Under the pieces are notes generated by a model, which saw only the letters and a list, made by a program, of their open reading frames with translations, had not been told where the DNA came from and did not search any database. Shown piece by piece: positions 1 through 64,000 of a stretch of 64,000 nucleotides of DNA. The position numbers and the translations under genes are program-made. Position 1 is the first letter of the stretch, and every line of letters starts with the position of its first letter. Where the stretch lies: assembly GCA_964584475.1 (NCBI GenBank), contig CAZPAF010000005.1, positions 13,998-77,997 on the forward strand. The letters run 5' to 3'. The stretch is from an uncultured Lachnospiraceae bacterium (lineage in GTDB: Bacteria; Bacillota; Clostridia; TANB77; CAG-508).

Positions 1-1
1 G

Positions 2-520
2 GTCAGTGAGAGTAATCACAGTAATGATGTCAGGAATTTCTTCCTCAGGTGTTTCAGTGGTAGCATCAGATTCATCATCATCGCTAACATCGGATCCGCC
101 ATCAAGCTCTTCGCTTGTGCTTGCAGCAATTTCCTTGCTGGTGTCATTGGCATCTACTTGATTGCCAGGGGTTTGGATTGCATCAGGAGCAGTTGCATCC
201 TTCGCATCGTTGCCTTTGGCAGGATCAGTGTTGCCGTCTTCAGGTGTGTCGGTTTTTTCTTCGTCTTTCTTCTTGGGCTCCAAATCTCCAATCAACTCGG
301 AAATTGCGTCTTCGATTTCTTTGGGAGTGACACAATCATCGAGTCCGAAAAGATAATTTTCAAGAGCGCTGTACACGGAACCTTCGTCGCATGTGCTAAC
401 TGCGCCCCAGAGCAGAAGAGGAAAATTAACCGAAGTAAACTTCCGATTTTGCATTTCTTCCAGAATGTCTTTGAACATTTCAGTGGAAGCAGCTGATAAC
501 TTTTGCTCAAAATTTGCCAT
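2..520 (-). CDS. Partial CDS (3' end leaves the window): acidic low-complexity hypothetical protein; first ~75 aa weakly resemble a Clp_N-type repeat
   Basis: Absent from the ORF track because it is open at the window edge. Hand translation from ATG (minus, 520-518), 8 nt after AAGGAGG (revcomp of 529-535): MANFEQKLSAASTEMFKDILEEMQNRKFTSVNFPLLLWGAVSTCDEGSVYSALENYLFGLDDCVTPKEIEDAISELIGDLEPKKKDEEKTDTPEDG... No stop down to position 2. GC visibly higher than the host background. Confidence 0.55.
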   Translation of the reverse strand, partial: MANFEQKLSAASTEMFKDILEEMQNRKFTSVNFPLLLWGAVSTCDEGSVYSALENYLFGLDDCVTPKEIEDAISELIGDLEPKKKDEEKTDTPEDGNTDPAKGNDAKDATAPDAIQTPGNQVDANDTSKEIAASTSEELDGGSDVSDDDESDATTETPEEEIPDIITVITLTD

Positions 521-639
521 AAGAATCGCCTCCTTAAGTGCCTACAATATAGGTTTTTTTGACTTTTATATTATAATACGGTAGAAACATTATGTCAATC
601 TATAAAGCTAAAAAAACTCAACATTTCAAGTATCTTTTA

Positions 640-668
640 TTGATTTTTAGATATATTTATAATATAAT
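640..668 (+). promoter_or_regulatory. Sigma-A-type promoter candidate (TTGATT-17 nt-TATAAT) for the CorC-family gene
   Basis: TTGATT at 640-645, 17-nt spacer, TATAAT at 663-668, about 40 nt upstream of the GGAGG/ATG at 692/709. Confidence 0.4.
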
Positions 669-708
669 GCCAGTGAAATATAGAAAACATCGGAGGAACA
701 TTTATAAA

Positions 709-2046
709 ATGTCAGAATTAGTTTTATTATTTATATTAATTTTAGCTAATGCATATTTTGCTGCAGCTGAAATAGCATTTATTTCTTTAAATGATGCAAA
801 ACTTGATTTGCAAGTTAAAGAAGGAAATAAAAAAGCAAAATCAATTAAAAAAATATTAGATAATCCAAGTAAATTTTTAGCTACAATTCAAATAGGAATT
901 ACTTTAGCTGGATTTTTATCAAGTGCTTTTGCTTCAGAAGCTTTTGCAAGTGAGCTCGCTCCAATATTACATGGATGGATTCCTTATTTAAGTTTAGAAT
1001 CTTGGAATAGTATTTCAATTGTTTTAATAACAATTGTACTTTCTTATTTTACATTAATACTTGGAGAACTTGTTCCAAAAAGAATAGCTATGAAATATTA
1101 TGAAAAAATAGCTTTTGGAACAGTAGGGGTAATAAAAACAATAGCAACTTTTACAGCTCCATTTGTTAAATTATTAACATTTTCAACAAATGTAGTATCA
1201 AAATTATTTGGTGTTTCTGAAACAGAAGAAGAGACTGTAACAGAAGAAGAAATAAGAATGATGGTTGATGTTGGTGAAGAAAAAGGAATTATAGAAAAAG
1301 AAGAAAGAGAAATGATAAATAATGTTTTTGAATTTAATGATACAGTAGTATCTGAAATAATGGTTCCAAGAACAGAAATTTATGCAGTAGATATGAATTT
1401 ATCAATTTCAAAAGTTATAGAAGATATAACAAAAGATGATGAATTTAGATATAGTAGAATTCCAGTTTATGATGAAAACATAGATGAAATAAAAGGTGTT
1501 GTATACATTAAAGATATTTTACTATCAACAAAAAATAAAAATGTTAAAATTAAAAATTTAGTAAAAGATGCATATTATGTTCCAGAAACAAAACCAGTAA
1601 ATGAACTTTTTGAAGAATTAAGAAAAAATAGATTACAAATTGCTATAGTTGTAGACGAATATGGTGGAACAGCAGGTGTTGTTACAATGGAAGATATTCT
1701 AGAAGAAATAGTTGGCGAAATCTATGATGAATATGATGAAGTAAAAATGGTTTATGAAAAAATAGATGAAAATACTTATATTTTAAATGGTAGTATGTCT
1801 GTTTCGGAAGTTGAAAAAGTATTAGATGTTTCAATTCCAGAAGGAGACTATGATACTATTTCAGGATATTTAGTAGAAGAACTTGGAAGAATACCAAGTG
1901 AAAAAGAAAAACCTGTTATAGAAACACCAACAGTAATATACAAAGTAGAAAAAACAAAGGACATGAGAATAACTAAAATAAAAGCTTGTAAAGTTGAAAT
2001 TTTACCAGATGAAGACGAAGAATCAGAAAGCGAAGATGAAGAATAA
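709..2046 (+). CDS. HlyC/CorC (CNNM) family transporter: DUF21 membrane domain, CBS pair and CorC_HlyC C-terminal domain
   Basis: Track ORF is 592-2046. The likely start is ATG 709 (MSELVLLFILILANAYFAAAEIAF...) after GGAGG at 692-696. Typical DUF21 N-terminus, CBS region (VVSEIMVPRTEIY..., RIPVYDENIDEIKGVVYIKD) and C-terminal transporter-associated domain (YILNGSMSVSEVEK...ISGYLVEELGRIP). Confidence 0.85.
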   Translation: MSELVLLFILILANAYFAAAEIAFISLNDAKLDLQVKEGNKKAKSIKKILDNPSKFLATIQIGITLAGFLSSAFASEAFASELAPILHGWIPYLSLESWNSISIVLITIVLSYFTLILGELVPKRIAMKYYEKIAFGTVGVIKTIATFTAPFVKLLTFSTNVVSKLFGVSETEEETVTEEEIRMMVDVGEEKGIIEKEEREMINNVFEFNDTVVSEIMVPRTEIYAVDMNLSISKVIEDITKDDEFRYSRIPVYDENIDEIKGVVYIKDILLSTKNKNVKIKNLVKDAYYVPETKPVNELFEELRKNRLQIAIVVDEYGGTAGVVTMEDILEEIVGEIYDEYDEVKMVYEKIDENTYILNGSMSVSEVEKVLDVSIPEGDYDTISGYLVEELGRIPSEKEKPVIETPTVIYKVEKTKDMRITKIKACKVEILPDEDEESESEDEE

Positions 2047-2058
2047 GTTTGAAATTGT

Positions 2059-2087
2059 TTGACAAATTATATTTTCGCGAATATAAT
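2059..2087 (+). promoter_or_regulatory. Sigma-A-type promoter (TTGACA-17 nt-TATAAT) driving the cysK leader
   Basis: TTGACA 2059-2064, 17-nt spacer, TATAAT 2082-2087. It lies about 280 nt upstream of cysK. Confidence 0.55.
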
Positions 2088-2120
2088 ATATAAAACTAAA
2101 TTGAAAGGAAATATGTAAAT

Positions 2121-2159
2121 ATGAATAAAAATATAATCATGAATTGTTGTTGTATGTAA
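2121..2159 (+). CDS. Candidate leader peptide MNKNIIMNCCCM (three consecutive Cys codons) in the cysK 5' leader
   Basis: ATG 2121 ... TGT TGT TGT (2145-2153) ATG TAA (2157-2159). Weak SD GAAAGGA at 2103-2109. Located between the promoter and a strong terminator upstream of cysteine synthase. Confidence 0.35.
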   Translation: MNKNIIMNCCCM

Positions 2160-2301
2160 GAACATTCGTATCTGTTGTAGATATGAGTGTTAGTCTCGCA
2201 TACCTACAATAGTGATTATATTTTAAATATTTATGTATAAAAATATATTTGTGGCTAAATAAATAGTCACAAGAGTTTATAATACAAATAAATGTAAAAT
2301 G

Positions 2302-2345
2302 AAAACTAGTAGGAAATGCGGATTTCTTACTAGTTTTTTATTTTA
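2302..2345 (+). terminator. Intrinsic terminator inside the cysK leader (attenuator element)
   Basis: Arms ACTAGTAGGAAAT (2305-2317) and ATTTCTTACTAGT (2322-2334) pair over 13 bp with one G-U. Loop is GCGG and a T-run follows. It ends about 6 nt before the cysK SD AAGGAGG (2351-2357). Confidence 0.65.
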
Positions 2346-2365
2346 TTTTTAAGGAGGAAAATTTT

Positions 2366-3337
2366 ATGTTAAAGAAATTAAATACAATTGGTAATACACC
2401 AATGATAAAAATAAACTATGAATATAAAGGAGATAAATCTTATATTTATACTAAGCTAGAATACTACAATTTAAGTGGAAGCATAAAAGATAGAGTTGCA
2501 TACTACATTATAAAAAATGCAAAAGAAAGAGGAGATTTAAAAGGAAATCAAACGATTGTAGAAGCAACAAGTGGTAATACAGGAATAGCACTAGCAGCAC
2601 TTGGAAGTTATTACAAACATCCAGTAGTTATATTTATGCCAGACTGGGCAAGCATAGAAAGAATTAAGCTAATGAAAGGATATGGAGCAAAAGTAATATT
2701 ATTTTCAAAAGAAGATGGTGGCTTTATTAGATGCGTTGAAGAAGCTAAAAAATATGCCAAAGAAAATAATGCATTTTTAGCAAACCAATTTGCAAATGAA
2801 GATAATTTTAAAGCTCATTTTGAAACAACAGGAGAAGAAATTATAAGACAGTTACCTGAAAATGTAGGTGGATTTATATCTGGAGTAGGAACAGGTGGAA
2901 CTTTAATGGGAACAGGAAAGAGATTAAAAAATGAATATGAAGACTTTAAAATAATAGCAATAGAACCAGATAAAATGCCTTTAATATCAAAAGGAGAAAT
3001 TATCAGTAATCATAAAATAGAAGGAATAGGTGATGACTTTATTCCAGATTTAGTGGATAAAAATGCAATAGATGATATTATTTTAGTAAATGATGATGAT
3101 GCAGTTAATATGGCAAGAAGGTTAGCAAAAGAATTAGGATTAGGAGTTGGAATTTCTTCTGGTGCAAATTTTATTGGAAGTGTTTTATCTAATGAAAAAT
3201 TAAATAAATCTATAGTTACAGTTTTTGCGGATGATAATAAAAAATATTTAACAACAGATCTATCAAAAGAAATTGATAAGAATGAAGAATTTATATCTAA
3301 TAAAATAAAATTGATTGGATATGAAATTGTTGATTAA
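2366..3337 (+). CDS. cysK: Cysteine synthase A (O-acetylserine sulfhydrylase), PLP-dependent
   Basis: GSIKDR (PLP lysine), SGNTGIALA, GTGGTLMG, and SSGANF near the C-terminus. 323 aa with a strong SD. Confidence 0.9.
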   Translation: MLKKLNTIGNTPMIKINYEYKGDKSYIYTKLEYYNLSGSIKDRVAYYIIKNAKERGDLKGNQTIVEATSGNTGIALAALGSYYKHPVVIFMPDWASIERIKLMKGYGAKVILFSKEDGGFIRCVEEAKKYAKENNAFLANQFANEDNFKAHFETTGEEIIRQLPENVGGFISGVGTGGTLMGTGKRLKNEYEDFKIIAIEPDKMPLISKGEIISNHKIEGIGDDFIPDLVDKNAIDDIILVNDDDAVNMARRLAKELGLGVGISSGANFIGSVLSNEKLNKSIVTVFADDNKKYLTTDLSKEIDKNEEFISNKIKLIGYEIVD

Positions 3338-3446
3338 TTGTTTTTTTTGTGCGAATATGTAAAGTCTTGAAAATACTGAAAAAATAATAAATGTTAATTA
3401 GAAGTGACAAATTTATAAGTTAAATTGGTAGATTTAATTGACAAGA

Positions 3447-3480
3447 AAATGTATAATTTTTATATAAAAGGTACCTAAAA
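3447..3480 (+). promoter_or_regulatory. Conserved upstream block with the 8-bp palindrome AGGTACCT; putative promoter/operator of XRE paralog 1
   Basis: AAAATGTATAATTTTTATATAAAAGGTACCTAAAA. An almost identical block lies upstream of the paralog at 4646-4680. Palindrome at 3469-3476. Confidence 0.4.
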
Positions 3481-3528
3481 ATTTTTTAATTTTATTATAT
3501 ATTTGATAAAGTTAGAAAGGAGCAAATG

Positions 3529-4500
3529 ATGAAACTAGGTGAAAAGATATTAACTTATAGAAAGAAGTTAGGACTATCTCAAGAACAACTTGGAGAAAAA
3601 GTAGGAGTTTCAAGACAAACAGTTTCAAAGTGGGAAATTGGTCAAACAATTCCAGAACTTGAAAAAATGATATTACTGGCAAAGACTTTTGAAACAACAA
3701 TAGATGAACTTGTAAAAGATGAAAACGAAATTGTGGAAAATGAAGAGAGAGAAAAAGTAGAAAAGTCAAAAAATAATAAAATTATTAAATTGTTTAATTT
3801 TATTTTAATAATTACCATAGCAGTAGTAGGAATAATATTTGCTGTGATTTTGTATAGATATTTAATGATATGTGGTTTAAAAAATAAATTTGAAGGTGCA
3901 GGTAAGGAGCCGATAGATGAAAACGGAATAAGTTTTTCTATGGAAAATTATAGAATTAGAGAAAATATATCCAGAATAGAATATAATGCATATACAGACA
4001 AAAAAGAAATAACTTATTATAATTTGAAAAATAAGTATAAAAAAATATATGGAAATTATTATGAACCAGACAGAATTGAATATGCAGATTATGATACTAA
4101 TGAATATTACGATATAGATTGTATAAATAAGACTTATAAAAAAACAAATGCATATGATTTACCAGTAGATATTCAAGAAGGATTAACAGGTAAAGATTGG
4201 ATGATAAATGTTGAAATTTTAGCTAATTTTGATTTATCGTCTAGTGGTAAATGGAAAATAGCGACAAACTTTGATTATAATATTAAAATAATTAATGATG
4301 AATATCATATAGATAATTATAAATATTATGAGGACTTTATTTCTTTTAATGTTAGCAAATGGAGAGTTAATTTTAGCAAATATGAGTATGAAGATAAAGT
4401 AAATGCTATAAATTCTGATTACACTATCGATTACGGCGTAGTAGATGAAAATTTAGTTAAACTTCCAGATTTAACAGAGTATACTGAAATTCAAAATTAA
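3529..4500 (+). CDS. Membrane-anchored XRE-family HTH regulator (N-terminal HTH_3, one TM helix, about 200-aa extracytoplasmic Tyr/Asn-rich domain)
   Basis: LGLSQEQLGEKVGVSRQTVSKWEIGQTIPELEKMILLAKTFETTIDELV, then the TM segment IIKLFNFILIITIAVVGIIFAVILY. Two adjacent ATGs (3526, 3529); 3529 has the better SD spacing (AAGGAG 3517-3522). Confidence 0.8.
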   Translation: MKLGEKILTYRKKLGLSQEQLGEKVGVSRQTVSKWEIGQTIPELEKMILLAKTFETTIDELVKDENEIVENEEREKVEKSKNNKIIKLFNFILIITIAVVGIIFAVILYRYLMICGLKNKFEGAGKEPIDENGISFSMENYRIRENISRIEYNAYTDKKEITYYNLKNKYKKIYGNYYEPDRIEYADYDTNEYYDIDCINKTYKKTNAYDLPVDIQEGLTGKDWMINVEILANFDLSSSGKWKIATNFDYNIKIINDEYHIDNYKYYEDFISFNVSKWRVNFSKYEYEDKVNAINSDYTIDYGVVDENLVKLPDLTEYTEIQN

Positions 4501-4510
4501 ATAAAATAGA

Positions 4511-4550
4511 AAACACATCTTAAAATAAATAATCTAAGATGTGTTTTTTT
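4511..4550 (+). terminator. Intrinsic terminator
   Basis: AAACACATCTTA (4511-4522) pairs with TAAGATGTGTTT (4535-4546), followed by a T-run. Confidence 0.7.
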
Positions 4551-4645
4551 AATCCCTGAAATAATTGAAATACAAGGATTTTTAAAAGATGTTAATTTTT
4601 GTTGACAGATTTATAATGAAAATTGATAGTCAAAATTAAAGAATA

Positions 4646-4680
4646 AATGTTATAATTTTTATATAAGAGGTACCCATAAA
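4646..4680 (+). promoter_or_regulatory. Second copy of the conserved upstream block (GGTACC core); putative promoter/operator of XRE paralog 2
   Basis: AAATGTTATAATTTTTATATAAGAGGTACCCATAAA. GGTACC at 4669-4674. Compare with 3447-3480. Confidence 0.4.
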
Positions 4681-4733
4681 GCTTATTTTAAATTTACTAT
4701 AAAAAAGTAGATTTAAAAAGAAGGGAGCAAAAG

Positions 4734-5774
4734 ATGAAATTTAATGAAAGAATATTAGATTTGAGAAAGAAAAAAGGTTGGTCTCAAGAGGAACTTGGAG
4801 AAAAAGTAGGAGTTTCAAGACAAACAGTTTCAAAGTGGGAAAATGGTCAAACAACTCCAGAACTAGAAAAATTAAGAAACTTAGCTAAAATATTTGAAAT
4901 TTCTGTGGATGACTTGATAAGTGAAGATATTGAAATTAATACAGATAATAAACAAGAACAAAATGATAATAAAATTCAAAAAAAGAAAAAAAGTAAAATT
5001 GCAAAAATTCTTTTATATTTTTTTGTAGTTGCCATATTGTTTTATTTTACTTTAGTTATATATAGATATAATATCATAACCAAAATTAGAGATTGCTTTT
5101 GGGATATTCATATGGAAACAAGTAGTCATGGGTATTATATGGAAAAAAGAACTTTCGGGACGAAGTTTAATAGTGGAATACCAATGACAAAAGAAGAACA
5201 TTATTATTATATTGATTGGTTTGATAAAGATGTTTCAGAAGAGAATGAAATTGCAAGAGTAAAAATAAAAAAATATAATGATAGTTTATATGGAGATAAT
5301 CTTTTAGAACCTTGTAAAACAGTTTATATAGATAATATTTGGCTTAGTTCTGATGAACACTGTGAAACAATAGAATTTGACGAAATAAACAAAACTTATA
5401 AAAAAATAGAAAATTACCAATATTTGTCATACTTTTTTATAATAAAGACTGAATTTGAAAGTTTTTTCAATATTATAAATGCTCAATATAGTTGGATAAA
5501 TGATTTAAAATATGCAATGGATTTTAATATAAATATTGCTAAAACAGATGAAGGATATTATATGAGCAATGAAAAAGAGAATGAACCAAAGCAAGAGAAT
5601 CATTGTTATATACAAATATCTAATGAAAGAATTATATTTGAAAAAGTGTTATATGATGAAGAAATGAAAGCTAATTATTCTGGTACAAGATATAAATTAT
5701 GTTTAGGAACAACTGATAAAGAAGATGTTGCTTTTCCAAATATGGAAGAATATACAGAAATAGTAGAAGAATAA
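4734..5774 (+). CDS. Membrane-anchored XRE-family HTH regulator, tandem paralog of 3529-4500
   Basis: KGWSQEELGEKVGVSRQTVSKWENGQTTPELEKLRNLAKIFEISVDDLI, then the TM segment IAKILLYFFVVAILFYFTLVIY. Same architecture as its neighbour and the same C-terminal ending (...EYTEI). Confidence 0.8.
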   Translation: MKFNERILDLRKKKGWSQEELGEKVGVSRQTVSKWENGQTTPELEKLRNLAKIFEISVDDLISEDIEINTDNKQEQNDNKIQKKKKSKIAKILLYFFVVAILFYFTLVIYRYNIITKIRDCFWDIHMETSSHGYYMEKRTFGTKFNSGIPMTKEEHYYYIDWFDKDVSEENEIARVKIKKYNDSLYGDNLLEPCKTVYIDNIWLSSDEHCETIEFDEINKTYKKIENYQYLSYFFIIKTEFESFFNIINAQYSWINDLKYAMDFNINIAKTDEGYYMSNEKENEPKQENHCYIQISNERIIFEKVLYDEEMKANYSGTRYKLCLGTTDKEDVAFPNMEEYTEIVEE

Positions 5775-5797
5775 GTTTAAACCAAAATTCAAAAAAC

Positions 5798-5831
5798 TAA
5801 AAAAAGAGGGCTGGATTTCCAGCCCTTTTTC
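5798..5831. terminator. Bidirectional intrinsic terminator between the convergent XRE paralog 2 and cotJC
   Basis: GGGCTGGA (5808-5815) pairs with TCCAGCCC (5818-5825), flanked by an A-run and a T-run. Confidence 0.75.
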
Positions 5832-5851
5832 CATTTTTATAAGATAATAAA

Positions 5852-6472
5852 TTAATTGTTACATCCACAACTATTGTTATTATTATTTCCACCAGTTAAA
5901 TAAAGATTTCTTTGATAAAGTTTTTCTTGAACTCCATTTAAAGCTTCTCCAAATCTTTGGAAGTGAACAACTTCACGTTCTCTTAAATATCTTAAAACAT
6001 CAACAACATCTCTATCATCTTTGCAAAGATCTATTAATTTTTCGTAAGTTGCACGAGCTTTTTGTTCTGCAGCTAAGTCTTCTGTTAAATCAGCTATAGG
6101 ATCACCTTTAACAGCTATACTTGCTGCTGTATTTGGAAATCCTGCAGCTGCTTGAGGATAAACACCCCAACCATGGTCTGTATAATAAGCACCAAGTCCA
6201 GCAGCTTCCATTTCTTCAGGAGATGCACCATCTGTTAATTGATGAACCAAAGTACCAACCATCTCTAAGTGGGCTAATTCTTCAGTACCAACATCATTTA
6301 ATATTGCTTTTGATTTTTTATCTGGCATTCCAAATCTTTGAGATAAATATCTAAGAGAAGCACCAAGTTCTCCATCAGGACCACCGTATTGTGAAATTAT
6401 AACTTTTGCAAGTTTTGGATTTCTATTTCTTATATTTATCGGATATTGTAAACTTTTAACATAATAATACAT
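5852..6472 (-). CDS. cotJC: Spore coat protein CotJC (manganese-catalase-like ferritin fold)
   Basis: MYYYVKSLQYPINIRNRNPKLAKVIISQYGGPDGELGASLRYLSQRF...GTEELAHLEMVGT...AAEQKARATYE...LREREVVHFQRF matches the B. subtilis CotJC pattern. Start trimmed to the ATG at 6472 (track 6511). Unusual C-terminal tail GGNNNNNSCGCNN. Confidence 0.9.
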   Translation of the reverse strand: MYYYVKSLQYPINIRNRNPKLAKVIISQYGGPDGELGASLRYLSQRFGMPDKKSKAILNDVGTEELAHLEMVGTLVHQLTDGASPEEMEAAGLGAYYTDHGWGVYPQAAAGFPNTAASIAVKGDPIADLTEDLAAEQKARATYEKLIDLCKDDRDVVDVLRYLREREVVHFQRFGEALNGVQEKLYQRNLYLTGGNNNNNSCGCNN

Positions 6473-6473
6473 A

Positions 6474-6839
<366 letters not shown>

Positions 6840-6841
6840 AT

Positions 6842-7162
6842 TTACATACCTCCATTTCTTAAATATTCTATAAAGTCAATTGATTGACCAGGAGAGTAAG
6901 GGTTTACAAGTTCTGGAAAAATTGTTCCGTTTTCTAAACCACATTCTGGAGTAAAAGTTCTACCCATACAAAAATTAGGAGTATAAGCATACCCATATAA
7001 GTAATTTTCTGGGAATGCATTATTGTTTGAAGATGTTTCGTTTGCATACATATTACAAGGACAAGAATTTGTATTGTTTGTATTACAATTTCTACATCTA
7101 CAATTATTATTTGAATTGCAATTCATACATCTTGAATTGCATCTTGAGTTACATCTACGCAT
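6842..7162 (-). CDS. cotJA: Spore coat-associated protein CotJA with a Cys/Asn/Arg-rich N-terminal extension
   Basis: It is the first gene of the cotJ order, and its C-terminal half (YGYAYTPNFCMGRTFTPECGLENGTIFPELVNPY) is CotJA-like. N-terminus is MRRCNSRCNSRCMNCNSNNNCRCRNCNTNNTNSCPC. SD AAGGAGG upstream. Confidence 0.7.
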   Translation of the reverse strand: MRRCNSRCNSRCMNCNSNNNCRCRNCNTNNTNSCPCNMYANETSSNNNAFPENYLYGYAYTPNFCMGRTFTPECGLENGTIFPELVNPYSPGQSIDFIEYLRNGGM

Positions 7163-7240
7163 AAAAACCTCCTTAAAAAAGTTTTATACTATAGAATATG
7201 AAAAAATATCGAAAAGTTTACATAAGGGGGAATACATATA

Positions 7241-7271
7241 AAAATAAAAAACGTCAGCTAAATTGCTGACG
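7241..7271 (-). terminator. Intrinsic terminator of the TetR gene (minus strand)
   Basis: CGTCAGC (7252-7258) pairs with GCTGACG (7265-7271). The A-run at 7241-7251 is a T-run on the minus strand. Confidence 0.55.
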
Positions 7272-7289
7272 CTTATATTTATGAATAAA

Positions 7290-7892
7290 TTATTTTAATA
7301 AATTAATTATAGAGTTAATTACAATATCTTTCATTGCTTCATAATCCATATTTTTGTGTTTATGATATACAATTTCATGACATAAGTTATCTATCATTGA
7401 TACAATTAAATGTGCTTTTTCATTTATATTATCTGTTTTTATATTATTATTTTCTAAAACTTCTATTAATCTATGAGTAGCTTCAATTTCTTGATTAAAG
7501 AAAATCTCTGCAATTTCTGGATCTGAGTGTTGAAGAGCATAAATTTCTTCGTGAGCAGCCTCTGAAATTTTATGATTCTTAACAGAAGTTTTTATAACAT
7601 TATTTAATTCGTTTTCTAAATCAAAATTTTTTGTGTTTTTTGACAAAGCTTCATTGATAGGGAACAATAAACTTTTTGAATATTGTTCAATTCCTTGAAG
7701 GAAAATATCACGTTTGTCATTAAAATATTGATAAATGATACCAGTAGAAACACCAGCAGCTTTTGCTATTTCTGCTGTATTAGTGTTGTGATATCCTTTT
7801 TCACAAATTAATTCAAAACCATATTTTATAATATTTTGTTTTTTCTCTATTGAACGTTTTTGAGTTGGTTGTCTAATTTCTTGATTTCCCAT
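7290..7892 (-). CDS. TetR/AcrR-family transcriptional regulator, divergent from feoAB
   Basis: The real start is ATG 7892 (MGNQEIRQPTQKRSIEKKQNIIKYGFELICEKGYHNTNTAEIAKAAGVSTGIIYQYF...). The track ORF extends to 8114 through the feoA promoter and gene, so that extension is discarded. Confidence 0.85.
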   Translation of the reverse strand: MGNQEIRQPTQKRSIEKKQNIIKYGFELICEKGYHNTNTAEIAKAAGVSTGIIYQYFNDKRDIFLQGIEQYSKSLLFPINEALSKNTKNFDLENELNNVIKTSVKNHKISEAAHEEIYALQHSDPEIAEIFFNQEIEATHRLIEVLENNNIKTDNINEKAHLIVSMIDNLCHEIVYHKHKNMDYEAMKDIVINSIINLLK

Positions 7893-7960
7893 AAGAACTC
7901 CTTTTTTATATAAATGTATCATATAGAGTATAAAAGATTTTTTGAAAAAAGTCAAACTAA

Positions 7961-7980
7961 ATATGAAAAAAAATTCATAT
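7961..7980. promoter_or_regulatory. Inverted repeat ATATGAA-N6-TTCATAT abutting the feoA -35 box; candidate operator
   Basis: ATATGAA 7961-7967 and TTCATAT 7974-7980 sit in the tetR-feoA divergent intergenic region, immediately upstream of TTGACA at 7986. Confidence 0.3.
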
Positions 7981-7985
7981 TTATA

Positions 7986-8014
7986 TTGACAATTTTTTTT
8001 TGAAATATTATAAT
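7986..8014 (+). promoter_or_regulatory. Sigma-A-type promoter of feoAB (TTGACA-17 nt-TATAAT)
   Basis: TTGACA 7986-7991, 17-nt spacer, TATAAT 8009-8014. Confidence 0.55.
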
Positions 8015-8058
8015 CATTTTGAAAAGTGAAACAAATTTCATATTTGGAGGTGCAAAAA

Positions 8059-8289
8059 ATGAAATTAAGTGAATTAGAGATTGGACAAAAAGCGAAAGTT
8101 TTAAAGTTAAACATAGAAGATAAGCAAATAAAAAGACATCTTCTTGATATGGGAATTACAAGAGGAGCAAAAGTAAAAATTAAAAAAATTGCTCCAATGG
8201 GGGATCCAATAGATATAGAGTTAAGAGATTATCAGCTTTGTATAAGAAAAGCTGATTTAACTCAAATAGAAGTGGAGGTAATAAAATAA
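8059..8289 (+). CDS. feoA: Ferrous iron transport protein A (FeoA)
   Basis: MKLSELEIGQKAKVLKLN...LLDMGITRGAKVKIKKIAPMGDPIDIELRDYQLCIRKADL is the SH3-like FeoA pattern. GGAGG at 8046-8050. The stop overlaps the feoB ATG. Confidence 0.85.
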   Translation: MKLSELEIGQKAKVLKLNIEDKQIKRHLLDMGITRGAKVKIKKIAPMGDPIDIELRDYQLCIRKADLTQIEVEVIK

Positions 8290-10394
8290 TGAAAGTTGCT
8301 TTAGTAGGAAATCAAAATAGTGGAAAAACAACATTGTTTAATTATTTGACTGGAATGAATGCTAAAATAGGAAATTGGCCTGGAGTTACAATTGAAAAGA
8401 AATCTGGAAAAATAAAAGGAACAGAAAATGAAATAACAGACCTTCCAGGAATTTATTCTTTAAGTCCATATAGTACTGAAGAAGAAATTTCAAGACAATA
8501 TATTTTTGAAGAAAAACCAGATGTAATCATAAATATAGTTGACGCAACAGCAATAGAAAGAAGTTTATATTTAACAACTCAACTTATGGAATTAGATACA
8601 AAAGTAATAGTTGCTTTAAATATGGCTGATATGCTAGAGAAAAAAGGAATCACAATAGATGAGAAAGAATTAGAGAAAAAACTTGGAGTAAAAGTATTTA
8701 AAATATCGGCTCTAAAAGAAACAGGAATAGAAGAACTTATTAAAGAAATTAATGTGAAAGAAGATTTAAAAAGAGCTAATGTTTTTGATATAAACATAGA
8801 AGATGCAGCTAAAGTTTTAATAAATGATTTAAAACAAGAACATAGTAGATTCATAGCTATTAAACTATTGGAAAATGATAATAGATTTGAAAGATATCAA
8901 AATACAAGAATAAAAGAAATTACTAAAAAATTAGAAGAAAAATATGATACAGATTTAGAAGAAGTTGTTGCAACAGAAAGATACGAATTTGTTGAAAAAG
9001 TAAAAAAAGCTTCTGTAGTAAAAATAGAATCAAAAGAATCAGTAACAGATAAATTAGATAAAGTATTTTTAAATAAATGGATAGCGTTTCCAATATTTGC
9101 TCTAGTAATGTTTTTAGTTTATTACTTATCAGTTGGAGTAATAGGTAGTGCTACTGTAGATATGATTGGTTCTTTAACAGATTGTGTTTCAGAATGGACA
9201 TTAGGAGCATTAGAATCAATCGGAACTTCTGAAGTTTTAACAAGTTTAGTAATAGATGGAATCATCGCAGGATGTGGAGCTGTTCTTGGATTTGTTCCTC
9301 AGCTTATAATTTTATTCTTATGTATATCTCTTTTAGAAACAACAGGATATATGTCAAGAATTGCGCTTTTACTTGATAAATTATTTAGAAGAATTGGATT
9401 AAGTGGAAAAAGTTTAATTCCATTTATAGTAGGATCAGGATGTTCTGTTCCAGGAATTATGGGAGCTAGAATTATTGAAAATGAGGACGAGAGAAAAATG
9501 ACAACGATTCTTACTCCATTTATTCCATGTAGTGCAAAGCTACCAATAATTGCATTATTTGCAGGATATTTCTTTGAAGAAAATTCAGGATTTGTTTCGG
9601 CATCATTATATTTCTTTGCAATTATAGTTATTATAATTAGTGCAATATTGATGAAAAAATTCATATTTAGAAAAACTTCAAGTACATACATTTCAGAATT
9701 ACCCGATTATAAAGTGCCAAGCCCAAAATATGTTTTAAAAGATGTATTTGATAAAGTTATTGCTTTTATTAAAAGAGCAGGAAGTGTTATTTTACTTTGT
9801 TCAATAGTAATTTGGTTTTTATTATCATTCTCTTTTACAATGGAATATGGAGTAGATATAGAAGAAAGTATGCTGGCACAGATTGGAAATAAAATTTCTT
9901 GGATTTTCTATCCAATGCTTGGAGAGAATAATTGGGGAGCCGCTGTTTCTGCAATTCAAGGTTTAGTTGCTAAAGAACAAGTTGTATCTTCAATGGCTGT
10001 AATTGCCGGCTTAGCTGAAGATGTAGAAGAGGGTGCAGAAATTTTTGCTAAAGGTACAGCTTTTGGAACATTCACAGCTGCTTCTGCATACGCATTTATG
10101 GTATTTAACTTATTTAGTGCTCCATGCTTTGGTGCAATTGGTGCTATGAAAAGAGAACTTGGTGGAACTAAAAAAATGCTTAAAGCTGTAGCTTTCCAAA
10201 CAGTATTTGCATGGATTTTAGCTGTAGTAGTATATCAAATTGGAAGTAGAATAGAACAAGGAATTATAAATATGGCAAACATTCTTGTTGGAGGAATTAT
10301 TTTTGCTATAGTATTAGTTATAATAATTCGCATATTTAGTAAAAAAGAATCAGAATGTTCTAGTTGTCCATATTGTGACACTTGCAAAAAATAA
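8289..10394 (+). CDS. feoB: Ferrous iron transporter FeoB (N-terminal GTPase plus membrane permease), with a C-terminal Cys cluster
   Basis: GNQNSGKTTLFN (G1), DLPGIYSL and NMADM motifs, followed by a polytopic gate domain. The tail is ECSSCPYCDTCKK. Confidence 0.95.
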   Translation: MKVALVGNQNSGKTTLFNYLTGMNAKIGNWPGVTIEKKSGKIKGTENEITDLPGIYSLSPYSTEEEISRQYIFEEKPDVIINIVDATAIERSLYLTTQLMELDTKVIVALNMADMLEKKGITIDEKELEKKLGVKVFKISALKETGIEELIKEINVKEDLKRANVFDINIEDAAKVLINDLKQEHSRFIAIKLLENDNRFERYQNTRIKEITKKLEEKYDTDLEEVVATERYEFVEKVKKASVVKIESKESVTDKLDKVFLNKWIAFPIFALVMFLVYYLSVGVIGSATVDMIGSLTDCVSEWTLGALESIGTSEVLTSLVIDGIIAGCGAVLGFVPQLIILFLCISLLETTGYMSRIALLLDKLFRRIGLSGKSLIPFIVGSGCSVPGIMGARIIENEDERKMTTILTPFIPCSAKLPIIALFAGYFFEENSGFVSASLYFFAIIVIIISAILMKKFIFRKTSSTYISELPDYKVPSPKYVLKDVFDKVIAFIKRAGSVILLCSIVIWFLLSFSFTMEYGVDIEESMLAQIGNKISWIFYPMLGENNWGAAVSAIQGLVAKEQVVSSMAVIAGLAEDVEEGAEIFAKGTAFGTFTAASAYAFMVFNLFSAPCFGAIGAMKRELGGTKKMLKAVAFQTVFAWILAVVVYQIGSRIEQGIINMANILVGGIIFAIVLVIIIRIFSKKESECSSCPYCDTCKK

Positions 10395-10434
10395 ATTGCC
10401 CTTACTAAAAATTAATATATATGCCAAAAAACAG

Positions 10435-10476
10435 AGAAGAAGCCTAAATATTTTAAAGGTTTCTTTTTTGTTTTTG
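10435..10476 (+). terminator. Intrinsic terminator after feoB
   Basis: AGAAGCCT (10438-10445) pairs with AGGTTTCT (10457-10464) with one G-U, followed by TTTTTGTTTTT. Confidence 0.5.
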
Positions 10477-10503
10477 AGTAATTATGCTTTGTTTACATAA
10501 ATA

Positions 10504-10532
10504 TTGTAATTTTTAGGAAAATATGTTATAAT
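10504..10532 (+). promoter_or_regulatory. Sigma-A-type promoter with extended -10 (TTGTAA-17 nt-TGtTATAAT)
   Basis: TTGTAA 10504-10509 and TATAAT 10527-10532, with TG at 10524-10525. Confidence 0.5.
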
Positions 10533-10589
10533 AAAAGATGTGTGAAAAAGAGAAAACTAAAGCAAAGAAATGATTATGAAAGGATTATT

Positions 10590-11390
10590 ATGAGCGAAAA
10601 TTTAAATAGTAATAATAAAAATCTTTATGACAAAATTTTAAATGATATTGATAAAGAAATATCTAGCAAAAGTTTTGAAGAAAATTTAAAAAAAGTTCAA
10701 AAGATTGATTGCAATCATTACAAAGAAAAAGTGACAATAGATGAATTAAAAAAATTTTTAAAACAATATAAAGAATGTAAAAATACGCAATATGAAGAAA
10801 ATAAAATAATGATATTACAAAGAGGAAATCCAGAAATTATTTTTCAAGTTTGCTTAGAAATATTAAAAAATAAAATTATAGAAGTAACAATGGTAATACA
10901 AGATTTCTGTTTAGGACAAAATACTTTGATTATAGAAACAATAAATGAAATATTTAAACAAAATAACTTAAATAAAAAAATAAAACTAGAAAATTTATTA
11001 ACTGATAATAAAATACTAGAAAAGTCAAAGGAATTTAATAAAGTAATTTGTATTGGTGACAGTAATTTATATAATAGATTAGAAAACGAAATACTAAATT
11101 TAGAATTAAATCCTTATGGAATATTTGAAGTATATTCGGACTCAGAAGAATTTGAAGAGTTAGAAGAAACATTTTTTGAGTATTGTTATCAAAAAGAATT
11201 TGAAGCAGAAAATTACAGTGATTTAGAATTTGAGGATGCTGTAAGATTAATAAATAAGAATGGATATAAGTTCTCGGCAGTTTTATTTTCAAAAGATGAA
11301 GAAAAACAAAAAGAATTTAGAGAAAATGTAAAATCGAAACATGTAATTATAAACAAAAATCCATTTAAAGAAATAAAATTTAAATTATAA
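10590..11390 (+). CDS. Hypothetical protein; possible degenerate, truncated gamma-glutamyl-phosphate-reductase (ProA)/aldehyde-dehydrogenase-like fold
   Basis: Likely start ATG 10590 (MSENLNSNN...) after GAAAGGA. The C-terminus LEFEDAVRLINKNGYKFSAVLFSKDEEKQKEFRENVKSKHVIINKNPF resembles the ProA C-terminal region, but I cannot see a catalytic Cys segment. The product call is weak. Confidence 0.6.
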   Translation: MSENLNSNNKNLYDKILNDIDKEISSKSFEENLKKVQKIDCNHYKEKVTIDELKKFLKQYKECKNTQYEENKIMILQRGNPEIIFQVCLEILKNKIIEVTMVIQDFCLGQNTLIIETINEIFKQNNLNKKIKLENLLTDNKILEKSKEFNKVICIGDSNLYNRLENEILNLELNPYGIFEVYSDSEEFEELEETFFEYCYQKEFEAENYSDLEFEDAVRLINKNGYKFSAVLFSKDEEKQKEFRENVKSKHVIINKNPFKEIKFKL

Positions 11391-11407
11391 AAAAGGATGT
11401 TTAAAAT

Positions 11408-14218
11408 ATGGAAAGAAAAGTTCAAAGAATTAATATTGGGCAAGTTATAGCTTCACCAGTTTTAACTGGAACTAATGATCAATATATGTGGACAGGAATT
11501 GTAAGATCAGACGAAATTGATAAACATATAATTCCTGATGATAGACAAAGGGAAATCTTTGTAAAAAAGGTTAAAGAAATAGAACAAAAAGTTTTAAAAT
11601 ACAGAGGTATTTTTAGAACTTCTAATAGTGTACTAAAAATAAAAACTGATGAATCATTGGAGAATATTGAGAGGGATATATTAGAAGCTTGTAGAGAAAT
11701 AAAATCAATTATAAACAAACCAGATACCATAGGAATGGATATGGATTTATATTGGATTGCTTTATGTAGAGACTATGAAGAAATAAGACAAAAAAATCCA
11801 AATGAATTTTTAGCAATGAATAAAGATGCTAGAAAAAGCTTAGAAATCTTTAGAGAATATGTGAATAAAAATGATCCACCTGTTAGAGAAATGTATATTC
11901 CTGAAAAAAATAAATATGCTTGTGTTCAATTTTTAACTCGTGGACAAGAAGGCAAAATCCAAAAAGGAAAAGAAGGTAATATAGAAAGATTGCTAGGAGT
12001 TATTGAAAGTATTGCTGGTCAAAAAGATGTAGGTGGTATAGAAGGAACTGAAATTTTAAAAGAACTATGTGGAGCTCTTACATTAGCAGATTTACCTGTA
12101 ATTTTTCCAAGCAAAAAATATGCAGACATGCAATATATAACTGTATTTAAGAATTATTTAATTGGAAAAGGTTTTACATCAGAAGATATTGAAAGAATGT
12201 CTATTGAAGATATTGTTGAAGAAGCAATGAGAACTTATAACGAAGGAAGTTTTGAATTTCATTCAAGTTTAGTTGCAGATACAATTATAAATGGAATTAA
12301 TTATTTAGATTTAGAAAAAGTGATGTTACTTGCAGCAGCAAGACCATTAGAAGCCTATGAGCTAATGTCTCCAAAAGTTCAAAAAAATGAACAAGTAGAA
12401 TCTGAAATGGTTAAAATACTTTCTGAAAAAGAAGAAGAAGGTTTAGAAAAACTAGAATCATATCATGTAGAAGAAAGTCATTTATATGATGCAATTGAAA
12501 AAACAAGAAGAACAGAATTTATAGTTAGAAAAATTTTACAAAGTGGAATTATAGATAAAAGAACAAGAATAAAATTTATGTCAGGAGATGAAGAAAAAGA
12601 AATCTCTCTAAGAAGAATAGAAGAATTAATGCAAAACTTCTGTGATGGAGTATATTTATCTGATACAATGCAACTGGCTTTAGTATTTGATGCATATACA
12701 ACAGAAAATGCTATGCAAGAGCATTGGTCTGATGAATTAGTTAAAAGAATACGTATGTCAAATAATGATATGTATGTTTTATCTACAGTTAATTTCGAAA
12801 ATTTAAAAAGACTTTATTCACTAGGAAGAATGAATAAAGATCATATAGCAAATCTTGTTGCAGAAGCTTATAGTGGTGCTTTAGACGAAAATATTGAATT
12901 GACTTATGGAAATACAGAAGAACGTAAAAAAGAATTAATGAAACAAAATAATAGAAATCTTTTGAAAAATTTATATAATTCAAAAATTATTGATGAAAAA
13001 GATATAGCTAAATATTTTGATTTAGGAATAATATCAATTGAACAATTAGATACTTTAGAAGAAGATAAATCTCAAGAAGAAATAGATGCATTACAAAAAG
13101 CTTTAAAACAAGAATTTAATGATGACAGATTACTATTAAGCTATAAGAATTATATTGTTAAATATAATGAATTTGTAAAATTCCAAAAAGAACATCCAGA
13201 AGAAACAGAAAAAATAGAATCTCTAAGAGAAGAAGTAAATCATTTAAGAACAGAAAAAGAAAGATATAGACAAGTATTTAATAAATATAATAATATTCCA
13301 GAAACTGAAAAAGTAAGTTTTGGTGAAGATTTATTAGCAAAATATTATATTGAACTTGAAGTTTCAGAAGAAGATATGCAAGAATCAATAAAAGTACTAT
13401 ATGAAGATGGATTTATTAAATTAGAGAATATAATAAATATGGACAAACAAGAACAAAGATATTTGATTCCGATGTTAGACTCTTTAAGTATAGAAGATTC
13501 TGATATAGTAAGAAATAATATGACATTCGAAGAATTAACAAATATGATTGACAGTATATTTATTGATCCAAGCTTTAATGATGAAAGAAGATGGATTATT
13601 GTTATGAACTTACTTGGAGGAGAGACAGAAGAAGAGAAAAATGCAAGAGATGGATATTTAGAATTACTTGATTTTGATAATGAGACAGAAAGAAAAGCAA
13701 AATCAAAAGGAACAAGAAAAATTAAAAATCATGGTACTAAAGGAAATGATTCTGCTAAAAACATATATCCAGATACAGTAAAATGGAAATTTTATAGAGC
13801 TTTAGATAAAGACGCTAGAGTTACACGATATTCAAATGGATTTGTTGAATTTGCATCAAGCAGATTAGGAGTAAGAATTATTGAAAAATATTATGATGGA
13901 AATAGACCAGCATATGGTACTGCTACATATATTTTACCTGAAGATGAATACAGAAAAAATAATGGTGATTTGGTAACAATAATTCCAAATGGATTAATTC
14001 TTGAAAGTACAACTTTAAGAGAAATTACTCCAAGAAAAGATAGAATTGCACATATAACTAAAAGTGCAGATAAAACTTGGATGGACCAAATGGTAAGATA
14101 TTTTGGTATAGATTATGAAAGAGAAGAAGATTCAAGATATTCAAAACAAGAGTTAGAAGAATTGCAAGCTACAGTAAGTAAATATAAAACAAAATATGAT
14201 CCAGAAACTGAAAAATAA
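11408..14218 (+). CDS. Large (936 aa) hypothetical protein, predicted mostly helical and charged, with no motif I can recognise
   Basis: Long uninterrupted ORF, 17 nt after the previous gene. No Walker A, HExxH, nuclease or TM signatures seen. The C-terminal ~170 aa (YPDTVKWKFYRALDKDARVTRYSNGFVEFASSRLGVRIIEKYYDG...) look globular. Confidence 0.8.
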   Translation: MERKVQRINIGQVIASPVLTGTNDQYMWTGIVRSDEIDKHIIPDDRQREIFVKKVKEIEQKVLKYRGIFRTSNSVLKIKTDESLENIERDILEACREIKSIINKPDTIGMDMDLYWIALCRDYEEIRQKNPNEFLAMNKDARKSLEIFREYVNKNDPPVREMYIPEKNKYACVQFLTRGQEGKIQKGKEGNIERLLGVIESIAGQKDVGGIEGTEILKELCGALTLADLPVIFPSKKYADMQYITVFKNYLIGKGFTSEDIERMSIEDIVEEAMRTYNEGSFEFHSSLVADTIINGINYLDLEKVMLLAAARPLEAYELMSPKVQKNEQVESEMVKILSEKEEEGLEKLESYHVEESHLYDAIEKTRRTEFIVRKILQSGIIDKRTRIKFMSGDEEKEISLRRIEELMQNFCDGVYLSDTMQLALVFDAYTTENAMQEHWSDELVKRIRMSNNDMYVLSTVNFENLKRLYSLGRMNKDHIANLVAEAYSGALDENIELTYGNTEERKKELMKQNNRNLLKNLYNSKIIDEKDIAKYFDLGIISIEQLDTLEEDKSQEEIDALQKALKQEFNDDRLLLSYKNYIVKYNEFVKFQKEHPEETEKIESLREEVNHLRTEKERYRQVFNKYNNIPETEKVSFGEDLLAKYYIELEVSEEDMQESIKVLYEDGFIKLENIINMDKQEQRYLIPMLDSLSIEDSDIVRNNMTFEELTNMIDSIFIDPSFNDERRWIIVMNLLGGETEEEKNARDGYLELLDFDNETERKAKSKGTRKIKNHGTKGNDSAKNIYPDTVKWKFYRALDKDARVTRYSNGFVEFASSRLGVRIIEKYYDGNRPAYGTATYILPEDEYRKNNGDLVTIIPNGLILESTTLREITPRKDRIAHITKSADKTWMDQMVRYFGIDYEREEDSRYSKQELEELQATVSKYKTKYDPETEK

Positions 14219-14313
14219 TTGACTAAAACTTTTTATAAAAACTGTTGATTTTTATATTTTCTTATGGTACACTTAAATAGTTAATAACGGAAGAAAATTG
14301 GAGGTTATACAAA

Positions 14314-14562
14314 ATGAACGTAGTAAAATATATTTTAATGGCAATATACGCGGTAGTATGCGTAGCTTTAGTAGCTTTAATATTAAAACAAAATAAAGAT
14401 GACGCTGGAGCTTCAGGAACTATTGTTGGTGCCTCTGCAAATAATTTTTATGAGAAAAATAAAGGAAAAACAACAGAAGGTAAAATGAAAAGAGCAACAA
14501 TAATTTTAATGGTAACATTTGCAGTATTAACACTTGCTTTAGGAATTATATATGTTGTTTAG
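14314..14562 (+). CDS. secG: Preprotein translocase subunit SecG
   Basis: 82 aa with two TM helices and the central KQNKDDAGASG loop. It sits in the conserved position upstream of rnr. Confidence 0.8.
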   Translation: MNVVKYILMAIYAVVCVALVALILKQNKDDAGASGTIVGASANNFYEKNKGKTTEGKMKRATIILMVTFAVLTLALGIIYVV

Positions 14563-14580
14563 TATTTAAAATAAAATTAT

Positions 14581-14610
14581 GGGCAGTATTATACTATACT
14601 GTCCTTTTTT
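14581..14610 (+). terminator. Intrinsic terminator after secG
   Basis: GGGCAGTAT (14581-14589) pairs with ATACTGTCC (14596-14604), followed by T6. Confidence 0.65.
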
Positions 14611-14668
14611 ATATATATAAACATACTTAAGATTTTATATTCTAATAAACGGAATTTTAAGGAGAGAA

Positions 14669-16654
14669 ATGGGAAAGAAAAATAAGAAAAAACAAAATAT
14701 AGAAGGTATATTTAGAGCTAATGAAAAGGGGTTTGGATTTGTAGAAATAGAAAATCAAGAAGAAGACCTTTTTGTTCCTGCAAAACATGTAAATGGTGCC
14801 TTAAATGGTGATACAGTTAGAGTTTCAATTACAAAACCAAAAGAAGGAACAAAAAAAGCTGAAGTTAAAGTAATAAAAATAGTAAAAAGAGAAAGAGAAA
14901 CATTAGTTGGTATTTTTCAAGCTAACAAAAATTTTGGATTCGTAGTTCCAGATGACAAAAAATTTGGGACTGATGTTTTTGTGTCTAAAAACAAATGTAA
15001 AAATGCAAATAATAATGACAAAGTAATTGTAAAAATAATTAAATATCCAGAAAAAGGTAAAAATGCAGAAGGTGAAATTATTGAAGTTTTAGGAAACAGC
15101 AATCAAGCTGGAATTGATATGCTTTCTGTTATAAGAGAATTTGACCTTCCTAATGAATTTCCTGACTTTGTAAAAGAAGAAGCTAAAGCAATTTCACAAG
15201 TAATAGATGAAAGTGATATAAAAAATAGAAAAGACTTAAGAGGAGATACAATCTTTACAATAGATGGAGAAGATGCAAAAGATTTAGATGATGCAATAAA
15301 TGTTTACAAAAATAATGATGGAAATTATTGTCTAGATGTTCATATTGCAGATGTTAGTTATTATGTAAAAGATGGAAGTAAATTAGATAAAGAAGCAATA
15401 AAAAGAGGAACAAGTGTATACATGTTTGATAGAGTAATTCCTATGCTTCCATTTGAACTATCTAATGGGATTTGTAGCTTAAATGCAGGCGAGGATAGAT
15501 TTGCTCTTTCATGTAGTATGGAGATTGACAAAAAAGGAAATGTTATTTCTGGTGATGTTTATAAATCTGTAATAAAAGTTACTGAAAGAATGAGTTACAC
15601 AGATGTTAATAAAATATTAAATAATTTAGATGAGGAAGTTACTAAAAAATATAATAAATATATAGATAATTTTAAATTAATGGAAGAACTTGCTCTTATT
15701 TTAAAACAAAGAAGATTAGAACAAGGGTATTTAAATCTAGATATTCCAGAAAGTAAAATTATTTTAGATGAAAATGGAAAAGCAATAGAAGTAAAAAAAT
15801 ATGAAACAACTTTTGCAAATGAAATAATAGAACAATTTATGCTTACAGCAAATGAGACTGTTGCAGAAAAATTTTATTGGCTTGAAGCTCCATTTATCTA
15901 TAGAGTTCATGAAGAACCAGAATATGATAAAATACAAGAAACAAATAAATTCTTATTTAATATTGGTGAAAAAATTAATTGTTCTAAAGAATGCATTAAA
16001 CCAAAATCTTTTTCAGATGTTTTAGATAAATTAAAAGGAACAGAATATGAAAAAGTAATTTCAACTTTAATATTAAGAACATTAAAAGTTGCTAGATATG
16101 AAGCTGAAAACAAAGGGCATTTCGGTATAGCAAGCAAATATTATTGTCATTTTACTTCACCAATTAGAAGATATCCAGATCTTTTTATTCATAGAATTAT
16201 TTCAGAATATATCAAAAAAGGATATAATATAGATGAAGAAAGATTGTCTGATATGCGAACAAAAGCTGAAAAATATGCTGAAACTTCTAGTGAAACAGAA
16301 AAGTTAGCAACTAAAGCAGAACGTGAAGCTGAAGATATTAAAAAAGCTGAATTTATGGAAGATAAAATTGGAATGGAATATATGGGAATTGTATCTTCAA
16401 TTACAGCGTTTGGTATGTTTGTTGAACTTGAATCAACAGTTGAAGGTTTGATTCGTTTTGAAAATATGGGAAATGAATATTTTATTTATGATGAAAATAG
16501 AAAAACATTAACTGGAGAAAGAACAAACAGAAGATTTAAAATAGGTGATCAAGTAAAAATTGGAGTAATAGCAGCAAATAAAGCTTTAAGAAAGATTGCA
16601 TTTGAATTAGTAGAAGAACAAAAAGAAACAGAAGAAAATAGCGAAGAAATTTAA
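14669..16654 (+). CDS. rnr: Ribonuclease R (3'-5' exoribonuclease; cold-shock, RNB and S1 domains)
   Basis: FTIDGEDAKDLDDAI, HFGIASKYYCHFTSPIRRYPD, and a C-terminal S1 domain (GIVSSITAFGMFVEL). Confidence 0.95.
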   Translation: MGKKNKKKQNIEGIFRANEKGFGFVEIENQEEDLFVPAKHVNGALNGDTVRVSITKPKEGTKKAEVKVIKIVKRERETLVGIFQANKNFGFVVPDDKKFGTDVFVSKNKCKNANNNDKVIVKIIKYPEKGKNAEGEIIEVLGNSNQAGIDMLSVIREFDLPNEFPDFVKEEAKAISQVIDESDIKNRKDLRGDTIFTIDGEDAKDLDDAINVYKNNDGNYCLDVHIADVSYYVKDGSKLDKEAIKRGTSVYMFDRVIPMLPFELSNGICSLNAGEDRFALSCSMEIDKKGNVISGDVYKSVIKVTERMSYTDVNKILNNLDEEVTKKYNKYIDNFKLMEELALILKQRRLEQGYLNLDIPESKIILDENGKAIEVKKYETTFANEIIEQFMLTANETVAEKFYWLEAPFIYRVHEEPEYDKIQETNKFLFNIGEKINCSKECIKPKSFSDVLDKLKGTEYEKVISTLILRTLKVARYEAENKGHFGIASKYYCHFTSPIRRYPDLFIHRIISEYIKKGYNIDEERLSDMRTKAEKYAETSSETEKLATKAEREAEDIKKAEFMEDKIGMEYMGIVSSITAFGMFVELESTVEGLIRFENMGNEYFIYDENRKTLTGERTNRRFKIGDQVKIGVIAANKALRKIAFELVEEQKETEENSEEI

Positions 16655-16691
16655 AACTTAATAAAAATATTTAAATAAAGGGAAGAAAGTT

Positions 16692-17150
16692 ATGAAGAAA
16701 AAAGAAGATTCATTTATTCAAAAATTATTAAATATTATTAAAGCTAAAAAAGATAGTGAAGAAGTTAAAAAACTAAAAGACATTAAAAAGAAAATCAAAA
16801 AAGTAAAAACTATTGAAGAGTTCGAAGACTTAGAAGAAGAACTTGAAGAAATTGGTTTGGTTTTAAATAAAGATGCTATAGAAAAACTTAAGAAAAAGAA
16901 AAAGAAACGTTTGGAAAGAATGCAAAGACAAAGTTTTGAAGAACGTGTAAGATGTGATATGGAAATAATAAATAAAACAATTACAGTTGGAAAACTTTAT
17001 AAAGCAAAAGAAAGACAAAGACAAGAAAAAGACCTTATTCAAACAAGAGAAGAACGTGAAAAAAATGGTGGACAAAAAGATAAGGAAAGAGATAAGAAAA
17101 AAGAAGATAGAACTAGAAGTGGTGGCGGAAGAAGCAGAGATTTAAGATAG
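16692..17150 (+). CDS. Lys/Glu/Arg-rich hypothetical protein
   Basis: 152-aa highly charged ORF with an SD (AAAGGGAAG). No recognisable domain. Confidence 0.55.
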   Translation: MKKKEDSFIQKLLNIIKAKKDSEEVKKLKDIKKKIKKVKTIEEFEDLEEELEEIGLVLNKDAIEKLKKKKKKRLERMQRQSFEERVRCDMEIINKTITVGKLYKAKERQRQEKDLIQTREEREKNGGQKDKERDKKKEDRTRSGGGRSRDLR

Positions 17151-17166
17151 AAAATAAGAGGATAAA

Positions 17167-18540
17167 ATGTTAAAAAAGAACGAAGAATATATTGTAGAAA
17201 TAATTGATAATGGTTTTCAAGGAGAAGGGATAGCTAAAATTGATGGAATGACTATCTTTATTCCTGGTGGCATAAAAGGAGAAAAAGTAAAAATAAAAAT
17301 ATTAAAAGTTACTTCAAAAATTGCCTATGGAAAAATAATAGATATATTAGAAAAATCTGAAAACAGAGTTGATGAGGTAGATTGCATGACATTTTCAAGA
17401 TGTGGTGGTTGCGCGCTTCGCCATGTTGATTATGATACTACATTAGAAATGAAAAAAGTAGCAGTTGAAACAACTTTAAGAAAAGCTTTAGGAAGAGAAA
17501 TAAAAGTTAGTGAAGTTTTAAAAATGGATAAGCCATACAATTATAGAAATAAGCTTCAATATCCAGTAGGAATTGATAATAATGGAAATTCTGTTATGGG
17601 AGTATTTGCAGAAAGAACACATTCAATAATTCCAACAAAAGAATGCAAAATTCAAGATGCTTTAAGTCAACAAATTGCAAATGATATATTTGACTTTATA
17701 GTAGAAAATAATATAAAAGTTTATGATGAGAAAAATCTTACTGGAAGTATTAGACATATTGTAATTAGAAGTGGTAAAAAAACAAATGAAGTAATGATTA
17801 CATTGGTTACTAATAATGAAAAGATTGAAAAAGAAGAGGAACTAGTAAATTACATAACTTCAAAATATCAAGAAATAAAAACAATAGTAAAAAATATAAA
17901 CAACAAAAATACAAATGTTATTTTAGGAAGAGAAAATGAAGTTTTATTTGGAGATGGATATATTTATGATTATTTAGGAGAATTTAAATTTAAAATTTCT
18001 CCAATGTCTTTTTATCAAGTAAATCCAATTCAAACAGAAAAACTTTATAGTAAAGCAGTAGAATATGCCGGTTTAACTGGAGAAGAAACAGTATTTGATT
18101 TATATTGTGGAATTGGTACAATAGGAATTTTTGCATCAAAAAATGTTAAAAAGTTATATGGAATAGAAACTGTTCCTGAAGCTATTGAAGATGCTATGCA
18201 AAATGCTAAAGCAAATAACTTAGATAATGCAGAATTTTTTGTTGGTGATGTAGAAAAAACATTACCTGAATTTATAAAGGAAAGAAATATAAGTCCTGAT
18301 GTTGTGTTTGTTGATCCACCTAGAAAAGGTTGTGATAAAACAGCTTTAGATACACTTCTTCAAATCAAACCCAAAAGAATTGTTTATGTGAGTTGTAATC
18401 CAGCAACACTTGCAAGAGATTTAAAAATATTAGAAGAAAAATATGATTTAAAGGAAGTATCAATTTGCGATATGTTCCCTTTTACACATCATGTGGAGAG
18501 TGTTGTGAAATTATATTTAAGAGAGGTTGTAGATGAATAA
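17167..18540 (+). CDS. rlmD: 23S rRNA (uracil-C5)-methyltransferase, RumA/RlmD family (TRAM domain, 4Fe-4S Cys cluster, SAM methyltransferase)
   Basis: TRAM-like N-terminus (GEGIAKIDGMTIFIPGGIKGEKVKIKI), CMTFSRCGGCALRH, FYQVNP, DLYCGIGTIG, VDPPRKG, YVSCNPATLARD. Confidence 0.9.
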   Translation: MLKKNEEYIVEIIDNGFQGEGIAKIDGMTIFIPGGIKGEKVKIKILKVTSKIAYGKIIDILEKSENRVDEVDCMTFSRCGGCALRHVDYDTTLEMKKVAVETTLRKALGREIKVSEVLKMDKPYNYRNKLQYPVGIDNNGNSVMGVFAERTHSIIPTKECKIQDALSQQIANDIFDFIVENNIKVYDEKNLTGSIRHIVIRSGKKTNEVMITLVTNNEKIEKEEELVNYITSKYQEIKTIVKNINNKNTNVILGRENEVLFGDGYIYDYLGEFKFKISPMSFYQVNPIQTEKLYSKAVEYAGLTGEETVFDLYCGIGTIGIFASKNVKKLYGIETVPEAIEDAMQNAKANNLDNAEFFVGDVEKTLPEFIKERNISPDVVFVDPPRKGCDKTALDTLLQIKPKRIVYVSCNPATLARDLKILEEKYDLKEVSICDMFPFTHHVESVVKLYLREVVDE

Positions 18541-20128
18541 ATCTGAAATTGAGGCAAGTATTAGAGAAAAATATGATGATGAATATACAATAAAAATGTT
18601 TACTAACTTTGCGCTTGAATTCCAAGAATGTTTTTCGGATATAATTAGAACTGAAGAATTAATTGAAAGAATAAAGAAAAACATTTTAGGAAATATTGTA
18701 ATTAGAGAAGAGTTTGAAAACAAGAATTTGGATGGTAGATATTCAAGAGATGGTTATATTCAACTAAAGAAATCTGTGACAGAAAATGAAAGCTATACTA
18801 AGTATCTTCTTTTTCATGAAATGCTTCATGCAATAACATCTGTAAGAGATGAAAATGGAAATGAAGTTATGATGGGATTCTCATACTTAGAAAATAGCTA
18901 TGGAATGGGATTAAATGAGGCAATGACAGAATACTTAACTCAAATTAGAAATGAGAAGTTTGAGCCTAATAGAGAAAATTTGATTTCAGGATATAGAACA
19001 ATTGTTGAACAAATAAGAAGATTGATTTTAATTATAGGAGATAAAGAATTAAAGCAAGCATATTTTTACAATCCTAACGAATTAAAAAATATATTAAGCA
19101 AAAATAATATGAATTATGATGAACTTGAATTGGCATATAGAGAATTAGCAGGAAAAGATCATGATATTAATGCTATGGCAAGTGGAATTAAATTAGAAAA
19201 TAATGAAAATTATACACTACATAGATTTTCAGAAATTATTTTTTCTAATTATGCAAAAGCGCTTGGAGAAGTAAAATCTTTAGATGATTTAAAAAGAAAA
19301 TATAAAGTTTTTCAAACTTATTTTGACGGAAAATACGATTGCATTGGTTCTATGTTTTTAACATATTATCAAAACATAGGAAAAGATATTGATATGTTAT
19401 TAAAGCAAAAAGTTCCTTTTAATGATATTAAAGAAACTTTGCAAGGTTTAAATCTAAATATTAATAATGTGGCTGCTTGGTATAATTTCTCCAAATGTTT
19501 AGTTAAAGATAAAAATGATTCGGCAGCTAAATTATATGAATTTTATAATAAAAATCCACAAGCATATTTTGGCATATTTGCTCAAAGCTATGGGATTTTA
19601 TATGATCATTTTTCTGAATGTGATTCTAATCCAGGAAATGATGGATTATATAATGGCTATAGATATCCAATGGTAGGATGGTTTGTAAAAGAACATCCAG
19701 AAATGGATTTTTCAGAAGTTTCTTTTGATATTATGGAAGAAAGACATTCGAAAAAAGTTATGTTTATATTTTCAACAGCTGACGGAAAAAAACATGCATA
19801 CACAACAGATGGAGAAAAAGCCAAAAGAATTTTTGAAGAAGATGGAAGCGAAAGTTTTGAATATACGGTTAATGATAAATGTAAAGGAAAATTAACCTAT
19901 AAAAAAGATGGAACTTTAGGCTATTCCTTTAATTCAAGCAGTGATTTTGATTTAAAAGAATTTATGAATCATTTAGATTTTAAAATTCAACATACTTACA
20001 GTGAGAAAGAAGATATTGAATATTGGATAAGTCAAGGTGGAGATAAAGAGGGATTTTATTCAAAAGCATTAGATAGAATAAATAAGAGAATTGAAACTAG
20101 AAGAGAAGTGGATTTTTTTGATGTTTAA
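18533..20128 (+). CDS. Hypothetical protein with a zincin-like HExxH motif (putative metallopeptidase-like domain plus an unknown C-terminal half)
   Basis: LLFHEMLHAITS is followed about 25 aa later by GLNEAMTEY, a gluzincin-like third-ligand context. The start overlaps the rlmD stop by 8 nt. Confidence 0.65.
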   Translation: MNKSEIEASIREKYDDEYTIKMFTNFALEFQECFSDIIRTEELIERIKKNILGNIVIREEFENKNLDGRYSRDGYIQLKKSVTENESYTKYLLFHEMLHAITSVRDENGNEVMMGFSYLENSYGMGLNEAMTEYLTQIRNEKFEPNRENLISGYRTIVEQIRRLILIIGDKELKQAYFYNPNELKNILSKNNMNYDELELAYRELAGKDHDINAMASGIKLENNENYTLHRFSEIIFSNYAKALGEVKSLDDLKRKYKVFQTYFDGKYDCIGSMFLTYYQNIGKDIDMLLKQKVPFNDIKETLQGLNLNINNVAAWYNFSKCLVKDKNDSAAKLYEFYNKNPQAYFGIFAQSYGILYDHFSECDSNPGNDGLYNGYRYPMVGWFVKEHPEMDFSEVSFDIMEERHSKKVMFIFSTADGKKHAYTTDGEKAKRIFEEDGSESFEYTVNDKCKGKLTYKKDGTLGYSFNSSSDFDLKEFMNHLDFKIQHTYSEKEDIEYWISQGGDKEGFYSKALDRINKRIETRREVDFFDV

Positions 20129-20163
20129 AAATTAAAAATTTGTTGTGAAAAGAATTTTTATAT

Positions 20164-20205
20164 GATATATTATCTTTATTGAAAAAAAGATAATATATCT
20201 TTTTT
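20164..20205 (+). terminator. Intrinsic terminator (perfect 14-bp stem)
   Basis: GATATATTATCTTT (20164-20177) pairs with AAAGATAATATATC (20186-20199), followed by T6. Confidence 0.8.
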
Positions 20206-20279
20206 AATACAAGGGGAATTGTTAGTTTAAGAATTAAAATTAAAATGACGATTTATATACAAGAAAGGAAGGTCAATTT

Positions 20280-21194
20280 ATGACAGAAAATTTTGAAGAA
20301 TTATATAATCAATCTTTAAATAATAAAAGATTTGATAAAACAGTTACAGGAACAGTAATTCAAATATCTAGAAAAGGAGAAATTTTTGTAGATTTTAAAT
20401 ATAATGTTGATGGAATTATTCCAAGAAAAGAATATTCAGATGATGAAAATGCAAATCCAGCAGATGAATTTAAACCAGGAGATACAATTACAGCTGATGT
20501 TTTAAAATGGAATGACGGTTTAGGAAATGTTCTTTTATCATATAAGAGTTACCAAAAAAGAAATGCAGCTCAAAAAGAAAAAGAAGAAAAAATAAGACAA
20601 GCAGAAGAATATAAAAGACAAAAACAAGAAAGAGCAAAAACAGTTGCTGATTTCTGGAACAATTTAGAAGTAGGAAAAACATTTACCGGAACAGTTTCTA
20701 AAATAACAGATTATGGTGTATTTGTAGACTTAGGAGTTACAAATGGATTAGCCCATAAATCTGAACTTGTATGGGATAAAACAGAAAGCTTAGAAAATAA
20801 ATTTAAAGTAAATGATGTAATTGAAGTAAAAGTAAAATCATTTGATAGAGGGGAAAGAAAAATTGCTTTAGAATATCCAGGTAAAGGAGAAAATCCTTGG
20901 TTCAGTTTAGCAAACAAATATAAAGTAAGTGATGTTGTAACTTGTGAAGTTGTTAAATTTGCACCATTTGGAGCTTTTGTTGAGATAGAAAAAGGACTAG
21001 AAGGATTAGTTCATAATTCAGAAATAACAACTTTAAAAAGAGTTGTAAAACCAGAAGATGAATTAAAGATTGGTCAAAAAGTTAATGCTAAAATTATTAA
21101 TATAGACACAGAAAAAATGAAAATTGGATTATCTATAAAAGATTTAGAAGGAACATCTTCAGAATATGGATATGAAGATTATATATCAAAATAA
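20280..21194 (+). CDS. S1 RNA-binding domain protein (three S1 repeats separated by a Lys/Glu-rich linker)
   Basis: GTVIQISRKGEIFVDF, GTVSKITDYGVFVDLG...GLAHKSEL, CEVVKFAPFGAFVEIEKGLEGLVHNSEI. Confidence 0.8.
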   Translation: MTENFEELYNQSLNNKRFDKTVTGTVIQISRKGEIFVDFKYNVDGIIPRKEYSDDENANPADEFKPGDTITADVLKWNDGLGNVLLSYKSYQKRNAAQKEKEEKIRQAEEYKRQKQERAKTVADFWNNLEVGKTFTGTVSKITDYGVFVDLGVTNGLAHKSELVWDKTESLENKFKVNDVIEVKVKSFDRGERKIALEYPGKGENPWFSLANKYKVSDVVTCEVVKFAPFGAFVEIEKGLEGLVHNSEITTLKRVVKPEDELKIGQKVNAKIINIDTEKMKIGLSIKDLEGTSSEYGYEDYISK

Positions 21195-21200
21195 TTAATG

Positions 21201-21242
21201 AAAAATATCTTTGAATTATAAAAAATTCAAAGATATTTTTTG
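21201..21242 (+). terminator. Intrinsic terminator after the S1 gene
   Basis: AAAAATATCTTTGAATT (21201-21217) pairs with AATTCAAAGATATTTTT (21224-21240). Confidence 0.7.
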
Positions 21243-21269
21243 TTGTAAAAACCAAAATAATGCATAAAA

Positions 21270-21298
21270 TTGTAAAATTTATGTAAACGTGGTATAAT
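21270..21298 (+). promoter_or_regulatory. Sigma-A-type promoter with extended -10 (TTGTAA-17 nt-TGgTATAAT) for the GC-rich esterase cassette
   Basis: TTGTAA 21270-21275 and TATAAT 21293-21298, preceded by TGG. Confidence 0.55.
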
Positions 21299-21351
21299 AT
21301 AAGTAACGGTTGAAAAACCAAATAACACGCCGGAAGGCAGGAGGAATGTTT

Positions 21352-22389
21352 ATGAAAGTACGGTTTGTGGTTATTTTTGCGATAATATTAATGGTCATTG
21401 GCATTATTGTTACATGCTGCAATCTCGCAAATACAACCCCGAGTTCGAACGAAGCAGAAATGCAAACATCGCAGACAGAGACAAACAAAGAAACGGAGGT
21501 AACAGAAACACCAGAGACAACCGGGGAACCGGAAAAAGAAGAAACGCAGGTACCTGAAACAACCGAGACTCCTGAGACAGAAGGTACGAAAGCACCAGAA
21601 ACAACGGAAAAGTCGGATAATGAAGGTACGAAAACACCAGAAACAACTGAAGACCCGAAAACCCAAGATCCCACTACTAGCAAAGACGAAGAAGGAGCTG
21701 CCGAAGAGCACATAACATTTGAGAGTGAATACATTTGCGATGATGGAGTTATGCCTTATGCATTGTTTACACCCTCAAGTATCAATGAAAGCGAAAAGAC
21801 TCCTCTGATCGTATGGCTTCATGGCTCTGGCGAAGTAGGCGTTGGTGAAAAGACATTTTTCAACAGCGGTCTGCTGAAAGTTATGAGCAAATGGAGACGG
21901 CAGGGATTCAACGCTTATGTGATTTGTCCTCATTTGACAGGAAACTTTAATACCGGAAGATGGAACAAAGAATCCACAAGAGATAATCTTAAGGCATTAC
22001 TGGATAAGTTTATTGCTGAACACAATATCGATGCAAATCGTATTATTGTAGTAGGACATAGTCTTGGTGGACAAGGAGCTCTCTATATGGCATCTGAACT
22101 TCCTGGATATTTTTCACGATGCGTCGTTTTGAGTGGTTATAATCCCGGGATTGATATCAAAGGGATTAAAATTCCGACAATTGGTTTTGTTGGAACTAAA
22201 AACGCTGGTGAAGACGAAGGAAGCATAAGCTATATGAAACAGTATTTCATGGAAGTTTTTGGTGATGAAAATACCTTCTTCTTTGAAACGTCTCATTCTG
22301 GAATTCCTAACGCAGTGTTCAATTTTGATACTGATGATGACGATAAGTCTGATTTGGTTGAGTGGATGCTTGGCGAATTCGAATTCTAA
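21352..22389 (+). CDS. Secreted or lipoprotein alpha/beta-hydrolase (esterase/carboxylesterase-like) with an acidic Thr/Glu/Pro repeat linker
   Basis: Likely start ATG 21352 (7 nt after AGGAGG). Signal MKVRFVVIFAIILMVIGIIVTCC, linker with PETT/ETTE repeats, LIVWLHGSGEVG, and the nucleophile elbow GHSLGG. GC-rich relative to its flanks. Confidence 0.75.
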   Translation: MKVRFVVIFAIILMVIGIIVTCCNLANTTPSSNEAEMQTSQTETNKETEVTETPETTGEPEKEETQVPETTETPETEGTKAPETTEKSDNEGTKTPETTEDPKTQDPTTSKDEEGAAEEHITFESEYICDDGVMPYALFTPSSINESEKTPLIVWLHGSGEVGVGEKTFFNSGLLKVMSKWRRQGFNAYVICPHLTGNFNTGRWNKESTRDNLKALLDKFIAEHNIDANRIIVVGHSLGGQGALYMASELPGYFSRCVVLSGYNPGIDIKGIKIPTIGFVGTKNAGEDEGSISYMKQYFMEVFGDENTFFFETSHSGIPNAVFNFDTDDDDKSDLVEWMLGEFEF

Positions 22390-22440
22390 TGGTGAGAAGT
22401 ATAAGCAAATCATTTTCTAATAAGTATTGATCCTCAAAAA

Positions 22441-22479
22441 GGCTCAGAGAATTTATTTCTCTGAGCCATCTCTTTTTTA
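22441..22479 (+). terminator. Intrinsic terminator of the esterase cassette
   Basis: GGCTCAGAGAA (22441-22451) pairs with TTCTCTGAGCC (22457-22467), with a T-run shortly after. Confidence 0.7.
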
Positions 22480-22511
22480 TTGAAGATTGATTTTAGGATA
22501 TTAGGTTTTAA

Positions 22512-22540
22512 TTGAAAACAATAGATAATTATGATATATT
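22512..22540 (+). promoter_or_regulatory. Sigma-A-type promoter with extended -10 (TTGAAA-17 nt-TGaTATATT) of the polyamine operon
   Basis: TTGAAA 22512-22517 and TATATT 22535-22540, with TG at 22532-22533. Confidence 0.5.
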
Positions 22541-22569
22541 TATTTTGAAAATATTAAGGAGAAAGTAAT

Positions 22570-23022
22570 ATGAAAAATTTAATTAGTAATTTAAAAGAAA
22601 ATACAATTTTAATAATAAAAGATTTTGAATATGTAGTTAAAACAAAAACTTGGTATACTATAGAAGAAGATAAAAGTGCATCTTATATAAAATGTGAGTT
22701 AAATAACAATAAAGTTTTAGTTATTATTCCAGATGAGGAACTTATTTATATAGGTGAAGCGTTTGAGAATTTAAATTATGATAGAATTTCAGAAAATCAA
22801 ATAAAATATAAAGACATGATATTTACTAAAACAGGAGATGGACATCAAATTATTACTAATATTGAATTTGGTCAAGAAGATGAAGTAGAAGGAAAATGCA
22901 CATTTGAAGATTATGAATGTGAAAATAATATAATTAGCTTAGGAATCTTAACTGATAAAGATAACAAAATTGCAGATGTTTTTGCTGATATATTAGATTT
23001 AGATGAAATTAAAATTAAATAA
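22570..23022 (+). CDS. Small cytoplasmic protein, DUF4178-like (tentative)
   Basis: 150 aa. The pattern of two beta-rich halves (FEYVVKTKTWYTIEED...YIKCEL...VLVII ... IKYKDMIFTKTG...CTFEDYECENNIISLGI) fits my recollection of DUF4178. The genomic context with a GspS-family ligase supports the call. Confidence 0.5.
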   Translation: MKNLISNLKENTILIIKDFEYVVKTKTWYTIEEDKSASYIKCELNNNKVLVIIPDEELIYIGEAFENLNYDRISENQIKYKDMIFTKTGDGHQIITNIEFGQEDEVEGKCTFEDYECENNIISLGILTDKDNKIADVFADILDLDEIKIK

Positions 23023-23047
23023 GATGTAAAAAATAAAAGGAGAAAAA

Positions 23048-23908
23048 ATGTTAGGAATTATAATTGCAATAGTTTCTGCTATGTTTATGGCAGCAATGCA
23101 AATTTTATTAAAGAAAAGTTATAAAGAATTAGACCCATCTATTGCATTCTTTTTTGATGCAATGTTCGGAGTGTTAATTTGGATACCAGTAGGATTTATA
23201 TTTGGAGCAACAATTAAGGGAATTATTAATTGTTTAGTATATGCTATAATTTCTGCTATACTTTCTGAAGCATTAGTGTTTTATGCTTTATCAAAAGGAG
23301 ATTTAAGTATCTCAACTGTAATGATTGCGACTTATCCAATTTATACACTTCTATTTTCAAGATATATAAATAAAGAAATCCTATCTGGAGAACAATTAGT
23401 TTTTATAGTACTAACAATATTAGGAACTATTTTAACTTGTTTTGATAAAGATCTTAAAATAAAAAAATTAAAGAGTTTAACAATGCTGATTCCTATAATT
23501 ACAGCAGTAGCAATAGGACTATCAGATACTTTAACAAAAAAAGTAATAAATGAAACTTCTTCATTTAGTTTTTTAGTTGCGATTGCTATTGTACAAATCC
23601 CTGTGGCTTTAATATATTTAAAGATTGCAAAACAAAAATTCTCGAATATTTTTAAAGAACTAAAAATAGGGATGAAAGAATATAAATATTCGATTATTGG
23701 TTCTCTTTTAAATGTTTTAGGAACTGGATGTTTACTTGTGAGTTTTAATTATGGGATGGTATCAATTGTTTCTCCACTTACTGCAATATACACTCCAATA
23801 GTATTGATATATTCATTTATTTTTCTAAAAGAAAAAATAAACAAATTAAATTTTGCAGGAATTATTGCTGCTTTGATAGGTACATTTGGAATAATTATGC
23901 TTGGATAA
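23048..23908 (+). CDS. EamA/DMT-superfamily permease (10 TM)
   Basis: 286 aa with two repeated 5-TM EamA-like halves, very hydrophobic throughout. Confidence 0.8.
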   Translation: MLGIIIAIVSAMFMAAMQILLKKSYKELDPSIAFFFDAMFGVLIWIPVGFIFGATIKGIINCLVYAIISAILSEALVFYALSKGDLSISTVMIATYPIYTLLFSRYINKEILSGEQLVFIVLTILGTILTCFDKDLKIKKLKSLTMLIPIITAVAIGLSDTLTKKVINETSSFSFLVAIAIVQIPVALIYLKIAKQKFSNIFKELKIGMKEYKYSIIGSLLNVLGTGCLLVSFNYGMVSIVSPLTAIYTPIVLIYSFIFLKEKINKLNFAGIIAALIGTFGIIMLG

Positions 23909-23923
23909 ATAAAAGGAGAAATT

Positions 23924-25135
23924 ATGAAATTAGTTACTATACCAAAAGAAAAATATTATGAATATAGATTAGATGTTATGTTTGGTTGCTATAAATGGGA
24001 TCCACAATTTCTAGACAATAATACAATTGCTAAATATGCTTTAGTTATCTCAGAAGAAGAACATAAACAGTTAGAAGAATTAACAGAAAAAATAGATAAA
24101 GAAACAATTGAGGCTGAAGAATTTATAAACAAAAACTTAAAATTAGCAAAAACTTTAGCATTACCCAAAGAAATAACTAATGAATTAAAAAGAATGAAGA
24201 ATTATGATTCTGAAAAACACATTCGCTTAATGAGATATGATTTTCATCCAACTGAAGATGGAAAATGGGCAGTAAGTGAAGTAAATAGTGATGTGCCAGG
24301 TGGATTTGCTGAAAGTTCTTTAATGCCACAAGCTGCGATAAATGCTATAGAAAGTGAAAATTATTATTATAAAAACTTTGGCGAAATTTTAACAAATGCA
24401 ATTTCTAAAAAAATTGTTCTGGGTGGAAAAATAATGATGGTACATTGTACTTGCTATAGTGATGATAGACAAGTTATGCAATTTTTAGGTGATAAATTAA
24501 AATCTATGGGATTTAATATTATTTATGGTGCAGCAGATCACTTGAAATTTGAAAATAATATTGCCTATAGTCTATTAAGTGGAAATGAAGGAAAAGTAGA
24601 TGGAATTATACGATTTACACCACTTGAATGGTTAAAAGATATAAAACCTAAAACTTGGGATGGATATTTTGATACAATTACTCCATCATGTAACCACCCA
24701 GTTGCGATATTTGCACAAACAAAAAGATTTCCTCTTATTTGGGATGAATTAGAAAAAAATGGAATAAAACTAGAGACTTGGAGAAAATTACTTCCAGAAA
24801 CAATAGAAGTAAAAGATGCCAAAAATAAAGAAGGATTTATATTTAAGCCAGCATGTGGAAGAGTTGGAGAAAAAATTTCAATAAAAGAAGCGTGTAGAGA
24901 TAGTGAGTATGAAGAAATTTTAAAAGATGTAAAAAAACATCCAAAAGAATATTTAGCACAAAAGAAATTTGTTAGTAGGCCAGTGATAGATGAAGATGGA
25001 AACAAATTTCATGTTTGTTTAGGATCATATACAGTTGACGGGAAACATGGTGGATATTATGCAAGAATAGCAAATGCTCCACGTATTGATTCAAATGCAG
25101 CAGATATTCCTGTTTTAATAGAAAGGAACATGTAA
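23924..25135 (+). CDS. Glutathionylspermidine-synthase-family ATP-grasp ligase (YgiC/YjfC-like, no CHAP amidase domain)
   Basis: RLMRYDFHPTEDGKWAVSEVNSDVPGGFAESS, IIRFTPLEWL, HPVAIFAQTKRFPLIWDEL, FIFKPACGRVGEKISI and LGSYTVDGKHGGYYARI...IDSNAADIPVLIE align with GSP_synth family blocks. Confidence 0.8.
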   Translation: MKLVTIPKEKYYEYRLDVMFGCYKWDPQFLDNNTIAKYALVISEEEHKQLEELTEKIDKETIEAEEFINKNLKLAKTLALPKEITNELKRMKNYDSEKHIRLMRYDFHPTEDGKWAVSEVNSDVPGGFAESSLMPQAAINAIESENYYYKNFGEILTNAISKKIVLGGKIMMVHCTCYSDDRQVMQFLGDKLKSMGFNIIYGAADHLKFENNIAYSLLSGNEGKVDGIIRFTPLEWLKDIKPKTWDGYFDTITPSCNHPVAIFAQTKRFPLIWDELEKNGIKLETWRKLLPETIEVKDAKNKEGFIFKPACGRVGEKISIKEACRDSEYEEILKDVKKHPKEYLAQKKFVSRPVIDEDGNKFHVCLGSYTVDGKHGGYYARIANAPRIDSNAADIPVLIERNM

Positions 25136-25136
25136 T

Positions 25137-25787
25137 ATGACTGGAAAAGAAGTATATAAGATTTGGGCTCCTTTTGGCGCTAAATGGATTGACTGGGTAA
25201 GACCTGTTCCATTTGTACAAATTGATGATGAAGATTTTAAAATTTATAAAAATGAAAGTTTTAATATTCCTAAAATAAATTATATTAACGAATTAAAAGA
25301 AGACACAGCTATAATTGTAGACCTGCCAGAATATTATAGCATAAATGATGGAATTGCATTGAGTAAACTTGGATATAGACCAATTCCTGTATTTAATGGT
25401 ACAGCAGAGACTAAAGGGGCTAAAGCTACTGTAAATAATCATGCTGTAGAGTCTGGACTTATTTGGGGAGGAATTGAACTTCAAAATGTTGATTTAAAAC
25501 AAGATGCTCCACCAGTATTTTTAACTGATAGTAATCGTTTAAATAGATATAAATTAGATGTTTCTATTTTTGATAATAGTTGGGATTTATATCATCAAGA
25601 TTTGCCAAGTGCAGAATATTTTTTAGAAAATGGTATAAATAAAATTATAGTAAGAGGAAATAAATTTAATAAAGATTTAAATAAAATTTTATATAGACAT
25701 CAAGAAAAAGGAATGAAAATATATTTTACAGATGGATATGATGAACCTCAAGAAGTAAATTTAAAAAAAGTAAAAGATAAAAATTAA
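25137..25787 (+). CDS. Hypothetical protein (216 aa), translationally coupled to the ATP-grasp ligase
   Basis: The ATG overlaps the preceding stop region (TAATATG). No recognisable motif. Soluble. Confidence 0.7.
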   Translation: MTGKEVYKIWAPFGAKWIDWVRPVPFVQIDDEDFKIYKNESFNIPKINYINELKEDTAIIVDLPEYYSINDGIALSKLGYRPIPVFNGTAETKGAKATVNNHAVESGLIWGGIELQNVDLKQDAPPVFLTDSNRLNRYKLDVSIFDNSWDLYHQDLPSAEYFLENGINKIIVRGNKFNKDLNKILYRHQEKGMKIYFTDGYDEPQEVNLKKVKDKN

Positions 25788-25838
25788 AACTTGAAATTAA
25801 AAATAGATATCTTAATATTAAAGGGGACAAAAGAATTA

Positions 25839-27314
25839 ATGATAAAGTTTGACGGAAGAATAGTACAATTTGGTTTTGGTGCTGTTGGAAAAAGTTTTTA
25901 TGAAAAAATAAAAAAAGAAATTGAATTTAATGAAAATGAATATTTTGTTATAACAATGGACAAATTTGAATTTGAAGCTTTTGTTAATTTAGGAGGAATG
26001 GTAGCAAATTTTATTATTCAAGAAATAACAAAAGAAAATTTTAAAGAAGTTTTTGGTAAATATTTACATGAAGGTGATTTACTTATAGATTTTGCAGATA
26101 CAGTTGGAACAAAAGATATTCTTGACTGGTGTGCTCAAAACAATATAATGTATTTAAACACAGGAGAAGCAGATTGGCCTGAAAATTGGTATAGCATATT
26201 TAATGAAAATCTTCTAAAAAATGAAATAAGAAAAAAACATAGTGAAAATAATAAAACTAATAAATATCCAATTGTACTTCAACATGGAAATAACCCCGGG
26301 CTAGTTTCTCATTTTGTAAAAGCAGGAATTGAGCACATTGCAAAAACACAATGCAGAAAAGATAAAGAGTTAAAAAGGTTAATAAAGGAAAATCAATTTA
26401 ACAAAGCTGCTTTAAGATTAGGAATAAGACAAATACATGTAAATGATGTTGATCTTCAAGATGTTAAAAAAGAATTAGAAGATAAAGCTTTATATAGTAC
26501 TTGGTGCATAGATTCTTTCTTTTTTGAAATGTTAAGTGAGGCTACAATTAATTTTGGAGTTCACGAAAAAATTGATTTTAAAAGTGAAGAATGTAAATTA
26601 TTAGATTTTGAAAATGGTTTTTTAGAAATGAAAAATCTAGCGGCAGATACAAAATGCCGTACATATTATCCAGGAGGACAATTCGAAGGATATTTAGTAC
26701 CGCACGAAGAGATAATAACAATAGCAAAAGGATTAGAAGTAAAAGAGAATAACAAAACAATTTACAGACCTTCTGTTATGTTTTTATATTCACCATGTGA
26801 AGCTGCTAAAGAATATATTAAATACGCAAAAGTAAATGATTATTTAAATCCAGATCCTAATAAACCTCAAGACTGTGAAAAGGCAGAAGGGACCACTATT
26901 GTTAGAGGATATGTTTATCCTGAAAAAGCAGAAATTGTATATCAAGAAAAAATAAAATCTGGAACAGAATACGTTGGAGTATTATTGATAGGTGATAACT
27001 TTAATCCAGTTTGGGTTGGTAATAGAATAGAAATGCCTTATTTATATAAAAATAAAAAAGACTCGTATTGGCAAACACCAACAATTACTCCTGTTGCAAT
27101 GTCAGCTCTAGCTGCTACTTGTTGGATGATAAAAAACAAAGAAAAAGGCGGAATATATTTTCCTGATGATATAAGAGAATATAAAGAAATTATAAAAATT
27201 GCTGAAAAATATATTTCAAAAACAATTTATAAAACTTTTGATAAAAAAATAATAGAAGAAAATCTAGGATTAGATTTTTCAGATTCACAAATTAAAGATA
27301 TATTTGTAGATTGA
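25839..27314 (+). CDS. Homospermidine-synthase-like NAD-dependent enzyme (saccharopine dehydrogenase-like fold)
   Basis: Likely start ATG 25839 (MIKFDGRIVQFGFGAVGKSF) after AAAGGGGA. HGNNPGLVSHFVK, YSTWCIDSFF, YLVPHEEIITIA, IYRPSVMFLYSPCEAAKEY, YVGVLLIG and TPVAMSALAATCWMI parallel bacterial HSS blocks. Confidence 0.75.
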   Translation: MIKFDGRIVQFGFGAVGKSFYEKIKKEIEFNENEYFVITMDKFEFEAFVNLGGMVANFIIQEITKENFKEVFGKYLHEGDLLIDFADTVGTKDILDWCAQNNIMYLNTGEADWPENWYSIFNENLLKNEIRKKHSENNKTNKYPIVLQHGNNPGLVSHFVKAGIEHIAKTQCRKDKELKRLIKENQFNKAALRLGIRQIHVNDVDLQDVKKELEDKALYSTWCIDSFFFEMLSEATINFGVHEKIDFKSEECKLLDFENGFLEMKNLAADTKCRTYYPGGQFEGYLVPHEEIITIAKGLEVKENNKTIYRPSVMFLYSPCEAAKEYIKYAKVNDYLNPDPNKPQDCEKAEGTTIVRGYVYPEKAEIVYQEKIKSGTEYVGVLLIGDNFNPVWVGNRIEMPYLYKNKKDSYWQTPTITPVAMSALAATCWMIKNKEKGGIYFPDDIREYKEIIKIAEKYISKTIYKTFDKKIIEENLGLDFSDSQIKDIFVD

Positions 27315-27360
27315 TAAATAAGAAACAAATGTAAAAAGAAAAGAACTGAAAATGAAATTA

Positions 27361-27390
27361 AAAAGGAATGATTTAATCATTCCTTTTTAT
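27361..27390. terminator. Bidirectional intrinsic terminator between the polyamine operon and the convergent DUF2207 gene
   Basis: GGAATGA (27365-27371) pairs with TCATTCC (27377-27383), flanked by an A-run and a T-run. Confidence 0.65.
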
Positions 27391-27448
27391 ATTTTAAATT
27401 TATTCATATTTTATTTTCTAAAAATAATGTTTTGCAGTTTGTTTTGGT

Positions 27449-29569
27449 TTAGTTACCACCGCCACCGCCGCCACCACCACGGCCTCCGCCACCATATCCG
27501 CCATATCCGCCAGAACGAGATATAGAAGAGGCTGAACGAACAGAACTTCTAAATGAACGACCATAGCTGCGGAAACTATGTGAACGATAATATGAATTTG
27601 ATAATATAGATGACTGAGCTTGAGTATCTAAATCTGGACATCTTATTTTTAAAGCTTTAATTACTTTTTCAGAAATACCAAATGCAGTAGCATATACTAA
27701 ATATTTTTCCCAAAGTGGTAATTCTACAACTGTACGTTCTTTCATAAGTGTTTCGCTATTTAAGAAATTATATAAACCTTTCCATTTAACATATTCATCT
27801 TCACCAAATTGTGTAAGTAATAAATATTTTTTTGATAAGTATTTATATATAAATGAACCGAATAGGAAAGTGGCACTTAAAACAAAAAATGCACCAAATG
27901 CTAAATCTAATCTTGTTTGATAAGATAGTAAATTTACAAGCAAAATAGCAATAGCTAAAATTCTATAAAGTCTCGATTTTGATTTTAATTTTTTCTCAGT
28001 TTCTCTATAATCAGCTTTTTGGAAATATCCTTCTGTAACTCCAATATCAACTACTGATTTTTCAATACTTGTAAGGAAAGATTCAGTGTTGTCATAGTCA
28101 GAAGAAACTTTGCTTTGGAATTTTGACATAGATATTTCAAAATTTGTAGCATGTCTTTTTAATAAATTTAAATAAAGTTCTTCAGATTTTGTAAGAGGTT
28201 CTCTGTCATCTTGCAAATCAGCTTCAATTGCGCTTATGTCTGCTTGTACAAAACGTAAATCTGGATGTAATCTAACAACTCTATTGTCTTTTATTATTAC
28301 TTTTGTGTTTGAATTATTCCAATCTTTAGCTTCATTAATTTTAACAAGTTCAATATAATCTTTTCTTGCTAAACTTAGTAATAAAGCAGAATAACCATCT
28401 TTGTTTGCATTTTTGATGTTATGTCTGCAGAAAACTAAATTTGAGGCAAATAAAGGATCTAAGTTACTAGGAATATCTCTAAAATAATCCATATCCATTG
28501 TTGGAGTATATATATTATATTTACTTTCTAAATCATCATCTGCTTTTAAAAATCTTTTTACTAATATAAATGAACAAATTAAACAGATTATTAATATCAT
28601 AAATTTTGTTTTTGCAAACTCAAATGGTTCTGTTTCATATTCTGTTTGTTCGTCTTTTAATTCTTGCAATACAGGATCTTCTGAATATAAATTGTTTGGA
28701 GCATATTCGGTGAAAATATGCTTATCATCTCCAAAAGATACTAAATCGAACTCTATGTATTCATTATATGGTCTAAATTTCAAATCAGATTTATCTAAAT
28801 CAAAAGAAAATGTATGATATCCAGGATTTATTGTTGTTGATTCAGTAAATTCAAATTCATTTGAATTTGTGCCAAAAGTATTTGCATAATAATTTCCTGC
28901 CTTTGGCATATCTTTTTCGGGAATTAGTATTTGTCCTTTAAAAGAATTCAAATAATTAACTGAATCTTCAGAAAACATACTAATATATAATTCTGAACAA
29001 TCTCCATAACGTAAAGCGGCATTATTCATTTCATATTCTATTTCATATACTGGTTTTTCTCTATATAAACCATCTACATAGAAAAATACACATTCATATT
29101 GTCTTCTAGCTTCATTATAAGGACCAGGACTATGGAACCATTTATTAGGACCAAATCCAGCTGAAGTTGATGAAGAAAGATAATCCTCGTCTTCCCAATA
29201 TAATCTAGAACTCTCTTCGAAAATTATATCATCTTTATTTTCAAATATTTGTTTAACAGATTTTACTTTATAATCAACTTTTAACCCATCAACTTTATCT
29301 TCGCAAAGATCTCTCCAAAGTTCCCAGAATAGATTGTCTCTAGAAGCAGCTCTAATGTCGAATGTTAATTTTTCTGTCACAAGTAATTTTCCACCATTTC
29401 CAGGTTCATCAACAAGTTCGGCCTTATAATCTACATCTGTTATTTTTGCATAATCCCAAGGAGTATTGATAGATTCCCAGTCTATTATTTCTCCAATCAT
29501 TACAATAAATGGTGAAGCAAAAATGAAAAACATAAATATCATATAAAGTTTTATGAAAAGTTTGTCCAT
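27449..29569 (-). CDS. DUF2207-family membrane protein with a C-terminal Gly-rich tail
   Basis: N-terminal TM, about 300-aa extracytoplasmic domain, internal TM helices, LPLWEKYLVYATAFGISEKV, and the tail SGGYGGYGGGGRGGGGGGGGN. Confidence 0.75.
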   Translation of the reverse strand: MDKLFIKLYMIFMFFIFASPFIVMIGEIIDWESINTPWDYAKITDVDYKAELVDEPGNGGKLLVTEKLTFDIRAASRDNLFWELWRDLCEDKVDGLKVDYKVKSVKQIFENKDDIIFEESSRLYWEDEDYLSSSTSAGFGPNKWFHSPGPYNEARRQYECVFFYVDGLYREKPVYEIEYEMNNAALRYGDCSELYISMFSEDSVNYLNSFKGQILIPEKDMPKAGNYYANTFGTNSNEFEFTESTTINPGYHTFSFDLDKSDLKFRPYNEYIEFDLVSFGDDKHIFTEYAPNNLYSEDPVLQELKDEQTEYETEPFEFAKTKFMILIICLICSFILVKRFLKADDDLESKYNIYTPTMDMDYFRDIPSNLDPLFASNLVFCRHNIKNANKDGYSALLLSLARKDYIELVKINEAKDWNNSNTKVIIKDNRVVRLHPDLRFVQADISAIEADLQDDREPLTKSEELYLNLLKRHATNFEISMSKFQSKVSSDYDNTESFLTSIEKSVVDIGVTEGYFQKADYRETEKKLKSKSRLYRILAIAILLVNLLSYQTRLDLAFGAFFVLSATFLFGSFIYKYLSKKYLLLTQFGEDEYVKWKGLYNFLNSETLMKERTVVELPLWEKYLVYATAFGISEKVIKALKIRCPDLDTQAQSSILSNSYYRSHSFRSYGRSFRSSVRSASSISRSGGYGGYGGGGRGGGGGGGGN

Positions 29570-29746
29570 ATAATTTACCTCGTTTATATATTATATATTT
29601 ACTTATTTAGTATATTTAAAATAACAAAATTTGTAAAGATATTATTATTTAAAAGTGCCATAAATATTGAAAAAAACTCTATTCAATGCTAAAATACTAA
29701 TGGAAAATATTAATAAAAAAATTGTATAAATATTTATAGGAATAAT

Positions 29747-30451
29747 ATGGAAAGAATTGATAAAATTATAGGAAATCAAACTGAATATTCTAGAAAAGAT
29801 GTTAAAAAGTTAGTTCTTCAAAAAAGAGTAAAAGTAAATGGAGAATTAGTTTTAAAATCAGATATAAAAATAAATCCAGATAAAGATTTGATTTCAATAG
29901 ATGGAAAAGACATTAATGTTACAGAAAAGATTTATTTGATTTTAAATAAACCACAAGGATATATTTCAGCGACAGAAGATAAATCTCAAAAAACAGTATT
30001 AGATTTAATTGATGAAAAATATTATCACAGAGAATTATTTCCAGCGGGTAGATTAGATAAAGATACAACTGGAATGATGATAATAACAGATGATGGACAA
30101 TTTGCTCATAATATATTAGCACCAAAAAAACATATTAGTAAAACATATGAAGTTGAAATTGATATACCAGTAACAGAAGAAATGAAGCTTGGCTTTGAAA
30201 AAGGTGTGAATTTAAATGATGGCGTTTGTAAAACTGCTAAATTAGAAATAACAGGAGAAAATACAGCGACAGTAGTTTTAACAGAAGGAAGATATCATCA
30301 AATAAAGAGAATGTTTGGATGTTTTGGAGCAAAGGTAACTAAACTTCATAGAACAGCAATGGGATTTTTAAAATTGCCTGAAGATTTAAAAGAAGGAGAA
30401 TCAAGAGAACTTTCAAAAGAAGAATTAGAATTATTAACAAGGAGAACATAA
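29747..30451 (+). CDS. rRNA pseudouridine synthase, RsuA/RluB family (S4 domain plus catalytic domain)
   Basis: The N-terminal region fits an S4 domain (RIDKIIGNQTEYSRKDVKKLVLQKRVKVNG); catalytic motif GRLDKDTTGMMIITDDG; and EGRYHQIKRMF. Confidence 0.85.
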   Translation: MERIDKIIGNQTEYSRKDVKKLVLQKRVKVNGELVLKSDIKINPDKDLISIDGKDINVTEKIYLILNKPQGYISATEDKSQKTVLDLIDEKYYHRELFPAGRLDKDTTGMMIITDDGQFAHNILAPKKHISKTYEVEIDIPVTEEMKLGFEKGVNLNDGVCKTAKLEITGENTATVVLTEGRYHQIKRMFGCFGAKVTKLHRTAMGFLKLPEDLKEGESRELSKEELELLTRRT

Positions 30452-31324
30452 ATGATAGATTTACATATGCATACTGTATATTCAGATGGGGATAAAACAG
30501 TAGAAGAATTATTAAAATTATGCGAGGAGCAAAAGTTAGAATATATTTCAATAACAGATCATGATAATTGTATGCAATATAAAGATGAAGCATTAACAAA
30601 AGGACTGTTTTCAGGAAAAATAATAAAAGGTTCTGAATTACATGCGGTACATAACAATAGAAAATATGAGATTTTAGCTTATGGTATTGATACAGATATA
30701 TTAACTGCCTGGTATCAAAAATACTATTCAGACGAACAATTAATTAAAAATCAAGAAATTGCAGCTAAAATGTTAATAGATATTTTTAATAGATTAGGAA
30801 TAAAATATAATCTTGATAATGTAATATGGCCGACTAAACCAACAGAATTTGTAGAAAGAAGAATGTATAAAGATGCGTTTTCTTATCCGGAAAATAAAGA
30901 AATTTTTGGAGAATATAACGATTCAAATTTTGGATTGTTTTTTAGAAAAGAAATAACAAATCCAGAAAGTCCATTCTTTATGCCACCATTTGGGATTCCA
31001 GAACATAAAGAGGTTGTTGAAGCAATTCATAATGCTGGTGGAAAAGCATTTTTAGCTCATCCTTTTGAATATAAATTCGAAGATACAATTGGATTTATTG
31101 ATGAAATTAGAAAAAATGCTGAACTTGATGGAATTGAAGTATATCATCCATCTTCTGTAGATGATGATAAAAAAGATATTCTATATGAATATGCAAGAAA
31201 AAATAATCTATATATTTCAGGAGGAAGTGATTTTCATGGGACTCCAAAACCAGATATAAAAGTTGGAGTAGGACGAGGAAATATTAATATCCCAAAAGAA
31301 ATTATAGAAGAATGGATTGATTAA
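30452..31324 (+). CDS. PHP-domain metal-dependent phosphoesterase
   Basis: MIDLHMHTVYSDGD, ISITDHDN, FLAHPFEY, GIEVYHP, SGGSDFHG. Confidence 0.8.
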   Translation: MIDLHMHTVYSDGDKTVEELLKLCEEQKLEYISITDHDNCMQYKDEALTKGLFSGKIIKGSELHAVHNNRKYEILAYGIDTDILTAWYQKYYSDEQLIKNQEIAAKMLIDIFNRLGIKYNLDNVIWPTKPTEFVERRMYKDAFSYPENKEIFGEYNDSNFGLFFRKEITNPESPFFMPPFGIPEHKEVVEAIHNAGGKAFLAHPFEYKFEDTIGFIDEIRKNAELDGIEVYHPSSVDDDKKDILYEYARKNNLYISGGSDFHGTPKPDIKVGVGRGNINIPKEIIEEWID

Positions 31325-31386
31325 TATTATTTTAATAATATTAACATATAATTTATAAATAAATTTACAAAAAAGGAGAAAACAAA

Positions 31387-31959
31387 ATGGAAAAAGAAAT
31401 TATTATAGCTTCTGGAAATAAAGGAAAAATAAGAGAAGCAGAAGAAATTTTAGAAGGATATAAAATTATTCCAATAAAAGATATAGGAATAGATATTGAT
31501 GTTGAAGAGGATAAAGATACTTTTGAAGAAAATGCAATAAAAAAAGCCCAAGAAATATCAAAACAATTAAATGGAAAAATGTGTATATCAGATGACTCTG
31601 GAATTGAAATTGAATTTTTAGATGGATTTCCAGGAGTATTTACAAAAAGATGGCATGCAGGAACTGATAGAGAAAGAAATTTAGAAATAATAAAAAAATT
31701 AAATGGAGTAGAAAAAGCAAAAAGAAAAATTACTTTTACAACAGCAATTGCTTTAGCTGAAGGAGATACAGTATATACTGGAGTTGCAAGTATTGATGGA
31801 TATGTTGCTGAAAATGTAAGAGGTGATAATGGATTTGGTTTTGATGAAATATTCGAACTTGAAAATGGAAAAACACTTGCAGAATTAACGGCAGAAGAAA
31901 AAAATGAAATTAGTGCTAGAAAAAAAGCATTAGAAATTATTAAAAATAAATTAAAATAA
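31387..31959 (+). CDS. rdgB: Non-canonical purine NTP pyrophosphatase (RdgB/HAM1, dITP/XTP)
   Basis: IIIASGNKGKIREA, EEDKDTFEENAIKKA, ISDDSGIEIEFLDGFPGVFTKRW, GFGFDEIF. Confidence 0.9.
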   Translation: MEKEIIIASGNKGKIREAEEILEGYKIIPIKDIGIDIDVEEDKDTFEENAIKKAQEISKQLNGKMCISDDSGIEIEFLDGFPGVFTKRWHAGTDRERNLEIIKKLNGVEKAKRKITFTTAIALAEGDTVYTGVASIDGYVAENVRGDNGFGFDEIFELENGKTLAELTAEEKNEISARKKALEIIKNKLK

Positions 31960-31985
31960 TAAAAATTATTTTAGAAAGAGTAGAA

Positions 31986-32492
31986 ATGAAACCACTAAGA
32001 AAAGCTGTTAAATGTCTATTAATTGAAGATAGAAAAATAGTTATAACAAAATATCTTAAAGGGAATAAAGCTGGATATTATGATATTCCAGGTGGAAAAA
32101 TAGAAGCTGGTGAAACTTCTGAAGATGCAGCTATAAGAGAAATGAAAGAAGAAACAGGAATTAGTGTTTCAAACTTAACCCCAAAAGGTTTTTTTGAAGT
32201 AGAATATCCAGATAGAAAATTTACTTTTGATGTTTTTATTGCGAAAGAATATCAAGGAAATCTGCAAAATTTTGAAGAAAACACATCTGAATGGATTAAT
32301 ATAGCTGAACTTTTAAATAAAGAAAAAATATTATCCAATGTATTGATTTTAGATGAAACAATTAATAAAGCATTGTATGATGAAACTTTAAATTTCCATA
32401 TTAAAGTAAAAGTTGATGAAGAAGAAAATATTTTAAATTTTGAATATAAATCAGCTAGTTCGAAAAAAGTTATAAAGCTGGTTGCGTTTTAA
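31986..32492 (+). CDS. Nudix hydrolase (MutT-like)
   Basis: Nudix box GGKIEAGETSEDAAIREMKEETG. The reading frame stops 24 nt after an A6 run (32463-32468). Confidence 0.85.
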   Translation: MKPLRKAVKCLLIEDRKIVITKYLKGNKAGYYDIPGGKIEAGETSEDAAIREMKEETGISVSNLTPKGFFEVEYPDRKFTFDVFIAKEYQGNLQNFEENTSEWINIAELLNKEKILSNVLILDETINKALYDETLNFHIKVKVDEEENILNFEYKSASSKKVIKLVAF

Positions 32493-32881
32493 TAGATAAA
32501 ACAAATAAAAAGGTTGGATTAGTTTTTAGAAAAGAACAAGGTGATTATTCTTTTGCAAAAGGTCATTTAGAAGAAAATGAAACTGTAATTGAATGTGCTA
32601 AAAGAGAAACTGAAGAAGAAACAGGAAGAGAAATTGAAATTGTTTCTGATAAGGAATTAGGAATATTGAGTTATATAACTAAAAAAGGTGAGAATGTAGA
32701 TACATATTTATACTTAGCAATTGATAAAGGCGTTTTAGATAAAAATATACCAGAAAATTTAAAAGAAAAATTAGAATGGATAGATTTTGACAAAGTTGAA
32801 GAATTTTTAACTCATGATGATTTAAAATACTTTTGGAATGCTAATAAAAATTGCATATTAACTTATTTAGAAAAGGAGTAA
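32459..32881 (+). pseudogene. Second Nudix domain ORF with no usable start of its own; probably the 3' half of a frameshifted di-Nudix gene (31986-32881)
   Basis: The frame is open from 32459 and reads (F)EKSYKAGCVLIDKTNKKVGLVFRKEQGDYSFAKGHLEENETVIECAKRETEEETG (complete Nudix box). There is no ATG/GTG and no SD before the box. The track finds only a TTG at 32666, downstream of the box. A -1 shift at the A6 run joins it to the upstream ORF. Confidence 0.6.
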
Positions 32882-32884
32882 ATA

Positions 32885-33586
32885 ATGTCTAAGAATTTAG
32901 TTTTAATTGGTGGTGGAGAAATAAAGGGATGGAATTTCGATACCAAAGATTCAAACCAAGATTTATATCAAACAGAAAATATAGACAAAACAATTGTAGA
33001 ACTATCAGGTAAAGAAAATCCTAAAATGCTTTTTATAGGAACTGCATCTCGTGAAAGAGAAGGGTATTTTGAAGCAATAAAAAATATTTACTCTGACTTA
33101 GGTTGCACAGTTGATTGTTTAAAAATGACAGATGATAATATAAAAGAAAAAGTATTAAATTCAGACATTATTTACATTGGTGGCGGAAATACTAGATTTA
33201 TGCTATCAGAATGGGAAAAAGTAAACTTAAAAGAATACTTGTTAGAAGCTTATAATAAAGGAATTGTTGTTTCAGGATTTAGTGCGGGAGCTTATTGTTG
33301 GTTCAAATATAATTATGAAATGCTTGAAGGATTTGGATTAATAAAGGCTATAAATTGTGTTCATTACGATGATAAAACAGAAGAAAAAATTAACGAATTC
33401 TATAGCAATATAAAATCAAAGAATCTTCCTGGAATTGCACTAGATAATGGAGTAGCAATGAAATATTCTGAAAATTCATTTAAGATTATAAAAAGTATAA
33501 AGAATGCAAAAGCATTTAAAATTTCATACCTTGATGGCAAATTCATAAAAGAAGAATTATTTGAGAATAATATATATACTTTATAA
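32885..33586 (+). CDS. Peptidase S51 (PepE)/type-1 glutamine-amidotransferase-like protein
   Basis: IIYIGGGNTRFML and GFSAGAYC (Ser nucleophile context), about 230 aa. Confidence 0.7.
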   Translation: MSKNLVLIGGGEIKGWNFDTKDSNQDLYQTENIDKTIVELSGKENPKMLFIGTASREREGYFEAIKNIYSDLGCTVDCLKMTDDNIKEKVLNSDIIYIGGGNTRFMLSEWEKVNLKEYLLEAYNKGIVVSGFSAGAYCWFKYNYEMLEGFGLIKAINCVHYDDKTEEKINEFYSNIKSKNLPGIALDNGVAMKYSENSFKIIKSIKNAKAFKISYLDGKFIKEELFENNIYTL

Positions 33587-33636
33587 ATTTAGATACTTAG
33601 ATTTATTAATATATTGTAGAAATGAGTTGGTAGTAA

Positions 33637-34296
33637 ATGAAAAACAAAACAGATTTTGAATTATTACAAATATTATGGGACTATATGCATGTTAATCATT
33701 CACTAGAAAATGCAGATGCAATACTAGTTTTGGGCTGTTCAGATTTATCTGTTGTAGATGTAGGTGTTGATGTATATAAAAAAGGATATGCAGATAAAAT
33801 GATTTTTTCTGGAGGTCTTGGAAAAGATACCAGTAAAATTTGGAATGAACCTGAAGCAAATAAATTTGCAAAACTTGCAATAGAAAAAGGAATTCCAAAA
33901 GAAAATATTTTAATAGAAAATAAATCAACAAATACAGGTGAGAATTTTAAATTTACTAAAAAATTAATTGAAGAAAATAATTTAGGAATAAAGAAATTTA
34001 TAATTGTTCATAAACCATATGATGAAAAAAGAGCTTATGCAGCTTTTAAAAATTGGATGCCAGAATATGAGGCTGTTGTTACATCAATGGATATTTCGTG
34101 CGAAGAATATAACAAAATGGCTATAGAAAATAACTTGCCAAATTGGAAAGAACTTATGGTAGGGGATGTTCAACGAATGAAAGTATTTGCTAAAAAAGGA
34201 TGGCAAGTTGAAGTAGATATGCCAGATGAAATTTGGAATACTTATGAAGAATTAGTAAAAAGAGGTTATGACAAATATGTATTTCATGAAAAATAG
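33637..34296 (+). CDS. DUF218 (YdcF/ElyC/SanA-like) protein
   Basis: DAILVLGCSD, KMIFSGGLGK, NKSTNTGENF, IIVHKPYDEKRA. Confidence 0.7.
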   Translation: MKNKTDFELLQILWDYMHVNHSLENADAILVLGCSDLSVVDVGVDVYKKGYADKMIFSGGLGKDTSKIWNEPEANKFAKLAIEKGIPKENILIENKSTNTGENFKFTKKLIEENNLGIKKFIIVHKPYDEKRAYAAFKNWMPEYEAVVTSMDISCEEYNKMAIENNLPNWKELMVGDVQRMKVFAKKGWQVEVDMPDEIWNTYEELVKRGYDKYVFHEK

Positions 34297-34326
34297 ATAT
34301 AAAAACTAAAGAAAGAGGAAAATAAA

Positions 34327-34866
34327 ATGTCAGTAAAAATAACTTATTTTGTACATGGCACAACTTATGATAATTTAGAACATAGATCTACTGGATGGCT
34401 TCCGGGAGAATTATCACCAAAAGGAATACAGCAAGCAAAAGCATTAAAAGAACAAGTAAATATGAAAGATATAGATATTGTATTTTGTTCAGATTTAAAA
34501 AGAGCTATTGATTCAGCAGAAATAGTTTTTGGTGGAGAAAAGATTATTTATCAAGATAAAAGATTAAGAGAATGTAATTATGGTCTTTTTGATGGAAAAG
34601 ATTCTAAATTTGCTGTATATGAAAATCATATACAAGAAAGATTTCCAGAAGGAGAATCAATGATTGATGTTGAAGAAAGAATTAAAAGTTTTTGTGGGTA
34701 TTTACTAGAAAAATATAATGGAAAACATATAGCAATAGTTGCTCATAAAGCACCACAACTTGCAATTCAAGTATTAACTCAAGGAAAAACATGGGAGCAA
34801 GCAATTGCAGAAGACTGGAGAAAAACAAAAGCTTGGCAGCCTGGATGGGATTATACTATTGATTAG
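34327..34866 (+). CDS. Histidine-phosphatase (phosphoglycerate-mutase-like) family protein with VHG in place of the canonical RHG
   Basis: ITYFVHGTTYDN, CSDLKRAIDSAEIVF, FPEGESMIDVEERI, IVAHKAPQ. Confidence 0.75.
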   Translation: MSVKITYFVHGTTYDNLEHRSTGWLPGELSPKGIQQAKALKEQVNMKDIDIVFCSDLKRAIDSAEIVFGGEKIIYQDKRLRECNYGLFDGKDSKFAVYENHIQERFPEGESMIDVEERIKSFCGYLLEKYNGKHIAIVAHKAPQLAIQVLTQGKTWEQAIAEDWRKTKAWQPGWDYTID

Positions 34867-34882
34867 AAATTAAGGAGTAAAA

Positions 34883-35605
34883 ATGTTAGAAAATAAAAAA
34901 GTTATAATTTTTGATTTAGATGGAACTCTAATTGACTCAATTGGTGTTTGGAGTAGTATAGATATAGAAGTTATAAAAACTATTGGAGATGGAACAATAG
35001 ATGATGTTGATATAGGAAAACAAAGAGATGAAAAATTAAAAGAGTTTTATCTAGCTGAAGATATGTATTTAGAATACTGTGGTTTTTTAGGAGAAAAATA
35101 TAAATCAAATTTAACTAAACAAGAAATAAAAACATTAAGATACCAAATTGCAGATAAATATTTAAGAGAAGTTATAGATTATAAACCAAATGCAGAAAAA
35201 GTATTACATTACTTAAAAGAAAATGGTTTTATATTGGTTTTAGCTACTACAACAAATGATCATACAATTGTAACTTATACTAATGATAATGAAAATATAA
35301 AATCTAAAGCTCCTTTTGATGAAATGTTTACATTAATATATTCAAAAGGTGCTGTAAAAAATTTAAAACCAGATCCAGAAATTCATTATAAAATTTTAAA
35401 AGAACTAGATGTAAAAAAAGAAGAATGTTTAATTGTAGAAGATTCTTTAATTGGTGTGGAAGCTGCCCAAAATAGTGGTATTGATTTTGTAGTAATGTAT
35501 GATAAATTTTCTGATGGTAATAGAGAAGAAATTAATAAATTATCAAAAATAAATTTCAATAATTTTGATGAGATGTTAGAGAGAATAAAAGAAGAATTAG
35601 AATAA
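34883..35605 (+). CDS. HAD-superfamily hydrolase (subfamily IA-like)
   Basis: Motif I IIFDLDGTLIDS, LATTTN, KPDPEIH, and VEDSLIGVEAAQNSG. Confidence 0.85.
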   Translation: MLENKKVIIFDLDGTLIDSIGVWSSIDIEVIKTIGDGTIDDVDIGKQRDEKLKEFYLAEDMYLEYCGFLGEKYKSNLTKQEIKTLRYQIADKYLREVIDYKPNAEKVLHYLKENGFILVLATTTNDHTIVTYTNDNENIKSKAPFDEMFTLIYSKGAVKNLKPDPEIHYKILKELDVKKEECLIVEDSLIGVEAAQNSGIDFVVMYDKFSDGNREEINKLSKINFNNFDEMLERIKEELE

Positions 35606-35637
35606 TAAATTATGTAAATTGCATAAGTTGAAAAATG

Positions 35638-35676
35638 TTGCCAGTTGTGATATAATTACAGTTGGCAATATTTTTT
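35638..35676 (+). terminator. Intrinsic terminator after the HAD gene (last host-composition element before the GC-rich island)
   Basis: TTGCCAGTTGT (35638-35648) pairs with ACAGTTGGCAA (35658-35668) over 11 bp including two G-U pairs, followed by TATTTTTT. Confidence 0.65.
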
Positions 35677-35779
35677 ATAACAAAAAATCTCAAATTTCAA
35701 GTGAAGGGAGATGACCATTCTAATGGTATGAACATGGAGATTTTTAACGCAACAAATTTAGATATGGAGGGATGTTAAG

Positions 35780-37735
35780 ATGAAAAATGAATGCCGGAAA
35801 GGAATCAAAAGATTTGCTGTTTTAGCAGCTGTACTGCTTTTGATGCTGAGCTTGCTTGCAGGCTGTGCTACTGATGGAACTAAAAGTAGCTATGAGCTTG
35901 ATGTAGTAAATCACACGTCTGATTTCTACATCAATGACTTCGCAGGGGTTTTTAGTGAAGAACAGAAAAAACAGCTCATGGAAAATGCGGTTGGCTTTGA
36001 TGAAGAATCCTCTGGAATCCAGGTTGTTATCACAACAGTCGAATCTTTGGACTCTGCAGTTCTTGGATACGAATATGTTGTAAAAGACGCTGATGGAAAC
36101 AGAGTTGAAGACGCACAAAAGCCAAGCAGTACACCTAAATTCACGATTGAACAGGTATCGTATTCGATGTACAGTGAGTATGGCATCGGAAAAGATGATA
36201 TGGGAATCTTGATTCTATTTTCTACTGGTGACAGAGAAGTAAGAATTGAGACTGGCAGACAAATGCAGTTCTATATCACAGACTCGATATCAGGCAGATT
36301 GCTGGATGATTATGGTATGGATTATTTCCGTGAAGACAAATTTGCGGAGGGATTGATTTCTCTTCAAGAAGGAGTTATTGCGAAAATAAAAACCGAAGTT
36401 CCAAGCGATTGGCATGCAAGTTCTGAAAAAGAGCAGAATGCTGAAGATTCCGAAAACTCTGAGAATGTTACCACAGGTATTGTTGCAGATGATTCCAGTG
36501 TGAACTCGAACGAAAATGCTACTACTACTGATAAAACCGAGGAAAAAGATTCTGCAAAGGGAATTCTCTGGGGCTTATTCGGAAGTATTGCAGCAGCATT
36601 TGCCGCAATTGGTGCATTTATTCGTCAGAAGTCCAGAGGAAAATCTGAACGAGAAGCTATGGAAAAAGCTAAGCAGGAAGAACTTGCTACTGTAAGAGCA
36701 AATTACCAAAGTGAGTTAGAAGAAAAAGACAGAGAACATAATGCTACTGTCTCGAAACTCAAAGAAGATTATCGTCGGCTTGTTCAAGTAAGAGATACAA
36801 CTGTAGAAGAGTTGAATCACCAAATTGATACAGCCAACGATAAAGTTAGAACATTGACAATCAAGCTCGATGAAATGACGGATAAGTATACTCGAGCCCA
36901 GAGGTTACATCCGGAATGTAATTTCGACGAAGAAGTCCATGAAATGATCGAAAATGAGTACAAGGTAGCTGCCCAAGAAGTTGATTCTAAGCTGGCTGAA
37001 GTTCTTAGTACTCCTGCGAGCAAAAACAATGAACTTGTCTTTAAACAAGCTTTAGGTTTGATTGATTCCACTGAGAAGGAGGTAAGAAAGTATGTAACTT
37101 CGTCTAGAGTGGATATCCAAAAACTATATGACGAAGCTGTTGGTTTGAGAAAAGAGTTCGAAAGACTTGAGCAGGAAAAGAAAGATAGAGCTTCTGCCAA
37201 TAAAGCTTATGAAAGCATTAAGGCAACATTAAACGCGAATCCTGTCGGAAACTATCGCACTTATGCTGCTTTGACCGCTGCTTTAGGCTTGTTTACGGCA
37301 TTGTCCAAGGGAGAAAGAAACTTCTTCCCTGACTGTAAGTTGATTTCTGAAGTTGAAAGACTTCAGCGTACTGCAGAAACTGACCATGACAACTACACTA
37401 AAGCTAACAATGCTCAAGGTGAAGTTGAACGCATTATCGGTAATATGTATTCTGCCGATGAGGACGATAGAGATAAGCTCGCAAGAGCTATGAGATACTA
37501 TCGTAATCTCACAAGTGCGCAGCAAGCATATTTCTCTGCAGAATTGCTTCGTAAGCTCAAAAAGCTTATTGATGATGCAGATGAAGATCACAGACAGCAG
37601 GAAAGAAGACGTGATGCTGAGAGAAGAAGAAGACAGCAAGCAATGAGAAGCTCGTCTCATAGCAGCTCTCATCGTTCCAGCTTTGGTGGCCATGGTGGTC
37701 GTCCAAGTGGTGGTGGTGCTTCCAGAAGATTCTAA
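35780..37735 (+). CDS. TPM-domain lipoprotein with one TM helix, a long cytoplasmic coiled-coil region and an Arg/Ser/Gly-rich tail
   Basis: Lipobox LLAGC. TPM blocks INDFAGVFSEEQKKQL, IQVVITTVESL, GILILFSTGDREVRIETG. TM segment GILWGLFGSIAAAFAAIGAFI. About 350 aa of heptad-like sequence. Tail SFGGHGGRPSGGGASRRF. GC-rich. Confidence 0.8.
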   Translation: MKNECRKGIKRFAVLAAVLLLMLSLLAGCATDGTKSSYELDVVNHTSDFYINDFAGVFSEEQKKQLMENAVGFDEESSGIQVVITTVESLDSAVLGYEYVVKDADGNRVEDAQKPSSTPKFTIEQVSYSMYSEYGIGKDDMGILILFSTGDREVRIETGRQMQFYITDSISGRLLDDYGMDYFREDKFAEGLISLQEGVIAKIKTEVPSDWHASSEKEQNAEDSENSENVTTGIVADDSSVNSNENATTTDKTEEKDSAKGILWGLFGSIAAAFAAIGAFIRQKSRGKSEREAMEKAKQEELATVRANYQSELEEKDREHNATVSKLKEDYRRLVQVRDTTVEELNHQIDTANDKVRTLTIKLDEMTDKYTRAQRLHPECNFDEEVHEMIENEYKVAAQEVDSKLAEVLSTPASKNNELVFKQALGLIDSTEKEVRKYVTSSRVDIQKLYDEAVGLRKEFERLEQEKKDRASANKAYESIKATLNANPVGNYRTYAALTAALGLFTALSKGERNFFPDCKLISEVERLQRTAETDHDNYTKANNAQGEVERIIGNMYSADEDDRDKLARAMRYYRNLTSAQQAYFSAELLRKLKKLIDDADEDHRQQERRRDAERRRRQQAMRSSSHSSSHRSSFGGHGGRPSGGGASRRF

Positions 37736-37752
37736 AAGGCGGTGCTTCCAGA

Positions 37753-38571
37753 ATGGGACAGAAAATAAAAGTATATCTTTTAACTGTTCTTGTTCTTCTT
37801 AGTTGCCTTTTGGGTGGTTGCAGTCAAGCAAATGATAACACTACAATTGATGATTCCAATATCCAAATACAAGTTCCTGAAGTTTTGAAGGATACTTATG
37901 TATATGATCAAGGAAACATTATAAGTGATGATCAGGAAGCTGTAATCAACAACCTACTGGTTCAACTGGAAGAAAAAACAACAGTTGAGTTTGCGGTTAT
38001 TACTATCCCATCTTTGAACAATTTGACAATTGAGCAATATGCTGTCAAACTTGCAAATAAGCTTGGGATAGGAAAAGCTGGCGAAGACAATGGTATTTTG
38101 CTTTTGGTTTCCAAAACAGATACCAAAGTTCGATTAGAAATAGGGCGAGGCTTACAAGGATTTCTTACAGACTCTGTGTCTGGACGAATACTTGATAAGT
38201 ACTTTGTTCCGTCCAGAGAAAAAGATAATTATAATGATGCATGCTTTAATACTGTTAACGCGGTTATAAATTGCATTGCAAATTCAGAAGATTATGAATT
38301 CTCTGGAATTGAAGGATTAGATCTAGAAATAGCTGTAGAAGAAACAGAAGGTGAGCTTACCGCTGGACAAGTGAGTGGTATAATTGCACTAATCATTTTT
38401 CTGCTAATACTAGAATGGATAACAGGTTGCTTGTTTGGAAGCGGGTTCGGTGACGGACTTGTTTTCATGATCTTGCATATAGTCTTGAATAGCCGTTCGA
38501 GTAGTAGTGGTGGAAGTCGTGGTGGTAGCTTTGGAGGAGGCCGTTTCAATGGCGGTGGTTCTTCAAGATAA
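37753..38571 (+). CDS. TPM-domain lipoprotein (YgcG-like) with a C-terminal TM and Gly-rich tail
   Basis: Lipobox LLGGC. VYDQGNIISDDQEAVINNLL, EFAVITIPSL, GILLLVSKTDTKVRLEIGRGLQGFLTDS. Tail SSSGGSRGGSFGGGRFNGGGSSR. Confidence 0.8.
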   Translation: MGQKIKVYLLTVLVLLSCLLGGCSQANDNTTIDDSNIQIQVPEVLKDTYVYDQGNIISDDQEAVINNLLVQLEEKTTVEFAVITIPSLNNLTIEQYAVKLANKLGIGKAGEDNGILLLVSKTDTKVRLEIGRGLQGFLTDSVSGRILDKYFVPSREKDNYNDACFNTVNAVINCIANSEDYEFSGIEGLDLEIAVEETEGELTAGQVSGIIALIIFLLILEWITGCLFGSGFGDGLVFMILHIVLNSRSSSSGGSRGGSFGGGRFNGGGSSR

Positions 38572-38618
38572 GTATTAGAAGTAAAACATTTTGACCAAAA
38601 CATAAGGAGGATAATTCT

Positions 38619-39260
38619 ATGCATAATTCTAGCAATTACGTTCACTACAACCATTCCGATAATGGTGGCAAAAAGGATATGAGTATCGGAGGTTGGGTTG
38701 CCCTTGGCATCCTGGCTGTTTTCCTGATTTCCATCTTCAGTTTTGCGGGTTCCTGTGTGAATACCTACAACAAACTGGTGGATATGGAAGAAGATGTCAA
38801 TCTGGCTTTTGCCAATGTTCAGTCTGTCATGCAGAGCCGTCTTGAAAAAATTCCGGATCTGGTGAAGGTTGCTGATGAAGCTGCCGAACATCTGGAAACT
38901 ATCTATGCGGATATCGCAGGTGGCAGATCTGCTTTGAGCGCTGCGTCTACTCCTGAAGAGTTGGATGCTGCAAATGCACAGATTACTGAAAATATTAATC
39001 AGTTCTTGGCAGTTGTCGAAAATTACCCGACTATTACTGCTAGCGAACAATACACATCTTTGATGGATTCCATCGAAGGTGCTGCAAACAGAATCAATGT
39101 TGCAAGAGAAGATTACAATGCGGCTGTGAGTCAGTATAACAGAACTGTAAGAAGGTTCCCTGGCTCTTTGCTTGCAGGCATCTTTGGTTTTGATACTATT
39201 GAAGAGTTCAAAGCTGATGAAGCTGCAAACAACAGCAGTCTTGTGGATTTCGGTGACTAA
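38619..39260 (+). CDS. LemA-family protein
   Basis: N-terminal TM, then YNKLVDMEEDVNLAFANVQSVMQSRLEKIPDLVKVA...NRINVAREDYNAAVSQYNRTVRRFPGSLLAGIFGF, the classic LemA pattern. AAGGAGG lies 8 nt upstream. Confidence 0.9.
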   Translation: MHNSSNYVHYNHSDNGGKKDMSIGGWVALGILAVFLISIFSFAGSCVNTYNKLVDMEEDVNLAFANVQSVMQSRLEKIPDLVKVADEAAEHLETIYADIAGGRSALSAASTPEELDAANAQITENINQFLAVVENYPTITASEQYTSLMDSIEGAANRINVAREDYNAAVSQYNRTVRRFPGSLLAGIFGFDTIEEFKADEAANNSSLVDFGD

Positions 39261-39272
39261 TTTTAAATCTAA

Positions 39273-39313
39273 CCCCATGGGTGGCATTGCCATCCGTGGG
39301 GTTTTCCCTTTTT
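39273..39313 (+). terminator. GC-rich intrinsic terminator closing the TPM-TPM-LemA island
   Basis: CCCCATGGGTGG (39273-39284) pairs with CCATCCGTGGGG (39290-39301) over 12 bp including two G-U pairs, followed by TTTTCCCTTTTT. Confidence 0.7.
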
Positions 39314-39471
39314 AATATTAAAATAAATATAAACATAAAAATAAATAATAGATAATATGTTAGATGTGATTGATATAAAGATTTAAATATGATATAACAA
39401 ATTTGAAATAAAGTAAGAATTTAAATTTATTATATTTTATTTAAATTTTTATAAAATAAAAGGAGGAAAAA

Positions 39472-40527
39472 ATGGTAATAAAAAGCGCAGATTTTCCGAT
39501 GCAATATGTTGATGAAAAAAAGTTTAAATATATGTATATTGATGATGAAAGTTTTAAAGGTTATCTTGGACAAATACATATAATAAAAGCAAATCAACCA
39601 CCAAAAGAACTTGGAGAAGATTACATAGAAAGAGCAAATAGTGGATGTAAATGGCTTGAATTTTATCCAGAAAATTCAAATGTTGCTATGACAGTTGCTT
39701 ATAATCATGAAAATAAAATATTGAATTGGTATTTTGATATTATAAATAAAATAGGAATTGAAAATGATAATCCATATTTTGAAGATTTATATTTAGATGT
39801 TACACTTACTCCTCAAAATAAAATGGAATTATTAGATGAAGAAGAGTTAGAAGAAGCACTAAAGACAGGTGATGTAAGTAAAGAACAATATGATATGGCT
39901 TATAAAACAGCAAAAGAATTAATGAAAAAAATTGATGGAAAACAAGAATCACTTATAAAATTCTCTAATAAATATTTTGATAAAATTAATTTAATTGGAC
40001 AAATAAAAGATGAAGACATTGGAGAAAAATCAAAACCGGTAGAAAAATATAGACAAAGATTTGGAGCAAGAGGAATTGTAATAAGAGAAGATGGAAAAAT
40101 TGCTGTATTTAATAAAGCTCTAAAAAATGAATTTAAACTTCCAGGTGGAGGAATAGATGAAGGAGAAGAAACAGCAGAAGCATTTAAAAGAGAAGTGTTT
40201 GAAGAAACAGGATGTAAAATAGAAATAATAGATTTTTTAGGAACTATTGAAGAATTAAAAACTCAAGATGAGTTTAAACAAATGTCCTATGTTTATGTTG
40301 GAAAAGTTATAGAAGATACTAAAGCATTACATGTAACTGAGCAAGAAGAAAAAGAAGGTGCTAGACTTTTGTGGGAAACTCCTGAAAAAGCTTTAGAATT
40401 AATAAAATATTGCTATGATAAATTATTACCATCACCATGCGAAGCTGATTTATCTTCTGTATATCATACAAAATTTATTGTAAGAAGAGATAGCAAAATA
40501 TTAGAAACTTATTTAAATAGCAAATAA
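39472..40527 (+). CDS. Fusion protein: DUF402 (Ntdp-like nucleoside tri/diphosphatase) domain plus Nudix hydrolase domain
   Basis: N-terminal half NWYFDIINKIG...YFEDLYLDVTL is DUF402-like. The C-terminal half carries the Nudix box GGGIDEGEETAEAFKREVFEETG. Confidence 0.7.
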   Translation: MVIKSADFPMQYVDEKKFKYMYIDDESFKGYLGQIHIIKANQPPKELGEDYIERANSGCKWLEFYPENSNVAMTVAYNHENKILNWYFDIINKIGIENDNPYFEDLYLDVTLTPQNKMELLDEEELEEALKTGDVSKEQYDMAYKTAKELMKKIDGKQESLIKFSNKYFDKINLIGQIKDEDIGEKSKPVEKYRQRFGARGIVIREDGKIAVFNKALKNEFKLPGGGIDEGEETAEAFKREVFEETGCKIEIIDFLGTIEELKTQDEFKQMSYVYVGKVIEDTKALHVTEQEEKEGARLLWETPEKALELIKYCYDKLLPSPCEADLSSVYHTKFIVRRDSKILETYLNSK

Positions 40528-40538
40528 GTTTATGTAAA

Positions 40539-40567
40539 TTGACAATAAACTAAATATGTGATAAAAT
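40539..40567 (+). promoter_or_regulatory. Sigma-A-type promoter with extended -10 (TTGACA-17 nt-TGaTAAAAT)
   Basis: TTGACA 40539-40544 and TAAAAT 40562-40567, with TG at 40559-40560. Confidence 0.55.
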
Positions 40568-40649
40568 ATTTACTGTAAATTAAGAGTTTACCTAAGAGCA
40601 AAAGCTTGAGCGGTAAAGGGTGTTAAAGCCTACACTTGAAAAGATTTTT

Positions 40650-40702
40650 AAAGTCTTGCAAAGGAGTCTTAAAAAGGATTTCTTTGTGAGACTTTTTGTT
40701 TT
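40650..40702 (+). terminator. Strong intrinsic terminator inside a ~170-nt 5' leader (attenuator or riboswitch-like expression platform)
   Basis: AAAGTCTTGCAAAGG (40650-40664) pairs with TCTTTGTGAGACTTT (40681-40695) over 15 bp including three G-U pairs. 16-nt loop, then TTGTTTT. It lies downstream of the promoter at 40539 and upstream of the sORF and methyltransferase. Confidence 0.7.
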
Positions 40703-40742
40703 ACAGAAAATCCTACTTTAGAAAAAAAGGAGGAGATAAAAT

Positions 40743-40820
40743 ATGGAAGGATTGAAATTATATAGAAATCTCTGGTTCCAATTTTGGTGGCCCGCTAACA
40801 TTTCCAAACAAGAAGAATAA
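40743..40820 (+). CDS. 25-aa Trp-rich small ORF MEGLKLYRNLWFQFWWPANISKQEE (candidate leader or arrest peptide, or a small protein)
   Basis: A consensus SD AAGGAGGAG (40727-40735) lies upstream of ATG 40743. The stop is 32 nt before the methyltransferase ATG. Contains the tandem Trp codons TGG TGG followed by CCC. Confidence 0.5.
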   Translation: MEGLKLYRNLWFQFWWPANISKQEE

Positions 40821-40852
40821 AACACAAACTAAATAAAAAGGAGAAATGTATT

Positions 40853-41639
40853 ATGGGAAATGTAAATGAGATTTTAGAAAATTATTATAATAATTATGAT
40901 GAGGACTCGAGACTTGTTCGAGATAAAACTCATACAATTGAATTTATTACAACTACAAAATTTATTGACAAATATTTAAAACAGCGGTGATAGAATTTTG
41001 GAAGTTGGAGCAGGAACAGGAAGATATACAATACATTATGCTAAATTAGGATTTAAAGTTGATGCAGTAGAACTTGTAAAAAAGAATTTAGATATTTTAA
41101 AATCTAAAACAACAGAAGATTTAGATGTAAATGCAATTCAAGGAAATTGCTTAGACTTAAATATGTATAACGACAATATTTTTGATATAACTTTAATACT
41201 AGGACCACTATATCATCTATACACAGAAGAAGACGCAAAAAGAGCTATAGATGAAGCAATTAGAGTGACAAAAAAAGGTGGAAAAATAATTATTGCATAT
41301 ATTACAGATGATGCTGTTGTTTTATCTTATGGAGTAAGAAAAAGAAATTTAAAAAGATTATCTACATTATGTGGCGATGATTGGAAAGTAGAAAAAATAG
41401 CAGAAGAAGTTTTTGCAAGTTATAGAATAGATGAATTTGATAGATTAATTTCAAATTTTAATGTTCAAAAATTAGAGACTATTGCAGCAGATGGAATTGC
41501 TCCACAAATGCAAGATTTTGTTAATAATTTTGATGAAGAAGAATTTAATTTATATATCGACTATCATTTAAAAAATTGTATGAGAAGAGAATTGCTTGGA
41601 TATAGCAGTCATATATTAGAAATAATTGAAAAAAGATAA
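40853..41639 (+). pseudogene. Class I SAM-dependent methyltransferase interrupted by a +1 frameshift at an A4 run (40978-40981)
   Basis: Frame A: MGNVNEILENYYNNYDEDSRLVRDKTHTIEFITTTKFIDKYLKQR, stop at 40988-40990. Frame B continues NSGDRILEVGAGTGRYTIHYAKLGFKVDAVEL... (SAM motif I) to 41639. Deleting one A restores ...KYLNSGDRILEVGAGTG... This may be a real pseudogene or a homopolymer sequencing error. Confidence 0.75.
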
Positions 41640-41661
41640 AAAGAATTTGAGGTGTATAAAA

Positions 41662-42231
41662 ATGAAATATTTTAAAAAATTAGTTGGAGAAAGAATTTAT
41701 TTATCACCAAGAAGTGTTGAAGATGCAGAAATATATACAGCTTGGATGAATGATTTTGAAGTGACTGATTATACTGGAAGAAGTGCAAGCATTTTAACAC
41801 TTGATGCAGAGAAAAAATATTTAGAAAATAAGAATATGGATACAGATACAACTGCATTTGCAATAGTAGATTTAAAAACTGATGAAATGGTTGGAACACT
41901 TAGCTTAGAAAATGTGAATTATGCAAGTAGAACTGCAGTACTTGGAATATTTATTGGAAATCCAGATTATAGAAGTAATGGATATGGAACAGAGGCAATA
42001 AAACTATTATTAGATTTTGGATTCAATTACATGAATTTAAATGCAATAAACTTAAGTGTTTTGTCTTGCAATGAAAGAGCTATAAAATGCTATAAGAAAT
42101 GTGGATTTAAAGAAGCGGGAGTTTTGAGAAAATCTAAATTTGTAAATGGAAAATATTATGATACAATTCTTATGGATATTTTAGCTGAAGAATTTACAGA
42201 AGATTGTATTAAAAATAAAAATGTTAAATAA
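41662..42231 (+). CDS. GNAT-family N-acetyltransferase (RimJ/RimL-like)
   Basis: Likely start ATG 41662 (MKYFKKLVGERIYLSPRS). GYGTEAIKLLLDFGFNYMNLNAINLSVLSCNERAIKCYKKCGFKEAG. Confidence 0.85.
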   Translation: MKYFKKLVGERIYLSPRSVEDAEIYTAWMNDFEVTDYTGRSASILTLDAEKKYLENKNMDTDTTAFAIVDLKTDEMVGTLSLENVNYASRTAVLGIFIGNPDYRSNGYGTEAIKLLLDFGFNYMNLNAINLSVLSCNERAIKCYKKCGFKEAGVLRKSKFVNGKYYDTILMDILAEEFTEDCIKNKNVK

Positions 42232-42261
42232 ATCTTTTAATTTAAATAAAAATATTATTAA

Positions 42262-42303
42262 AATAAAGTATGAAATAGCCAAATTTCATACTTTATTTTT
42301 TTA
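42262..42303 (+). terminator. Intrinsic terminator after the GNAT gene
   Basis: AATAAAGTATGAAAT (42262-42276) pairs with ATTTCATACTTTATT (42283-42297), followed by a T-run. Confidence 0.7.
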
Positions 42304-42356
42304 TTTTGATATGTTAAAATTAATTCGAAATTTACAATAAAATAGAGGATGAAGAT

Positions 42357-43391
42357 ATGAAAATAAATAATTTTAAAAGATTTTTTAAAAAGCCAAGCTC
42401 TTATACGGTAGTGGTATTAATTGTACTGACAATTATAAGTTTAATTGAGATAATTGGATTTTGCATAAATGATTTAAATCCAATTTTGATTGAAAAAACA
42501 TTTGTGGTAGAAAAGCTATTGTCAGAACTGTATGAAATAGCTTCAATTTGGCTTGTTGGAGTAATCTTTGTGGTAATAGGATTAATAATAGACATATCTA
42601 AATATCAAACTAGAAAATTTTCTTTATCAAAAGTCGATTTTATAAATGATAAAGAGATTTATAGAGAAATATTAAAAGAATATTCTGTACTTGGTCTTGC
42701 ATATATAGATGATTTTAAAGAAAATATTTATAAATATGCTGTTATTGTGTTATTAAATTTAAAATTAAAAAATAAAATCGCAATCAAGGATAATGGACTT
42801 GAAATAATAGACAATACAAATTTACGAAAAAGTGAAGAATATGTAATATCTAGAATAAAAAATGGAATTTTTGAAATTGAAAATCCAAAAGAGTTTATTG
42901 GTTTAGCCAAAAAAGATGGTATAGAAGATGGATTAGTAGAAAAGAACCCTGAAAATAGAAGGAAACTAAAAAATAAAACGACACAAGAATTGGTTAAAAA
43001 AGGAATTAAAAATGCAATTATAACATTAATTTCTGCTATAATATTAATCTTAATTTTTGTTATATTAGATTCTTTAAGAGATAGTCCTCTTGGATATATA
43101 GCTAGTATTTTATTTATGATGTTACCATTATTTACTCTTCTTTTTCTTTTTGGAAATTATTTAGCATATGAAATTAATATTAATAAAGTATCTTGTAGAA
43201 CAGATTTAGGAGAAGAAGTTAATACAAAATTAGAAGGATTAAAGAATTATATTAAGGAATATAGTTATTTAAATGAAAAACAAAAAGAGCATTTAATTTT
43301 ATGGGATGGATATTTGATTTATTCTGTAATGTTTAATCAAAATGAAAAAATATTATATGATGTAGGAAGATATATTTATTATAAAAGATAA
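42357..43391 (+). CDS. Membrane protein sharing the C-terminal DUF2207-type module with 27449-29569
   Basis: Several TM helices. LEGLKNYIKEYSYLNE...HLILWDGYLIYSVMFNQNEKI parallels WKGLYNFLNSETLMKE...LPLWEKYLVYATAFGISEKV in the larger paralog. Confidence 0.55.
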   Translation: MKINNFKRFFKKPSSYTVVVLIVLTIISLIEIIGFCINDLNPILIEKTFVVEKLLSELYEIASIWLVGVIFVVIGLIIDISKYQTRKFSLSKVDFINDKEIYREILKEYSVLGLAYIDDFKENIYKYAVIVLLNLKLKNKIAIKDNGLEIIDNTNLRKSEEYVISRIKNGIFEIENPKEFIGLAKKDGIEDGLVEKNPENRRKLKNKTTQELVKKGIKNAIITLISAIILILIFVILDSLRDSPLGYIASILFMMLPLFTLLFLFGNYLAYEININKVSCRTDLGEEVNTKLEGLKNYIKEYSYLNEKQKEHLILWDGYLIYSVMFNQNEKILYDVGRYIYYKR

Positions 43392-43404
43392 AAGGAGTAA
43401 ACCG

Positions 43405-44019
43405 GTGAAAGTATTATTTGCAACAACAAATCCAGCAAAAGTTGGAAAATATAAAGAAGCTTTAAAAGAAAAAAATATAGAATTAATAACATTAAAAGAC
43501 TTAGACTTAAATTTACATGTTGAAGAAACAGGAAAAAACTGTATGGAAAATGCTTTAATAAAAGCAAAAGCTTATTATGAAGCAACAGGGATAATTTCAA
43601 TTGGAATGGATAACTCTTTATTTATTGAAGAACTACCAGAAGAAAAACAACCAGGAACACATGTAAGAAGAGTGGCAGGAAAAGAACTTTCTGATGAAGA
43701 AATGATTGAATATTATACAGGCTTAGTAAAAGAATATGGTGGAAAACTTACTGCTAAATGGGTATATGGAATGGTTGTATATGGAGAACATGGAGCTAAA
43801 GAGTATACATGGAGCAAAAGTCATTTTTATTTTGTAGATACAGCATCAAATAAAAGAAATCCTGGATATCCTTTAGATTCAATTGCGATAATTCCAGAAT
43901 TTAATAAATATTTAGTAGAATTAACAGATGAAGAAAAACATAGCAATAAAAGAGAAGATGGAAATAAAGATGATATGGTAGTTGATTTTATTGCAAAATC
44001 TGCTTTTAATGAAAATTAA
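43405..44019 (+). CDS. Second HAM1/RdgB-like non-canonical NTP pyrophosphatase paralog (divergent)
   Basis: GTG start 7 nt after AAGGAG. VLFATTNPAKVGKYKEAL, VEETGKNCMENALIKAKAYY, SIGMDNSLFIEEL...QPGTHVRR. Confidence 0.7.
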   Translation: MKVLFATTNPAKVGKYKEALKEKNIELITLKDLDLNLHVEETGKNCMENALIKAKAYYEATGIISIGMDNSLFIEELPEEKQPGTHVRRVAGKELSDEEMIEYYTGLVKEYGGKLTAKWVYGMVVYGEHGAKEYTWSKSHFYFVDTASNKRNPGYPLDSIAIIPEFNKYLVELTDEEKHSNKREDGNKDDMVVDFIAKSAFNEN

Positions 44020-44062
44020 TTATTTAAGATAGAATGTAAAAGAACAAAAGCTAGGAGAAAAA

Positions 44063-45346
44063 ATGAAAAAAGATAAATATAAAATTATATTAATTTTAAT
44101 ATTTTTGCTTGCAATATTAACAAGAATTGTTTTTGTAAATAAAACTGATATTGCTACATTCCAATTTGATGTGGGAATCCAAGATGATCATTCTAATCCT
44201 ATTGATTATGAAGGATTATATGAAAATTTTGATAAAGATTATAATGAAGGAAGACATATAAATTACATTATGCAATTATATACTTATGGTAGTCTTCCAA
44301 GCAAAATTATAGGGCAATTTTATCATCCACCACTACATCATTTTATAATAGCAATGAGTTTAAAAGTAATGGATATCTTTTCAGAATCAGCAAGCTTTAA
44401 ATTTGAAAGTATGCAATTTGTTACTTTAATTTATTCTATTATAATTTTAATTACTTTATATAAAATATTAGAAGAATTAAATTTAAGCAGTAAAAACAAA
44501 ATATTACCAATGCTAATGTTTGCATGTTATCCATTATATATTTATTTGTCAGGATCAATAAATAATGATGAATTAGTAACAATGTTTGCTTTGATATGTC
44601 TATTGTATTTAATGAAATGGAAAAAGGAACAAAGCTTTAAAAATACAATAATAATTGCTAGCACAATTGGTTTAGGATTGATGACAAAATCATCAATGTA
44701 TGTAATGATTATTCCAGCTGTATATGTATATTTTAAAGTTTTAGGTGAATATGTAAGTTCTGATAAAAAGGCAGGAAAATTGTTATTAGAATTATTAATA
44801 TTTACAATAATAGCTGTTGTACTTGGATTTTGGTTCCAAATTAGAAGTTATATGAATGGATTAGATACTTTGGGAATTATAGAACCTTATGAATATTTAA
44901 GTATTGCAAATAAAAGTATTGTAGAAAGATTTGGTTTTGTAAATCCATTTACAATGAGTGATGTAAATATATGGAATAATTTAATGTATACATCAATAAA
45001 TTTTGGAATATTATCTGTGAATTCTGTATATATGAATATTATGATTGTTTTATTGATTTCTATAGTAATAGATGTACTATATTATTTGTTTAAAAATTTT
45101 GAAAAAGATAAAATATTAATGGTTACATTTTTTGCATGGTGGGCGTTTTATTTCTTTTTAAATATTCAAATGCCTTATACTTGTTCAATGCATTCAAGAT
45201 ATATGTTAGTACCAATATCTATTGCGACAATAATTCTTGCAAAAGGACTAGAAAATGAAAAAAATAAAATGATAAAAACTCAAATTTATATATCTACAAT
45301 AAGTATTTGTATAATGAGCTTAGGATTATTTTGGTTTATAATTTAA
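44063..45346 (+). CDS. Polytopic GT-C-type glycosyltransferase (GT39/PMT_2, ArnT-like)
   Basis: About 11 TM segments. The first extracytoplasmic loop has acidic residues, followed by the YHPPLHHF motif typical of PMT_2/ArnT-like enzymes. Confidence 0.6.
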   Translation: MKKDKYKIILILIFLLAILTRIVFVNKTDIATFQFDVGIQDDHSNPIDYEGLYENFDKDYNEGRHINYIMQLYTYGSLPSKIIGQFYHPPLHHFIIAMSLKVMDIFSESASFKFESMQFVTLIYSIIILITLYKILEELNLSSKNKILPMLMFACYPLYIYLSGSINNDELVTMFALICLLYLMKWKKEQSFKNTIIIASTIGLGLMTKSSMYVMIIPAVYVYFKVLGEYVSSDKKAGKLLLELLIFTIIAVVLGFWFQIRSYMNGLDTLGIIEPYEYLSIANKSIVERFGFVNPFTMSDVNIWNNLMYTSINFGILSVNSVYMNIMIVLLISIVIDVLYYLFKNFEKDKILMVTFFAWWAFYFFLNIQMPYTCSMHSRYMLVPISIATIILAKGLENEKNKMIKTQIYISTISICIMSLGLFWFII

Positions 45347-45352
45347 ATTAAG

Positions 45353-45384
45353 AGAAGTTGTATTTTAAATGCAACTTCTTTTTA
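45353..45384 (+). terminator. Intrinsic terminator
   Basis: AGAAGTTG (45353-45360) pairs with CAACTTCT (45372-45379), followed by T5. Confidence 0.55.
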
Positions 45385-45515
45385 ATTATATATAATTCTA
45401 TTTTGCTTTTTTGATTTTGGAGTTCACGAAAAGTTTACAAACATTTAATATTATTTTAATAATGTATATATATAATCAAACCAGAAAAACAAAAGAAAGG
45501 ATAAAAGGTGATTGG

Positions 45516-46265
45516 ATGATACAAAATGAAAAAGAAGAAGGAGAGTACTTAATAAACATAGAAAATAGTTTAGTTCATGATGAACTAATAGATATAAATG
45601 ATCAAAATTTTGGAAAGATGATGTTTTTATATAATTCAGCTTTAAAAGAAATAAAAACGAAAATAGAAATCTTACAAGAAGAACTTAAAATATTTTCAGA
45701 ATATGAACCAATAGAATATATTACCACGAGAATAAAAAAGCCAGAAACAATTTTAGAAAAATTAAAAAGAAAAAATTTAGCATTAACATATGGGAATATG
45801 TTTCAAGAAATAAATGATATCGCTGGAATTAGATTGGTTTGTAATTTCAAAAAAGATGTATATAAATTAGTTGAAATTATAGAAAATTTCCAAGATATTA
45901 GAATATTAAATAAAAAAGATTATATGAAAAAGCCTAAGAAAAGTGGTTATATGAGTTACCACTTAATAGTAGAAGTACCAGTAAACTTCTCTTCAGGAAT
46001 AATGTATGTAAAAGTTGAAATGCAACTTCGTACCTTAGCAATGGATTTCTGGGCTAGCTTAGAACATAAGTTAAAATATAAGAATTCTAAGATCACAAAA
46101 ACAGAATCAAATAATTTAATCAAATACGCAAAAGTAATAAATAATATTGATGAAAGTATGCTTACTATTTCAAATAGATTAGAAGAGGAAGAAAAACAAA
46201 ACTTTTTAATAGAAGCGGCTGACAGTAAAGATAAAACTAAGAAGAAAATATTTTTTAAATTATAA
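45516..46265 (+). CDS. Small alarmone synthetase (RelP/RelQ-type GTP pyrophosphokinase, RelA_SpoT synthetase domain only)
   Basis: Likely start ATG 45516 (MIQNEKEE). RIKKPETILEKLKRK, DIAGIRLVC, SGYMSYHLIVEVPV, VEMQLRTLAMDFWASLEHKLKYK. Confidence 0.85.
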   Translation: MIQNEKEEGEYLINIENSLVHDELIDINDQNFGKMMFLYNSALKEIKTKIEILQEELKIFSEYEPIEYITTRIKKPETILEKLKRKNLALTYGNMFQEINDIAGIRLVCNFKKDVYKLVEIIENFQDIRILNKKDYMKKPKKSGYMSYHLIVEVPVNFSSGIMYVKVEMQLRTLAMDFWASLEHKLKYKNSKITKTESNNLIKYAKVINNIDESMLTISNRLEEEEKQNFLIEAADSKDKTKKKIFFKL

Positions 46266-46273
46266 TTTAAAGA

Positions 46274-46305
46274 GGAGATAATTCATTGATAATTATCTCC
46301 TTTTA
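46274..46305 (+). terminator. Intrinsic terminator
   Basis: GGAGATAATT (46274-46283) pairs with AATTATCTCC (46291-46300), followed by TTTT. Confidence 0.7.
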
Positions 46306-46347
46306 TGATATCGTATTTATATAAAATTTGCCAAAGGAGAATGGAAT

Positions 46348-47124
46348 ATGAAAAAAGCATTTAAAGTCTTGATATTTATAGTAATATTAGTGCTTATAGT
46401 TTTTGTAGGAATATATTTTAAAAATAATTCCTTTGGTAAAGAAAAATTGAATATAGGAAAAGAAAAATTAAGATTAGTAGTTATTGGAATATGGGATTTT
46501 CAAGAAATATTAGCAGTAGATGAGAATGGAAATTTATTGCGAGTACAATTAAAAGAATTAAAACTTTGGAATGAGATGGATAAATTCGAAAGAGGGCAAG
46601 AAATAGAAATTTATTATGATGGAGTTATTACAGAAACATATCCAGGTAAAATTACTAATGTATCAAGTTATAAAATATTAAAAGAAAAGTCAGATATTGA
46701 AATACCAGAAGAAGTAAAAAAACGTTATGACAATAGTACAGCAAATGTTATGGTACATGTTCGAAATATTTCAAATGAGAAACTAGAATTTAGAATTTTA
46801 GATACTAATGAAATTTCTTATAAATATGATTTTGATTACAGTCTATCCAAGAAAAATGAAGAGAAAAACATCTTTGAAAAAATTGAACCAACTGTAAATA
46901 TTACTATGGATGAAGTGATAGAAATAGTAGATTCTACTCCAGGACATTTTGATATGGAAGGTAAAATTGATTGGACTGATATATATGGAATGTTAAACCC
47001 GGGAGAATATCAATTTATTCTAAAAAACAAAGAAAGAGAGATTCATTTTGAAATTATAGAATTTAATTTTGTTGTTGAAGAAAACGGAAAGGCAATATGC
47101 AATCCGCCAGAATTTGGTTGGTAA
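46348..47124 (+). CDS. Signal-anchored secreted protein, paralog A (N-terminal DUF3221-like domain plus an Ig-like C-terminal domain; tentative)
   Basis: N-terminal TM. QEIEIYYDGVITETYPGKITNV...YKILKEKSDIEIPEEV, C-terminal IDWTDIYGMLNPGEYQF...ENGKAICNPPEFGW. Clear paralogy to the next gene. Confidence 0.7.
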   Translation: MKKAFKVLIFIVILVLIVFVGIYFKNNSFGKEKLNIGKEKLRLVVIGIWDFQEILAVDENGNLLRVQLKELKLWNEMDKFERGQEIEIYYDGVITETYPGKITNVSSYKILKEKSDIEIPEEVKKRYDNSTANVMVHVRNISNEKLEFRILDTNEISYKYDFDYSLSKKNEEKNIFEKIEPTVNITMDEVIEIVDSTPGHFDMEGKIDWTDIYGMLNPGEYQFILKNKEREIHFEIIEFNFVVEENGKAICNPPEFGW

Positions 47125-47147
47125 AATAGTAAAGGAGAAAATGTAAT

Positions 47148-48002
47148 ATGAAGAAAAATGTAAAAATTTTTATAACTTTATTTTTTATACTTGTTTTAGT
47201 AATATGTGGAATTCAAATTTATAAACGAGCAGGATACTATACAATGAAATTAATTGTTGTAAATGTAGAAGGAAAAAGATTAGAAACAATGGATTATAAT
47301 GAAAAATTATTTTCAGTTTCAATAAAAGATGGAGATACAAGTGATTTTAAACAAGGACAAGAAGTTTTGATTTATTATGATGGAGTTGTTGCTACTACTT
47401 ATCCAGGACAAATTACAGCTGATAATGTTGAAATTTTAAAAGAAAAATCAAATAAAGAAATCCCAGTTGAAGTATTAAGATATTGGAATTTTTCCTCAAA
47501 AAACATTTCAGCTAAAATAGAAGAAATTTCAAGCAAAGGAATAACATTTAAAATAACAGATTTAAATGAAGTTCCTTTAGATTATGGAAATGCTTATGAA
47601 TATTCTGTTGTTAAGAAAAATATAGAAAATGAAGAATATAATCAAAATTTAGAATTTGATTATGATGCATATACTCCTCCTGTGACAACAGATACTTATT
47701 CTGCAACGTCTTCATATAGTCCAGATCCTGATAGATTAAAGAAAGTTTGGGAAGAACCTGAATTAATTGGTAATGAATCAGAGAAAAATTGTAATTGGGA
47801 TAGTATTCTAGATGATGGAACAATTTTTGTTGGAAAAAGTGATTGGACAAATTTATATGGAGAACTTGAAGAGGGAGAATACCAATTTGAAGCTTATCGA
47901 AAACCAACAAAAGAAGACTCATTTTTTCAATGTGTTTTAGTGGATTTTACGATTGATGAAAACGGAAATATTACTTATGAAGAACCAGAGTTTAGTTTTT
48001 AA
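47148..48002 (+). CDS. Signal-anchored secreted protein, paralog B
   Basis: QEVLIYYDGVVATTYPGQITADNVEILKEKSNKEIPVEV, SDWTNLYGELEEGEYQF...ENGNITYEEPEFSF. Confidence 0.7.
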   Translation: MKKNVKIFITLFFILVLVICGIQIYKRAGYYTMKLIVVNVEGKRLETMDYNEKLFSVSIKDGDTSDFKQGQEVLIYYDGVVATTYPGQITADNVEILKEKSNKEIPVEVLRYWNFSSKNISAKIEEISSKGITFKITDLNEVPLDYGNAYEYSVVKKNIENEEYNQNLEFDYDAYTPPVTTDTYSATSSYSPDPDRLKKVWEEPELIGNESEKNCNWDSILDDGTIFVGKSDWTNLYGELEEGEYQFEAYRKPTKEDSFFQCVLVDFTIDENGNITYEEPEFSF

Positions 48003-48041
48003 ATTTTATAAAAGGAGTAAAGATATAAATAAATATCTTAA

Positions 48042-48836
48042 GTGAATAAAATGATAGACATAGTAAAAGCAGAAAAAGCATTTAAAGAATATTTAAAAGA
48101 ATATGATACTGAAAGTGAAAAAGTTGCTTTAAAAGTAACTCATACTTATGGTGTTGTAAAAGCAAGTGAATACTTAGCAAAAGAATTAAATTTGAGTGAG
48201 GAAGATACAAATCTTTCAAGATTAATTGCACTTCTTCATGATATTGGTCGTTTTGAACAATCAAAAGGAAATAGTGACGTGTATGATAATGCGGATAGCT
48301 TATTGTTTGATCATGCAGTATATGGTTGTAAAGTATTGTTTGAAGACAATATGATAAGAAGATTTATAGAAGATGATAAATATGACAACATTATTTATAA
48401 AGCAATCTTAAATCATAATAGAATTTCTATTGAAGAGGGACTTTCTGAAAAAGAATTGTTACACGCTAAATTAATTAGAGATAATGATAAAACTGATAAT
48501 TTTAGAGTAAAGCTAACAGAAAGTTTTAAAGTATTGCTTGGAACTGATGATATAAATTTTATAGAAAACGAAAAAATATCTGATGATATATACGAAACTT
48601 TTATGAATAAATCACTTATAAAATATGGTGATGCGCAAACTTGTTTAGATAGATGGAGTGCGTATATTGCGTTCATATTTGATTATAATTTTGATGAATC
48701 ATTAAGATATTTAAAAGAAAATGATTTAATAAATAAATGCTTTAATAGAATTAATTATAAAAATCCAGAAACAATTGCGAAAATTTCTAATATGAGAAAT
48801 TTAGCGATTAATTTTGTGGAAGAAAAATGTAAATAA
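48042..48836 (+). CDS. HD-domain metal-dependent phosphohydrolase
   Basis: VTHTYGVV...ALLHDIGRFEQ...FDHAVYG...ILNHNR...LIRDNDKTDNF. The start is uncertain (GTG 48042 or ATG 48051). Confidence 0.75.
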   Translation: MNKMIDIVKAEKAFKEYLKEYDTESEKVALKVTHTYGVVKASEYLAKELNLSEEDTNLSRLIALLHDIGRFEQSKGNSDVYDNADSLLFDHAVYGCKVLFEDNMIRRFIEDDKYDNIIYKAILNHNRISIEEGLSEKELLHAKLIRDNDKTDNFRVKLTESFKVLLGTDDINFIENEKISDDIYETFMNKSLIKYGDAQTCLDRWSAYIAFIFDYNFDESLRYLKENDLINKCFNRINYKNPETIAKISNMRNLAINFVEEKCK

Positions 48837-48841
48837 AAATG

Positions 48842-48872
48842 GAGCTACTTTGCGCATAAAAGTAGCTCTTTT
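48842..48872 (+). terminator. Intrinsic terminator
   Basis: GAGCTACTT (48842-48850) pairs with AAGTAGCTC (48860-48868), followed by TTTT. Confidence 0.7.
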
Positions 48873-48978
48873 AATATATTTTTTATATAATTTATAGCTT
48901 ATTTTATGCTACGGAATGAATATTTACAGGATTTTTGAATAAATTCACAAGAAATTTACATAATTTGGTAAGTTTTGC

Positions 48979-49007
48979 TTGAAATGAAGCCTGTTTTCTG
49001 CTATAAT
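48979..49007 (+). promoter_or_regulatory. Sigma-A-type promoter with extended -10 (TTGAAA-17 nt-TGcTATAAT) for the deaminase fusion gene
   Basis: TTGAAA 48979-48984 and TATAAT 49002-49007, with TG at 48999-49000. Confidence 0.5.
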
Positions 49008-49058
49008 ATAGAATTAACAAGTTGAAAAAATAAAAGGAAAAGGAGAGTGTTTATAATA

Positions 49059-51575
49059 ATGAAAAAATTAACATATGTTAATAAGTTCTACATGGATAAA
49101 GAAAAAGATGTTGTAGTTGAATTATATAGAGGTAAAGTACCTGACGAACTTACATATATTATAAGAACTCCTAACCATAAAAGTGGAAATTTAATTTCAA
49201 ATTTAGCAAGAATTTCTGGATTAGAAGAACAAAGAGATCCAGAAAATGGTTTAAAAATAATTAAAGGTGTTATTCCGGCTTCAATAAATGCAGATAATGA
49301 AGATGTATATATTTTTAGATTAGGACCAATCAAAGTTGCAAATATATATGAAAACAGAATTGAAGTAAAAGCAAAAATACCTGCGATTTCAAAAACTTTA
49401 ATGTCTCAAACAAAAGACTATAAATTTGATATCAAGAAAACAATTGTAAAATCTTATATTTTTAAAAAATCAAAATTTAAAACAGATTTACATACACATA
49501 TGAATGCAAACTTAACTCCAGATGTATTAATTGCACTTGGAATTGTTCATCAAGCAAAATATCCTTTATACTATATTAAAAAATTAAATTTAAAAATGAC
49601 TAAAAAACAAGAAAAAGCTGTAATGGCATCTAGAAAATTAGTTGAAAAAGAATATGAAAACAGTGGTTTAGAAGGAAAATATTTAACAAGAAAAATTGAT
49701 GATAATACTTTTATAAATTTTGCAGATTTCATATTAAACAACTTAGATAATGCAGAAGAAAATATTTCAAAAATAAGAACAAGTTTAGCTCTTTTAAAAG
49801 ATGGTCAATCGGTATTTACAAACTTAGAGAAAGTTTATATTTACAGATACGTATTTTGTAAAGCTAAAGTTTCGGATGAAAAAATAAAATTAAGCATGAA
49901 AAAAATAGAAGCTATTCCAGAAAAGGATATAGTAGCTTATGTTAAAAAAATATTAGATGATAAAAAAGAAGGAAGTCCATATAAAAATAATTCTTTAAGA
50001 CAAGATAAATATTTATGGATTGCAAGAGAATATCAAAAACAACATATTTCATATACAGAAATTGCTGATACAGATTTAACAAAACCAGGAGAACCAGCAA
50101 TCAAACTATTAGAAGAAGTACACGAATTATTTCCAAAATTAGAAGCAGAAACAGGAGTTTCAATTAGACTTTTAGTAGGATTAAGAAGAGTTCCTCTTAC
50201 AATAATAAGAGATCAAAAAACAGCAAGTAATTATTTAAGAGAAAACTTAGATGTATTAAAAGCAGTTGCCAAAAGTCCTTATGTAGTAGGTAGTGATTTT
50301 ATTGGTGAAGAAATAAATGATATAGCTGATTTAAAACCAGTTATTAATGAATTAGTTCAATATGCGGTAACAGAAGACGAAGGATTTACAGTTAGAATTC
50401 ATGCTGGTGAAAATGATTGCTTAAGAGATAATGTTGCAAAATCAATAGAATGTATAAAAGAAGCATTAAAACCAGGACAAAAAATGCCAAGATTTAGATT
50501 AGGTCATGGATTATATACAGCTGATTTAAATACTAAAGAAGGTAAAACTTTAATGAAAGAAATGGTTAAAACAAAAGCTGTTTTAGAATTTCAATTAACA
50601 TCAAATGTTAGATTAAACAATTTAACAGATATCCAAAGACACCCATTAAAACAATACTTAGAAGCAGGTGTTAGATGTGTTCAAGGTACAGATGGATGTG
50701 GATTCTATGGAAGTGATACAATTGATGAACAATTAGCTCTTCATAATTTAATTGGATTAGATGATGAAGATTTTGCTAAAATGAGAAAAGTAGAAGATGA
50801 AATAATCGAAGATAGAAAAAAATACTTTGAAGAAAAATCAAAAAGATTTGAAGAATTTTTAGCAGGAAGAACATTAAGAGAAGCAATATTAGAATTAGAA
50901 GAAAAGAATTTAGAAGCAAGCAAAGATTCAACAGTTGAAATGAGAATTAGCAACAAATTAGATTCAGAATCTAAATTAAAAGGAAAAATTAAAATGTTTC
51001 CAGAAAATAAAATTCCAATTGTTATTGCAGGTGGGAGCTTTAATGCAAAAAATAGAGAAACAGTTCTTGATCAAAATGGAATAACAGCAATAAGAAGATT
51101 AGTAGAAAATTTAGATGATGAAAAAGTATATTTTGTTGTAGGACATAAAATGACAGGATATGAAAAGGCTGTTTTAGATGCAGCAAAAGAATTAAACAAA
51201 AACTTTGAAATAAATGCCATTGTTCCAAAAGAAGTTTCTGCTGAAGAAGTTGATAACATCTTAAAAGAAAATATAAATGGAATTAGAATTTCTACAGAAA
51301 GAGAAGAAATGGGAATTTACAAAAGCTTTAACTATGAAATATTTGAAAGAAGAAACTCTATAGTTGTAGCTTTTGATGGAAATTCACCAGTTTCAAATTT
51401 AGTTCAAGAAGCAAAAAATGGTAAAGGAAAAGCTAAAATATATGTAAATTCTGAAGTTGAAGCTTTAAAAGATAAAGCAAATTCACTTGGAGGATATGTA
51501 AAAGAATTTAAAGTAAAAGATGATTTAGCAAATGCAATATTTACAGATTATCCAGAGATAAAAATAAATGAATAA
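49059..51575 (+). CDS. Three-module protein: unknown ~150-aa N-domain, adenosine/AMP-deaminase-family domain, coiled-coil linker, and a C-terminal SLOG/LOG/YpsA-like Rossmannoid domain
   Basis: Likely start ATG 49059 (MKKLTYVN). Deaminase motifs appear in the canonical order: DLHTHMNANL, VVGSDFIGEE, RIHAGEN, RLGHGLY, LEFQLTSNV, CVQGTDGCGFY. C-terminus: IPIVIAGGSF...VYFVVGHKMTGYEKAVLDAAKE...NAIVPKE...SIVVAFDGNSPVSNLVQEA. Confidence 0.85.
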   Translation: MKKLTYVNKFYMDKEKDVVVELYRGKVPDELTYIIRTPNHKSGNLISNLARISGLEEQRDPENGLKIIKGVIPASINADNEDVYIFRLGPIKVANIYENRIEVKAKIPAISKTLMSQTKDYKFDIKKTIVKSYIFKKSKFKTDLHTHMNANLTPDVLIALGIVHQAKYPLYYIKKLNLKMTKKQEKAVMASRKLVEKEYENSGLEGKYLTRKIDDNTFINFADFILNNLDNAEENISKIRTSLALLKDGQSVFTNLEKVYIYRYVFCKAKVSDEKIKLSMKKIEAIPEKDIVAYVKKILDDKKEGSPYKNNSLRQDKYLWIAREYQKQHISYTEIADTDLTKPGEPAIKLLEEVHELFPKLEAETGVSIRLLVGLRRVPLTIIRDQKTASNYLRENLDVLKAVAKSPYVVGSDFIGEEINDIADLKPVINELVQYAVTEDEGFTVRIHAGENDCLRDNVAKSIECIKEALKPGQKMPRFRLGHGLYTADLNTKEGKTLMKEMVKTKAVLEFQLTSNVRLNNLTDIQRHPLKQYLEAGVRCVQGTDGCGFYGSDTIDEQLALHNLIGLDDEDFAKMRKVEDEIIEDRKKYFEEKSKRFEEFLAGRTLREAILELEEKNLEASKDSTVEMRISNKLDSESKLKGKIKMFPENKIPIVIAGGSFNAKNRETVLDQNGITAIRRLVENLDDEKVYFVVGHKMTGYEKAVLDAAKELNKNFEINAIVPKEVSAEEVDNILKENINGIRISTEREEMGIYKSFNYEIFERRNSIVVAFDGNSPVSNLVQEAKNGKGKAKIYVNSEVEALKDKANSLGGYVKEFKVKDDLANAIFTDYPEIKINE

Positions 51576-51591
51576 TTTAACAATTATATTT

Positions 51592-51621
51592 AGAAAGTAG
51601 CTTTTGCTACTTTCTTTTTTG
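51592..51621 (+). terminator. Intrinsic terminator
   Basis: AGAAAGTAGC (51592-51601) pairs with GCTACTTTCT (51606-51615), followed by T5. Confidence 0.75.
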
Positions 51622-51719
51622 TAAAATTTTGTCACACAAATGAGATATTGTTTTTCCTTAAAAACATTGAAATATTTTTTTTCTATTGATAAAATGTCAA
51701 AGAAGAGGTACATAAGATT

Positions 51720-52394
51720 ATGAGTTTTGTAGAAAATATAGAAATTTCAAATAATAATGAGAAAAATATAACTGAATATGATAATGCTTCAAATATTGCT
51801 ATGAACAGAGCTTTGTACATAAAAGTGCAAAACATTATTAAAGATGCAAAAATAAAAAAGTATGTAAAAGAAAGTTCTGAGATTTCTTCAGAAGGTATAA
51901 GTTTTTGGGGAAGTTTTACTGGAAAAAATTCTTTGCAATTAGAAAGAATGAGAAATGTAAAACTTAGAATTGAGCTTTTGCAATCTCAAAAAATAGAAAT
52001 AAAAGAAGAATACAAAGAAACTGAAATGATGGCAGATTTATATGTTTGCGCTATGTCTGAACTTGGTGGAAAATTTACAAATGAAATGCAAAATGTATAT
52101 AATCAAGTTAAAGAGTCTTGCAAAGGAGAAGTAACAGATGAAAAAATACAAGATATAGCATTAAGAAAAGCTGCTACTACTAATGTACAATCTTATTTAC
52201 CAATAATTCATCAAGAAAAAGCAAAAGGAATTTTTGGAGATATTAAAACTCAAATTGAATTTTATAAAATTGAAAATAGAAAATTAGAAAATCAAATAAT
52301 ACTAGAAAGAGGAAAAAGTCAATTTGGTACATTTGATTATGTTGGAAAAAATGCTGGAATAATAATTCCTACAAACATACAAACCAAACATTAA
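51720..52394 (+). CDS. Hypothetical protein (224 aa, helical and charged)
   Basis: Uninterrupted ORF in host composition. No motif recognised. Confidence 0.6.
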   Translation: MSFVENIEISNNNEKNITEYDNASNIAMNRALYIKVQNIIKDAKIKKYVKESSEISSEGISFWGSFTGKNSLQLERMRNVKLRIELLQSQKIEIKEEYKETEMMADLYVCAMSELGGKFTNEMQNVYNQVKESCKGEVTDEKIQDIALRKAATTNVQSYLPIIHQEKAKGIFGDIKTQIEFYKIENRKLENQIILERGKSQFGTFDYVGKNAGIIIPTNIQTKH

Positions 52395-52409
52395 AAATAC
52401 AAAAAATGC

Positions 52410-52438
52410 TTGACAAACATATAAATAGGTTGTATACT
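52410..52438 (+). promoter_or_regulatory. Sigma-A-type promoter candidate (TTGACA-17 nt-TATACT) for rpmF
   Basis: TTGACA 52410-52415 and TATACT 52433-52438. Confidence 0.45.
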
Positions 52439-52509
52439 ATTTTAGTAACTTTATGAAATAAATTTTATTTTGACATATATATAAAAGTCGCTAAAGGAGG
52501 GATTTTAAA

Positions 52510-52692
52510 ATGGCACAACCAAAAAGAAGATGGTCAAAAGCTAGAACAGGTTTAAAAAGATCAACATGGAAATTAGAAGAAGAAAACGTATCAACATGCT
52601 CTCACTGCCATCAACCAGTAAGACCACATACAGTATGTTCAAACTGTGGTTACTATGATGGAAAAGAAGTAATTGCTAAAAAAGCTGAATAA
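52510..52692 (+). CDS. rpmF: 50S ribosomal protein L32 (zinc-ribbon type)
   Basis: MAQPKRRWSKARTGLKRS...CSHCHQPVRPHTVCSNCGYYDGKEV. Confidence 0.95.
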   Translation: MAQPKRRWSKARTGLKRSTWKLEEENVSTCSHCHQPVRPHTVCSNCGYYDGKEVIAKKAE

Positions 52693-52701
52693 TTAACGTT
52701 T

Positions 52702-52732
52702 AAAAAGACATATTTAGATATGTCTTTTTTTG
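52702..52732 (+). terminator. Intrinsic terminator after rpmF
   Basis: AAAAAGACATA (52702-52712) pairs with TATGTCTTTTT (52719-52729). Confidence 0.75.
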
Positions 52733-52836
52733 TTGCCAATTTACTTGATATTAAGATATTTTTATTATAAAATACAAACGTAAAATTATATAATATAAGT
52801 AGAAAAACATTTCTAATAAAATGAGGGTGATTTGAG

Positions 52837-54600
52837 TTGAAAGAGAAAATTTTAAAACATAGAAATTTAATAGATATATTTGTAGTATTTTTAGTAGCAT
52901 GCTTAATTGGAATTCCACTTTTAAATTCTAAATTAAATATATATTATGATGATGGAATTCAACATATAGCAAGAGCTCTTGGAACTGCAGAATCTTTTAA
53001 AGAGAATTTTTGGTTCCCAAATGTAATTTCTTCTTTTTCAAATGGATATGGATATTCATGGAATTTATTTTATGGACCACTTTCAGTATATGGAATATGT
53101 TTAATTAATTTAATTATAAATAATTTTTTGATTTCATATAAAATATTTGTATTTATATGCATGTTTTTATCTGGAATATGTATGTATAAATTTGCAAAAG
53201 AAATTTCAGGAAATAACGACGTTGGAATTCTTGCAAGCATTTTATACATGACATTTCCATATCATTTAACAGATTTGTATACAAGAAATGCTTTGGGTGA
53301 ATATGTTTCATTTATTTTTATACCATTAGTATTTTTAGGGTTATATAGACTATTTTTCACAGAAAAGAAAACATATCATTTAGCATTAGGAGCTATTGGA
53401 CTAATATTAACACATAATTTATCAACTGTTATGGTAGCTTTATTTGCAATGTTTTATGTGATTTATAATTTAGAAAAATTTAAAGATAAAAAGATATTAA
53501 AAAAATTATTAATTAATGTTTTTTTTATTGTTTTAATAACTAGTTTCTATTGGATGCCTCTTGTTCAAACTAGATTTTCTAGTAATTATCAAGTATATGA
53601 ACAAGGGATGATGTCAACATCTGAAAAGACAGCAAGTAAAGGTTTAGAACTAAAACAACTTTTTGTAACAATGAACGATGGTAGTTTTGTTTTTGAACTT
53701 GGACCACATATTTTAATAATGACTGCTCTTTCTATAATGACATTTAGAGTTATGAGACCAGAATTTAAAGGTCAATATATTGTATTTTTGATTTCTGGAT
53801 TATTATGTGTATGGATGTCTACAAAATATTTTCCTTGGAGATATTTGCCAGAAGAATTTTCGGTAATTCAATTTCCTTGGAGAATGCTAATGCCAGCAGC
53901 ATTTTTCTTAAGTTTAGTTTGTGCAGTTAATATGTATGCTATTATAAAGAAATTTAATTTTAAAGATGTAGTTGTAATATCTACAATTTCAATATTGTAT
54001 ATTTTGGCATTTTCAAATACTTTAGTTATTTATGATTTAAGACCATTGACAAATATAGATAAATTGATTTTAGGCAAATATTCTGGAAAAGAGATTGAAG
54101 TTATTGCCGGTTGTGGAAAAGGAGAATATTTACCAGTAAAAGCTTATGAAAATAGATTTTATATAGCTTCAAGAGAACAAGGCATCTATGTTTTGGAAGG
54201 AAAGGCAATTATAGAAAAAGAAGATAAAGATGGAAGCAATTATACTGCTAATGTAAAAACATTAGATGCAGAATATACAATATTTGAACTTCCTTATATC
54301 TATTACCCAGGATATAAAATAACTTTAGATAGTATAGAACTTGAAAATTATGAAACAGAAAATGGATTTTTGGGGTTTGTTCTAGGAAAAGAGGAGTCTG
54401 GTAAAATTGAAGTTAAATATACTGGAACTTTTATAATGAAACTTTCAATGTTTATTACAATAAATTCTACTATTGCTGGAATTGTATATATTCTTGAATT
54501 AGATAAAAAAATATTAAAAAATAGAAAAAATAAAAAGAGTAATAATAAAAAAGAAGAAAAAGAAACAAAAGAAAATACAAAAGTAAAGACTGATAAGTAA
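52837..54600 (+). CDS. Large polytopic membrane protein, YfhO/GT-C-like (tentative), with an extracytoplasmic C-terminal domain and a Lys-rich tail
   Basis: TTG start 7 nt after GAGGGTG. YYDDGIQHIARALGTAESF in the first loop, about 12 TM segments, then a soluble ~150-aa domain and a final TM. Confidence 0.65.
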   Translation: MKEKILKHRNLIDIFVVFLVACLIGIPLLNSKLNIYYDDGIQHIARALGTAESFKENFWFPNVISSFSNGYGYSWNLFYGPLSVYGICLINLIINNFLISYKIFVFICMFLSGICMYKFAKEISGNNDVGILASILYMTFPYHLTDLYTRNALGEYVSFIFIPLVFLGLYRLFFTEKKTYHLALGAIGLILTHNLSTVMVALFAMFYVIYNLEKFKDKKILKKLLINVFFIVLITSFYWMPLVQTRFSSNYQVYEQGMMSTSEKTASKGLELKQLFVTMNDGSFVFELGPHILIMTALSIMTFRVMRPEFKGQYIVFLISGLLCVWMSTKYFPWRYLPEEFSVIQFPWRMLMPAAFFLSLVCAVNMYAIIKKFNFKDVVVISTISILYILAFSNTLVIYDLRPLTNIDKLILGKYSGKEIEVIAGCGKGEYLPVKAYENRFYIASREQGIYVLEGKAIIEKEDKDGSNYTANVKTLDAEYTIFELPYIYYPGYKITLDSIELENYETENGFLGFVLGKEESGKIEVKYTGTFIMKLSMFITINSTIAGIVYILELDKKILKNRKNKKSNNKKEEKETKENTKVKTDK

Positions 54601-54703
54601 AACTATATTATGTAAAATAAAGTGCAAAAAGCTTGAAAAAAGAAGAAAAATACGATATAATATACAAATGTTTTAAGAAAAAATAAAAGAGGGGAAAATT
54701 AAA

Positions 54704-56026
54704 ATGTCTAAACCAATAGTTGCGATAATTGGAAAACCAAATGTTGGAAAATCAAGATTTTTCAATTATGTAGTAGGACAAAGAATTTCAATAGTAGAAG
54801 ATACTCCAGGTGTAACAAGAGATAGAGTTTATGCAGATACCTCATGGAGAGATAGAGAATTTACATTAATAGATACAGGTGGTATAGAACCAGAATCTGA
54901 TGATATTATAGTTTCTCAAATGAGAGAACAAGCAAATATTGCAATAAGTGTTGCTGATGTTATTTTATTTTTAACAGATGTTAAGCAAGGTGTTACAGCA
55001 GCAGATATGGAAATTGCCATGATGCTTAAAAAATCTCATAAACCAATAATTTTAGCATGTAATAAATCAGATAATTATGGTGAGCCACCAGCAGAAATAT
55101 ATGAATTTTATAATTTAGGTCTTGGAGAACCTCATCCAGTTTCTGCTGCAAATGCGATTGGAATTGGTGATCTACTAGACTGTATTTATGACAATTTACC
55201 ACCAAAAGAAGATGAAGAAAATGATGATGATAGAATTAAAGTTGCAATAATTGGAAAACCAAATGTTGGTAAATCTTCTTTGGTAAATAAAATTTTAGGC
55301 GAAGATAGAAGTATTGTTAGTAACATAGCTGGTACTACAAGAGATGCCATAGATTCTGATTTTGAAAATGAATTTGGAAAATATACTTTTATAGATACAG
55401 CAGGAGTTAGAAAAAAAGCTAAAGTAAATGAATCAATTGAAAAATTTAGTGTAATGAGAACACTTTTTGCAATTGAAAGATCTGATGTTTGTTTAGTTTT
55501 AATAGATGCTTTAGAAGGTGTAACAGACCAAGATGCAAAAATTTTAGGGGAAGCACATGAAGCTGGTAAAGGTATAATAATTGTTGTAAACAAATGGGAT
55601 GAATTCGAAAAAGAAACTGGAACTTTAGAAAAATACAAAAAAGAGGTTTATGAAAAAATTTCTTATGCATCTTATGCACCAGTAATATTTATTTCAGCTA
55701 AAACTGGTCAAAGAGTAAATAAATTGTTTGAAATGATAAATAATGTAGCAACCGAAAATTCAAAAAGAATTTCAACATCAGTTATAAATGAAGTTATAAA
55801 TGAAGCTATTGCTGTTGTTCAACCACCAACAGATAAAGGAAAAAGATTAAAAATTATGTATGGAACACAAGCTTCAACTAAACCACCAACATTTGTAATT
55901 TTTGTTAATAATAAAGAGTTGTTCCATTTTTCTTACCAAAGATATTTAATAAATTGTTTTAGAAACAATTTTGGATTAGAAGGAACGCCAATTAGATTAA
56001 TAATTAGAGAAAAAGGTGAAAATTAA
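54704..56026 (+). CDS. der: Ribosome-biogenesis GTPase Der/EngA (tandem GTPase domains plus KH-like domain)
   Basis: GKPNVGKSRFFN and GKPNVGKSSLVN P-loops, DTGG and DTAG, NKSD and NKWD motifs. Confidence 0.95.
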   Translation: MSKPIVAIIGKPNVGKSRFFNYVVGQRISIVEDTPGVTRDRVYADTSWRDREFTLIDTGGIEPESDDIIVSQMREQANIAISVADVILFLTDVKQGVTAADMEIAMMLKKSHKPIILACNKSDNYGEPPAEIYEFYNLGLGEPHPVSAANAIGIGDLLDCIYDNLPPKEDEENDDDRIKVAIIGKPNVGKSSLVNKILGEDRSIVSNIAGTTRDAIDSDFENEFGKYTFIDTAGVRKKAKVNESIEKFSVMRTLFAIERSDVCLVLIDALEGVTDQDAKILGEAHEAGKGIIIVVNKWDEFEKETGTLEKYKKEVYEKISYASYAPVIFISAKTGQRVNKLFEMINNVATENSKRISTSVINEVINEAIAVVQPPTDKGKRLKIMYGTQASTKPPTFVIFVNNKELFHFSYQRYLINCFRNNFGLEGTPIRLIIREKGEN

Positions 56027-56040
56027 TTTAAGAGGTTTTT

Positions 56041-57762
56041 ATGAAAAATAAAATTTATATGGTTATTTTTATATTAGCTATTTTGCTTGTTTCGATATTA
56101 AAACAAGTATTGGTTAATGATATGCCAATTGCTGCAAATGTTGCACTTGGCATAGATGATGCTTTAATGATATCAATGACAAAAAGTATAACAGAAAATA
56201 ATTGGATTGGAGAATATGGTGATGCTGTTATATCAAAAGGTGTCACTTTTCCATTGATTCTTGCTTTTTGTTATTTTGTCAAAATTGATTATATAACAAT
56301 GATGACAATTTTATATACTATTGCTTGTTTGTGCTTAATTGCTGTATTAAGTAAAAAAATAAAAAGTAAAATTGCTTTATTTTTTATTTATCTAATAACA
56401 CTATTTACACCAGTAATGTATTCATATCAAGTTATGCAAAGAGTATATAGAAATGCATTAATACCATCATTTGCAATAATGATTATATCTGGATATTTAT
56501 ATTTATTCTTTTCAAGAAATGAGGAGAAGATTTATAAAAGAATAATAGTATCAATATTAACTGGAATTATACTTGCACTATTTTGGTATACAAGAGAAGA
56601 TTCAATATGGATGATTCCATTTGTATCATTTATGAGTATTTCATTGTTAATAGCAGTAATCGTTAAAGACAAAAAAATAACAAAAGAGTTTTTAAAAAAT
56701 TTATTGATTATTATAATACCAATTGTGTTAGTATTTGGTTATAAAAATATTATTAGTTATCAAAATTATAAACACTTTGGGGTTTATACTGTTTATAATA
56801 ATGAAGCTTATAATAAAGCAATGAAAAGTCTAAGAAAAGTAAAAAAATATGATTATTATGACAATATAGATTTTACAACTAAAAAATTGCAAAAAGTTGC
56901 TGAAGTTGCAACATCATTAAGTCAAATACACCCAAGGCTTATTGAACTTATATATGGATATTCTCTAATAGACAGTGGGCCACAAGATGGAGAGGTTGTA
57001 AATGGATGGTTTCCATGGGCTTTAAAAGGGACACTTAGTGAATACGGATATTACAATAATGCTAAAAATACAAATGACTTTTTTAATACTTTGCATATAG
57101 AAATTGAAACTGCTTTAGAAAACGGAAAACTAGAAAAAGAAGATGTAAAACCAGATATGGGAAATAATATTAAGAAAGTATTTGAGAGTGCATCAAAGAC
57201 CTTTGAAGCTTTATATAGATATGATGATATATACTTTAATGTAGAAACAGGTAATTACGAAAAAGGATTTGATTCAAAATATAAAGACTTTGCAAAATTT
57301 ACTAATAATAAATTTGTAGTGTATGAAAATGACGAATATGTAAGTGGAAGATATTTTGAAAATGTTGATAATTATGAAAACGAAATTAAAACAAGGGTTG
57401 AAATAATTAACAGTTTAATGAAAAAATATAAAAACATAAATGCAGTAATTTTTACAACTGGAATAATTTTATATTTGATTTATTCAGTGATAACATTAGT
57501 ACAATTATTTAAAAAGAAATTCCATAATTTAGAAATGTGGGTTGCTATTTCAGGAATATTTGGTGCAATGCTTACACTTGCATTTGGAATAGCATATGAA
57601 ACAGCATTTAATGCAAATGTAATTACAGCAATGTATTTGTCTGCAACATATCCATTAATGCTTATTTTTGGAATGGTAATGATAATATATTCTGTGATAA
57701 AATCTATTGAATTTGTTAAAAATAAGAAAGTAAAAAGATTAGAAAAAAGTAGTGAAATTTAA
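56041..57762 (+). CDS. Large polytopic membrane protein (possible GT-C-like) with a ~240-aa extracytoplasmic insert
   Basis: 573 aa. N-terminal TM bundle with an acidic loop (ALGIDDALMISMTK), a central soluble region, and C-terminal TM helices. Confidence 0.65.
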   Translation: MKNKIYMVIFILAILLVSILKQVLVNDMPIAANVALGIDDALMISMTKSITENNWIGEYGDAVISKGVTFPLILAFCYFVKIDYITMMTILYTIACLCLIAVLSKKIKSKIALFFIYLITLFTPVMYSYQVMQRVYRNALIPSFAIMIISGYLYLFFSRNEEKIYKRIIVSILTGIILALFWYTREDSIWMIPFVSFMSISLLIAVIVKDKKITKEFLKNLLIIIIPIVLVFGYKNIISYQNYKHFGVYTVYNNEAYNKAMKSLRKVKKYDYYDNIDFTTKKLQKVAEVATSLSQIHPRLIELIYGYSLIDSGPQDGEVVNGWFPWALKGTLSEYGYYNNAKNTNDFFNTLHIEIETALENGKLEKEDVKPDMGNNIKKVFESASKTFEALYRYDDIYFNVETGNYEKGFDSKYKDFAKFTNNKFVVYENDEYVSGRYFENVDNYENEIKTRVEIINSLMKKYKNINAVIFTTGIILYLIYSVITLVQLFKKKFHNLEMWVAISGIFGAMLTLAFGIAYETAFNANVITAMYLSATYPLMLIFGMVMIIYSVIKSIEFVKNKKVKRLEKSSEI

Positions 57763-57767
57763 ATTTT

Positions 57768-57810
57768 AAAACCTAATTATTTGTAGAAATAGTTAGGTTT
57801 TTTCTTTTTT
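57768..57810 (+). terminator. Intrinsic terminator candidate
   Basis: AAAACCTAA (57768-57776) pairs with TTAGGTTTT (57793-57801). 16-nt loop, T-rich tail. Confidence 0.45.
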
Positions 57811-57918
57811 GAATTCTATGTAAATTATTAACAAATTATTGACTATTAAGGGATTTTATAATATTATAAGCCTAGAGTTTAAAAAATAAAAACATACTTA
57901 AATTTTAGGAGGACAAAT

Positions 57919-58659
57919 ATGTTAGCATATATTATAATGGCAGTAATAGCTTATTTAATAGGAAGTGTAAATTTTTCAGTTATAATCAGTAAGAAAATGG
58001 CCGGATTTGATGTAAGAGAAAAAGGAAGTGGAAATGCTGGTTCAACAAATGTCTTAAGAACAGTTGGAAAAAAAGCGGCAATTATAACTTTAATTTGTGA
58101 TATTTTAAAAGGTGTTGTTTCAGTTTTAATAGCATTACTTGTTGGATGGATTGCAAGAGAATCTGCAAATTCAGCGATTGTCGTAGAAATTGCAGCCTTA
58201 GCAGTTGTAATTGGACATACTTTTCCAGTATTTTTTGGATTTAGAGGGGGAAAAGGAGTTGCAACTAGTTTAGGAGTTATATTAATAGTTAACTGGAAAA
58301 TAGGTTTAATATGCTTAGTGTTTGCCTTAGCATTAATGGCATTAACTAGAATGGTTTCTCTTGGTTCAATTTCTGCATCAGTGCTTTTTGCAGTACTTAC
58401 AATGTTTATAAGAGATTCTTATGTTGGTGGAATTGGTTTTGATTTTAGTTTTATAATTTTTGGAATATTGCTAGCAGCACTTGTAATATTTAATCATAGA
58501 TCTAATTTAAAAAGAATTATTAATGGAACAGAAAATAAATTAAATTTCAAAAAGAAAGAAACAAAAAATGATTCTGAAGAAAAAGAAGAAGTTGCTGAAG
58601 AAACAGTAGAGAATAATAATGTAGAAAATGAAAATTCAGAAGAAGTAAAATATAAATAA
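57919..58659 (+). CDS. plsY: Acyl-phosphate:glycerol-3-phosphate acyltransferase PlsY, with a ~45-aa acidic C-terminal extension
   Basis: YLIGSVNFSVIISK, GSGNAGSTNVLR, GHTFPVFFGFRGGKGVATSLG. Confidence 0.9.
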   Translation: MLAYIIMAVIAYLIGSVNFSVIISKKMAGFDVREKGSGNAGSTNVLRTVGKKAAIITLICDILKGVVSVLIALLVGWIARESANSAIVVEIAALAVVIGHTFPVFFGFRGGKGVATSLGVILIVNWKIGLICLVFALALMALTRMVSLGSISASVLFAVLTMFIRDSYVGGIGFDFSFIIFGILLAALVIFNHRSNLKRIINGTENKLNFKKKETKNDSEEKEEVAEETVENNNVENENSEEVKYK

Positions 58660-58750
58660 AGTTTGATAATAATATGCGGACTTTTTTTAAAGAAGCCCGC
58701 TTGAATTTTCTATACGTATATTATAAAAACTTATGAAAAGGAGAAATTAT

Positions 58751-59737
58751 ATGAAGAAAATAGCAATAATAGGAAGTGGAAGCTGGGGAGCGGCGCTTGG
58801 AATTTATTTAGCAAACAATGGAAATAATGTTAGTTTATGGTCTTTTAATGAAGATGAAATGAAAGCAATCAATGAAGATAGAAAATGTATCTTTTTACCA
58901 AAAGCAGTTGTACCAGAAGGAGTTGTTTGTTCAACAAATTTTGAAGAAGTTTTAGATGGGGCAGAAATAATTCTTCACGTAACACCATCAAAATTTGTTA
59001 GAAGCACAATAAAACAATACAAAAGTTTTGTAAAAGAAAATCAAATGCTTGTTATGTGTTCAAAAGGATTTGAAGCAGAAACAAATTTAACATTAGATGA
59101 AGTTATGAAAGAAGAATTACCATCTATAAGATGCGGAATTCTATCTGGACCAAGTCATGCAGAAGAAGTTTCTTTAGACATTCCAACTGCTTTAGTTGTT
59201 GCCTCAGAAAGTGATGAATTAAAAGAAGCAGTTGTAGAAGCATTTAAAAGTTCTAAAATGAGATTATACACATCTAAAGATGTTAGAGGTGTAGAATTAG
59301 GAGCTGCCTTAAAAAATATTATAGCATTTTGTGCTGGTATATCTGTAGGATTAGAACTTGGAGACAATACTTTTGCTGCATTAGCAACAAGAGGATTAGT
59401 TGAAATTGCAAGATTAGGAACAGCAATGGGAGGACAAGAAAAAACTTTCTATGGATTAACAGGACTTGGGGATTTAATAGTAACTTGTGGAAGTCAGCAT
59501 AGTAGAAATAGAAGAGCTGGAGTTATGATTGGAAAAGGTCATACAATTGAAGAAGCAAGACAAGAAATCGGAATGACAATAGAAAGTGTTGATAATATTG
59601 ATGTTGCATACAAACTTGCTCAAAAATATAATGTTGAAATGCCTATTGTAAATGCAGTTTATGATGTTTTATATAATGGATTAGATCCCAAAACTGCTGT
59701 AGAAAATTTAATGACAAGAAGTTTAAAAGAAGAATAA
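58751..59737 (+). CDS. gpsA: NAD(P)H-dependent glycerol-3-phosphate dehydrogenase
   Basis: Likely start ATG 58751 (MKKIAIIGSGSWGAALG). LSGPSHAEEV, ALKNIIAFCAGI, GLGDLIVTCGSQHSRNRR. Confidence 0.95.
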   Translation: MKKIAIIGSGSWGAALGIYLANNGNNVSLWSFNEDEMKAINEDRKCIFLPKAVVPEGVVCSTNFEEVLDGAEIILHVTPSKFVRSTIKQYKSFVKENQMLVMCSKGFEAETNLTLDEVMKEELPSIRCGILSGPSHAEEVSLDIPTALVVASESDELKEAVVEAFKSSKMRLYTSKDVRGVELGAALKNIIAFCAGISVGLELGDNTFAALATRGLVEIARLGTAMGGQEKTFYGLTGLGDLIVTCGSQHSRNRRAGVMIGKGHTIEEARQEIGMTIESVDNIDVAYKLAQKYNVEMPIVNAVYDVLYNGLDPKTAVENLMTRSLKEE

Positions 59738-59786
59738 AAACAAATTATTGGTGGAAATAATAATTATAATATAGGAGGTAGTTTAA

Positions 59787-60290
59787 ATGGATTTTTTTAG
59801 TAAATTAGGAAAAAAAGCAAGTAAAACTTATCAAGTAACAAAGGAGAAAGCTGCAAATCTTTCTGAGGAATTAAAATTAAAAGGAAAAATTAATGACTTA
59901 AAAGATAAAATAGAAGAAATATATACAGAAATTGGAGAAGCTGTATATAATGAAGTAAAAGATGGAAAAGATGTGTCTAAAGAAGAAATTACAGCTAAAT
60001 GTGAAAAAATTTCTAAATATAAAGATGAAATAGAAAAACTACAATCAGATATTTTAGCTTTAAAAAATGTGGTGAAATGTGCGAATTGCGGTGTAGAACT
60101 TGATTTGGGTGATCCATTTTGTTATAAATGTGGAACAAAACAACCAGAAGTAGAAAAAGTTGAAATAAAAAAAGAAACAGAAGACTCTGTTAAGGATGCA
60201 GAAGTTGTTGAAATTGCTGAAACAACAGTAGAAGTTTCAAATGAAGAAAATAATAATGAAAACGAAGGCGATAATAACAATAATAATTAA
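59787..60290 (+). CDS. Coiled-coil plus zinc-ribbon protein with an acidic/Asn-rich tail
   Basis: CANCGVELDLGDPFCYKCG zinc ribbon with an N-terminal helical region. Confidence 0.6.
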   Translation: MDFFSKLGKKASKTYQVTKEKAANLSEELKLKGKINDLKDKIEEIYTEIGEAVYNEVKDGKDVSKEEITAKCEKISKYKDEIEKLQSDILALKNVVKCANCGVELDLGDPFCYKCGTKQPEVEKVEIKKETEDSVKDAEVVEIAETTVEVSNEENNNENEGDNNNNN

Positions 60291-60309
60291 TTACAAAATG
60301 GAGTAAAAT

Positions 60310-60762
60310 ATGAAATTAGTAGTACAAAGAGTTTTAAATTCAAAAGTTGAAGTTGAAGGGAAAACTGTAGGCGAAATAGAAAAAGGTTTTATGGTACTTT
60401 GTGGAATAACACATAATGACACTGAAAAAGAAGCAGATCTTTTAGCAAGAAAATTATGTAATTTGAGAGTTTTTGAAGACGAAAATGAAAAAATGAATTT
60501 ATCTTTAAAAGATGTTGATGGAAAACTTCTAATAATTTCTCAATTTACATTGTATGCAGATAGTATGAGTAGTGGTAATAGACCAAGCTTTATAAATGCA
60601 GCAAGACCAGAAAAAGCAGAACCTTTATATGAATATTTTTTGAAAAAATGTGAAGCTGAAGGAATAGAGGTTCAAAAAGGAATTTTTGGAGCTGATATGA
60701 AAGTTTCTTTGGTAAATGATGGACCTGTAACTATAATCTTAGAAAAAGAAAATGATAATTAA
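60310..60762 (+). CDS. dtd: D-aminoacyl-tRNA deacylase
   Basis: MKLVVQRV...GFMVLCGI...[11 protein letters not shown]...GNRPSF...[16 protein letters not shown]. Confidence 0.95.
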
Positions 60763-60777
60763 ATATAAAATATAGTA

Positions 60778-60827
60778 AAAAAGAATAAATATCTTATAAA
60801 AAATTTATAAAGTATTTATTCTTTTTA
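60778..60827. terminator. Bidirectional intrinsic terminator between dtd and the convergent small ORF
   Basis: AGAATAAATA (60782-60791) pairs with TATTTATTCT (60813-60822), with further inner pairing and A/T-runs on both sides. Confidence 0.6.
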
Positions 60828-60830
60828 TTT

Positions 60831-61112
60831 TTAATATGGATATCTTTCATAAAAATATTTTATCAATGAATCTAAATTATTGTCAGTAACACATATATAT
60901 ACATCCTTATCAATGCTAATCCAAAGAGTAGCTTGGAATTTATTGTTATTATCTATAAAACAACTCATAAAGTCTATCATATTGATAGGAGTATCGAATT
61001 CTTCTTTATAAAGTAAACTATTTTGTAAATCAATTTTCTTGGAATAATATTGTTCTAAGAATTTTTTTATTTCACCTGATTTTTCACTAAATAAATTAAT
61101 TGACGATTTCAT
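60831..61112 (-). CDS. Hypothetical small protein (93 aa)
   Basis: ORF in host composition, bounded by a terminator. No motif recognised. Confidence 0.5.
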   Translation of the reverse strand: MKSSINLFSEKSGEIKKFLEQYYSKKIDLQNSLLYKEEFDTPINMIDFMSCFIDNNNKFQATLWISIDKDVYICVTDNNLDSLIKYFYERYPY

Positions 61113-61252
61113 TTTACCTCACTTAAAATGTTTAATAATTGTGTTATTAAAATTTTTATTAGAATATATTTATTTAAAATTAGTATTTCAAATAAGTATA
61201 AAAATATACAAACGCATAAAAATGAAAATATTAGAAATACTAATTTTGGAGG

Positions 61253-61687
61253 ATGGATTTCGTGAGAAAAATTAATAAATATTTAAATTTGATTATTGTT
61301 TTACTTTTACTAATTTTGTTTTTATGTGGTTGTGAAATAAATAGTGAAGAAAAAAGTTCGATTGAAGATAAAATTAGAGAAGAGATAGATTATATTGAAA
61401 ATAAAATTTTGACTTTTTATAGCATGTTTGCAAAGAAAGAATATGGCGAAATTGATAATTTAAACTGGGATTTAATTGAAGAAAATGTAATTGATTTAAA
61501 TGGAGTTTTGGATACTGTAATTTTAGATATGTCTGAAATCGAAATTTCAAATGAGGATATAATTGCTTTTAAAGATGGAGTAAATAGATTAAGCATTGCA
61601 ACTTCAAATAAAGATATTAATACTGTATTAGAAGAGTATAGCTTACTTTATTCAGTGCTGCCAAGCTATGCTCGGGAAAGCTTTTAA
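61253..61687 (+). CDS. Putative lipoprotein (lipobox LFLCGC), hypothetical
   Basis: Signal and lipobox ...LLLLILFLCGCEINS. The ATG directly abuts GGAGG, so the GTG at 61262 may be the real start. The reading frame ends inside an overlap with the next ORF. Confidence 0.6.
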   Translation: MDFVRKINKYLNLIIVLLLLILFLCGCEINSEEKSSIEDKIREEIDYIENKILTFYSMFAKKEYGEIDNLNWDLIEENVIDLNGVLDTVILDMSEIEISNEDIIAFKDGVNRLSIATSNKDINTVLEEYSLLYSVLPSYARESF

Positions 61688-61961
61688 CAATAAAAATGAG
61701 GTAAAACAATTGCAGTTGAAATCTCAAGTTATATCTAGCTTTGTTTATTCAAATTTATTAAATTGGGAATTGGCTACTCAAGCAATTGATTCAGCAGAGA
61801 TAAAATATAAAGAAATGATGGACGATGTGGATTATATGAAAGAATATTCTTATAATCTAAATAAAATATTTGTTTTATTAAGCGAACAAAAAAATGCTAT
61901 TAATTTACAAGAATTAGAATTAGTAAAAATAAAATATGTTAATTTTATTGAAAAGATTTAA
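61668..61961 (+). CDS. Hypothetical ORF overlapping the previous one by 20 nt, with no SD; possibly the 3' part of a frameshifted single gene
   Basis: MLGKAFNNKNEVKQLQLKSQV... This frame is open from 61632. Confidence 0.4.
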   Translation: MLGKAFNNKNEVKQLQLKSQVISSFVYSNLLNWELATQAIDSAEIKYKEMMDDVDYMKEYSYNLNKIFVLLSEQKNAINLQELELVKIKYVNFIEKI

Positions 61962-62000
61962 AAAGAAAAATAGTGATAAGATAGATAAGAAAAAAATATA

Positions 62001-62046
62001 AAAAAGATAAATGTAAAATAATATATTTATTTACATTTATCTTTTT
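62001..62046. terminator. Bidirectional intrinsic terminator (perfect 17-bp AT-rich stem)
   Basis: AAAAAGATAAATGTAAA (62001-62017) pairs with TTTACATTTATCTTTTT (62030-62046). Confidence 0.75.
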
Positions 62047-62076
62047 GTTGTTTAATTTAAAAAATTAATTTATATT

Positions 62077-63015
62077 TTAATAATAATCTTGATAATAAGT
62101 TTGATAATAATATTCTCCCATAGCTTTTTTGAACTCTTCAAATGTTGGATAAATTATTGAGAAATAATCATCATATACTTCTCTAAGTTCAGCATCAGTA
62201 TATACTGTATTTATATCAAATTCTTCAGCAGGAGATTTTTCTTCTTCAACTGTATTGTTATATTTTTCATTATAATATTCTTCATAAGTTTTACTTGGAG
62301 TACCATAAATATAAGATTCAATATCAAAATCGTAATCATAATAATCTTTTTCATCATTAGAAGAGTAAGTTCCTTTGTCTGTATCTGTGTATCTATCTTC
62401 GTCTTGAGTTGAAGATGTTTCTGATTTTTTAGTAGTACTTTTTGAAGCTCCCATTATGCTTGATAATTCCATTATGTTAGAAATAAAGAAAATTATATAT
62501 ATGATTAAAATAATTCCAATAATAAATCCTTTTGATACTTTCGATAATTGTATAAAAGAATCTTTTTGAATAGAAGAAGACTCAGGATTATTTCCAGCAT
62601 AATTAGAATTTGGGGTTTTTGAACGATGATAATCAGTGTAACGTCTATAATAACCATAAGCCCCAGAAGGATTATAAGTTTTTTTGTAATTTTCATAAGA
62701 ATATTTAGAACCTTGAGCTTGAGCATTTCTTTTACTAGTATAAGATGAATTTTGATTATAAGTGTATCCAGAATAGTCTGGTGGAGTATAAGATGTTGAA
62801 GTGTTAGGACTAATTAATTCATCATATTCTCTTTTTTTATCAGGATCTGATAAAACATCATAAGCTGCATTAATTTCTTGGGTTTTTCTTTCTGCAAATG
62901 TTTTATCTCCAGGATATACATCTGGATGATATTTTTTTACTAATTGTTTGTAAGCAGTTTTTATTTCATCTGTTGATGCAGTTTTTCTAATACCTAGAAT
63001 TTCATAATGAGTCAT
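62077..63015 (-). CDS. J-domain (DnaJ-like) membrane protein with Ser/Tyr/Asn-rich linkers
   Basis: [31 protein letters not shown]...[18 protein letters not shown]. One TM helix ([18 protein letters not shown]). Tyr-rich C-terminal region. Confidence 0.85.
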
Positions 63016-63214
63016 ATTTTTTTCTCCGTTTCATAATAATATTTAAATTTAACCCTTATATTAATTATAAATAAAATCTAATAAAAAAACAATAAGTATT
63101 AAATTTTTTATGAAAAGGATTTTTAATATAAAAATAAATCTAAAATTAGTTTTGAAAACTTGAAAAAATGGCAAAAGTATTATAAAATATTACAGATATT
63201 TGGAGGAATGAAAA

Positions 63215-64000
63215 ATGCAAGAAAATCAAGAAAAATTCATGGAATTAGTAAAACAAGAAAATGTAGGTAAAAAATTAAAATATGCTATTTTGACAATGGG
63301 ATGCCAGTTAAATGAAAATGATTCTGAAAAAATTTCTGGAATGCTAGAAGAAATGCAATATGAATATATAGAAGATTTTAAAGAAGCTGATTTAATTGTG
63401 TTTAATACATGTTGTGTTAGAGAAAATGCAGAAGAAAAGCTTTTTGGAAAAATCGGAGAAGTAAAAAAATTAAAAGAATCTAAAAATGTGATTTTAGCAA
63501 TTGGTGGATGTATGATGCAAGAACCTATAATGCTAGAAAAAATTAAAAAAAGTTATCCTTTTGTTAATATTATTTTTGGAACACATACAATGCAAAACCT
63601 TCCAGAAAATATTTATAAAGCAATAATAGAAAATAAAAAGGTAAAAGATATTATAGATATAGATGGCGAAATTTATGAAGGTTTACCAATAAAAAGAAAT
63701 AGTAGCTATAAAGCATCAGTAACAATCATGTATGGATGTAATAATTTTTGTAGTTATTGTATAGTTCCGTATGTAAGAGGAAGAGAAAGAAGCCGCATGC
63801 CAGAACTTATCTTAGAAGAAGTAAAAAGCTTAGCACAAGAAGGATATAAAGAGATTACATTACTTGGACAAAATGTAAATTCATATAAAGGAAATGAAAA
63901 AATTAAAAACTTTGCACAGCTTTTAAATGAGGTTTGCAAAATAGATGGTATTGAGAGAGTAAACTTTATTTCTCCTCATCCAAAAGATTTTACAGATGAT
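63215..64000 (+). CDS. miaB: tRNA-2-methylthio-N6-dimethylallyladenosine synthase MiaB (5' part; continues beyond the window)
   Basis: Not in the track because it is open-ended. ATG 63215 lies 8 nt after GGAGG. MQENQEKFMELVKQENVGKKLKYAILTMGCQLNENDSEKISGMLEE...ADLIVFNTCCVRENAEEK... and the radical-SAM motif CNNFCSYCIVPYVRG. Confidence 0.9.
   Translation, partial: MQENQEKFMELVKQENVGKKLKYAILTMGCQLNENDSEKISGMLEEMQYEYIEDFKEADLIVFNTCCVRENAEEKLFGKIGEVKKLKESKNVILAIGGCMMQEPIMLEKIKKSYPFVNIIFGTHTMQNLPENIYKAIIENKKVKDIIDIDGEIYEGLPIKRNSSYKASVTIMYGCNNFCSYCIVPYVRGRERSRMPELILEEVKSLAQEGYKEITLLGQNVNSYKGNEKIKNFAQLLNEVCKIDGIERVNFISPHPKDFTDD

Follow-up and report, generated by a model that had tools for sequence, protein, structure and literature searches.

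A conserved gene module of gut Firmicutes that may conjugate polyamines to glycine-rich membrane-protein tails

The window is a 64,000-nucleotide stretch of DNA from an uncultured Lachnospiraceae bacterium (contig CAZPAF010000005.1). Five ORFs follow each other on its + strand with gaps of 25, 15, 1, and 51 nt, and both the ORFs and their spacing were borne out as first described. They encode a 150-residue acidic cytoplasmic protein (ORF1, 22570–23022), a 286-residue EamA/DMT permease (ORF2, 23048–23908), a 403-residue stand-alone ATP-grasp amide ligase (ORF3, 23924–25135), a 216-residue alpha/beta domain protein (ORF4, 25137–25787), and a 491-residue NAD-dependent enzyme of the homospermidine synthase (HSS) clade (ORF5, 25839–27314). 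A terminator-like hairpin, scored on both strands at 22441–22467 (11-bp stem with 6 G-C pairs, then a T run), closes the upstream esterase gene and delimits the transcription unit on its 5′ side. The promoter-like sequence TTGAAA-17-(TG)TATATT of the original prediction was present at 22512–22540 on the + strand, matching the consensus at 10 of 12 positions plus the TG, and is followed by an AAGGAGA ribosome-binding site. Its statistical weight did not hold up: promoter-like sites numbered 55 in 8 kb versus 46.7 ± 6.9 in shuffled sequences, which is no enrichment, and chance alone would give as good a match in such AT-rich DNA (27% G+C). Its one support is its placement between the terminator and the ribosome-binding site. 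A scan of the five-ORF run found no terminator-like site inside it. The closing hairpin that had been proposed was scored on both strands at 27359–27389 (14-bp stem with 3 G-C pairs; T runs likewise on both strands), and is common to the + strand unit and a convergent gene on the – strand (27449–29569). The latter codes for a 706-residue DUF2207 membrane protein (PF20990 at 1.1e-33, PF09972 at 3.6e-09).

Gene order was compared across 80 species-level genomes of gut bacteria holding an ORF4 relative, which span Clostridia and Bacilli/Erysipelotrichales. The ligase gene was present in all 80 loci, standing directly 5′ of ORF4 in 78; the two were fused in three (L059, L060, L078), and also in the representatives P0242 and P0253. 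The HSS-like gene came next in order in 69 loci, adjoining the ligase–ORF4 pair, and was absent from about 11. The convergent DUF2207 gene, found in at least 64 loci plus three partial copies at contig ends, is the most conserved neighbor after these three genes, and LemA occurred in 28 loci. The genes flanking the module otherwise differed. ORF1 and the EamA permease were found in only two loci, each closely related to the window; therefore, the five-gene unit envisaged originally is not the conserved one. Three of the five ORFs are conserved together (HSS-like enzyme, ligase, and ORF4), and the real unit consists of these with DUF2207 and often LemA. The predicted coupling of an HSS-family enzyme to a GspS-family ligase was thus supported, while DUF2207, LemA, and the association of ORF4 with Gly-rich tails had been overlooked. 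The polyamine enzyme of the module is interchangeable, given the loci devoid of the HSS-like gene and the L094 locus, where the ORF4-like gene overlaps at its end with a spermidine synthase gene.

ORF1 and ORF2 are lineage-specific accessories outside this module. ORF1 matched nothing in NCBIfam, nor in Pfam with the cut-off relaxed to E ≤ 10, no Pfam domain was precomputed for the 120 homologues listed of the 365 found, and its homologues elsewhere sit in unrelated gene contexts. Its assignment as a DUF4178-like protein is unsupported, since none of the tests run returned DUF4178. ORF2 is indeed a member of the EamA exporter family (PF00892 at 1.3e-26, in two stretches). Because the permease gene occurs in only two of the 80 loci, product export through EamA has no place in the conserved mechanism.

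ORF3 belongs to the GspS/YgiC/YjfC superfamily. It scored 71.3 bits with the Pfam GSP_synth model (PF03738; cut-off 29.3 bits), and the Pfam scan detected no amidase (CHAP) domain, as anticipated. The AF2 model (pLDDT 80.6) retrieved E. coli GspS (TM 0.68, 7.5e-16), YjfC, and YgiC as the best Foldseek matches; trypanothione synthetase, glutathione synthetases, and the E-64 ligase Cp1B were the other structural relatives. The best match, the bifunctional glutathionylspermidine synthetase/amidase GspSA, joins a C-terminal glycine carboxylate, that of glutathione, to a polyamine amine. ORF3 differs from it in lacking the CHAP domain and in a profile-to-PDB E value of only 0.007, and the second domain of the fused ligase–ORF4 proteins is C-terminal and unrelated to CHAP. 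YgiC and YjfC, which are peptide–spermidine ligases, resemble ORF3 in being stand-alone GspS-type ATP-grasp enzymes of the same fold (TM 0.65–0.68) with no amidase domain, but their sequence identity to it is just 18–19% (19% for YgiC). Ligases adjoining distant ORF4 relatives reach 39–45%. The subfamily of ORF3 is divergent and occurs together with ORF4.

The start codon of ORF4 lies 1 nt past the ligase stop codon. Neither Pfam nor NCBIfam gave a match, and a Foldseek search of the PDB and BFVD with the AF2 model (pLDDT 89.3) returned nothing at E < 1e-3 (TM ≤ 0.33). ORF4 is the founding member of a large undescribed family (1037 representative clusters) that has no Pfam model. For distant ORF4-domain proteins, the same ligase subfamily was encoded directly 5′ in all seven assessable places. 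ORF4 identity was 34–41% in the same distant pairs that gave the ligase identities above, the two proteins diverging in step. ORF4 is an obligate partner of this ligase subfamily, as had been suspected of the motif-less ORF; what it contributes is considered below. A polar constellation is conserved (D62, N87-G88, R134, D146-N147, and W149). No Cys or His was invariant in the alignment of close homologues (A2), and the distant relatives P0264 and P0311 have Gly in place of Ser68.

Among solved structures, ORF5 matched homospermidine synthases only (best 4.7e-40). Like the enzymes of B. viridis, P. aeruginosa, and L. pneumophila (PDB 4PLP, 6Y87, and 2PH5), it contains the GxGxxG NAD motif and the equivalents of BvHSS N162, W229, E237, H296, and E298, all invariant in 66/66 family members; Y325 is also kept. 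The structural match bears out the HSS-like reading made at the outset. Unlike the bacterial HSS enzymes, the clade carries the substitutions E210D, Y323F, and D361E in 66/66 members, and ORF5 has an insertion near residues 330–360 relative to 2PH5. The three positions belong to the inner amino site and the substrate pocket of BvHSS, a deep and narrow cavity of approximately 21 Å (PMC4725965). The catalytic residues are retained, but the clade-wide pocket changes make the polyamine product uncertain. We found no characterized member of this Firmicutes clade in the papers searched.

The DUF2207 protein has four hydrophobic segments (residues 10–26, 321–337, 534–550, and 558–574). Its last 50 codons (27452–27601, – strand) encode an Arg/Ser/Tyr/Gly tail ending SGGYGGYGGGGRGGGGGGGGN, and the tail sequence ...GGGGRGGGGGGGGH is near-invariant across genera. 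The even number of segments and the flanking positive charges predict a cytoplasmic location for the tail. Asp and Glu are absent from the last 40 residues in 45/45 intact tails; therefore, the C-terminus is the only carboxyl there. ORF4-family members with no DUF2207 neighbor themselves include a transmembrane segment and a Gly-rich tail. The distant ORF4-domain proteins have either four transmembrane segments with a Gly/Tyr/Arg tail or a GGFG...G tail, and no DUF2207 gene was found near the four with enough flanking sequence. The last residue is Gly in 93 of 110 extended ORF4-domain proteins (85%) versus a background of 3%. The tail-less 216-residue class with a DUF2207 neighbor and the tailed class without one form complementary patterns.

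Comparable tails accompany the known ligases. The proteins encoded directly 5′ of E. coli YgiC, E. coli YjfC, and the phage Motura GSS end in ...RGGFG...MGG, ...RGGYG...WGG, and ...RGGFG...AGG, respectively. The operon partners of YgiC and YjfC (ygiB-ygiC and yjfIJKLMC, with DUF1190, DUF350, DUF2491, and the PspA-like YjfJ) place these ligases, like ORF3, among membrane or envelope proteins, and DUF350 is common to the yjf operon and the distant ORF4 systems L095 and L101. In the module described here, an HSS-like enzyme and DUF2207/LemA take their place, no match to DUF1190, PspA-like proteins, or DUF2491 was obtained among the window proteins scanned, and hhalign revealed no similarity of ORF4 to YjfK or YjfM. 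The original prediction knew of no characterized precedent for the gene combination, but the pairing of an HSS homologue with a GspS-family ligase had already been noted as hss-gss clusters in beta-proteobacteria and Achromobacter phage Motura (Li et al. 2023, PMC9992855). The Motura ligase, in contrast to ORF3, is a YjfC-type enzyme (40% identity to YjfC), and it is clustered with a DUF1190-like lipoprotein and DUF350 but with neither ORF4 nor DUF2207. The window HSS-like protein is just 24–25% identical to phage HSS proteins, and a tblastn search of 50,697 phage records with ORF4 found nothing.

Our best explanation, which we advance tentatively, is that the window encodes a polyamine-conjugation module conserved among gut Firmicutes, preceded in this lineage by the added ORF1 and EamA genes, and that the ligase and ORF4 amide-link a polyamine to the C-terminus of Gly-rich membrane-protein tails. 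By homology, ORF5 with bound NAD would condense diamines to a triamine, either homospermidine or, because three pocket residues differ clade-wide, a close analogue. ORF3, given its GspS-type fold, would activate a carboxylate as the acyl phosphate and amide-link it to a polyamine amine. ORF4, in keeping with its association with the ligase, most likely docks it onto the acyl substrate. The comparative patterns point away from a small thiol and toward a Gly/Arg/Tyr-rich cytoplasmic membrane-protein tail, whose free C-terminal carboxylate is the probable acyl substrate. The adjacent DUF2207 protein would supply this tail in the window, and the ORF4 protein itself would carry it in other lineages. 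Such a reaction would yield a membrane protein bearing a polycationic polyamine cap at its C-terminus.

Some findings speak against this reading of the tails. The final residue of the DUF2207 tail is not Gly but His in 44 of 62 family ORFs and Asn in the window, and the gene is convergent, not co-transcribed. E. coli YciQ, also a DUF2207 protein, has a Gly-rich tail and no adjacent ligase; such tails are a general DUF2207 feature. In the ORF4 class of approximately 250 residues, an Asp or Glu near the tail offers another possible carboxylate besides the C-terminal one. The analogy with E. coli is complicated by the DUF1190 proteins, for which export as lipoproteins is predicted. As for docking, the conserved polar residues of ORF4 could be catalytic instead.

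An alternative, in line with the original prediction, is a small-molecule pathway in which homospermidine is joined to a low-molecular-weight carboxylate (a thiol, an amino acid, or a short peptide), ORF4 is auxiliary (e.g., an amidase or a carrier), EamA exports in this lineage, and DUF2207/LemA are only regulatory or envelope-stress neighbors. We consider this pathway unlikely. The structural relatives of ORF3 (GspS, trypanothione synthetase, the glutathione synthetases, and Cp1B) all act on small molecules, the permease gene lies 15 nt 5′ of the ligase in the window, the conserved polar residues of ORF4 are enzyme-like, and hss-gss clusters have been read as potential glutathionylhomospermidine producers (PMC9992855). 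The pathway nevertheless leaves the Gly-terminated ORF4 tails (93/110) and the complementary presence of DUF2207 unexplained, its exporter is confined to two of the 80 loci, and the module has no conserved neighbor that would synthesize a small acyl substrate. To our knowledge, most Clostridia lack glutathione, and this scarcity also counts against it.

ORF4 might otherwise be a hydrolytic or regulatory counterpart, like the amidase half of GspS, with the Gly-rich tails acting as membrane anchors or low-complexity linkers unrelated to catalysis. The ligase–ORF4 fusions do mimic the two-domain architecture of GspS, Asp, Asn, Arg, and Trp are invariant in ORF4, and Gly-rich tails also occur in ligase-less DUF2207 proteins such as YciQ. 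We regard this role as quite improbable: with no invariant Cys or His and with Ser68 replaced, ORF4 shows no obvious conserved nucleophile, its only hydrolase-like structural matches were weak isochorismatase-like ones (TM ≤ 0.33, E > 0.03), and the terminal Gly of 85% of the extended members would go unexplained.

A slim chance is left for the reverse order of steps, in which the ligase amidates the carboxylate with putrescine and the HSS-like enzyme then adds an aminobutyl group to the tethered putrescine, following the logic of deoxyhypusine formation with a non-homologous enzyme. The substitutions in the inner amino site and pocket are compatible with an altered acceptor (PMC4725965), and the absence of the HSS-like gene from about 11 loci is as expected of an optional elaboration step; however, a protein-tethered acceptor would be sterically demanding in the narrow BvHSS pocket (PMC4725965), and the catalytic residues of ORF5 match those used for free diamines. 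That the genes are mere neighbors with no shared pathway is hardly credible: DUF2207 lies on the opposite strand, and the locus can take in unrelated genes, as seen with ORF1 and EamA, but the order is kept across two Firmicutes classes with unrelated flanks, gene fusions exist, and the ligase and ORF4 diverge in parallel.

If the ligase and ORF4 do join polyamines to Gly-rich membrane-protein tails, the module would provide a testable answer to the question of what GspS/YgiC/YjfC-class ligases act on.

The locus represents a variant of the GspS-family ligase systems that is widespread in gut Firmicutes and is characterised by a new partner domain and a distinct clade of homospermidine synthase (HSS). 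In the window, whose G+C content is 27%, five plus-strand genes follow one another: ORF1 (22570-23022), the permease gene ORF2 (23048-23908), the ligase gene ORF3 (23924-25135), ORF4 (25137-25787), and the HSS-like ORF5 (25839-27314). The original prediction of a closely spaced same-strand run was borne out in its coordinates and in gaps of 25, 15, 1, and 51 nt. Terminator-like hairpins were found at the end of the upstream esterase gene (22441-22467) and at the 3' end of the run (27359-27389, scored on both strands). Such sites are enriched in 8 kb (7 observed vs. 2.1 ± 1.6 in shuffles), and a scan within the five-gene run detected none, making co-transcription of all five genes plausible in this organism. 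The promoter-like sequence TTGAAA-17-(TG)TATATT is present 5' of ORF1 (22512-22540) and is followed by an AAGGAGA ribosome-binding site, although the match carries little weight, as 55 promoter-type sites were observed in 8 kb vs. 46.7 ± 6.9 in shuffled sequence. The single transcription unit envisaged earlier stands insofar as a hairpin closes the run and none interrupts it; the conserved unit, however, is smaller than five genes. ODC, ADC, agmatinase, and SpeE were sought in the flanks, where the ten neighbouring ORFs proved to be housekeeping or unknown. The upstream esterase/PHB-depolymerase-like protein (21310-22389, plus strand) has an N-terminal membrane anchor, followed by a long, repetitive Thr/Glu/Pro-rich linker (TETPETT...). 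Elsewhere in the window, the plus-strand ORFs at 11408-14218 (936 aa) and 18533-20128 (531 aa) had no Pfam match at E ≤ 1e-3. A 219-aa ORF in 5852-7162 (minus strand) is Mn-catalase/CotJC-like, as guessed from its start, and is preceded by two small, extremely Cys/Asn-rich ORFs, one with an N11 run, which look like spore-coat-type proteins.

A scan for ORF4 relatives in one genome per GTDB species found 151 loci, and the best 80 were analysed using tblastn with the window proteins and clustering of all ORFs. All of these 80 come from metagenome-assembled genomes of gut bacteria, either Clostridia (Lachnospiraceae, Oscillospiraceae, or unclassified) or Bacilli/Erysipelotrichales. Genera to which relatives have been assigned are Roseburia, Agathobacter, Acetatifactor, and Holdemania. 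The ligase gene was present in all of the best 80, lying immediately 5' of ORF4 in 78 and farther upstream in the loci L019 and L068; in L059, L060, and L078, ligase and ORF4 are fused into one reading frame of about 650 aa. An HSS-like gene lay 3' of ORF4 in 69/80, and a convergent DUF2207 gene was located downstream in 64/80, with three partial copies at contig ends. The DUF2207 gene of the window (27449-29569, minus strand) had been overlooked. Among the loci with enough downstream sequence, DUF2207 was clearly missing only in L031, which has a LacI-family gene instead, and its status was uncertain in L041 and L075. In L075, an IS605/TnpB-like (transposase-like) ORF (10301-11443) lies downstream of the HSS-like gene, at the expected DUF2207 place. 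A LemA-like gene occurred in 28 of the best 80 loci, and about 11 of them kept ligase, ORF4, and DUF2207 without the HSS-like gene. Apart from these families and the window-nearest L001, L029, and L034, the flanks were unrelated between loci. The neighbourhoods point to a consistent link between the system and Gly-tailed membrane proteins. Two copies of the system occur in L068 (Acetatifactor sp.), one arranged as ligase-ORF4-DUF2207 and the other as ORF4-HSS-LemA...DUF2207, and both DUF2207 copies have a GGGGRGGGGGGGGH tail.

ORF1 and the EamA gene accompany this core in 2 of the best 80 of 151 loci, L001 and L034, the closest relatives of the window. Elsewhere, ORF1 homologues adjoin APH-type kinases, or Vut_1 and PHO4 transporters. 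The proposed five-gene operon therefore resolves into a lineage-specific accessory pair beside a conserved core; the survey does not uphold the five genes as a unit, and EamA-mediated export of a conjugate likewise falls outside the core. ORF2 is an EamA/DMT permease (PF00892, 1.3e-26), with two matching stretches representing the two EamA repeats. ORF1 showed no Pfam or NCBIfam match, and even at E ≤ 10 Pfam gave only a chance aldolase match; 365 homologues were found, and 0 of the 120 listed contained a Pfam domain. Its assignment as DUF4178-like is unsupported, since sequence-to-Pfam searches did not match PF13785.

ORF3 matched Pfam GSP_synth (PF03738) over residues 38-389 with 71.3 bits (curated cut-off 29.3; E 1.1e-19). 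Whereas the bifunctional glutathionylspermidine synthetase GspSA carries an N-terminal CHAP amidase domain, Pfam and NCBIfam detected none in ORF3 (403 aa), which matched in the synthetase region alone. Sequence and profile searches were weak: phmmer yielded no PDB match, and the family profile reached GspS and YgiC at E values of about 0.007-0.017 only. The assignment was settled by a Foldseek comparison of the AlphaFold (AF2) model (pLDDT 80.6), in which E. coli GspS was the best match (2IO8; TM 0.68, E 7.5e-16). YjfC (7UK6; TM 0.66) and YgiC (7UK8; TM 0.68) were also matched, and Cp1B, trypanothione synthetase, and eukaryotic glutathione synthetases came next. ORF3 is 19% identical to YgiC. 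Its ATP-grasp blocks R-x-D-F, E-x-N-x-D, and K-P-x-x-G-R-x-G align with GspS and YgiC, and R104, D106, E119, N121, D123, K308, G312, and R313 of the ligase are invariant in the family alignments. By its modelled fold, ORF3 is a divergent stand-alone ATP-grasp ligase of the GspS/YgiC/YjfC type, as had been proposed, including the missing amidase half. The adjacent HSS-like or SpeE genes provide a context in which a polyamine fits as its amine substrate.

ORF4 had no Pfam or NCBIfam match, in Pfam even at E ≤ 10. Its AlphaFold model, which is confident (pLDDT 89.3, pTM 0.88), shows a Rossmann-like alpha/beta domain, for which Foldseek found nothing at E < 1e-3 in the PDB and BFVD. Matches to Dot1, zeta-toxin, isochorismatase, E1, and SLOG-like proteins were too weak to interpret (TM ≤ 0.33). 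A relationship to YjfK (DUF2491) or YjfM (DUF1190) was rejected (hhalign probability < 1%), and tblastn against phage genomes gave no match. When 1.84 billion representative proteins were searched with a profile, 1037 clusters were obtained at E ≤ 1e-3, so the family is large, and it has no existing model. Size classes were described from the best 150 of the 1037 representatives. Members of 200-235 aa resemble the window protein and have a Lys-rich stretch at the end, those of about 250 aa have a conserved ...GL(R/K)RN(S/A)AGGFG...G tail, and in those of 395-600 aa, the ORF4 domain is accompanied by hydrophobic segments, usually four, and by a Gly/Tyr/Arg tail whose last residues are GG. Among these best 150, members of at least 236 aa terminate in Gly in 93/110 cases and in GG in 38/110, against a background of 3% terminal Gly among ORFs in the loci. 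Two representatives (P0242 and P0253) are ligase-ORF4 fusions.

Distant ORF4 relatives had a GSP_synth ligase gene directly upstream in every assessable case (L091, L095, L097, L098/L099, L100, and L101). These ligases are 39-45% identical to that of the window and the ORF4 domains 34-41% identical to ORF4, indicating that the two co-diverge. The predicted role of the 216-aa protein as ligase partner gains from this recurrence of the same ligase subfamily at distant loci, from the fusions, and from the adjacency in 78 of the best 80 of 151 loci. In L095 and L101, the gene in front of the ligase encodes a membrane protein of the DUF350 (YjfL) family, a connection between the Firmicute systems and the YjfL member of the E. 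coli yjfC operon. In the class of about 250 aa, the module reads DUF350-ligase-ORF4, and a LURP-one-related (LOR) protein follows in L101 (7722-8246). The end of the ORF4-like gene in L094 overlaps with a gene for spermidine synthase. With HSS-like, SpeE, or neither at different loci, the polyamine enzyme appears interchangeable or dispensable, which fits a polyamine as ligase substrate. Four distant loci have sufficient flanking sequence to look for a DUF2207 gene, and it was found in 0/4. Judged from the sequences, the Gly-rich tail is carried either by the ORF4 protein or by an adjacent DUF2207 protein.

In Pfam, ORF5 matched generic Sacchrp_dh domains only. All 14 distinct PDB sequences at E ≤ 0.01 were HSS (best 2PH5, 4.7e-40), so that its solved relatives on this list place it with HSS, as predicted, and not nearer the saccharopine/lysine enzymes. 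Its identity with the phage HSS proteins of phiRSL1 and Motura is 24-25%. The residues of 66 clade members were mapped onto Blastochloris viridis HSS (BvHSS) via HMMER alignments, with residue roles from Krossa et al. (PMC4725965). Window residues G12, G14, G17 (GxGxxG), N152, W222, E230, H289, and E291, which correspond to the NAD-binding GxGxxG and the catalytic N162, W229, E237, H296, and E298 of BvHSS, were invariant in 66/66, as was the equivalent of Y325. E210, which binds the inner amino group in BvHSS, Y323, and D361 have been described as highly conserved substrate-pocket residues of bacterial HSS (PMC4725965). In the ORF5 clade, they are replaced by Asp, Phe, and Glu, respectively (D203, F315, and E377 of the window protein), each in 66/66. 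According to the alignments, the changes are conservative but fixed, and the HSS catalytic machinery is present. Homospermidine would be the default product, but the three fixed pocket changes mean that the actual one may differ.

The DUF2207 protein of the window matched both PF09972 and PF20990 and has a Gly-rich C-terminal tail (...SRSGGYGGYGGGGRGGGGGGGGN). Its four hydrophobic segments (residues 10-26, 321-337, 534-550, and 558-574), flanked by Lys/Arg on the sides predicted to be cytoplasmic, suggest that the last 130 residues are cytoplasmic. Across genera, the tail (...YGGGGRGGGGGGGGH) is almost invariant. Deviating ORFs with ...GGGGGRRRSL... in place of ...GGGGGGGGH were seen in L002, L005-L011, L014, L016, L017, L047, L050, and L057; the probable explanation is a frameshift within the poly-Gly (GGN)n run, introduced by an error of sequencing or assembly, and automatic annotation will therefore misreport DUF2207 tails. 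Over the final 40 residues, none of the 45 intact tails (45/45) contains Asp or Glu, which leaves the C-terminal alpha-carboxylate as the sole carboxyl group in this stretch. An RsuA/RluB-type pseudouridine synthase gene (29747-30451) is divergent from the adjoining DUF2207 gene; this pairing, also seen in E. coli yciQ-rluB (L082:6747-9728), L029, and L034, may be a coincidence.

In the GspS reaction, spermidine is linked to the glycine carboxylate of glutathione. YgiC and YjfC of E. coli, described as being without GspS activity, are called 'peptide-spermidine ligases', also in RefSeq. YgiB (L081:2745-3416), encoded directly upstream of YgiC, ends in ...TRGGFGES...SSRSMGG, and the DUF1190 protein YjfM (L083:6388-7026), encoded directly upstream of YjfC, ends in ...SRGGYGRSSSARGHWGG. 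Clustering of hss and gss has been reported for beta-proteobacteria and phage Motura, and glutathionylhomospermidine was suggested (Li et al. 2023, PMC9992855). In Motura, the gene between hss and gss (L102:6318-6701) encodes a DUF1190-like lipoprotein ending in ...VRGGFGSTGSSFSAGG; the gss is YjfC-type (40% identical to YjfC), and a DUF350 gene follows. A Gly-terminated RGG(F/Y)G-type tail beside a GspS-family ligase thus recurs in three otherwise different systems, which suggests that the proteins with RGG(F/Y)G...GG-COOH tails upstream of YgiC, YjfC, and Motura GSS are their peptide substrates. In operons of the yjfC/ygiC type, the ligase gene is immediately preceded by one for a DUF1190 lipoprotein, and DUF350, DUF2491, and PspA may also be present; a Pfam scan of 17 window proteins matched none of these four families. 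Ravi et al. 2024 described proteobacterial ATP-grasp/DUF350/DUF1190/DUF2491 neighbourhoods and a separate DUF4178 neighbourhood; LemA and DUF2207 are not mentioned there. Our literature search on DUF2207 and DUF1190/YgiB/YjfM found no link to polyamine ligation or tail modification.

From these results, we tentatively favor, at slightly under even confidence, a mechanism in which the ligase and ORF4 join a polyamine to the C-terminus of a Gly-rich tail. ORF5, by its homology, would make a triamine, and ORF3, whose fold we compared, would form an amide between a carboxylate and this triamine, as expected from its family. ORF4, consistently associated with ORF3, is its obligate partner and would have a docking role. 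The carboxylate would be that at the C-terminus of a Gly-rich tail lying in the cytoplasm, in the window the DUF2207 tail. This choice of acyl substrate draws on the statistics of the tails, on their complementary distribution, and on the parallels in E. coli and phage. Several observations speak against tail modification: the DUF2207 tail terminates in His or Asn, not Gly; its convergent gene is outside the module transcript; the DUF1190 proteins are predicted to be exported; and E. coli YciQ, a DUF2207 protein, has a similar tail (...GGGAGGGAGGGGGGGW) although no ligase is encoded nearby. The main rival is the small-molecule conjugate of the original prediction, which accounts for the EamA gene in the window lineage but leaves the tails and the DUF2207 linkage unexplained; we regard it as unlikely. 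ORF4 might use its conserved polar residues for catalysis, a further point against tail modification; ORF4 as an amidase or regulator seems quite improbable. Slightly less probable still is that the HSS-like enzyme acts after ligation. The original observation was largely right and its interpretation partly so.

Polyamine ligation to a tail C-terminus can be extended to a joint reading, which we consider possible but doubtful. Stand-alone GspS-family ligases, YgiC and YjfC included, might be protein C-terminal polyamine ligases whose acyl substrates are neighbour-encoded Gly-rich tails, with ORF4 as the Firmicute docking domain. The tails would then be those of DUF1190 proteins in proteobacteria and phage, and those of ORF4-TM-tail proteins or DUF2207 in Firmicutes. 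If true, this would amount to C-terminal polyamination of ribosomally made proteins, to our knowledge not a known post-translational modification in bacteria. Neighbour-encoded Gly-rich C-termini offer a peptide-testable substrate hypothesis for amidase-less GspS homologues, among them YgiC, YjfC, and the products of the thousands of genes that carry the annotation 'glutathionylspermidine synthase family', and bring the YgiC/YjfC substrate question to experiment at the peptide level. The locus is of greater interest than one orphan operon would be. It defines a large family of partner domains for which no model exists (at least 1000 clusters at 50% identity), shows that common gut Firmicutes (Lachnospiraceae, Oscillospiraceae, and Erysipelotrichales) have an HSS-clade enzyme whose pocket is distinct, and provides the first lead to the function of the DUF2207/LemA membrane proteins, which are widespread.

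Follow-up and report, generated by a model that had tools for sequence, protein, structure and literature searches.

The window analysed here, a stretch of 64,000 nucleotides from an uncultured Lachnospiraceae bacterium, contains a gene for a protein of 838 aa (P0001) in which a core of the adenosine-deaminase (ADA) type is joined to a C-terminal module resembling a nucleotide sensor. This architecture raises the question of whether the protein is an anti-phage effector or a regulated enzyme of purine salvage, both of which had been considered in an initial annotation made from the sequence alone, and of which compound it would deaminate. The coding sequence (49059..51575, forward strand as for all features below, stop codon included) gives a stop-free translation composed of an N-domain, the ADA core and a SLOG domain. 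Every motif previously read in the protein was located in the translation, i.e. DLHTHMN, VVGSDFIGEE, RIHAGEN, RLGHGLY, FQLTSNV, QGTDGCGFY, IVIAGGSF, VVGHKMTGYEK and VAFDGNSPVSNLVQEA. The ATG at 49059 is preceded by a GGAGAG ribosome-binding site and agrees with the starts of homologs; an alternative GTG at 49047 falls within this ribosome-binding site.

The gene was described as a stand-alone unit with its own promoter and terminator, and the signals that were identified agree with this description and with a monocistronic transcript. A sigma-70-type promoter with an extended -10 TG (TTGAAA-17 nt-TATAAT, 48979..49007) matches the consensus at 11 of 12 positions and is the best candidate between 48700 and 51800. 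Intrinsic terminators flank the gene on both sides: the one belonging to the upstream HD gene (48841..48869, an 11-bp stem followed by a T run) separates the transcript of that gene from the deaminase gene, and a second (51592..51615, a 10-bp stem followed by TTTTTTG) closes the deaminase gene itself. Overall the promoter and terminator scan found 3 terminators for 0.5 expected. More than 5,398 homologs of P0001 were found, the best 120 of which are 70-97% identical and nearly all full-length. In two gut metatranscriptome runs the gene is covered by low-depth contigs from relatives 90-95% identical, a weak indication that members of the gene family are transcribed.

The core is an adenosine/AMP-deaminase TIM barrel (residues 141-585, 49479..50813), delimited by a Pfam match, by matches to ADA structures in the PDB and by the invariance of its catalytic residues. 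The Pfam family A_deaminase (PF00962) is matched over residues 322-577 with 65.9 bits for a cut-off of 27 (E 4e-18), and also by all 45 distant homologs. No substitution of H145, H147, H448, E451, H483 or D545 occurs in 18 close homologs, and these residues are present in 43-45 of the 45 distant ones; in an alignment with the Plasmodium ADA, the catalytic residues of P0001 coincide with HAGE, GHG and its metal-binding Asp. After strand 1 the barrel contains a conserved insert (residues 176-320, ~145 aa). Canonical deaminase motifs in an intact core had been claimed; all were located and the metal and catalytic residues are invariant, so that the active site, as read from these residues, is clearly that of an intact metal-dependent enzyme of the ADA type. 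By sequence, the closest relatives of this domain in the structural databases are bacterial and Plasmodium adenosine deaminases. Compared with the PDB, the family profile matches adenosine deaminases at E 1e-18, a mollusc ADGF-type AMP deaminase at 2e-9 and Cad1 at 4e-5 (E 0.1 for Cad1 when P0001 alone is used), with no classical AMPD structure among its PDB matches. Against the NCBIfam Add equivalogs (TIGR01430, NF0068xx), P0001 scores 47-49 bits for cut-offs of 216-459.

The residues that hold the substrate differ from those of canonical ADA. There, adenosine is held through its ribose hydroxyls and N7 by Asp19 and Asp296 (mouse numbering), Asp19 being the ribose-binding residue (PMC12669630). 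The equivalent of Asp19 is N149 in the window clade and S, A, T or N across the superfamily, never Asp; that of Asp296 is G546 in the window clade and G in 41 of 45 homologs, again never Asp. The ATP-specific TaqCad1 has G264 and N549 at these two positions, and ATP deamination is abolished when Asp is put back (PMC12669630). P0001 probably acts on a phosphorylated adenine nucleotide and not on adenosine itself. The regulated purine-salvage enzyme envisaged earlier as an alternative thus fits better than defence, with this refinement of its likely substrate.

The two end domains were submitted separately to structure prediction. The N-terminal domain (residues 1-140, 49059..49478) is beta-rich in its AlphaFold2 model, with a pLDDT of ~80-87 for residues 1-100, and its residues 109-142 are disordered when the domain is modelled alone. 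Foldseek returned no match with E<0.1 in either the PDB or BFVD, and no CARF or Rossmann match, which upholds the earlier view of an unassigned, beta-rich domain. It is clade-specific: the domain HMM matches only relatives at least 56% identical, and 41 of 140 columns are invariant. The idea that it is the PGDYG partner of distant homologs in fused form was also considered and rejected (hhalign probability 0.1%). Between the barrel and the C-terminal module lies a charged linker (residues 586-650, 50814..51008), defined by its composition in the translated sequence and by its conservation; it is the least conserved long segment of P0001, with a mean pairwise identity of 0.54 and 7 of 65 columns invariant.

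The C-terminal module (residues 651-825, 51009..51533) carries the motifs AGGSFN, GHKxxGYEK, YKSFNYEIFERR and AFDGNSPVSNLVQEAKNGKG, which are invariant within the clade, as are 70 of its 175 columns. A sequence search against the PDB gave no match, and P0001 matches none of the Pfam SLOG families (LSDAT_prok, Lysine_decarbox, YAcAr and others); the fold search alone worked. With the AlphaFold2 model (pLDDT 86.9), the top Foldseek matches are LOG, a YgdH/PpnN homolog, a MoCo carrier, TRPM and DprA (E 5e-5 to 5e-3, probability 1.0), and SLOG members make up the best 32 matches and almost the whole of the top 50 (TM 0.50-0.62). The modelled structure assigns the module to the SLOG fold, in agreement with the LOG-like character first proposed for it. 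Sub-threshold matches to LSDAT_prok are seen in 10 of the 45 distant homologs (best E 4e-5). From their conserved columns, both the SLOG domain and the N-domain are clearly under purifying selection. The LOG motif PGGxGTxxE reads FDGNSPVSN in P0001, and the catalytic Glu of LOG corresponds to N780 in the window clade and to Asp in the wider family, both mappings being made by eye. Compared with the SLOG consensus of the superfamily, the window clade has D773 for G and N780 for D; since both depart from the consensus, ligand binding by the SLOG domain of this clade could be altered or lost. For the family at large, substrate and ligand alike are inferred.

To place the gene in its genomic setting, neighbourhoods were compared in 52 dereplicated groups and 96 related loci were checked; the 80 metagenome loci, found with alignment A1 as seed, sample the close clade only. 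There is no conserved partner gene across the 52 neighbourhoods, and the usual neighbours are housekeeping genes (TadA-like, HtrA, M23 peptidase, ABC transporter, Der, PlsY). In three independent arrangements (L016, L091 and L023) purA directly adjoins the deaminase gene in the same orientation, 103-138 bp away, the homolog of L023 being only ~27% identical to those of L016 and L091. In G021 a Ham1 gene starts 18 nt after the deaminase stop and a Peptidase_S51 gene ends 1 nt before the deaminase start; G024 has Ham1, HD and deaminase genes in a row; guaB lies 1.8 kb away in G003; and a Nudt16-like Nudix gene is found downstream of one distant homolog.

In the window, a house-cleaning cluster (Ham1, Nudix, PHP, HAD) lies upstream of the deaminase gene. 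Two upstream genes are possible functional associates: the divergent Ham1/ITPase paralog 'group C' (43405..44019, Pfam Ham1p_like) and the immediate neighbour, an HD/HDIG phosphohydrolase gene (48042..48836, Pfam HD, NCBIfam HDIG). The latter, whose product has no solved relative, recurs within the genus: it adjoins the deaminase gene in 4 of the 52 groups and is nearby in a fifth, the five groups spanning orthologs 56-100% identical. Its own orthologs were recognised in G024 and G007. The small alarmone synthetase and HD genes noted upstream are both real. The remark that their presence may be coincidental applies only in part: the HD gene is not there wholly by chance (5 of 52 groups), but both are lineage-specific rather than universal neighbours. 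The linkage with Ham1 and HD is partly inherited synteny within one genus.

The distribution of the gene was then related to purine synthesis in 25 genomes of the genus, 19 with the deaminase gene and 6 without, PurD being used as the marker of the de novo pathway. The gene is thus kept in most of the genus, at 50-100% identity. PurD is present in all 6 genomes devoid of the deaminase gene and in one of the 19 that carry it (G021). In the IMPDH tree the genomes without the gene form at least two independent lineages, and the anticorrelation rests on ~2-3 independent lineages. Outside the genus, two larger genomes (G135 and G372) carry both PurD and the deaminase gene. At the level of the order most genomes have neither, so that auxotrophy in itself does not depend on the gene. 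More widely its distribution is very patchy, with 4 of 400 genomes carrying it at class level and 2 of 401 at phylum level. The genome of the window has an IMP dehydrogenase (IMPDH); no PurD, PurA, canonical Add, second PF00962 protein or Ade-type adenine deaminase was found in it. Ham1 group C is present in 12 of the 19 genomes with the deaminase gene and in none of the 6 without (Fisher p=0.0097). Frameshifted Ham1 genes in gene-less genomes were discarded as a sign of co-decay: they belong to paralog group A, also occur in the gene-carrying G009, and are not linked. Canonical add and the deaminase gene never co-occur in the genus, G022 being the sole genome with add and lacking the deaminase gene. 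The idea that one replaces the other was not retained, as a single genome is behind it and most gene-less genomes also lack add.

Taken together, these observations lead us to favour, by a modest preference, a reading in which P0001 is a ligand-regulated adenine-ring deaminase, most likely acting on a phosphorylated adenine nucleotide and not on adenosine. The occurrence of the gene almost only where de novo synthesis is absent, together with its ITP-cleaning and IMP-using neighbours, makes a regulated adenine-nucleotide deaminase of purine salvage more likely than an anti-phage weapon. The reaction would be ATP/dATP to ITP/dITP, or AMP to IMP; an ATP-to-ITP activity is backed indirectly by the loss of the two aspartates and by the Ham1 and Nudt16-like neighbours. 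The SLOG domain, perhaps with the N-domain, would bind a cellular guanine or adenine nucleotide or an alarmone, and this ligand would gate or tune the barrel allosterically, in the manner of the CARF domain of Cad1 and of the allosteric sites of eukaryotic AMP deaminase. In purine-auxotrophic gut Clostridia, P0001 could feed salvaged adenine nucleotides into the IMP pool, from which IMP dehydrogenase would lead to GMP. Should ITP be the product, it would be turned into IMP by Ham1-type ITPases or Nudix enzymes. In genomes with purA, the deaminase and the purA product could together support A-to-I-to-A cycling. A more specific version, which we put forward only tentatively, is that an immune-type ligand-gated ATP deaminase has been domesticated to core metabolism, with an ATP-to-ITP-to-IMP shunt running through an expanded Ham1 set and throttled by the SLOG domain according to nucleotide or alarmone state. 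If true, this shunt would be the sole route from adenine to guanine nucleotides in purine-auxotrophic gut Clostridia, and one previously undescribed.

In the main competing reading, P0001 would act as a one-gene anti-phage or stress effector: its SLOG domain would sense an infection-derived nucleotide signal and trigger ATP/dATP deamination and growth arrest, as in Cad1 and RdrB. The loss of the same two canonical aspartates as in the ATP deaminase Cad1 and the very patchy distribution in class and phylum are consistent with this, as are the use of a SLOG domain as the signal sensor of Thoeris ThsA (bioRxiv 10.64898/2025.12.03.692087) and a weak match to the PADLOC model CARF_ADA (E 4e-8), which covers model positions 260-555, i.e. 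the ADA part only. Distant relatives (~30% identity) are moreover found in small operons on mobile elements. Their settings include three-gene operons beside Mob_Pre and TnpV, a restriction-modification pair, Fic and HTH genes, and a PGDYG partner. These distant relatives may have a defence-like role, the superfamily then including immune members. The window clade is different: no TIR, cyclase, CRISPR, defence-island or mobile-element gene lies beside the gene, cas genes are absent from its surroundings both in the window and in the 96 related loci, and neither a TIR gene among the Pfam-annotated neighbours nor an RdrA AAA+ ATPase partner in any neighbourhood was seen; no PADLOC RdrB model matches P0001, and none of the viral contigs searched carries the gene. 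What lies nearby is purA, guaB and Ham1 and not immune genes; the gene is kept in 19 of 25 genus genomes, and its absence goes with the presence of de novo synthesis. For this clade the defence reading of the initial annotation is not sustained, and we regard it as unlikely; the underlying logic of a sensor coupled to a deaminase is nevertheless plausible.

Two enzymatic readings have to be weighed as well. An ordinary constitutive adenosine/deoxyadenosine deaminase of nucleoside salvage, with extra domains serving only oligomerisation or stability, would fit the observations that the closest relatives of known structure are bacterial and Plasmodium adenosine deaminases and that canonical add is never found alongside the gene in the genus. 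It is however difficult to reconcile with the absence, superfamily-wide, of both adenosine-holding aspartates, with scores far under the Add cut-offs, with ~390 extra residues kept under selection in three conserved regions (N-domain, insert and SLOG), and with neighbours (Ham1, Nudt16-like, purA, guaB) that act on nucleotides and not on nucleosides; we judge it quite improbable. The least probable reading in our estimate is a bifunctional enzyme whose SLOG domain would be a nucleotide N-glycosidase of the LOG/PpnN type, releasing adenine or ribose-5-phosphate from AMP, with the barrel deaminating the freed base or nucleoside. The best structural matches are indeed LOG phosphoribohydrolases and YgdH of the PpnN family, the SLOG motifs are extremely conserved, and one distant homolog has an extra nucleoside 2-deoxyribosyltransferase-like domain; but the LOG motif is degraded, with its catalytic Glu replaced (by eye) by Asn in the clade and Asp in the wider family, and the Pfam LOG family Lysine_decarbox is not matched, the sole weak matches in relatives being to the non-catalytic LSDAT sensor clade.

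The preferred reading, a regulated nucleotide deaminase of salvage, would have consequences beyond this locus. To our knowledge, interconversion of adenine and inosine at the level of nucleotides is not generally attributed to bacteria, and we know of ATP deamination only from immunity, where the reaction is toxic (Cad1, RADAR). The family, with more than 5,000 sequences and widespread among the uncultured Clostridia of human and ruminant guts, may run chemistry of this type as regulated housekeeping. This would add a missing reaction to the purine-salvage maps of reduced-genome gut bacteria, account for up to four Ham1 ITPase paralogs per genome, and provide, outside immunity, a tractable case of an enzyme under the control of a SLOG domain. 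The coexistence of metabolic and mobile-element-borne relatives in one superfamily also bears on the exchange of roles between immune effectors and metabolic enzymes. A search of the literature (SLOG with adenosine or ATP deaminase, PGDYG, bacterial AMP deaminase) found no description of the P0001 family, and the three-part enzyme formed by an N-domain, an ADA-type core and a SLOG domain has not previously been studied.

Among known systems, canonical Add/ADA (PF00962; 6n9m, 6n91, 3ewc) provides the best sequence matches for the barrel and has in common with it the HxH, HAGE, GHG and SN motifs and the metal Asp. It is however ~330 aa long, without the 145-aa insert and the N- and C-domains of P0001, has Asp19 and Asp296 where P0001 has N149 and G546, and defines equivalog cut-offs that P0001 misses 4-9-fold. 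Eukaryotic AMPD is closer in size (~800 aa) and belongs to the same superfamily, with regulatory extensions; the role proposed here, from adenine nucleotide to IMP, is similar and the adjacency of purA mirrors the AMPD-ADSS cycle, but no specific sequence relationship was detected and the regulatory domains differ. RdrB of RADAR is an ADA-fold enzyme converting ATP/dATP to ITP/dITP; unlike P0001 it has no SLOG domain, and P0001 has neither an RdrB match nor an RdrA partner. The C-terminal domain shares its fold with the SLOG domain of ThsA, with MHR1/2 of TRPM (LSDAT), with LOG and with PpnN/YgdH. PpnN is a LOG-family purine enzyme under (p)ppGpp control and in this respect a precedent. ThsA offers another, since its SLOG domain switches the enzyme to which it is fused on binding a ligand derived from a nucleotide, with the differences that its TIR partner is absent beside the deaminase gene and that the fusion partner in P0001 is a deaminase. 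A parallel in design is Cad1/CAAD, the CARF-fused adenosine deaminase of type III CRISPR (PDB 9c67, 9ubl, 9ebt; PMC11645235, PMC12669630), which also joins a sensor and an ADA-family barrel in one polypeptide and has the full metal and catalytic set without the equivalents of Asp19 and Asp296. Its CARF domain, which binds cyclic oligoadenylate, is N-terminal, whereas P0001 has a C-terminal SLOG domain and an extra N-domain, and the deaminase gene lies in a chromosomal, metabolic setting rather than in a CRISPR context. As a precedent, Cad1 nonetheless shows that such a barrel can turn ATP into ITP and that a Rossmann-like nucleotide sensor can gate it allosterically.

The deaminase gene (49059-51575, + strand) is an open frame encoding 838 aa. 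A GGAGAG ribosome-binding site precedes its ATG at 49059, and the starts of homologs align with this same codon. The region's best-scoring promoter-like site (48979-49007, + strand) reads TTGAAA-17-TATAAT with a TG extension; on one side of it is the terminator that ends the upstream HD gene (48841-48869, + strand), on the other the start codon. A second terminator lies 3' of the stop codon (51592-51615, + strand). Having its own promoter and terminators on both sides, the gene is monocistronic, in agreement with the initial annotation, which had described it as a transcription unit of its own. The open frame, the domains and the catalytic motifs reported there were also found. Residues 322-577 match Pfam A_deaminase (E 4e-18) and the strand-1 HxH occupies residues 145-147, so that an insert of about 145 aa (176-320) splits strand 1 from the remaining barrel. 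None of the residues H145, H147, H448, E451, H483 and D545 varies among 18 close homologs, and across 45 homologs of 20-29% identity they show little or no variation. The barrel aligns with Plasmodium adenosine deaminase (ADA) at the HAGE, GHG and SN motifs and at the metal-binding Asp.

The model of residues 1-140 is a fold rich in beta strands (pLDDT about 80-87 up to residue 100), and a structure search of PDB and BFVD with it gave nothing significant; this N-domain is confined to relatives that are at least 56% identical. Mean pairwise identity is 0.67-0.75 across all three domains, against 0.54 in the charged linker. The C-terminal 207 residues were modelled with a 15-sequence alignment (pLDDT 86.9). 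In a Foldseek comparison of this model with PDB the best 32 matches, and nearly all of the top 50, belong to the SLOG superfamily (probability 1.0, TM 0.50-0.62); they include LOG phosphoribohydrolases, a YgdH structure, a MoCo carrier protein, the N-terminal domains of TRPM2/3/4/8, and DprA. The SLOG assignment of the initial annotation therefore holds in the model, and with it the sensor-effector architecture, an intact deaminase barrel joined to a SLOG-fold domain. The window protein matched none of the Pfam SLOG families; LSDAT_prok was matched below threshold by 10 of 45 distant homologs. The superfamily consensus of the domain reads KxPIxIxGxS ... DPxKxYFVTGGxxxGxEK ... GG-x5-D-x-I. In the window's clade D773 replaces the family G and N780 the family D, and both are invariant within the clade, which suggests a modified site kept by selection, not one in decay. 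As the LOG catalytic motif PGGxGTxxE is not retained, a binding or allosteric role would be favoured over catalysis, though with low certainty.

More than 5,398 homologs were detected, of which the best 120 are 70-97% identical and nearly all full-length. Clustering at 50% gave 779 representatives, which include proteins of 800-1000 aa at about 30-35% identity that have barrel and SLOG domain in common and carry other N-termini. Within the genus, which belongs to an uncultured lineage of gut Clostridia, 19 of 25 genomes carry the gene; outside it, a sample of 400 genomes from the class contained only 4 carriers and one of 401 from the phylum only 2.

The neighbourhood of the gene was analyzed by clustering ORFs from the window together with 16 loci of genomes and 80 of metagenomes (97 in all), dereplicated at 85% identity into 52 neighbourhood groups. 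Each neighbour family is limited to 11 of the 52 groups or fewer, and the commoner ones are housekeeping genes (TadA-like deaminase, HtrA, M23 peptidase, ABC ATPase, Der, PlsY); the clade thus has no partner gene and no defence island. The gene was also not found in the viral contigs searched, and the defence role put forward by the initial annotation is accordingly not upheld for the window's clade, in which the gene, with its own N-domain, stands alone on the chromosome. Several less frequent neighbours were recorded. A 171-aa CDA-fold deaminase (L011:2612-3127 and 17 other loci; best NCBIfam match TadA at 80.6 bits, under the cut-off of 150) lies immediately upstream in 9 of 52 groups. The upstream block of the window (45516-48836) holds a RelQ/YjbM-type small alarmone synthetase, two tandem DUF3221-like signal-anchored paralogs and an HDIG phosphohydrolase; HD and alarmone synthetase genes are found together with the deaminase gene in 5 of 52 groups, every one within the genus. 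Immediately 3' is a 224-aa ORF (51720-52394) with its own promoter-like site (51667-51695). It matched no Pfam family, is 64-71% identical in the close relatives checked, and recurs at this place in 5 of 52 groups.

Distant relatives are organized otherwise. Three loci with homologs of about 33-35% identity (L114:1-4063, L115:3-4019, L170:1-4090) have a common operon, in which a gene for a protein of about 300 aa comes first and the ADA-SLOG gene second; the third gene, for a lysine-rich protein of about 157 aa, overlaps the ADA-SLOG gene or starts shortly after it. Hardly any of the flanking genes matched a Pfam family. Mob_Pre and TnpV are found in L114 as well, and the operon is a candidate mobile multi-gene system. 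A PGDYG-family protein (PF14083) adjoins three different distant ADA-SLOG homologs (L028:3403-4089, L029:7082-7750, L030:2563-3051), and one distant relative adjoins a restriction-modification pair and a KilA-N gene. From these three kinds of loci, the superfamily may include mobile, possibly immune, multi-gene systems. The PGDYG protein was considered as kin of the window protein's N-domain and found to be unrelated.

The purine-salvage alternative of the initial annotation was examined through PurD, a marker of de novo purine synthesis. PurD is present in all 6 genus genomes without the deaminase gene versus 1 of 19 with it, the exception being G021; outside the genus, both occur together in two 3.3-3.4-Mb genomes of another family. 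In the IMPDH tree the genomes without the deaminase gene form one clade of four and a separate lineage (G022), so that the pattern reflects at least two independent events, not six. The 18 of 19 gene carriers without PurD, the window's genome among them, are probably purine auxotrophs, judging from gene content. The window's genome has an IMP dehydrogenase; no PurD, PurA, Add, second PF00962 protein or Ade-type adenine deaminase was found in it, which leaves the deaminase as its only recognisable route from adenine to inosine compounds.

Purine-nucleotide genes recur near the deaminase gene. purA (adenylosuccinate synthetase) is its immediate same-strand neighbour, 103-138 bp away, in three arrangements whose remaining flanking genes differ: upstream in L016 and L023, downstream in L091. 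The deaminase homolog of L023 has only about 27% identity to those of L016 and L091. Chance adjacency for a single-copy gene is about 0.1% per independent locus. Genes of the ITPase-type family Ham1 are found close by: the order is Peptidase_S51, deaminase gene, Ham1 in G021 (gaps of 1 nt and 18 nt) and Ham1, HD, deaminase gene in G024, a Ham1-HD pair lies 3 kb away in G007, and a divergent Ham1 lies 5 kb upstream in the window. guaB is 1.8 kb away in G003, and a Nudt16-like Nudix gene is immediately downstream of one distant homolog, whose host is probably a member of Bacteroidota judging from its neighbours. The window also carries a house-cleaning cluster at 30.4-44 kb (PHP, canonical Ham1, two tandem Nudix, S51, histidine phosphatase, HAD, a DUF402-Nudix fusion and a second Ham1), with a dense nucleotide house-cleaning/phosphohydrolase run at 30452-35605 and 39472-40527 that includes DUF218. 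In G021 the deaminase gene lies directly between the S51 ortholog and a Ham1 gene, which hints at an older joint cluster.

Five paralog groups make up the Ham1 genes of the genus, and a single genome of 1.6-1.9 Mb can hold as many as four such genes. Four are present in the window's genome (31387-31959 and 43405-44019 in the window, the others on contigs C45 and C16). Group C, that of 43405-44019, occurs in 12 of the 19 genomes that have the deaminase gene and in 0 of the 6 that lack it (Fisher p 0.0097). Five groups in genomes of only 1.3-2.2 Mb amount to an unusual expansion of pyrophosphatases for non-canonical purine NTPs. Canonical Ham1 is split into two frames in five related genomes: four cases belong to group A and break at the same point (G008:C16:28581-29130, G009:C5:126537-127092, G010:C7:62295-62844, G013:C4:75419-75968), and a group B case breaks at about the same alignment point (G004:C29:6227-6818). 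A frameshift common to these genomes, a homopolymer error or recoding could each account for the split, which does not correlate with presence of the deaminase gene.

The substrate was approached through comparison with known deaminases. Compared with solved structures, the family profile came closest to adenosine deaminases of bacteria and Plasmodium (E 1e-18) and matched Cad1 only remotely (4e-5); it gave no match to RdrB or classical AMPD. In canonical ADA, Asp19 contacts the ribose hydroxyls and Asp296 the N7 of adenosine (PMC12669630). These positions are N149 and G546 in the window protein; among 45 diverse homologs the first is S, A, T or N, the second is G in 41, and Asp is found at neither. 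ATP-specific TaqCad1, which does not deaminate adenosine, AMP or ADP, departs from canonical ADA at precisely these two sites (G264, N549), and putting Asp back there abolishes its ATP deamination (PMC12669630). Together with the ITPase and Nudt16-like neighbours, the missing aspartates favour a phosphorylated substrate. The new elements, namely the PurD anticorrelation, the linkage to purA, Ham1, Nudt16-like and guaB genes and this parallel with Cad1, lend specific support to the purine-salvage alternative, and with moderate confidence we regard as most likely a SLOG-regulated adenine-nucleotide deaminase that would feed the IMP/GMP branch in purine auxotrophs. With Cad1, the CARF-fused deaminase of type III CRISPR that converts ATP to ITP, the ADA-SLOG family shares the absence of both canonical adenosine-binding aspartates.
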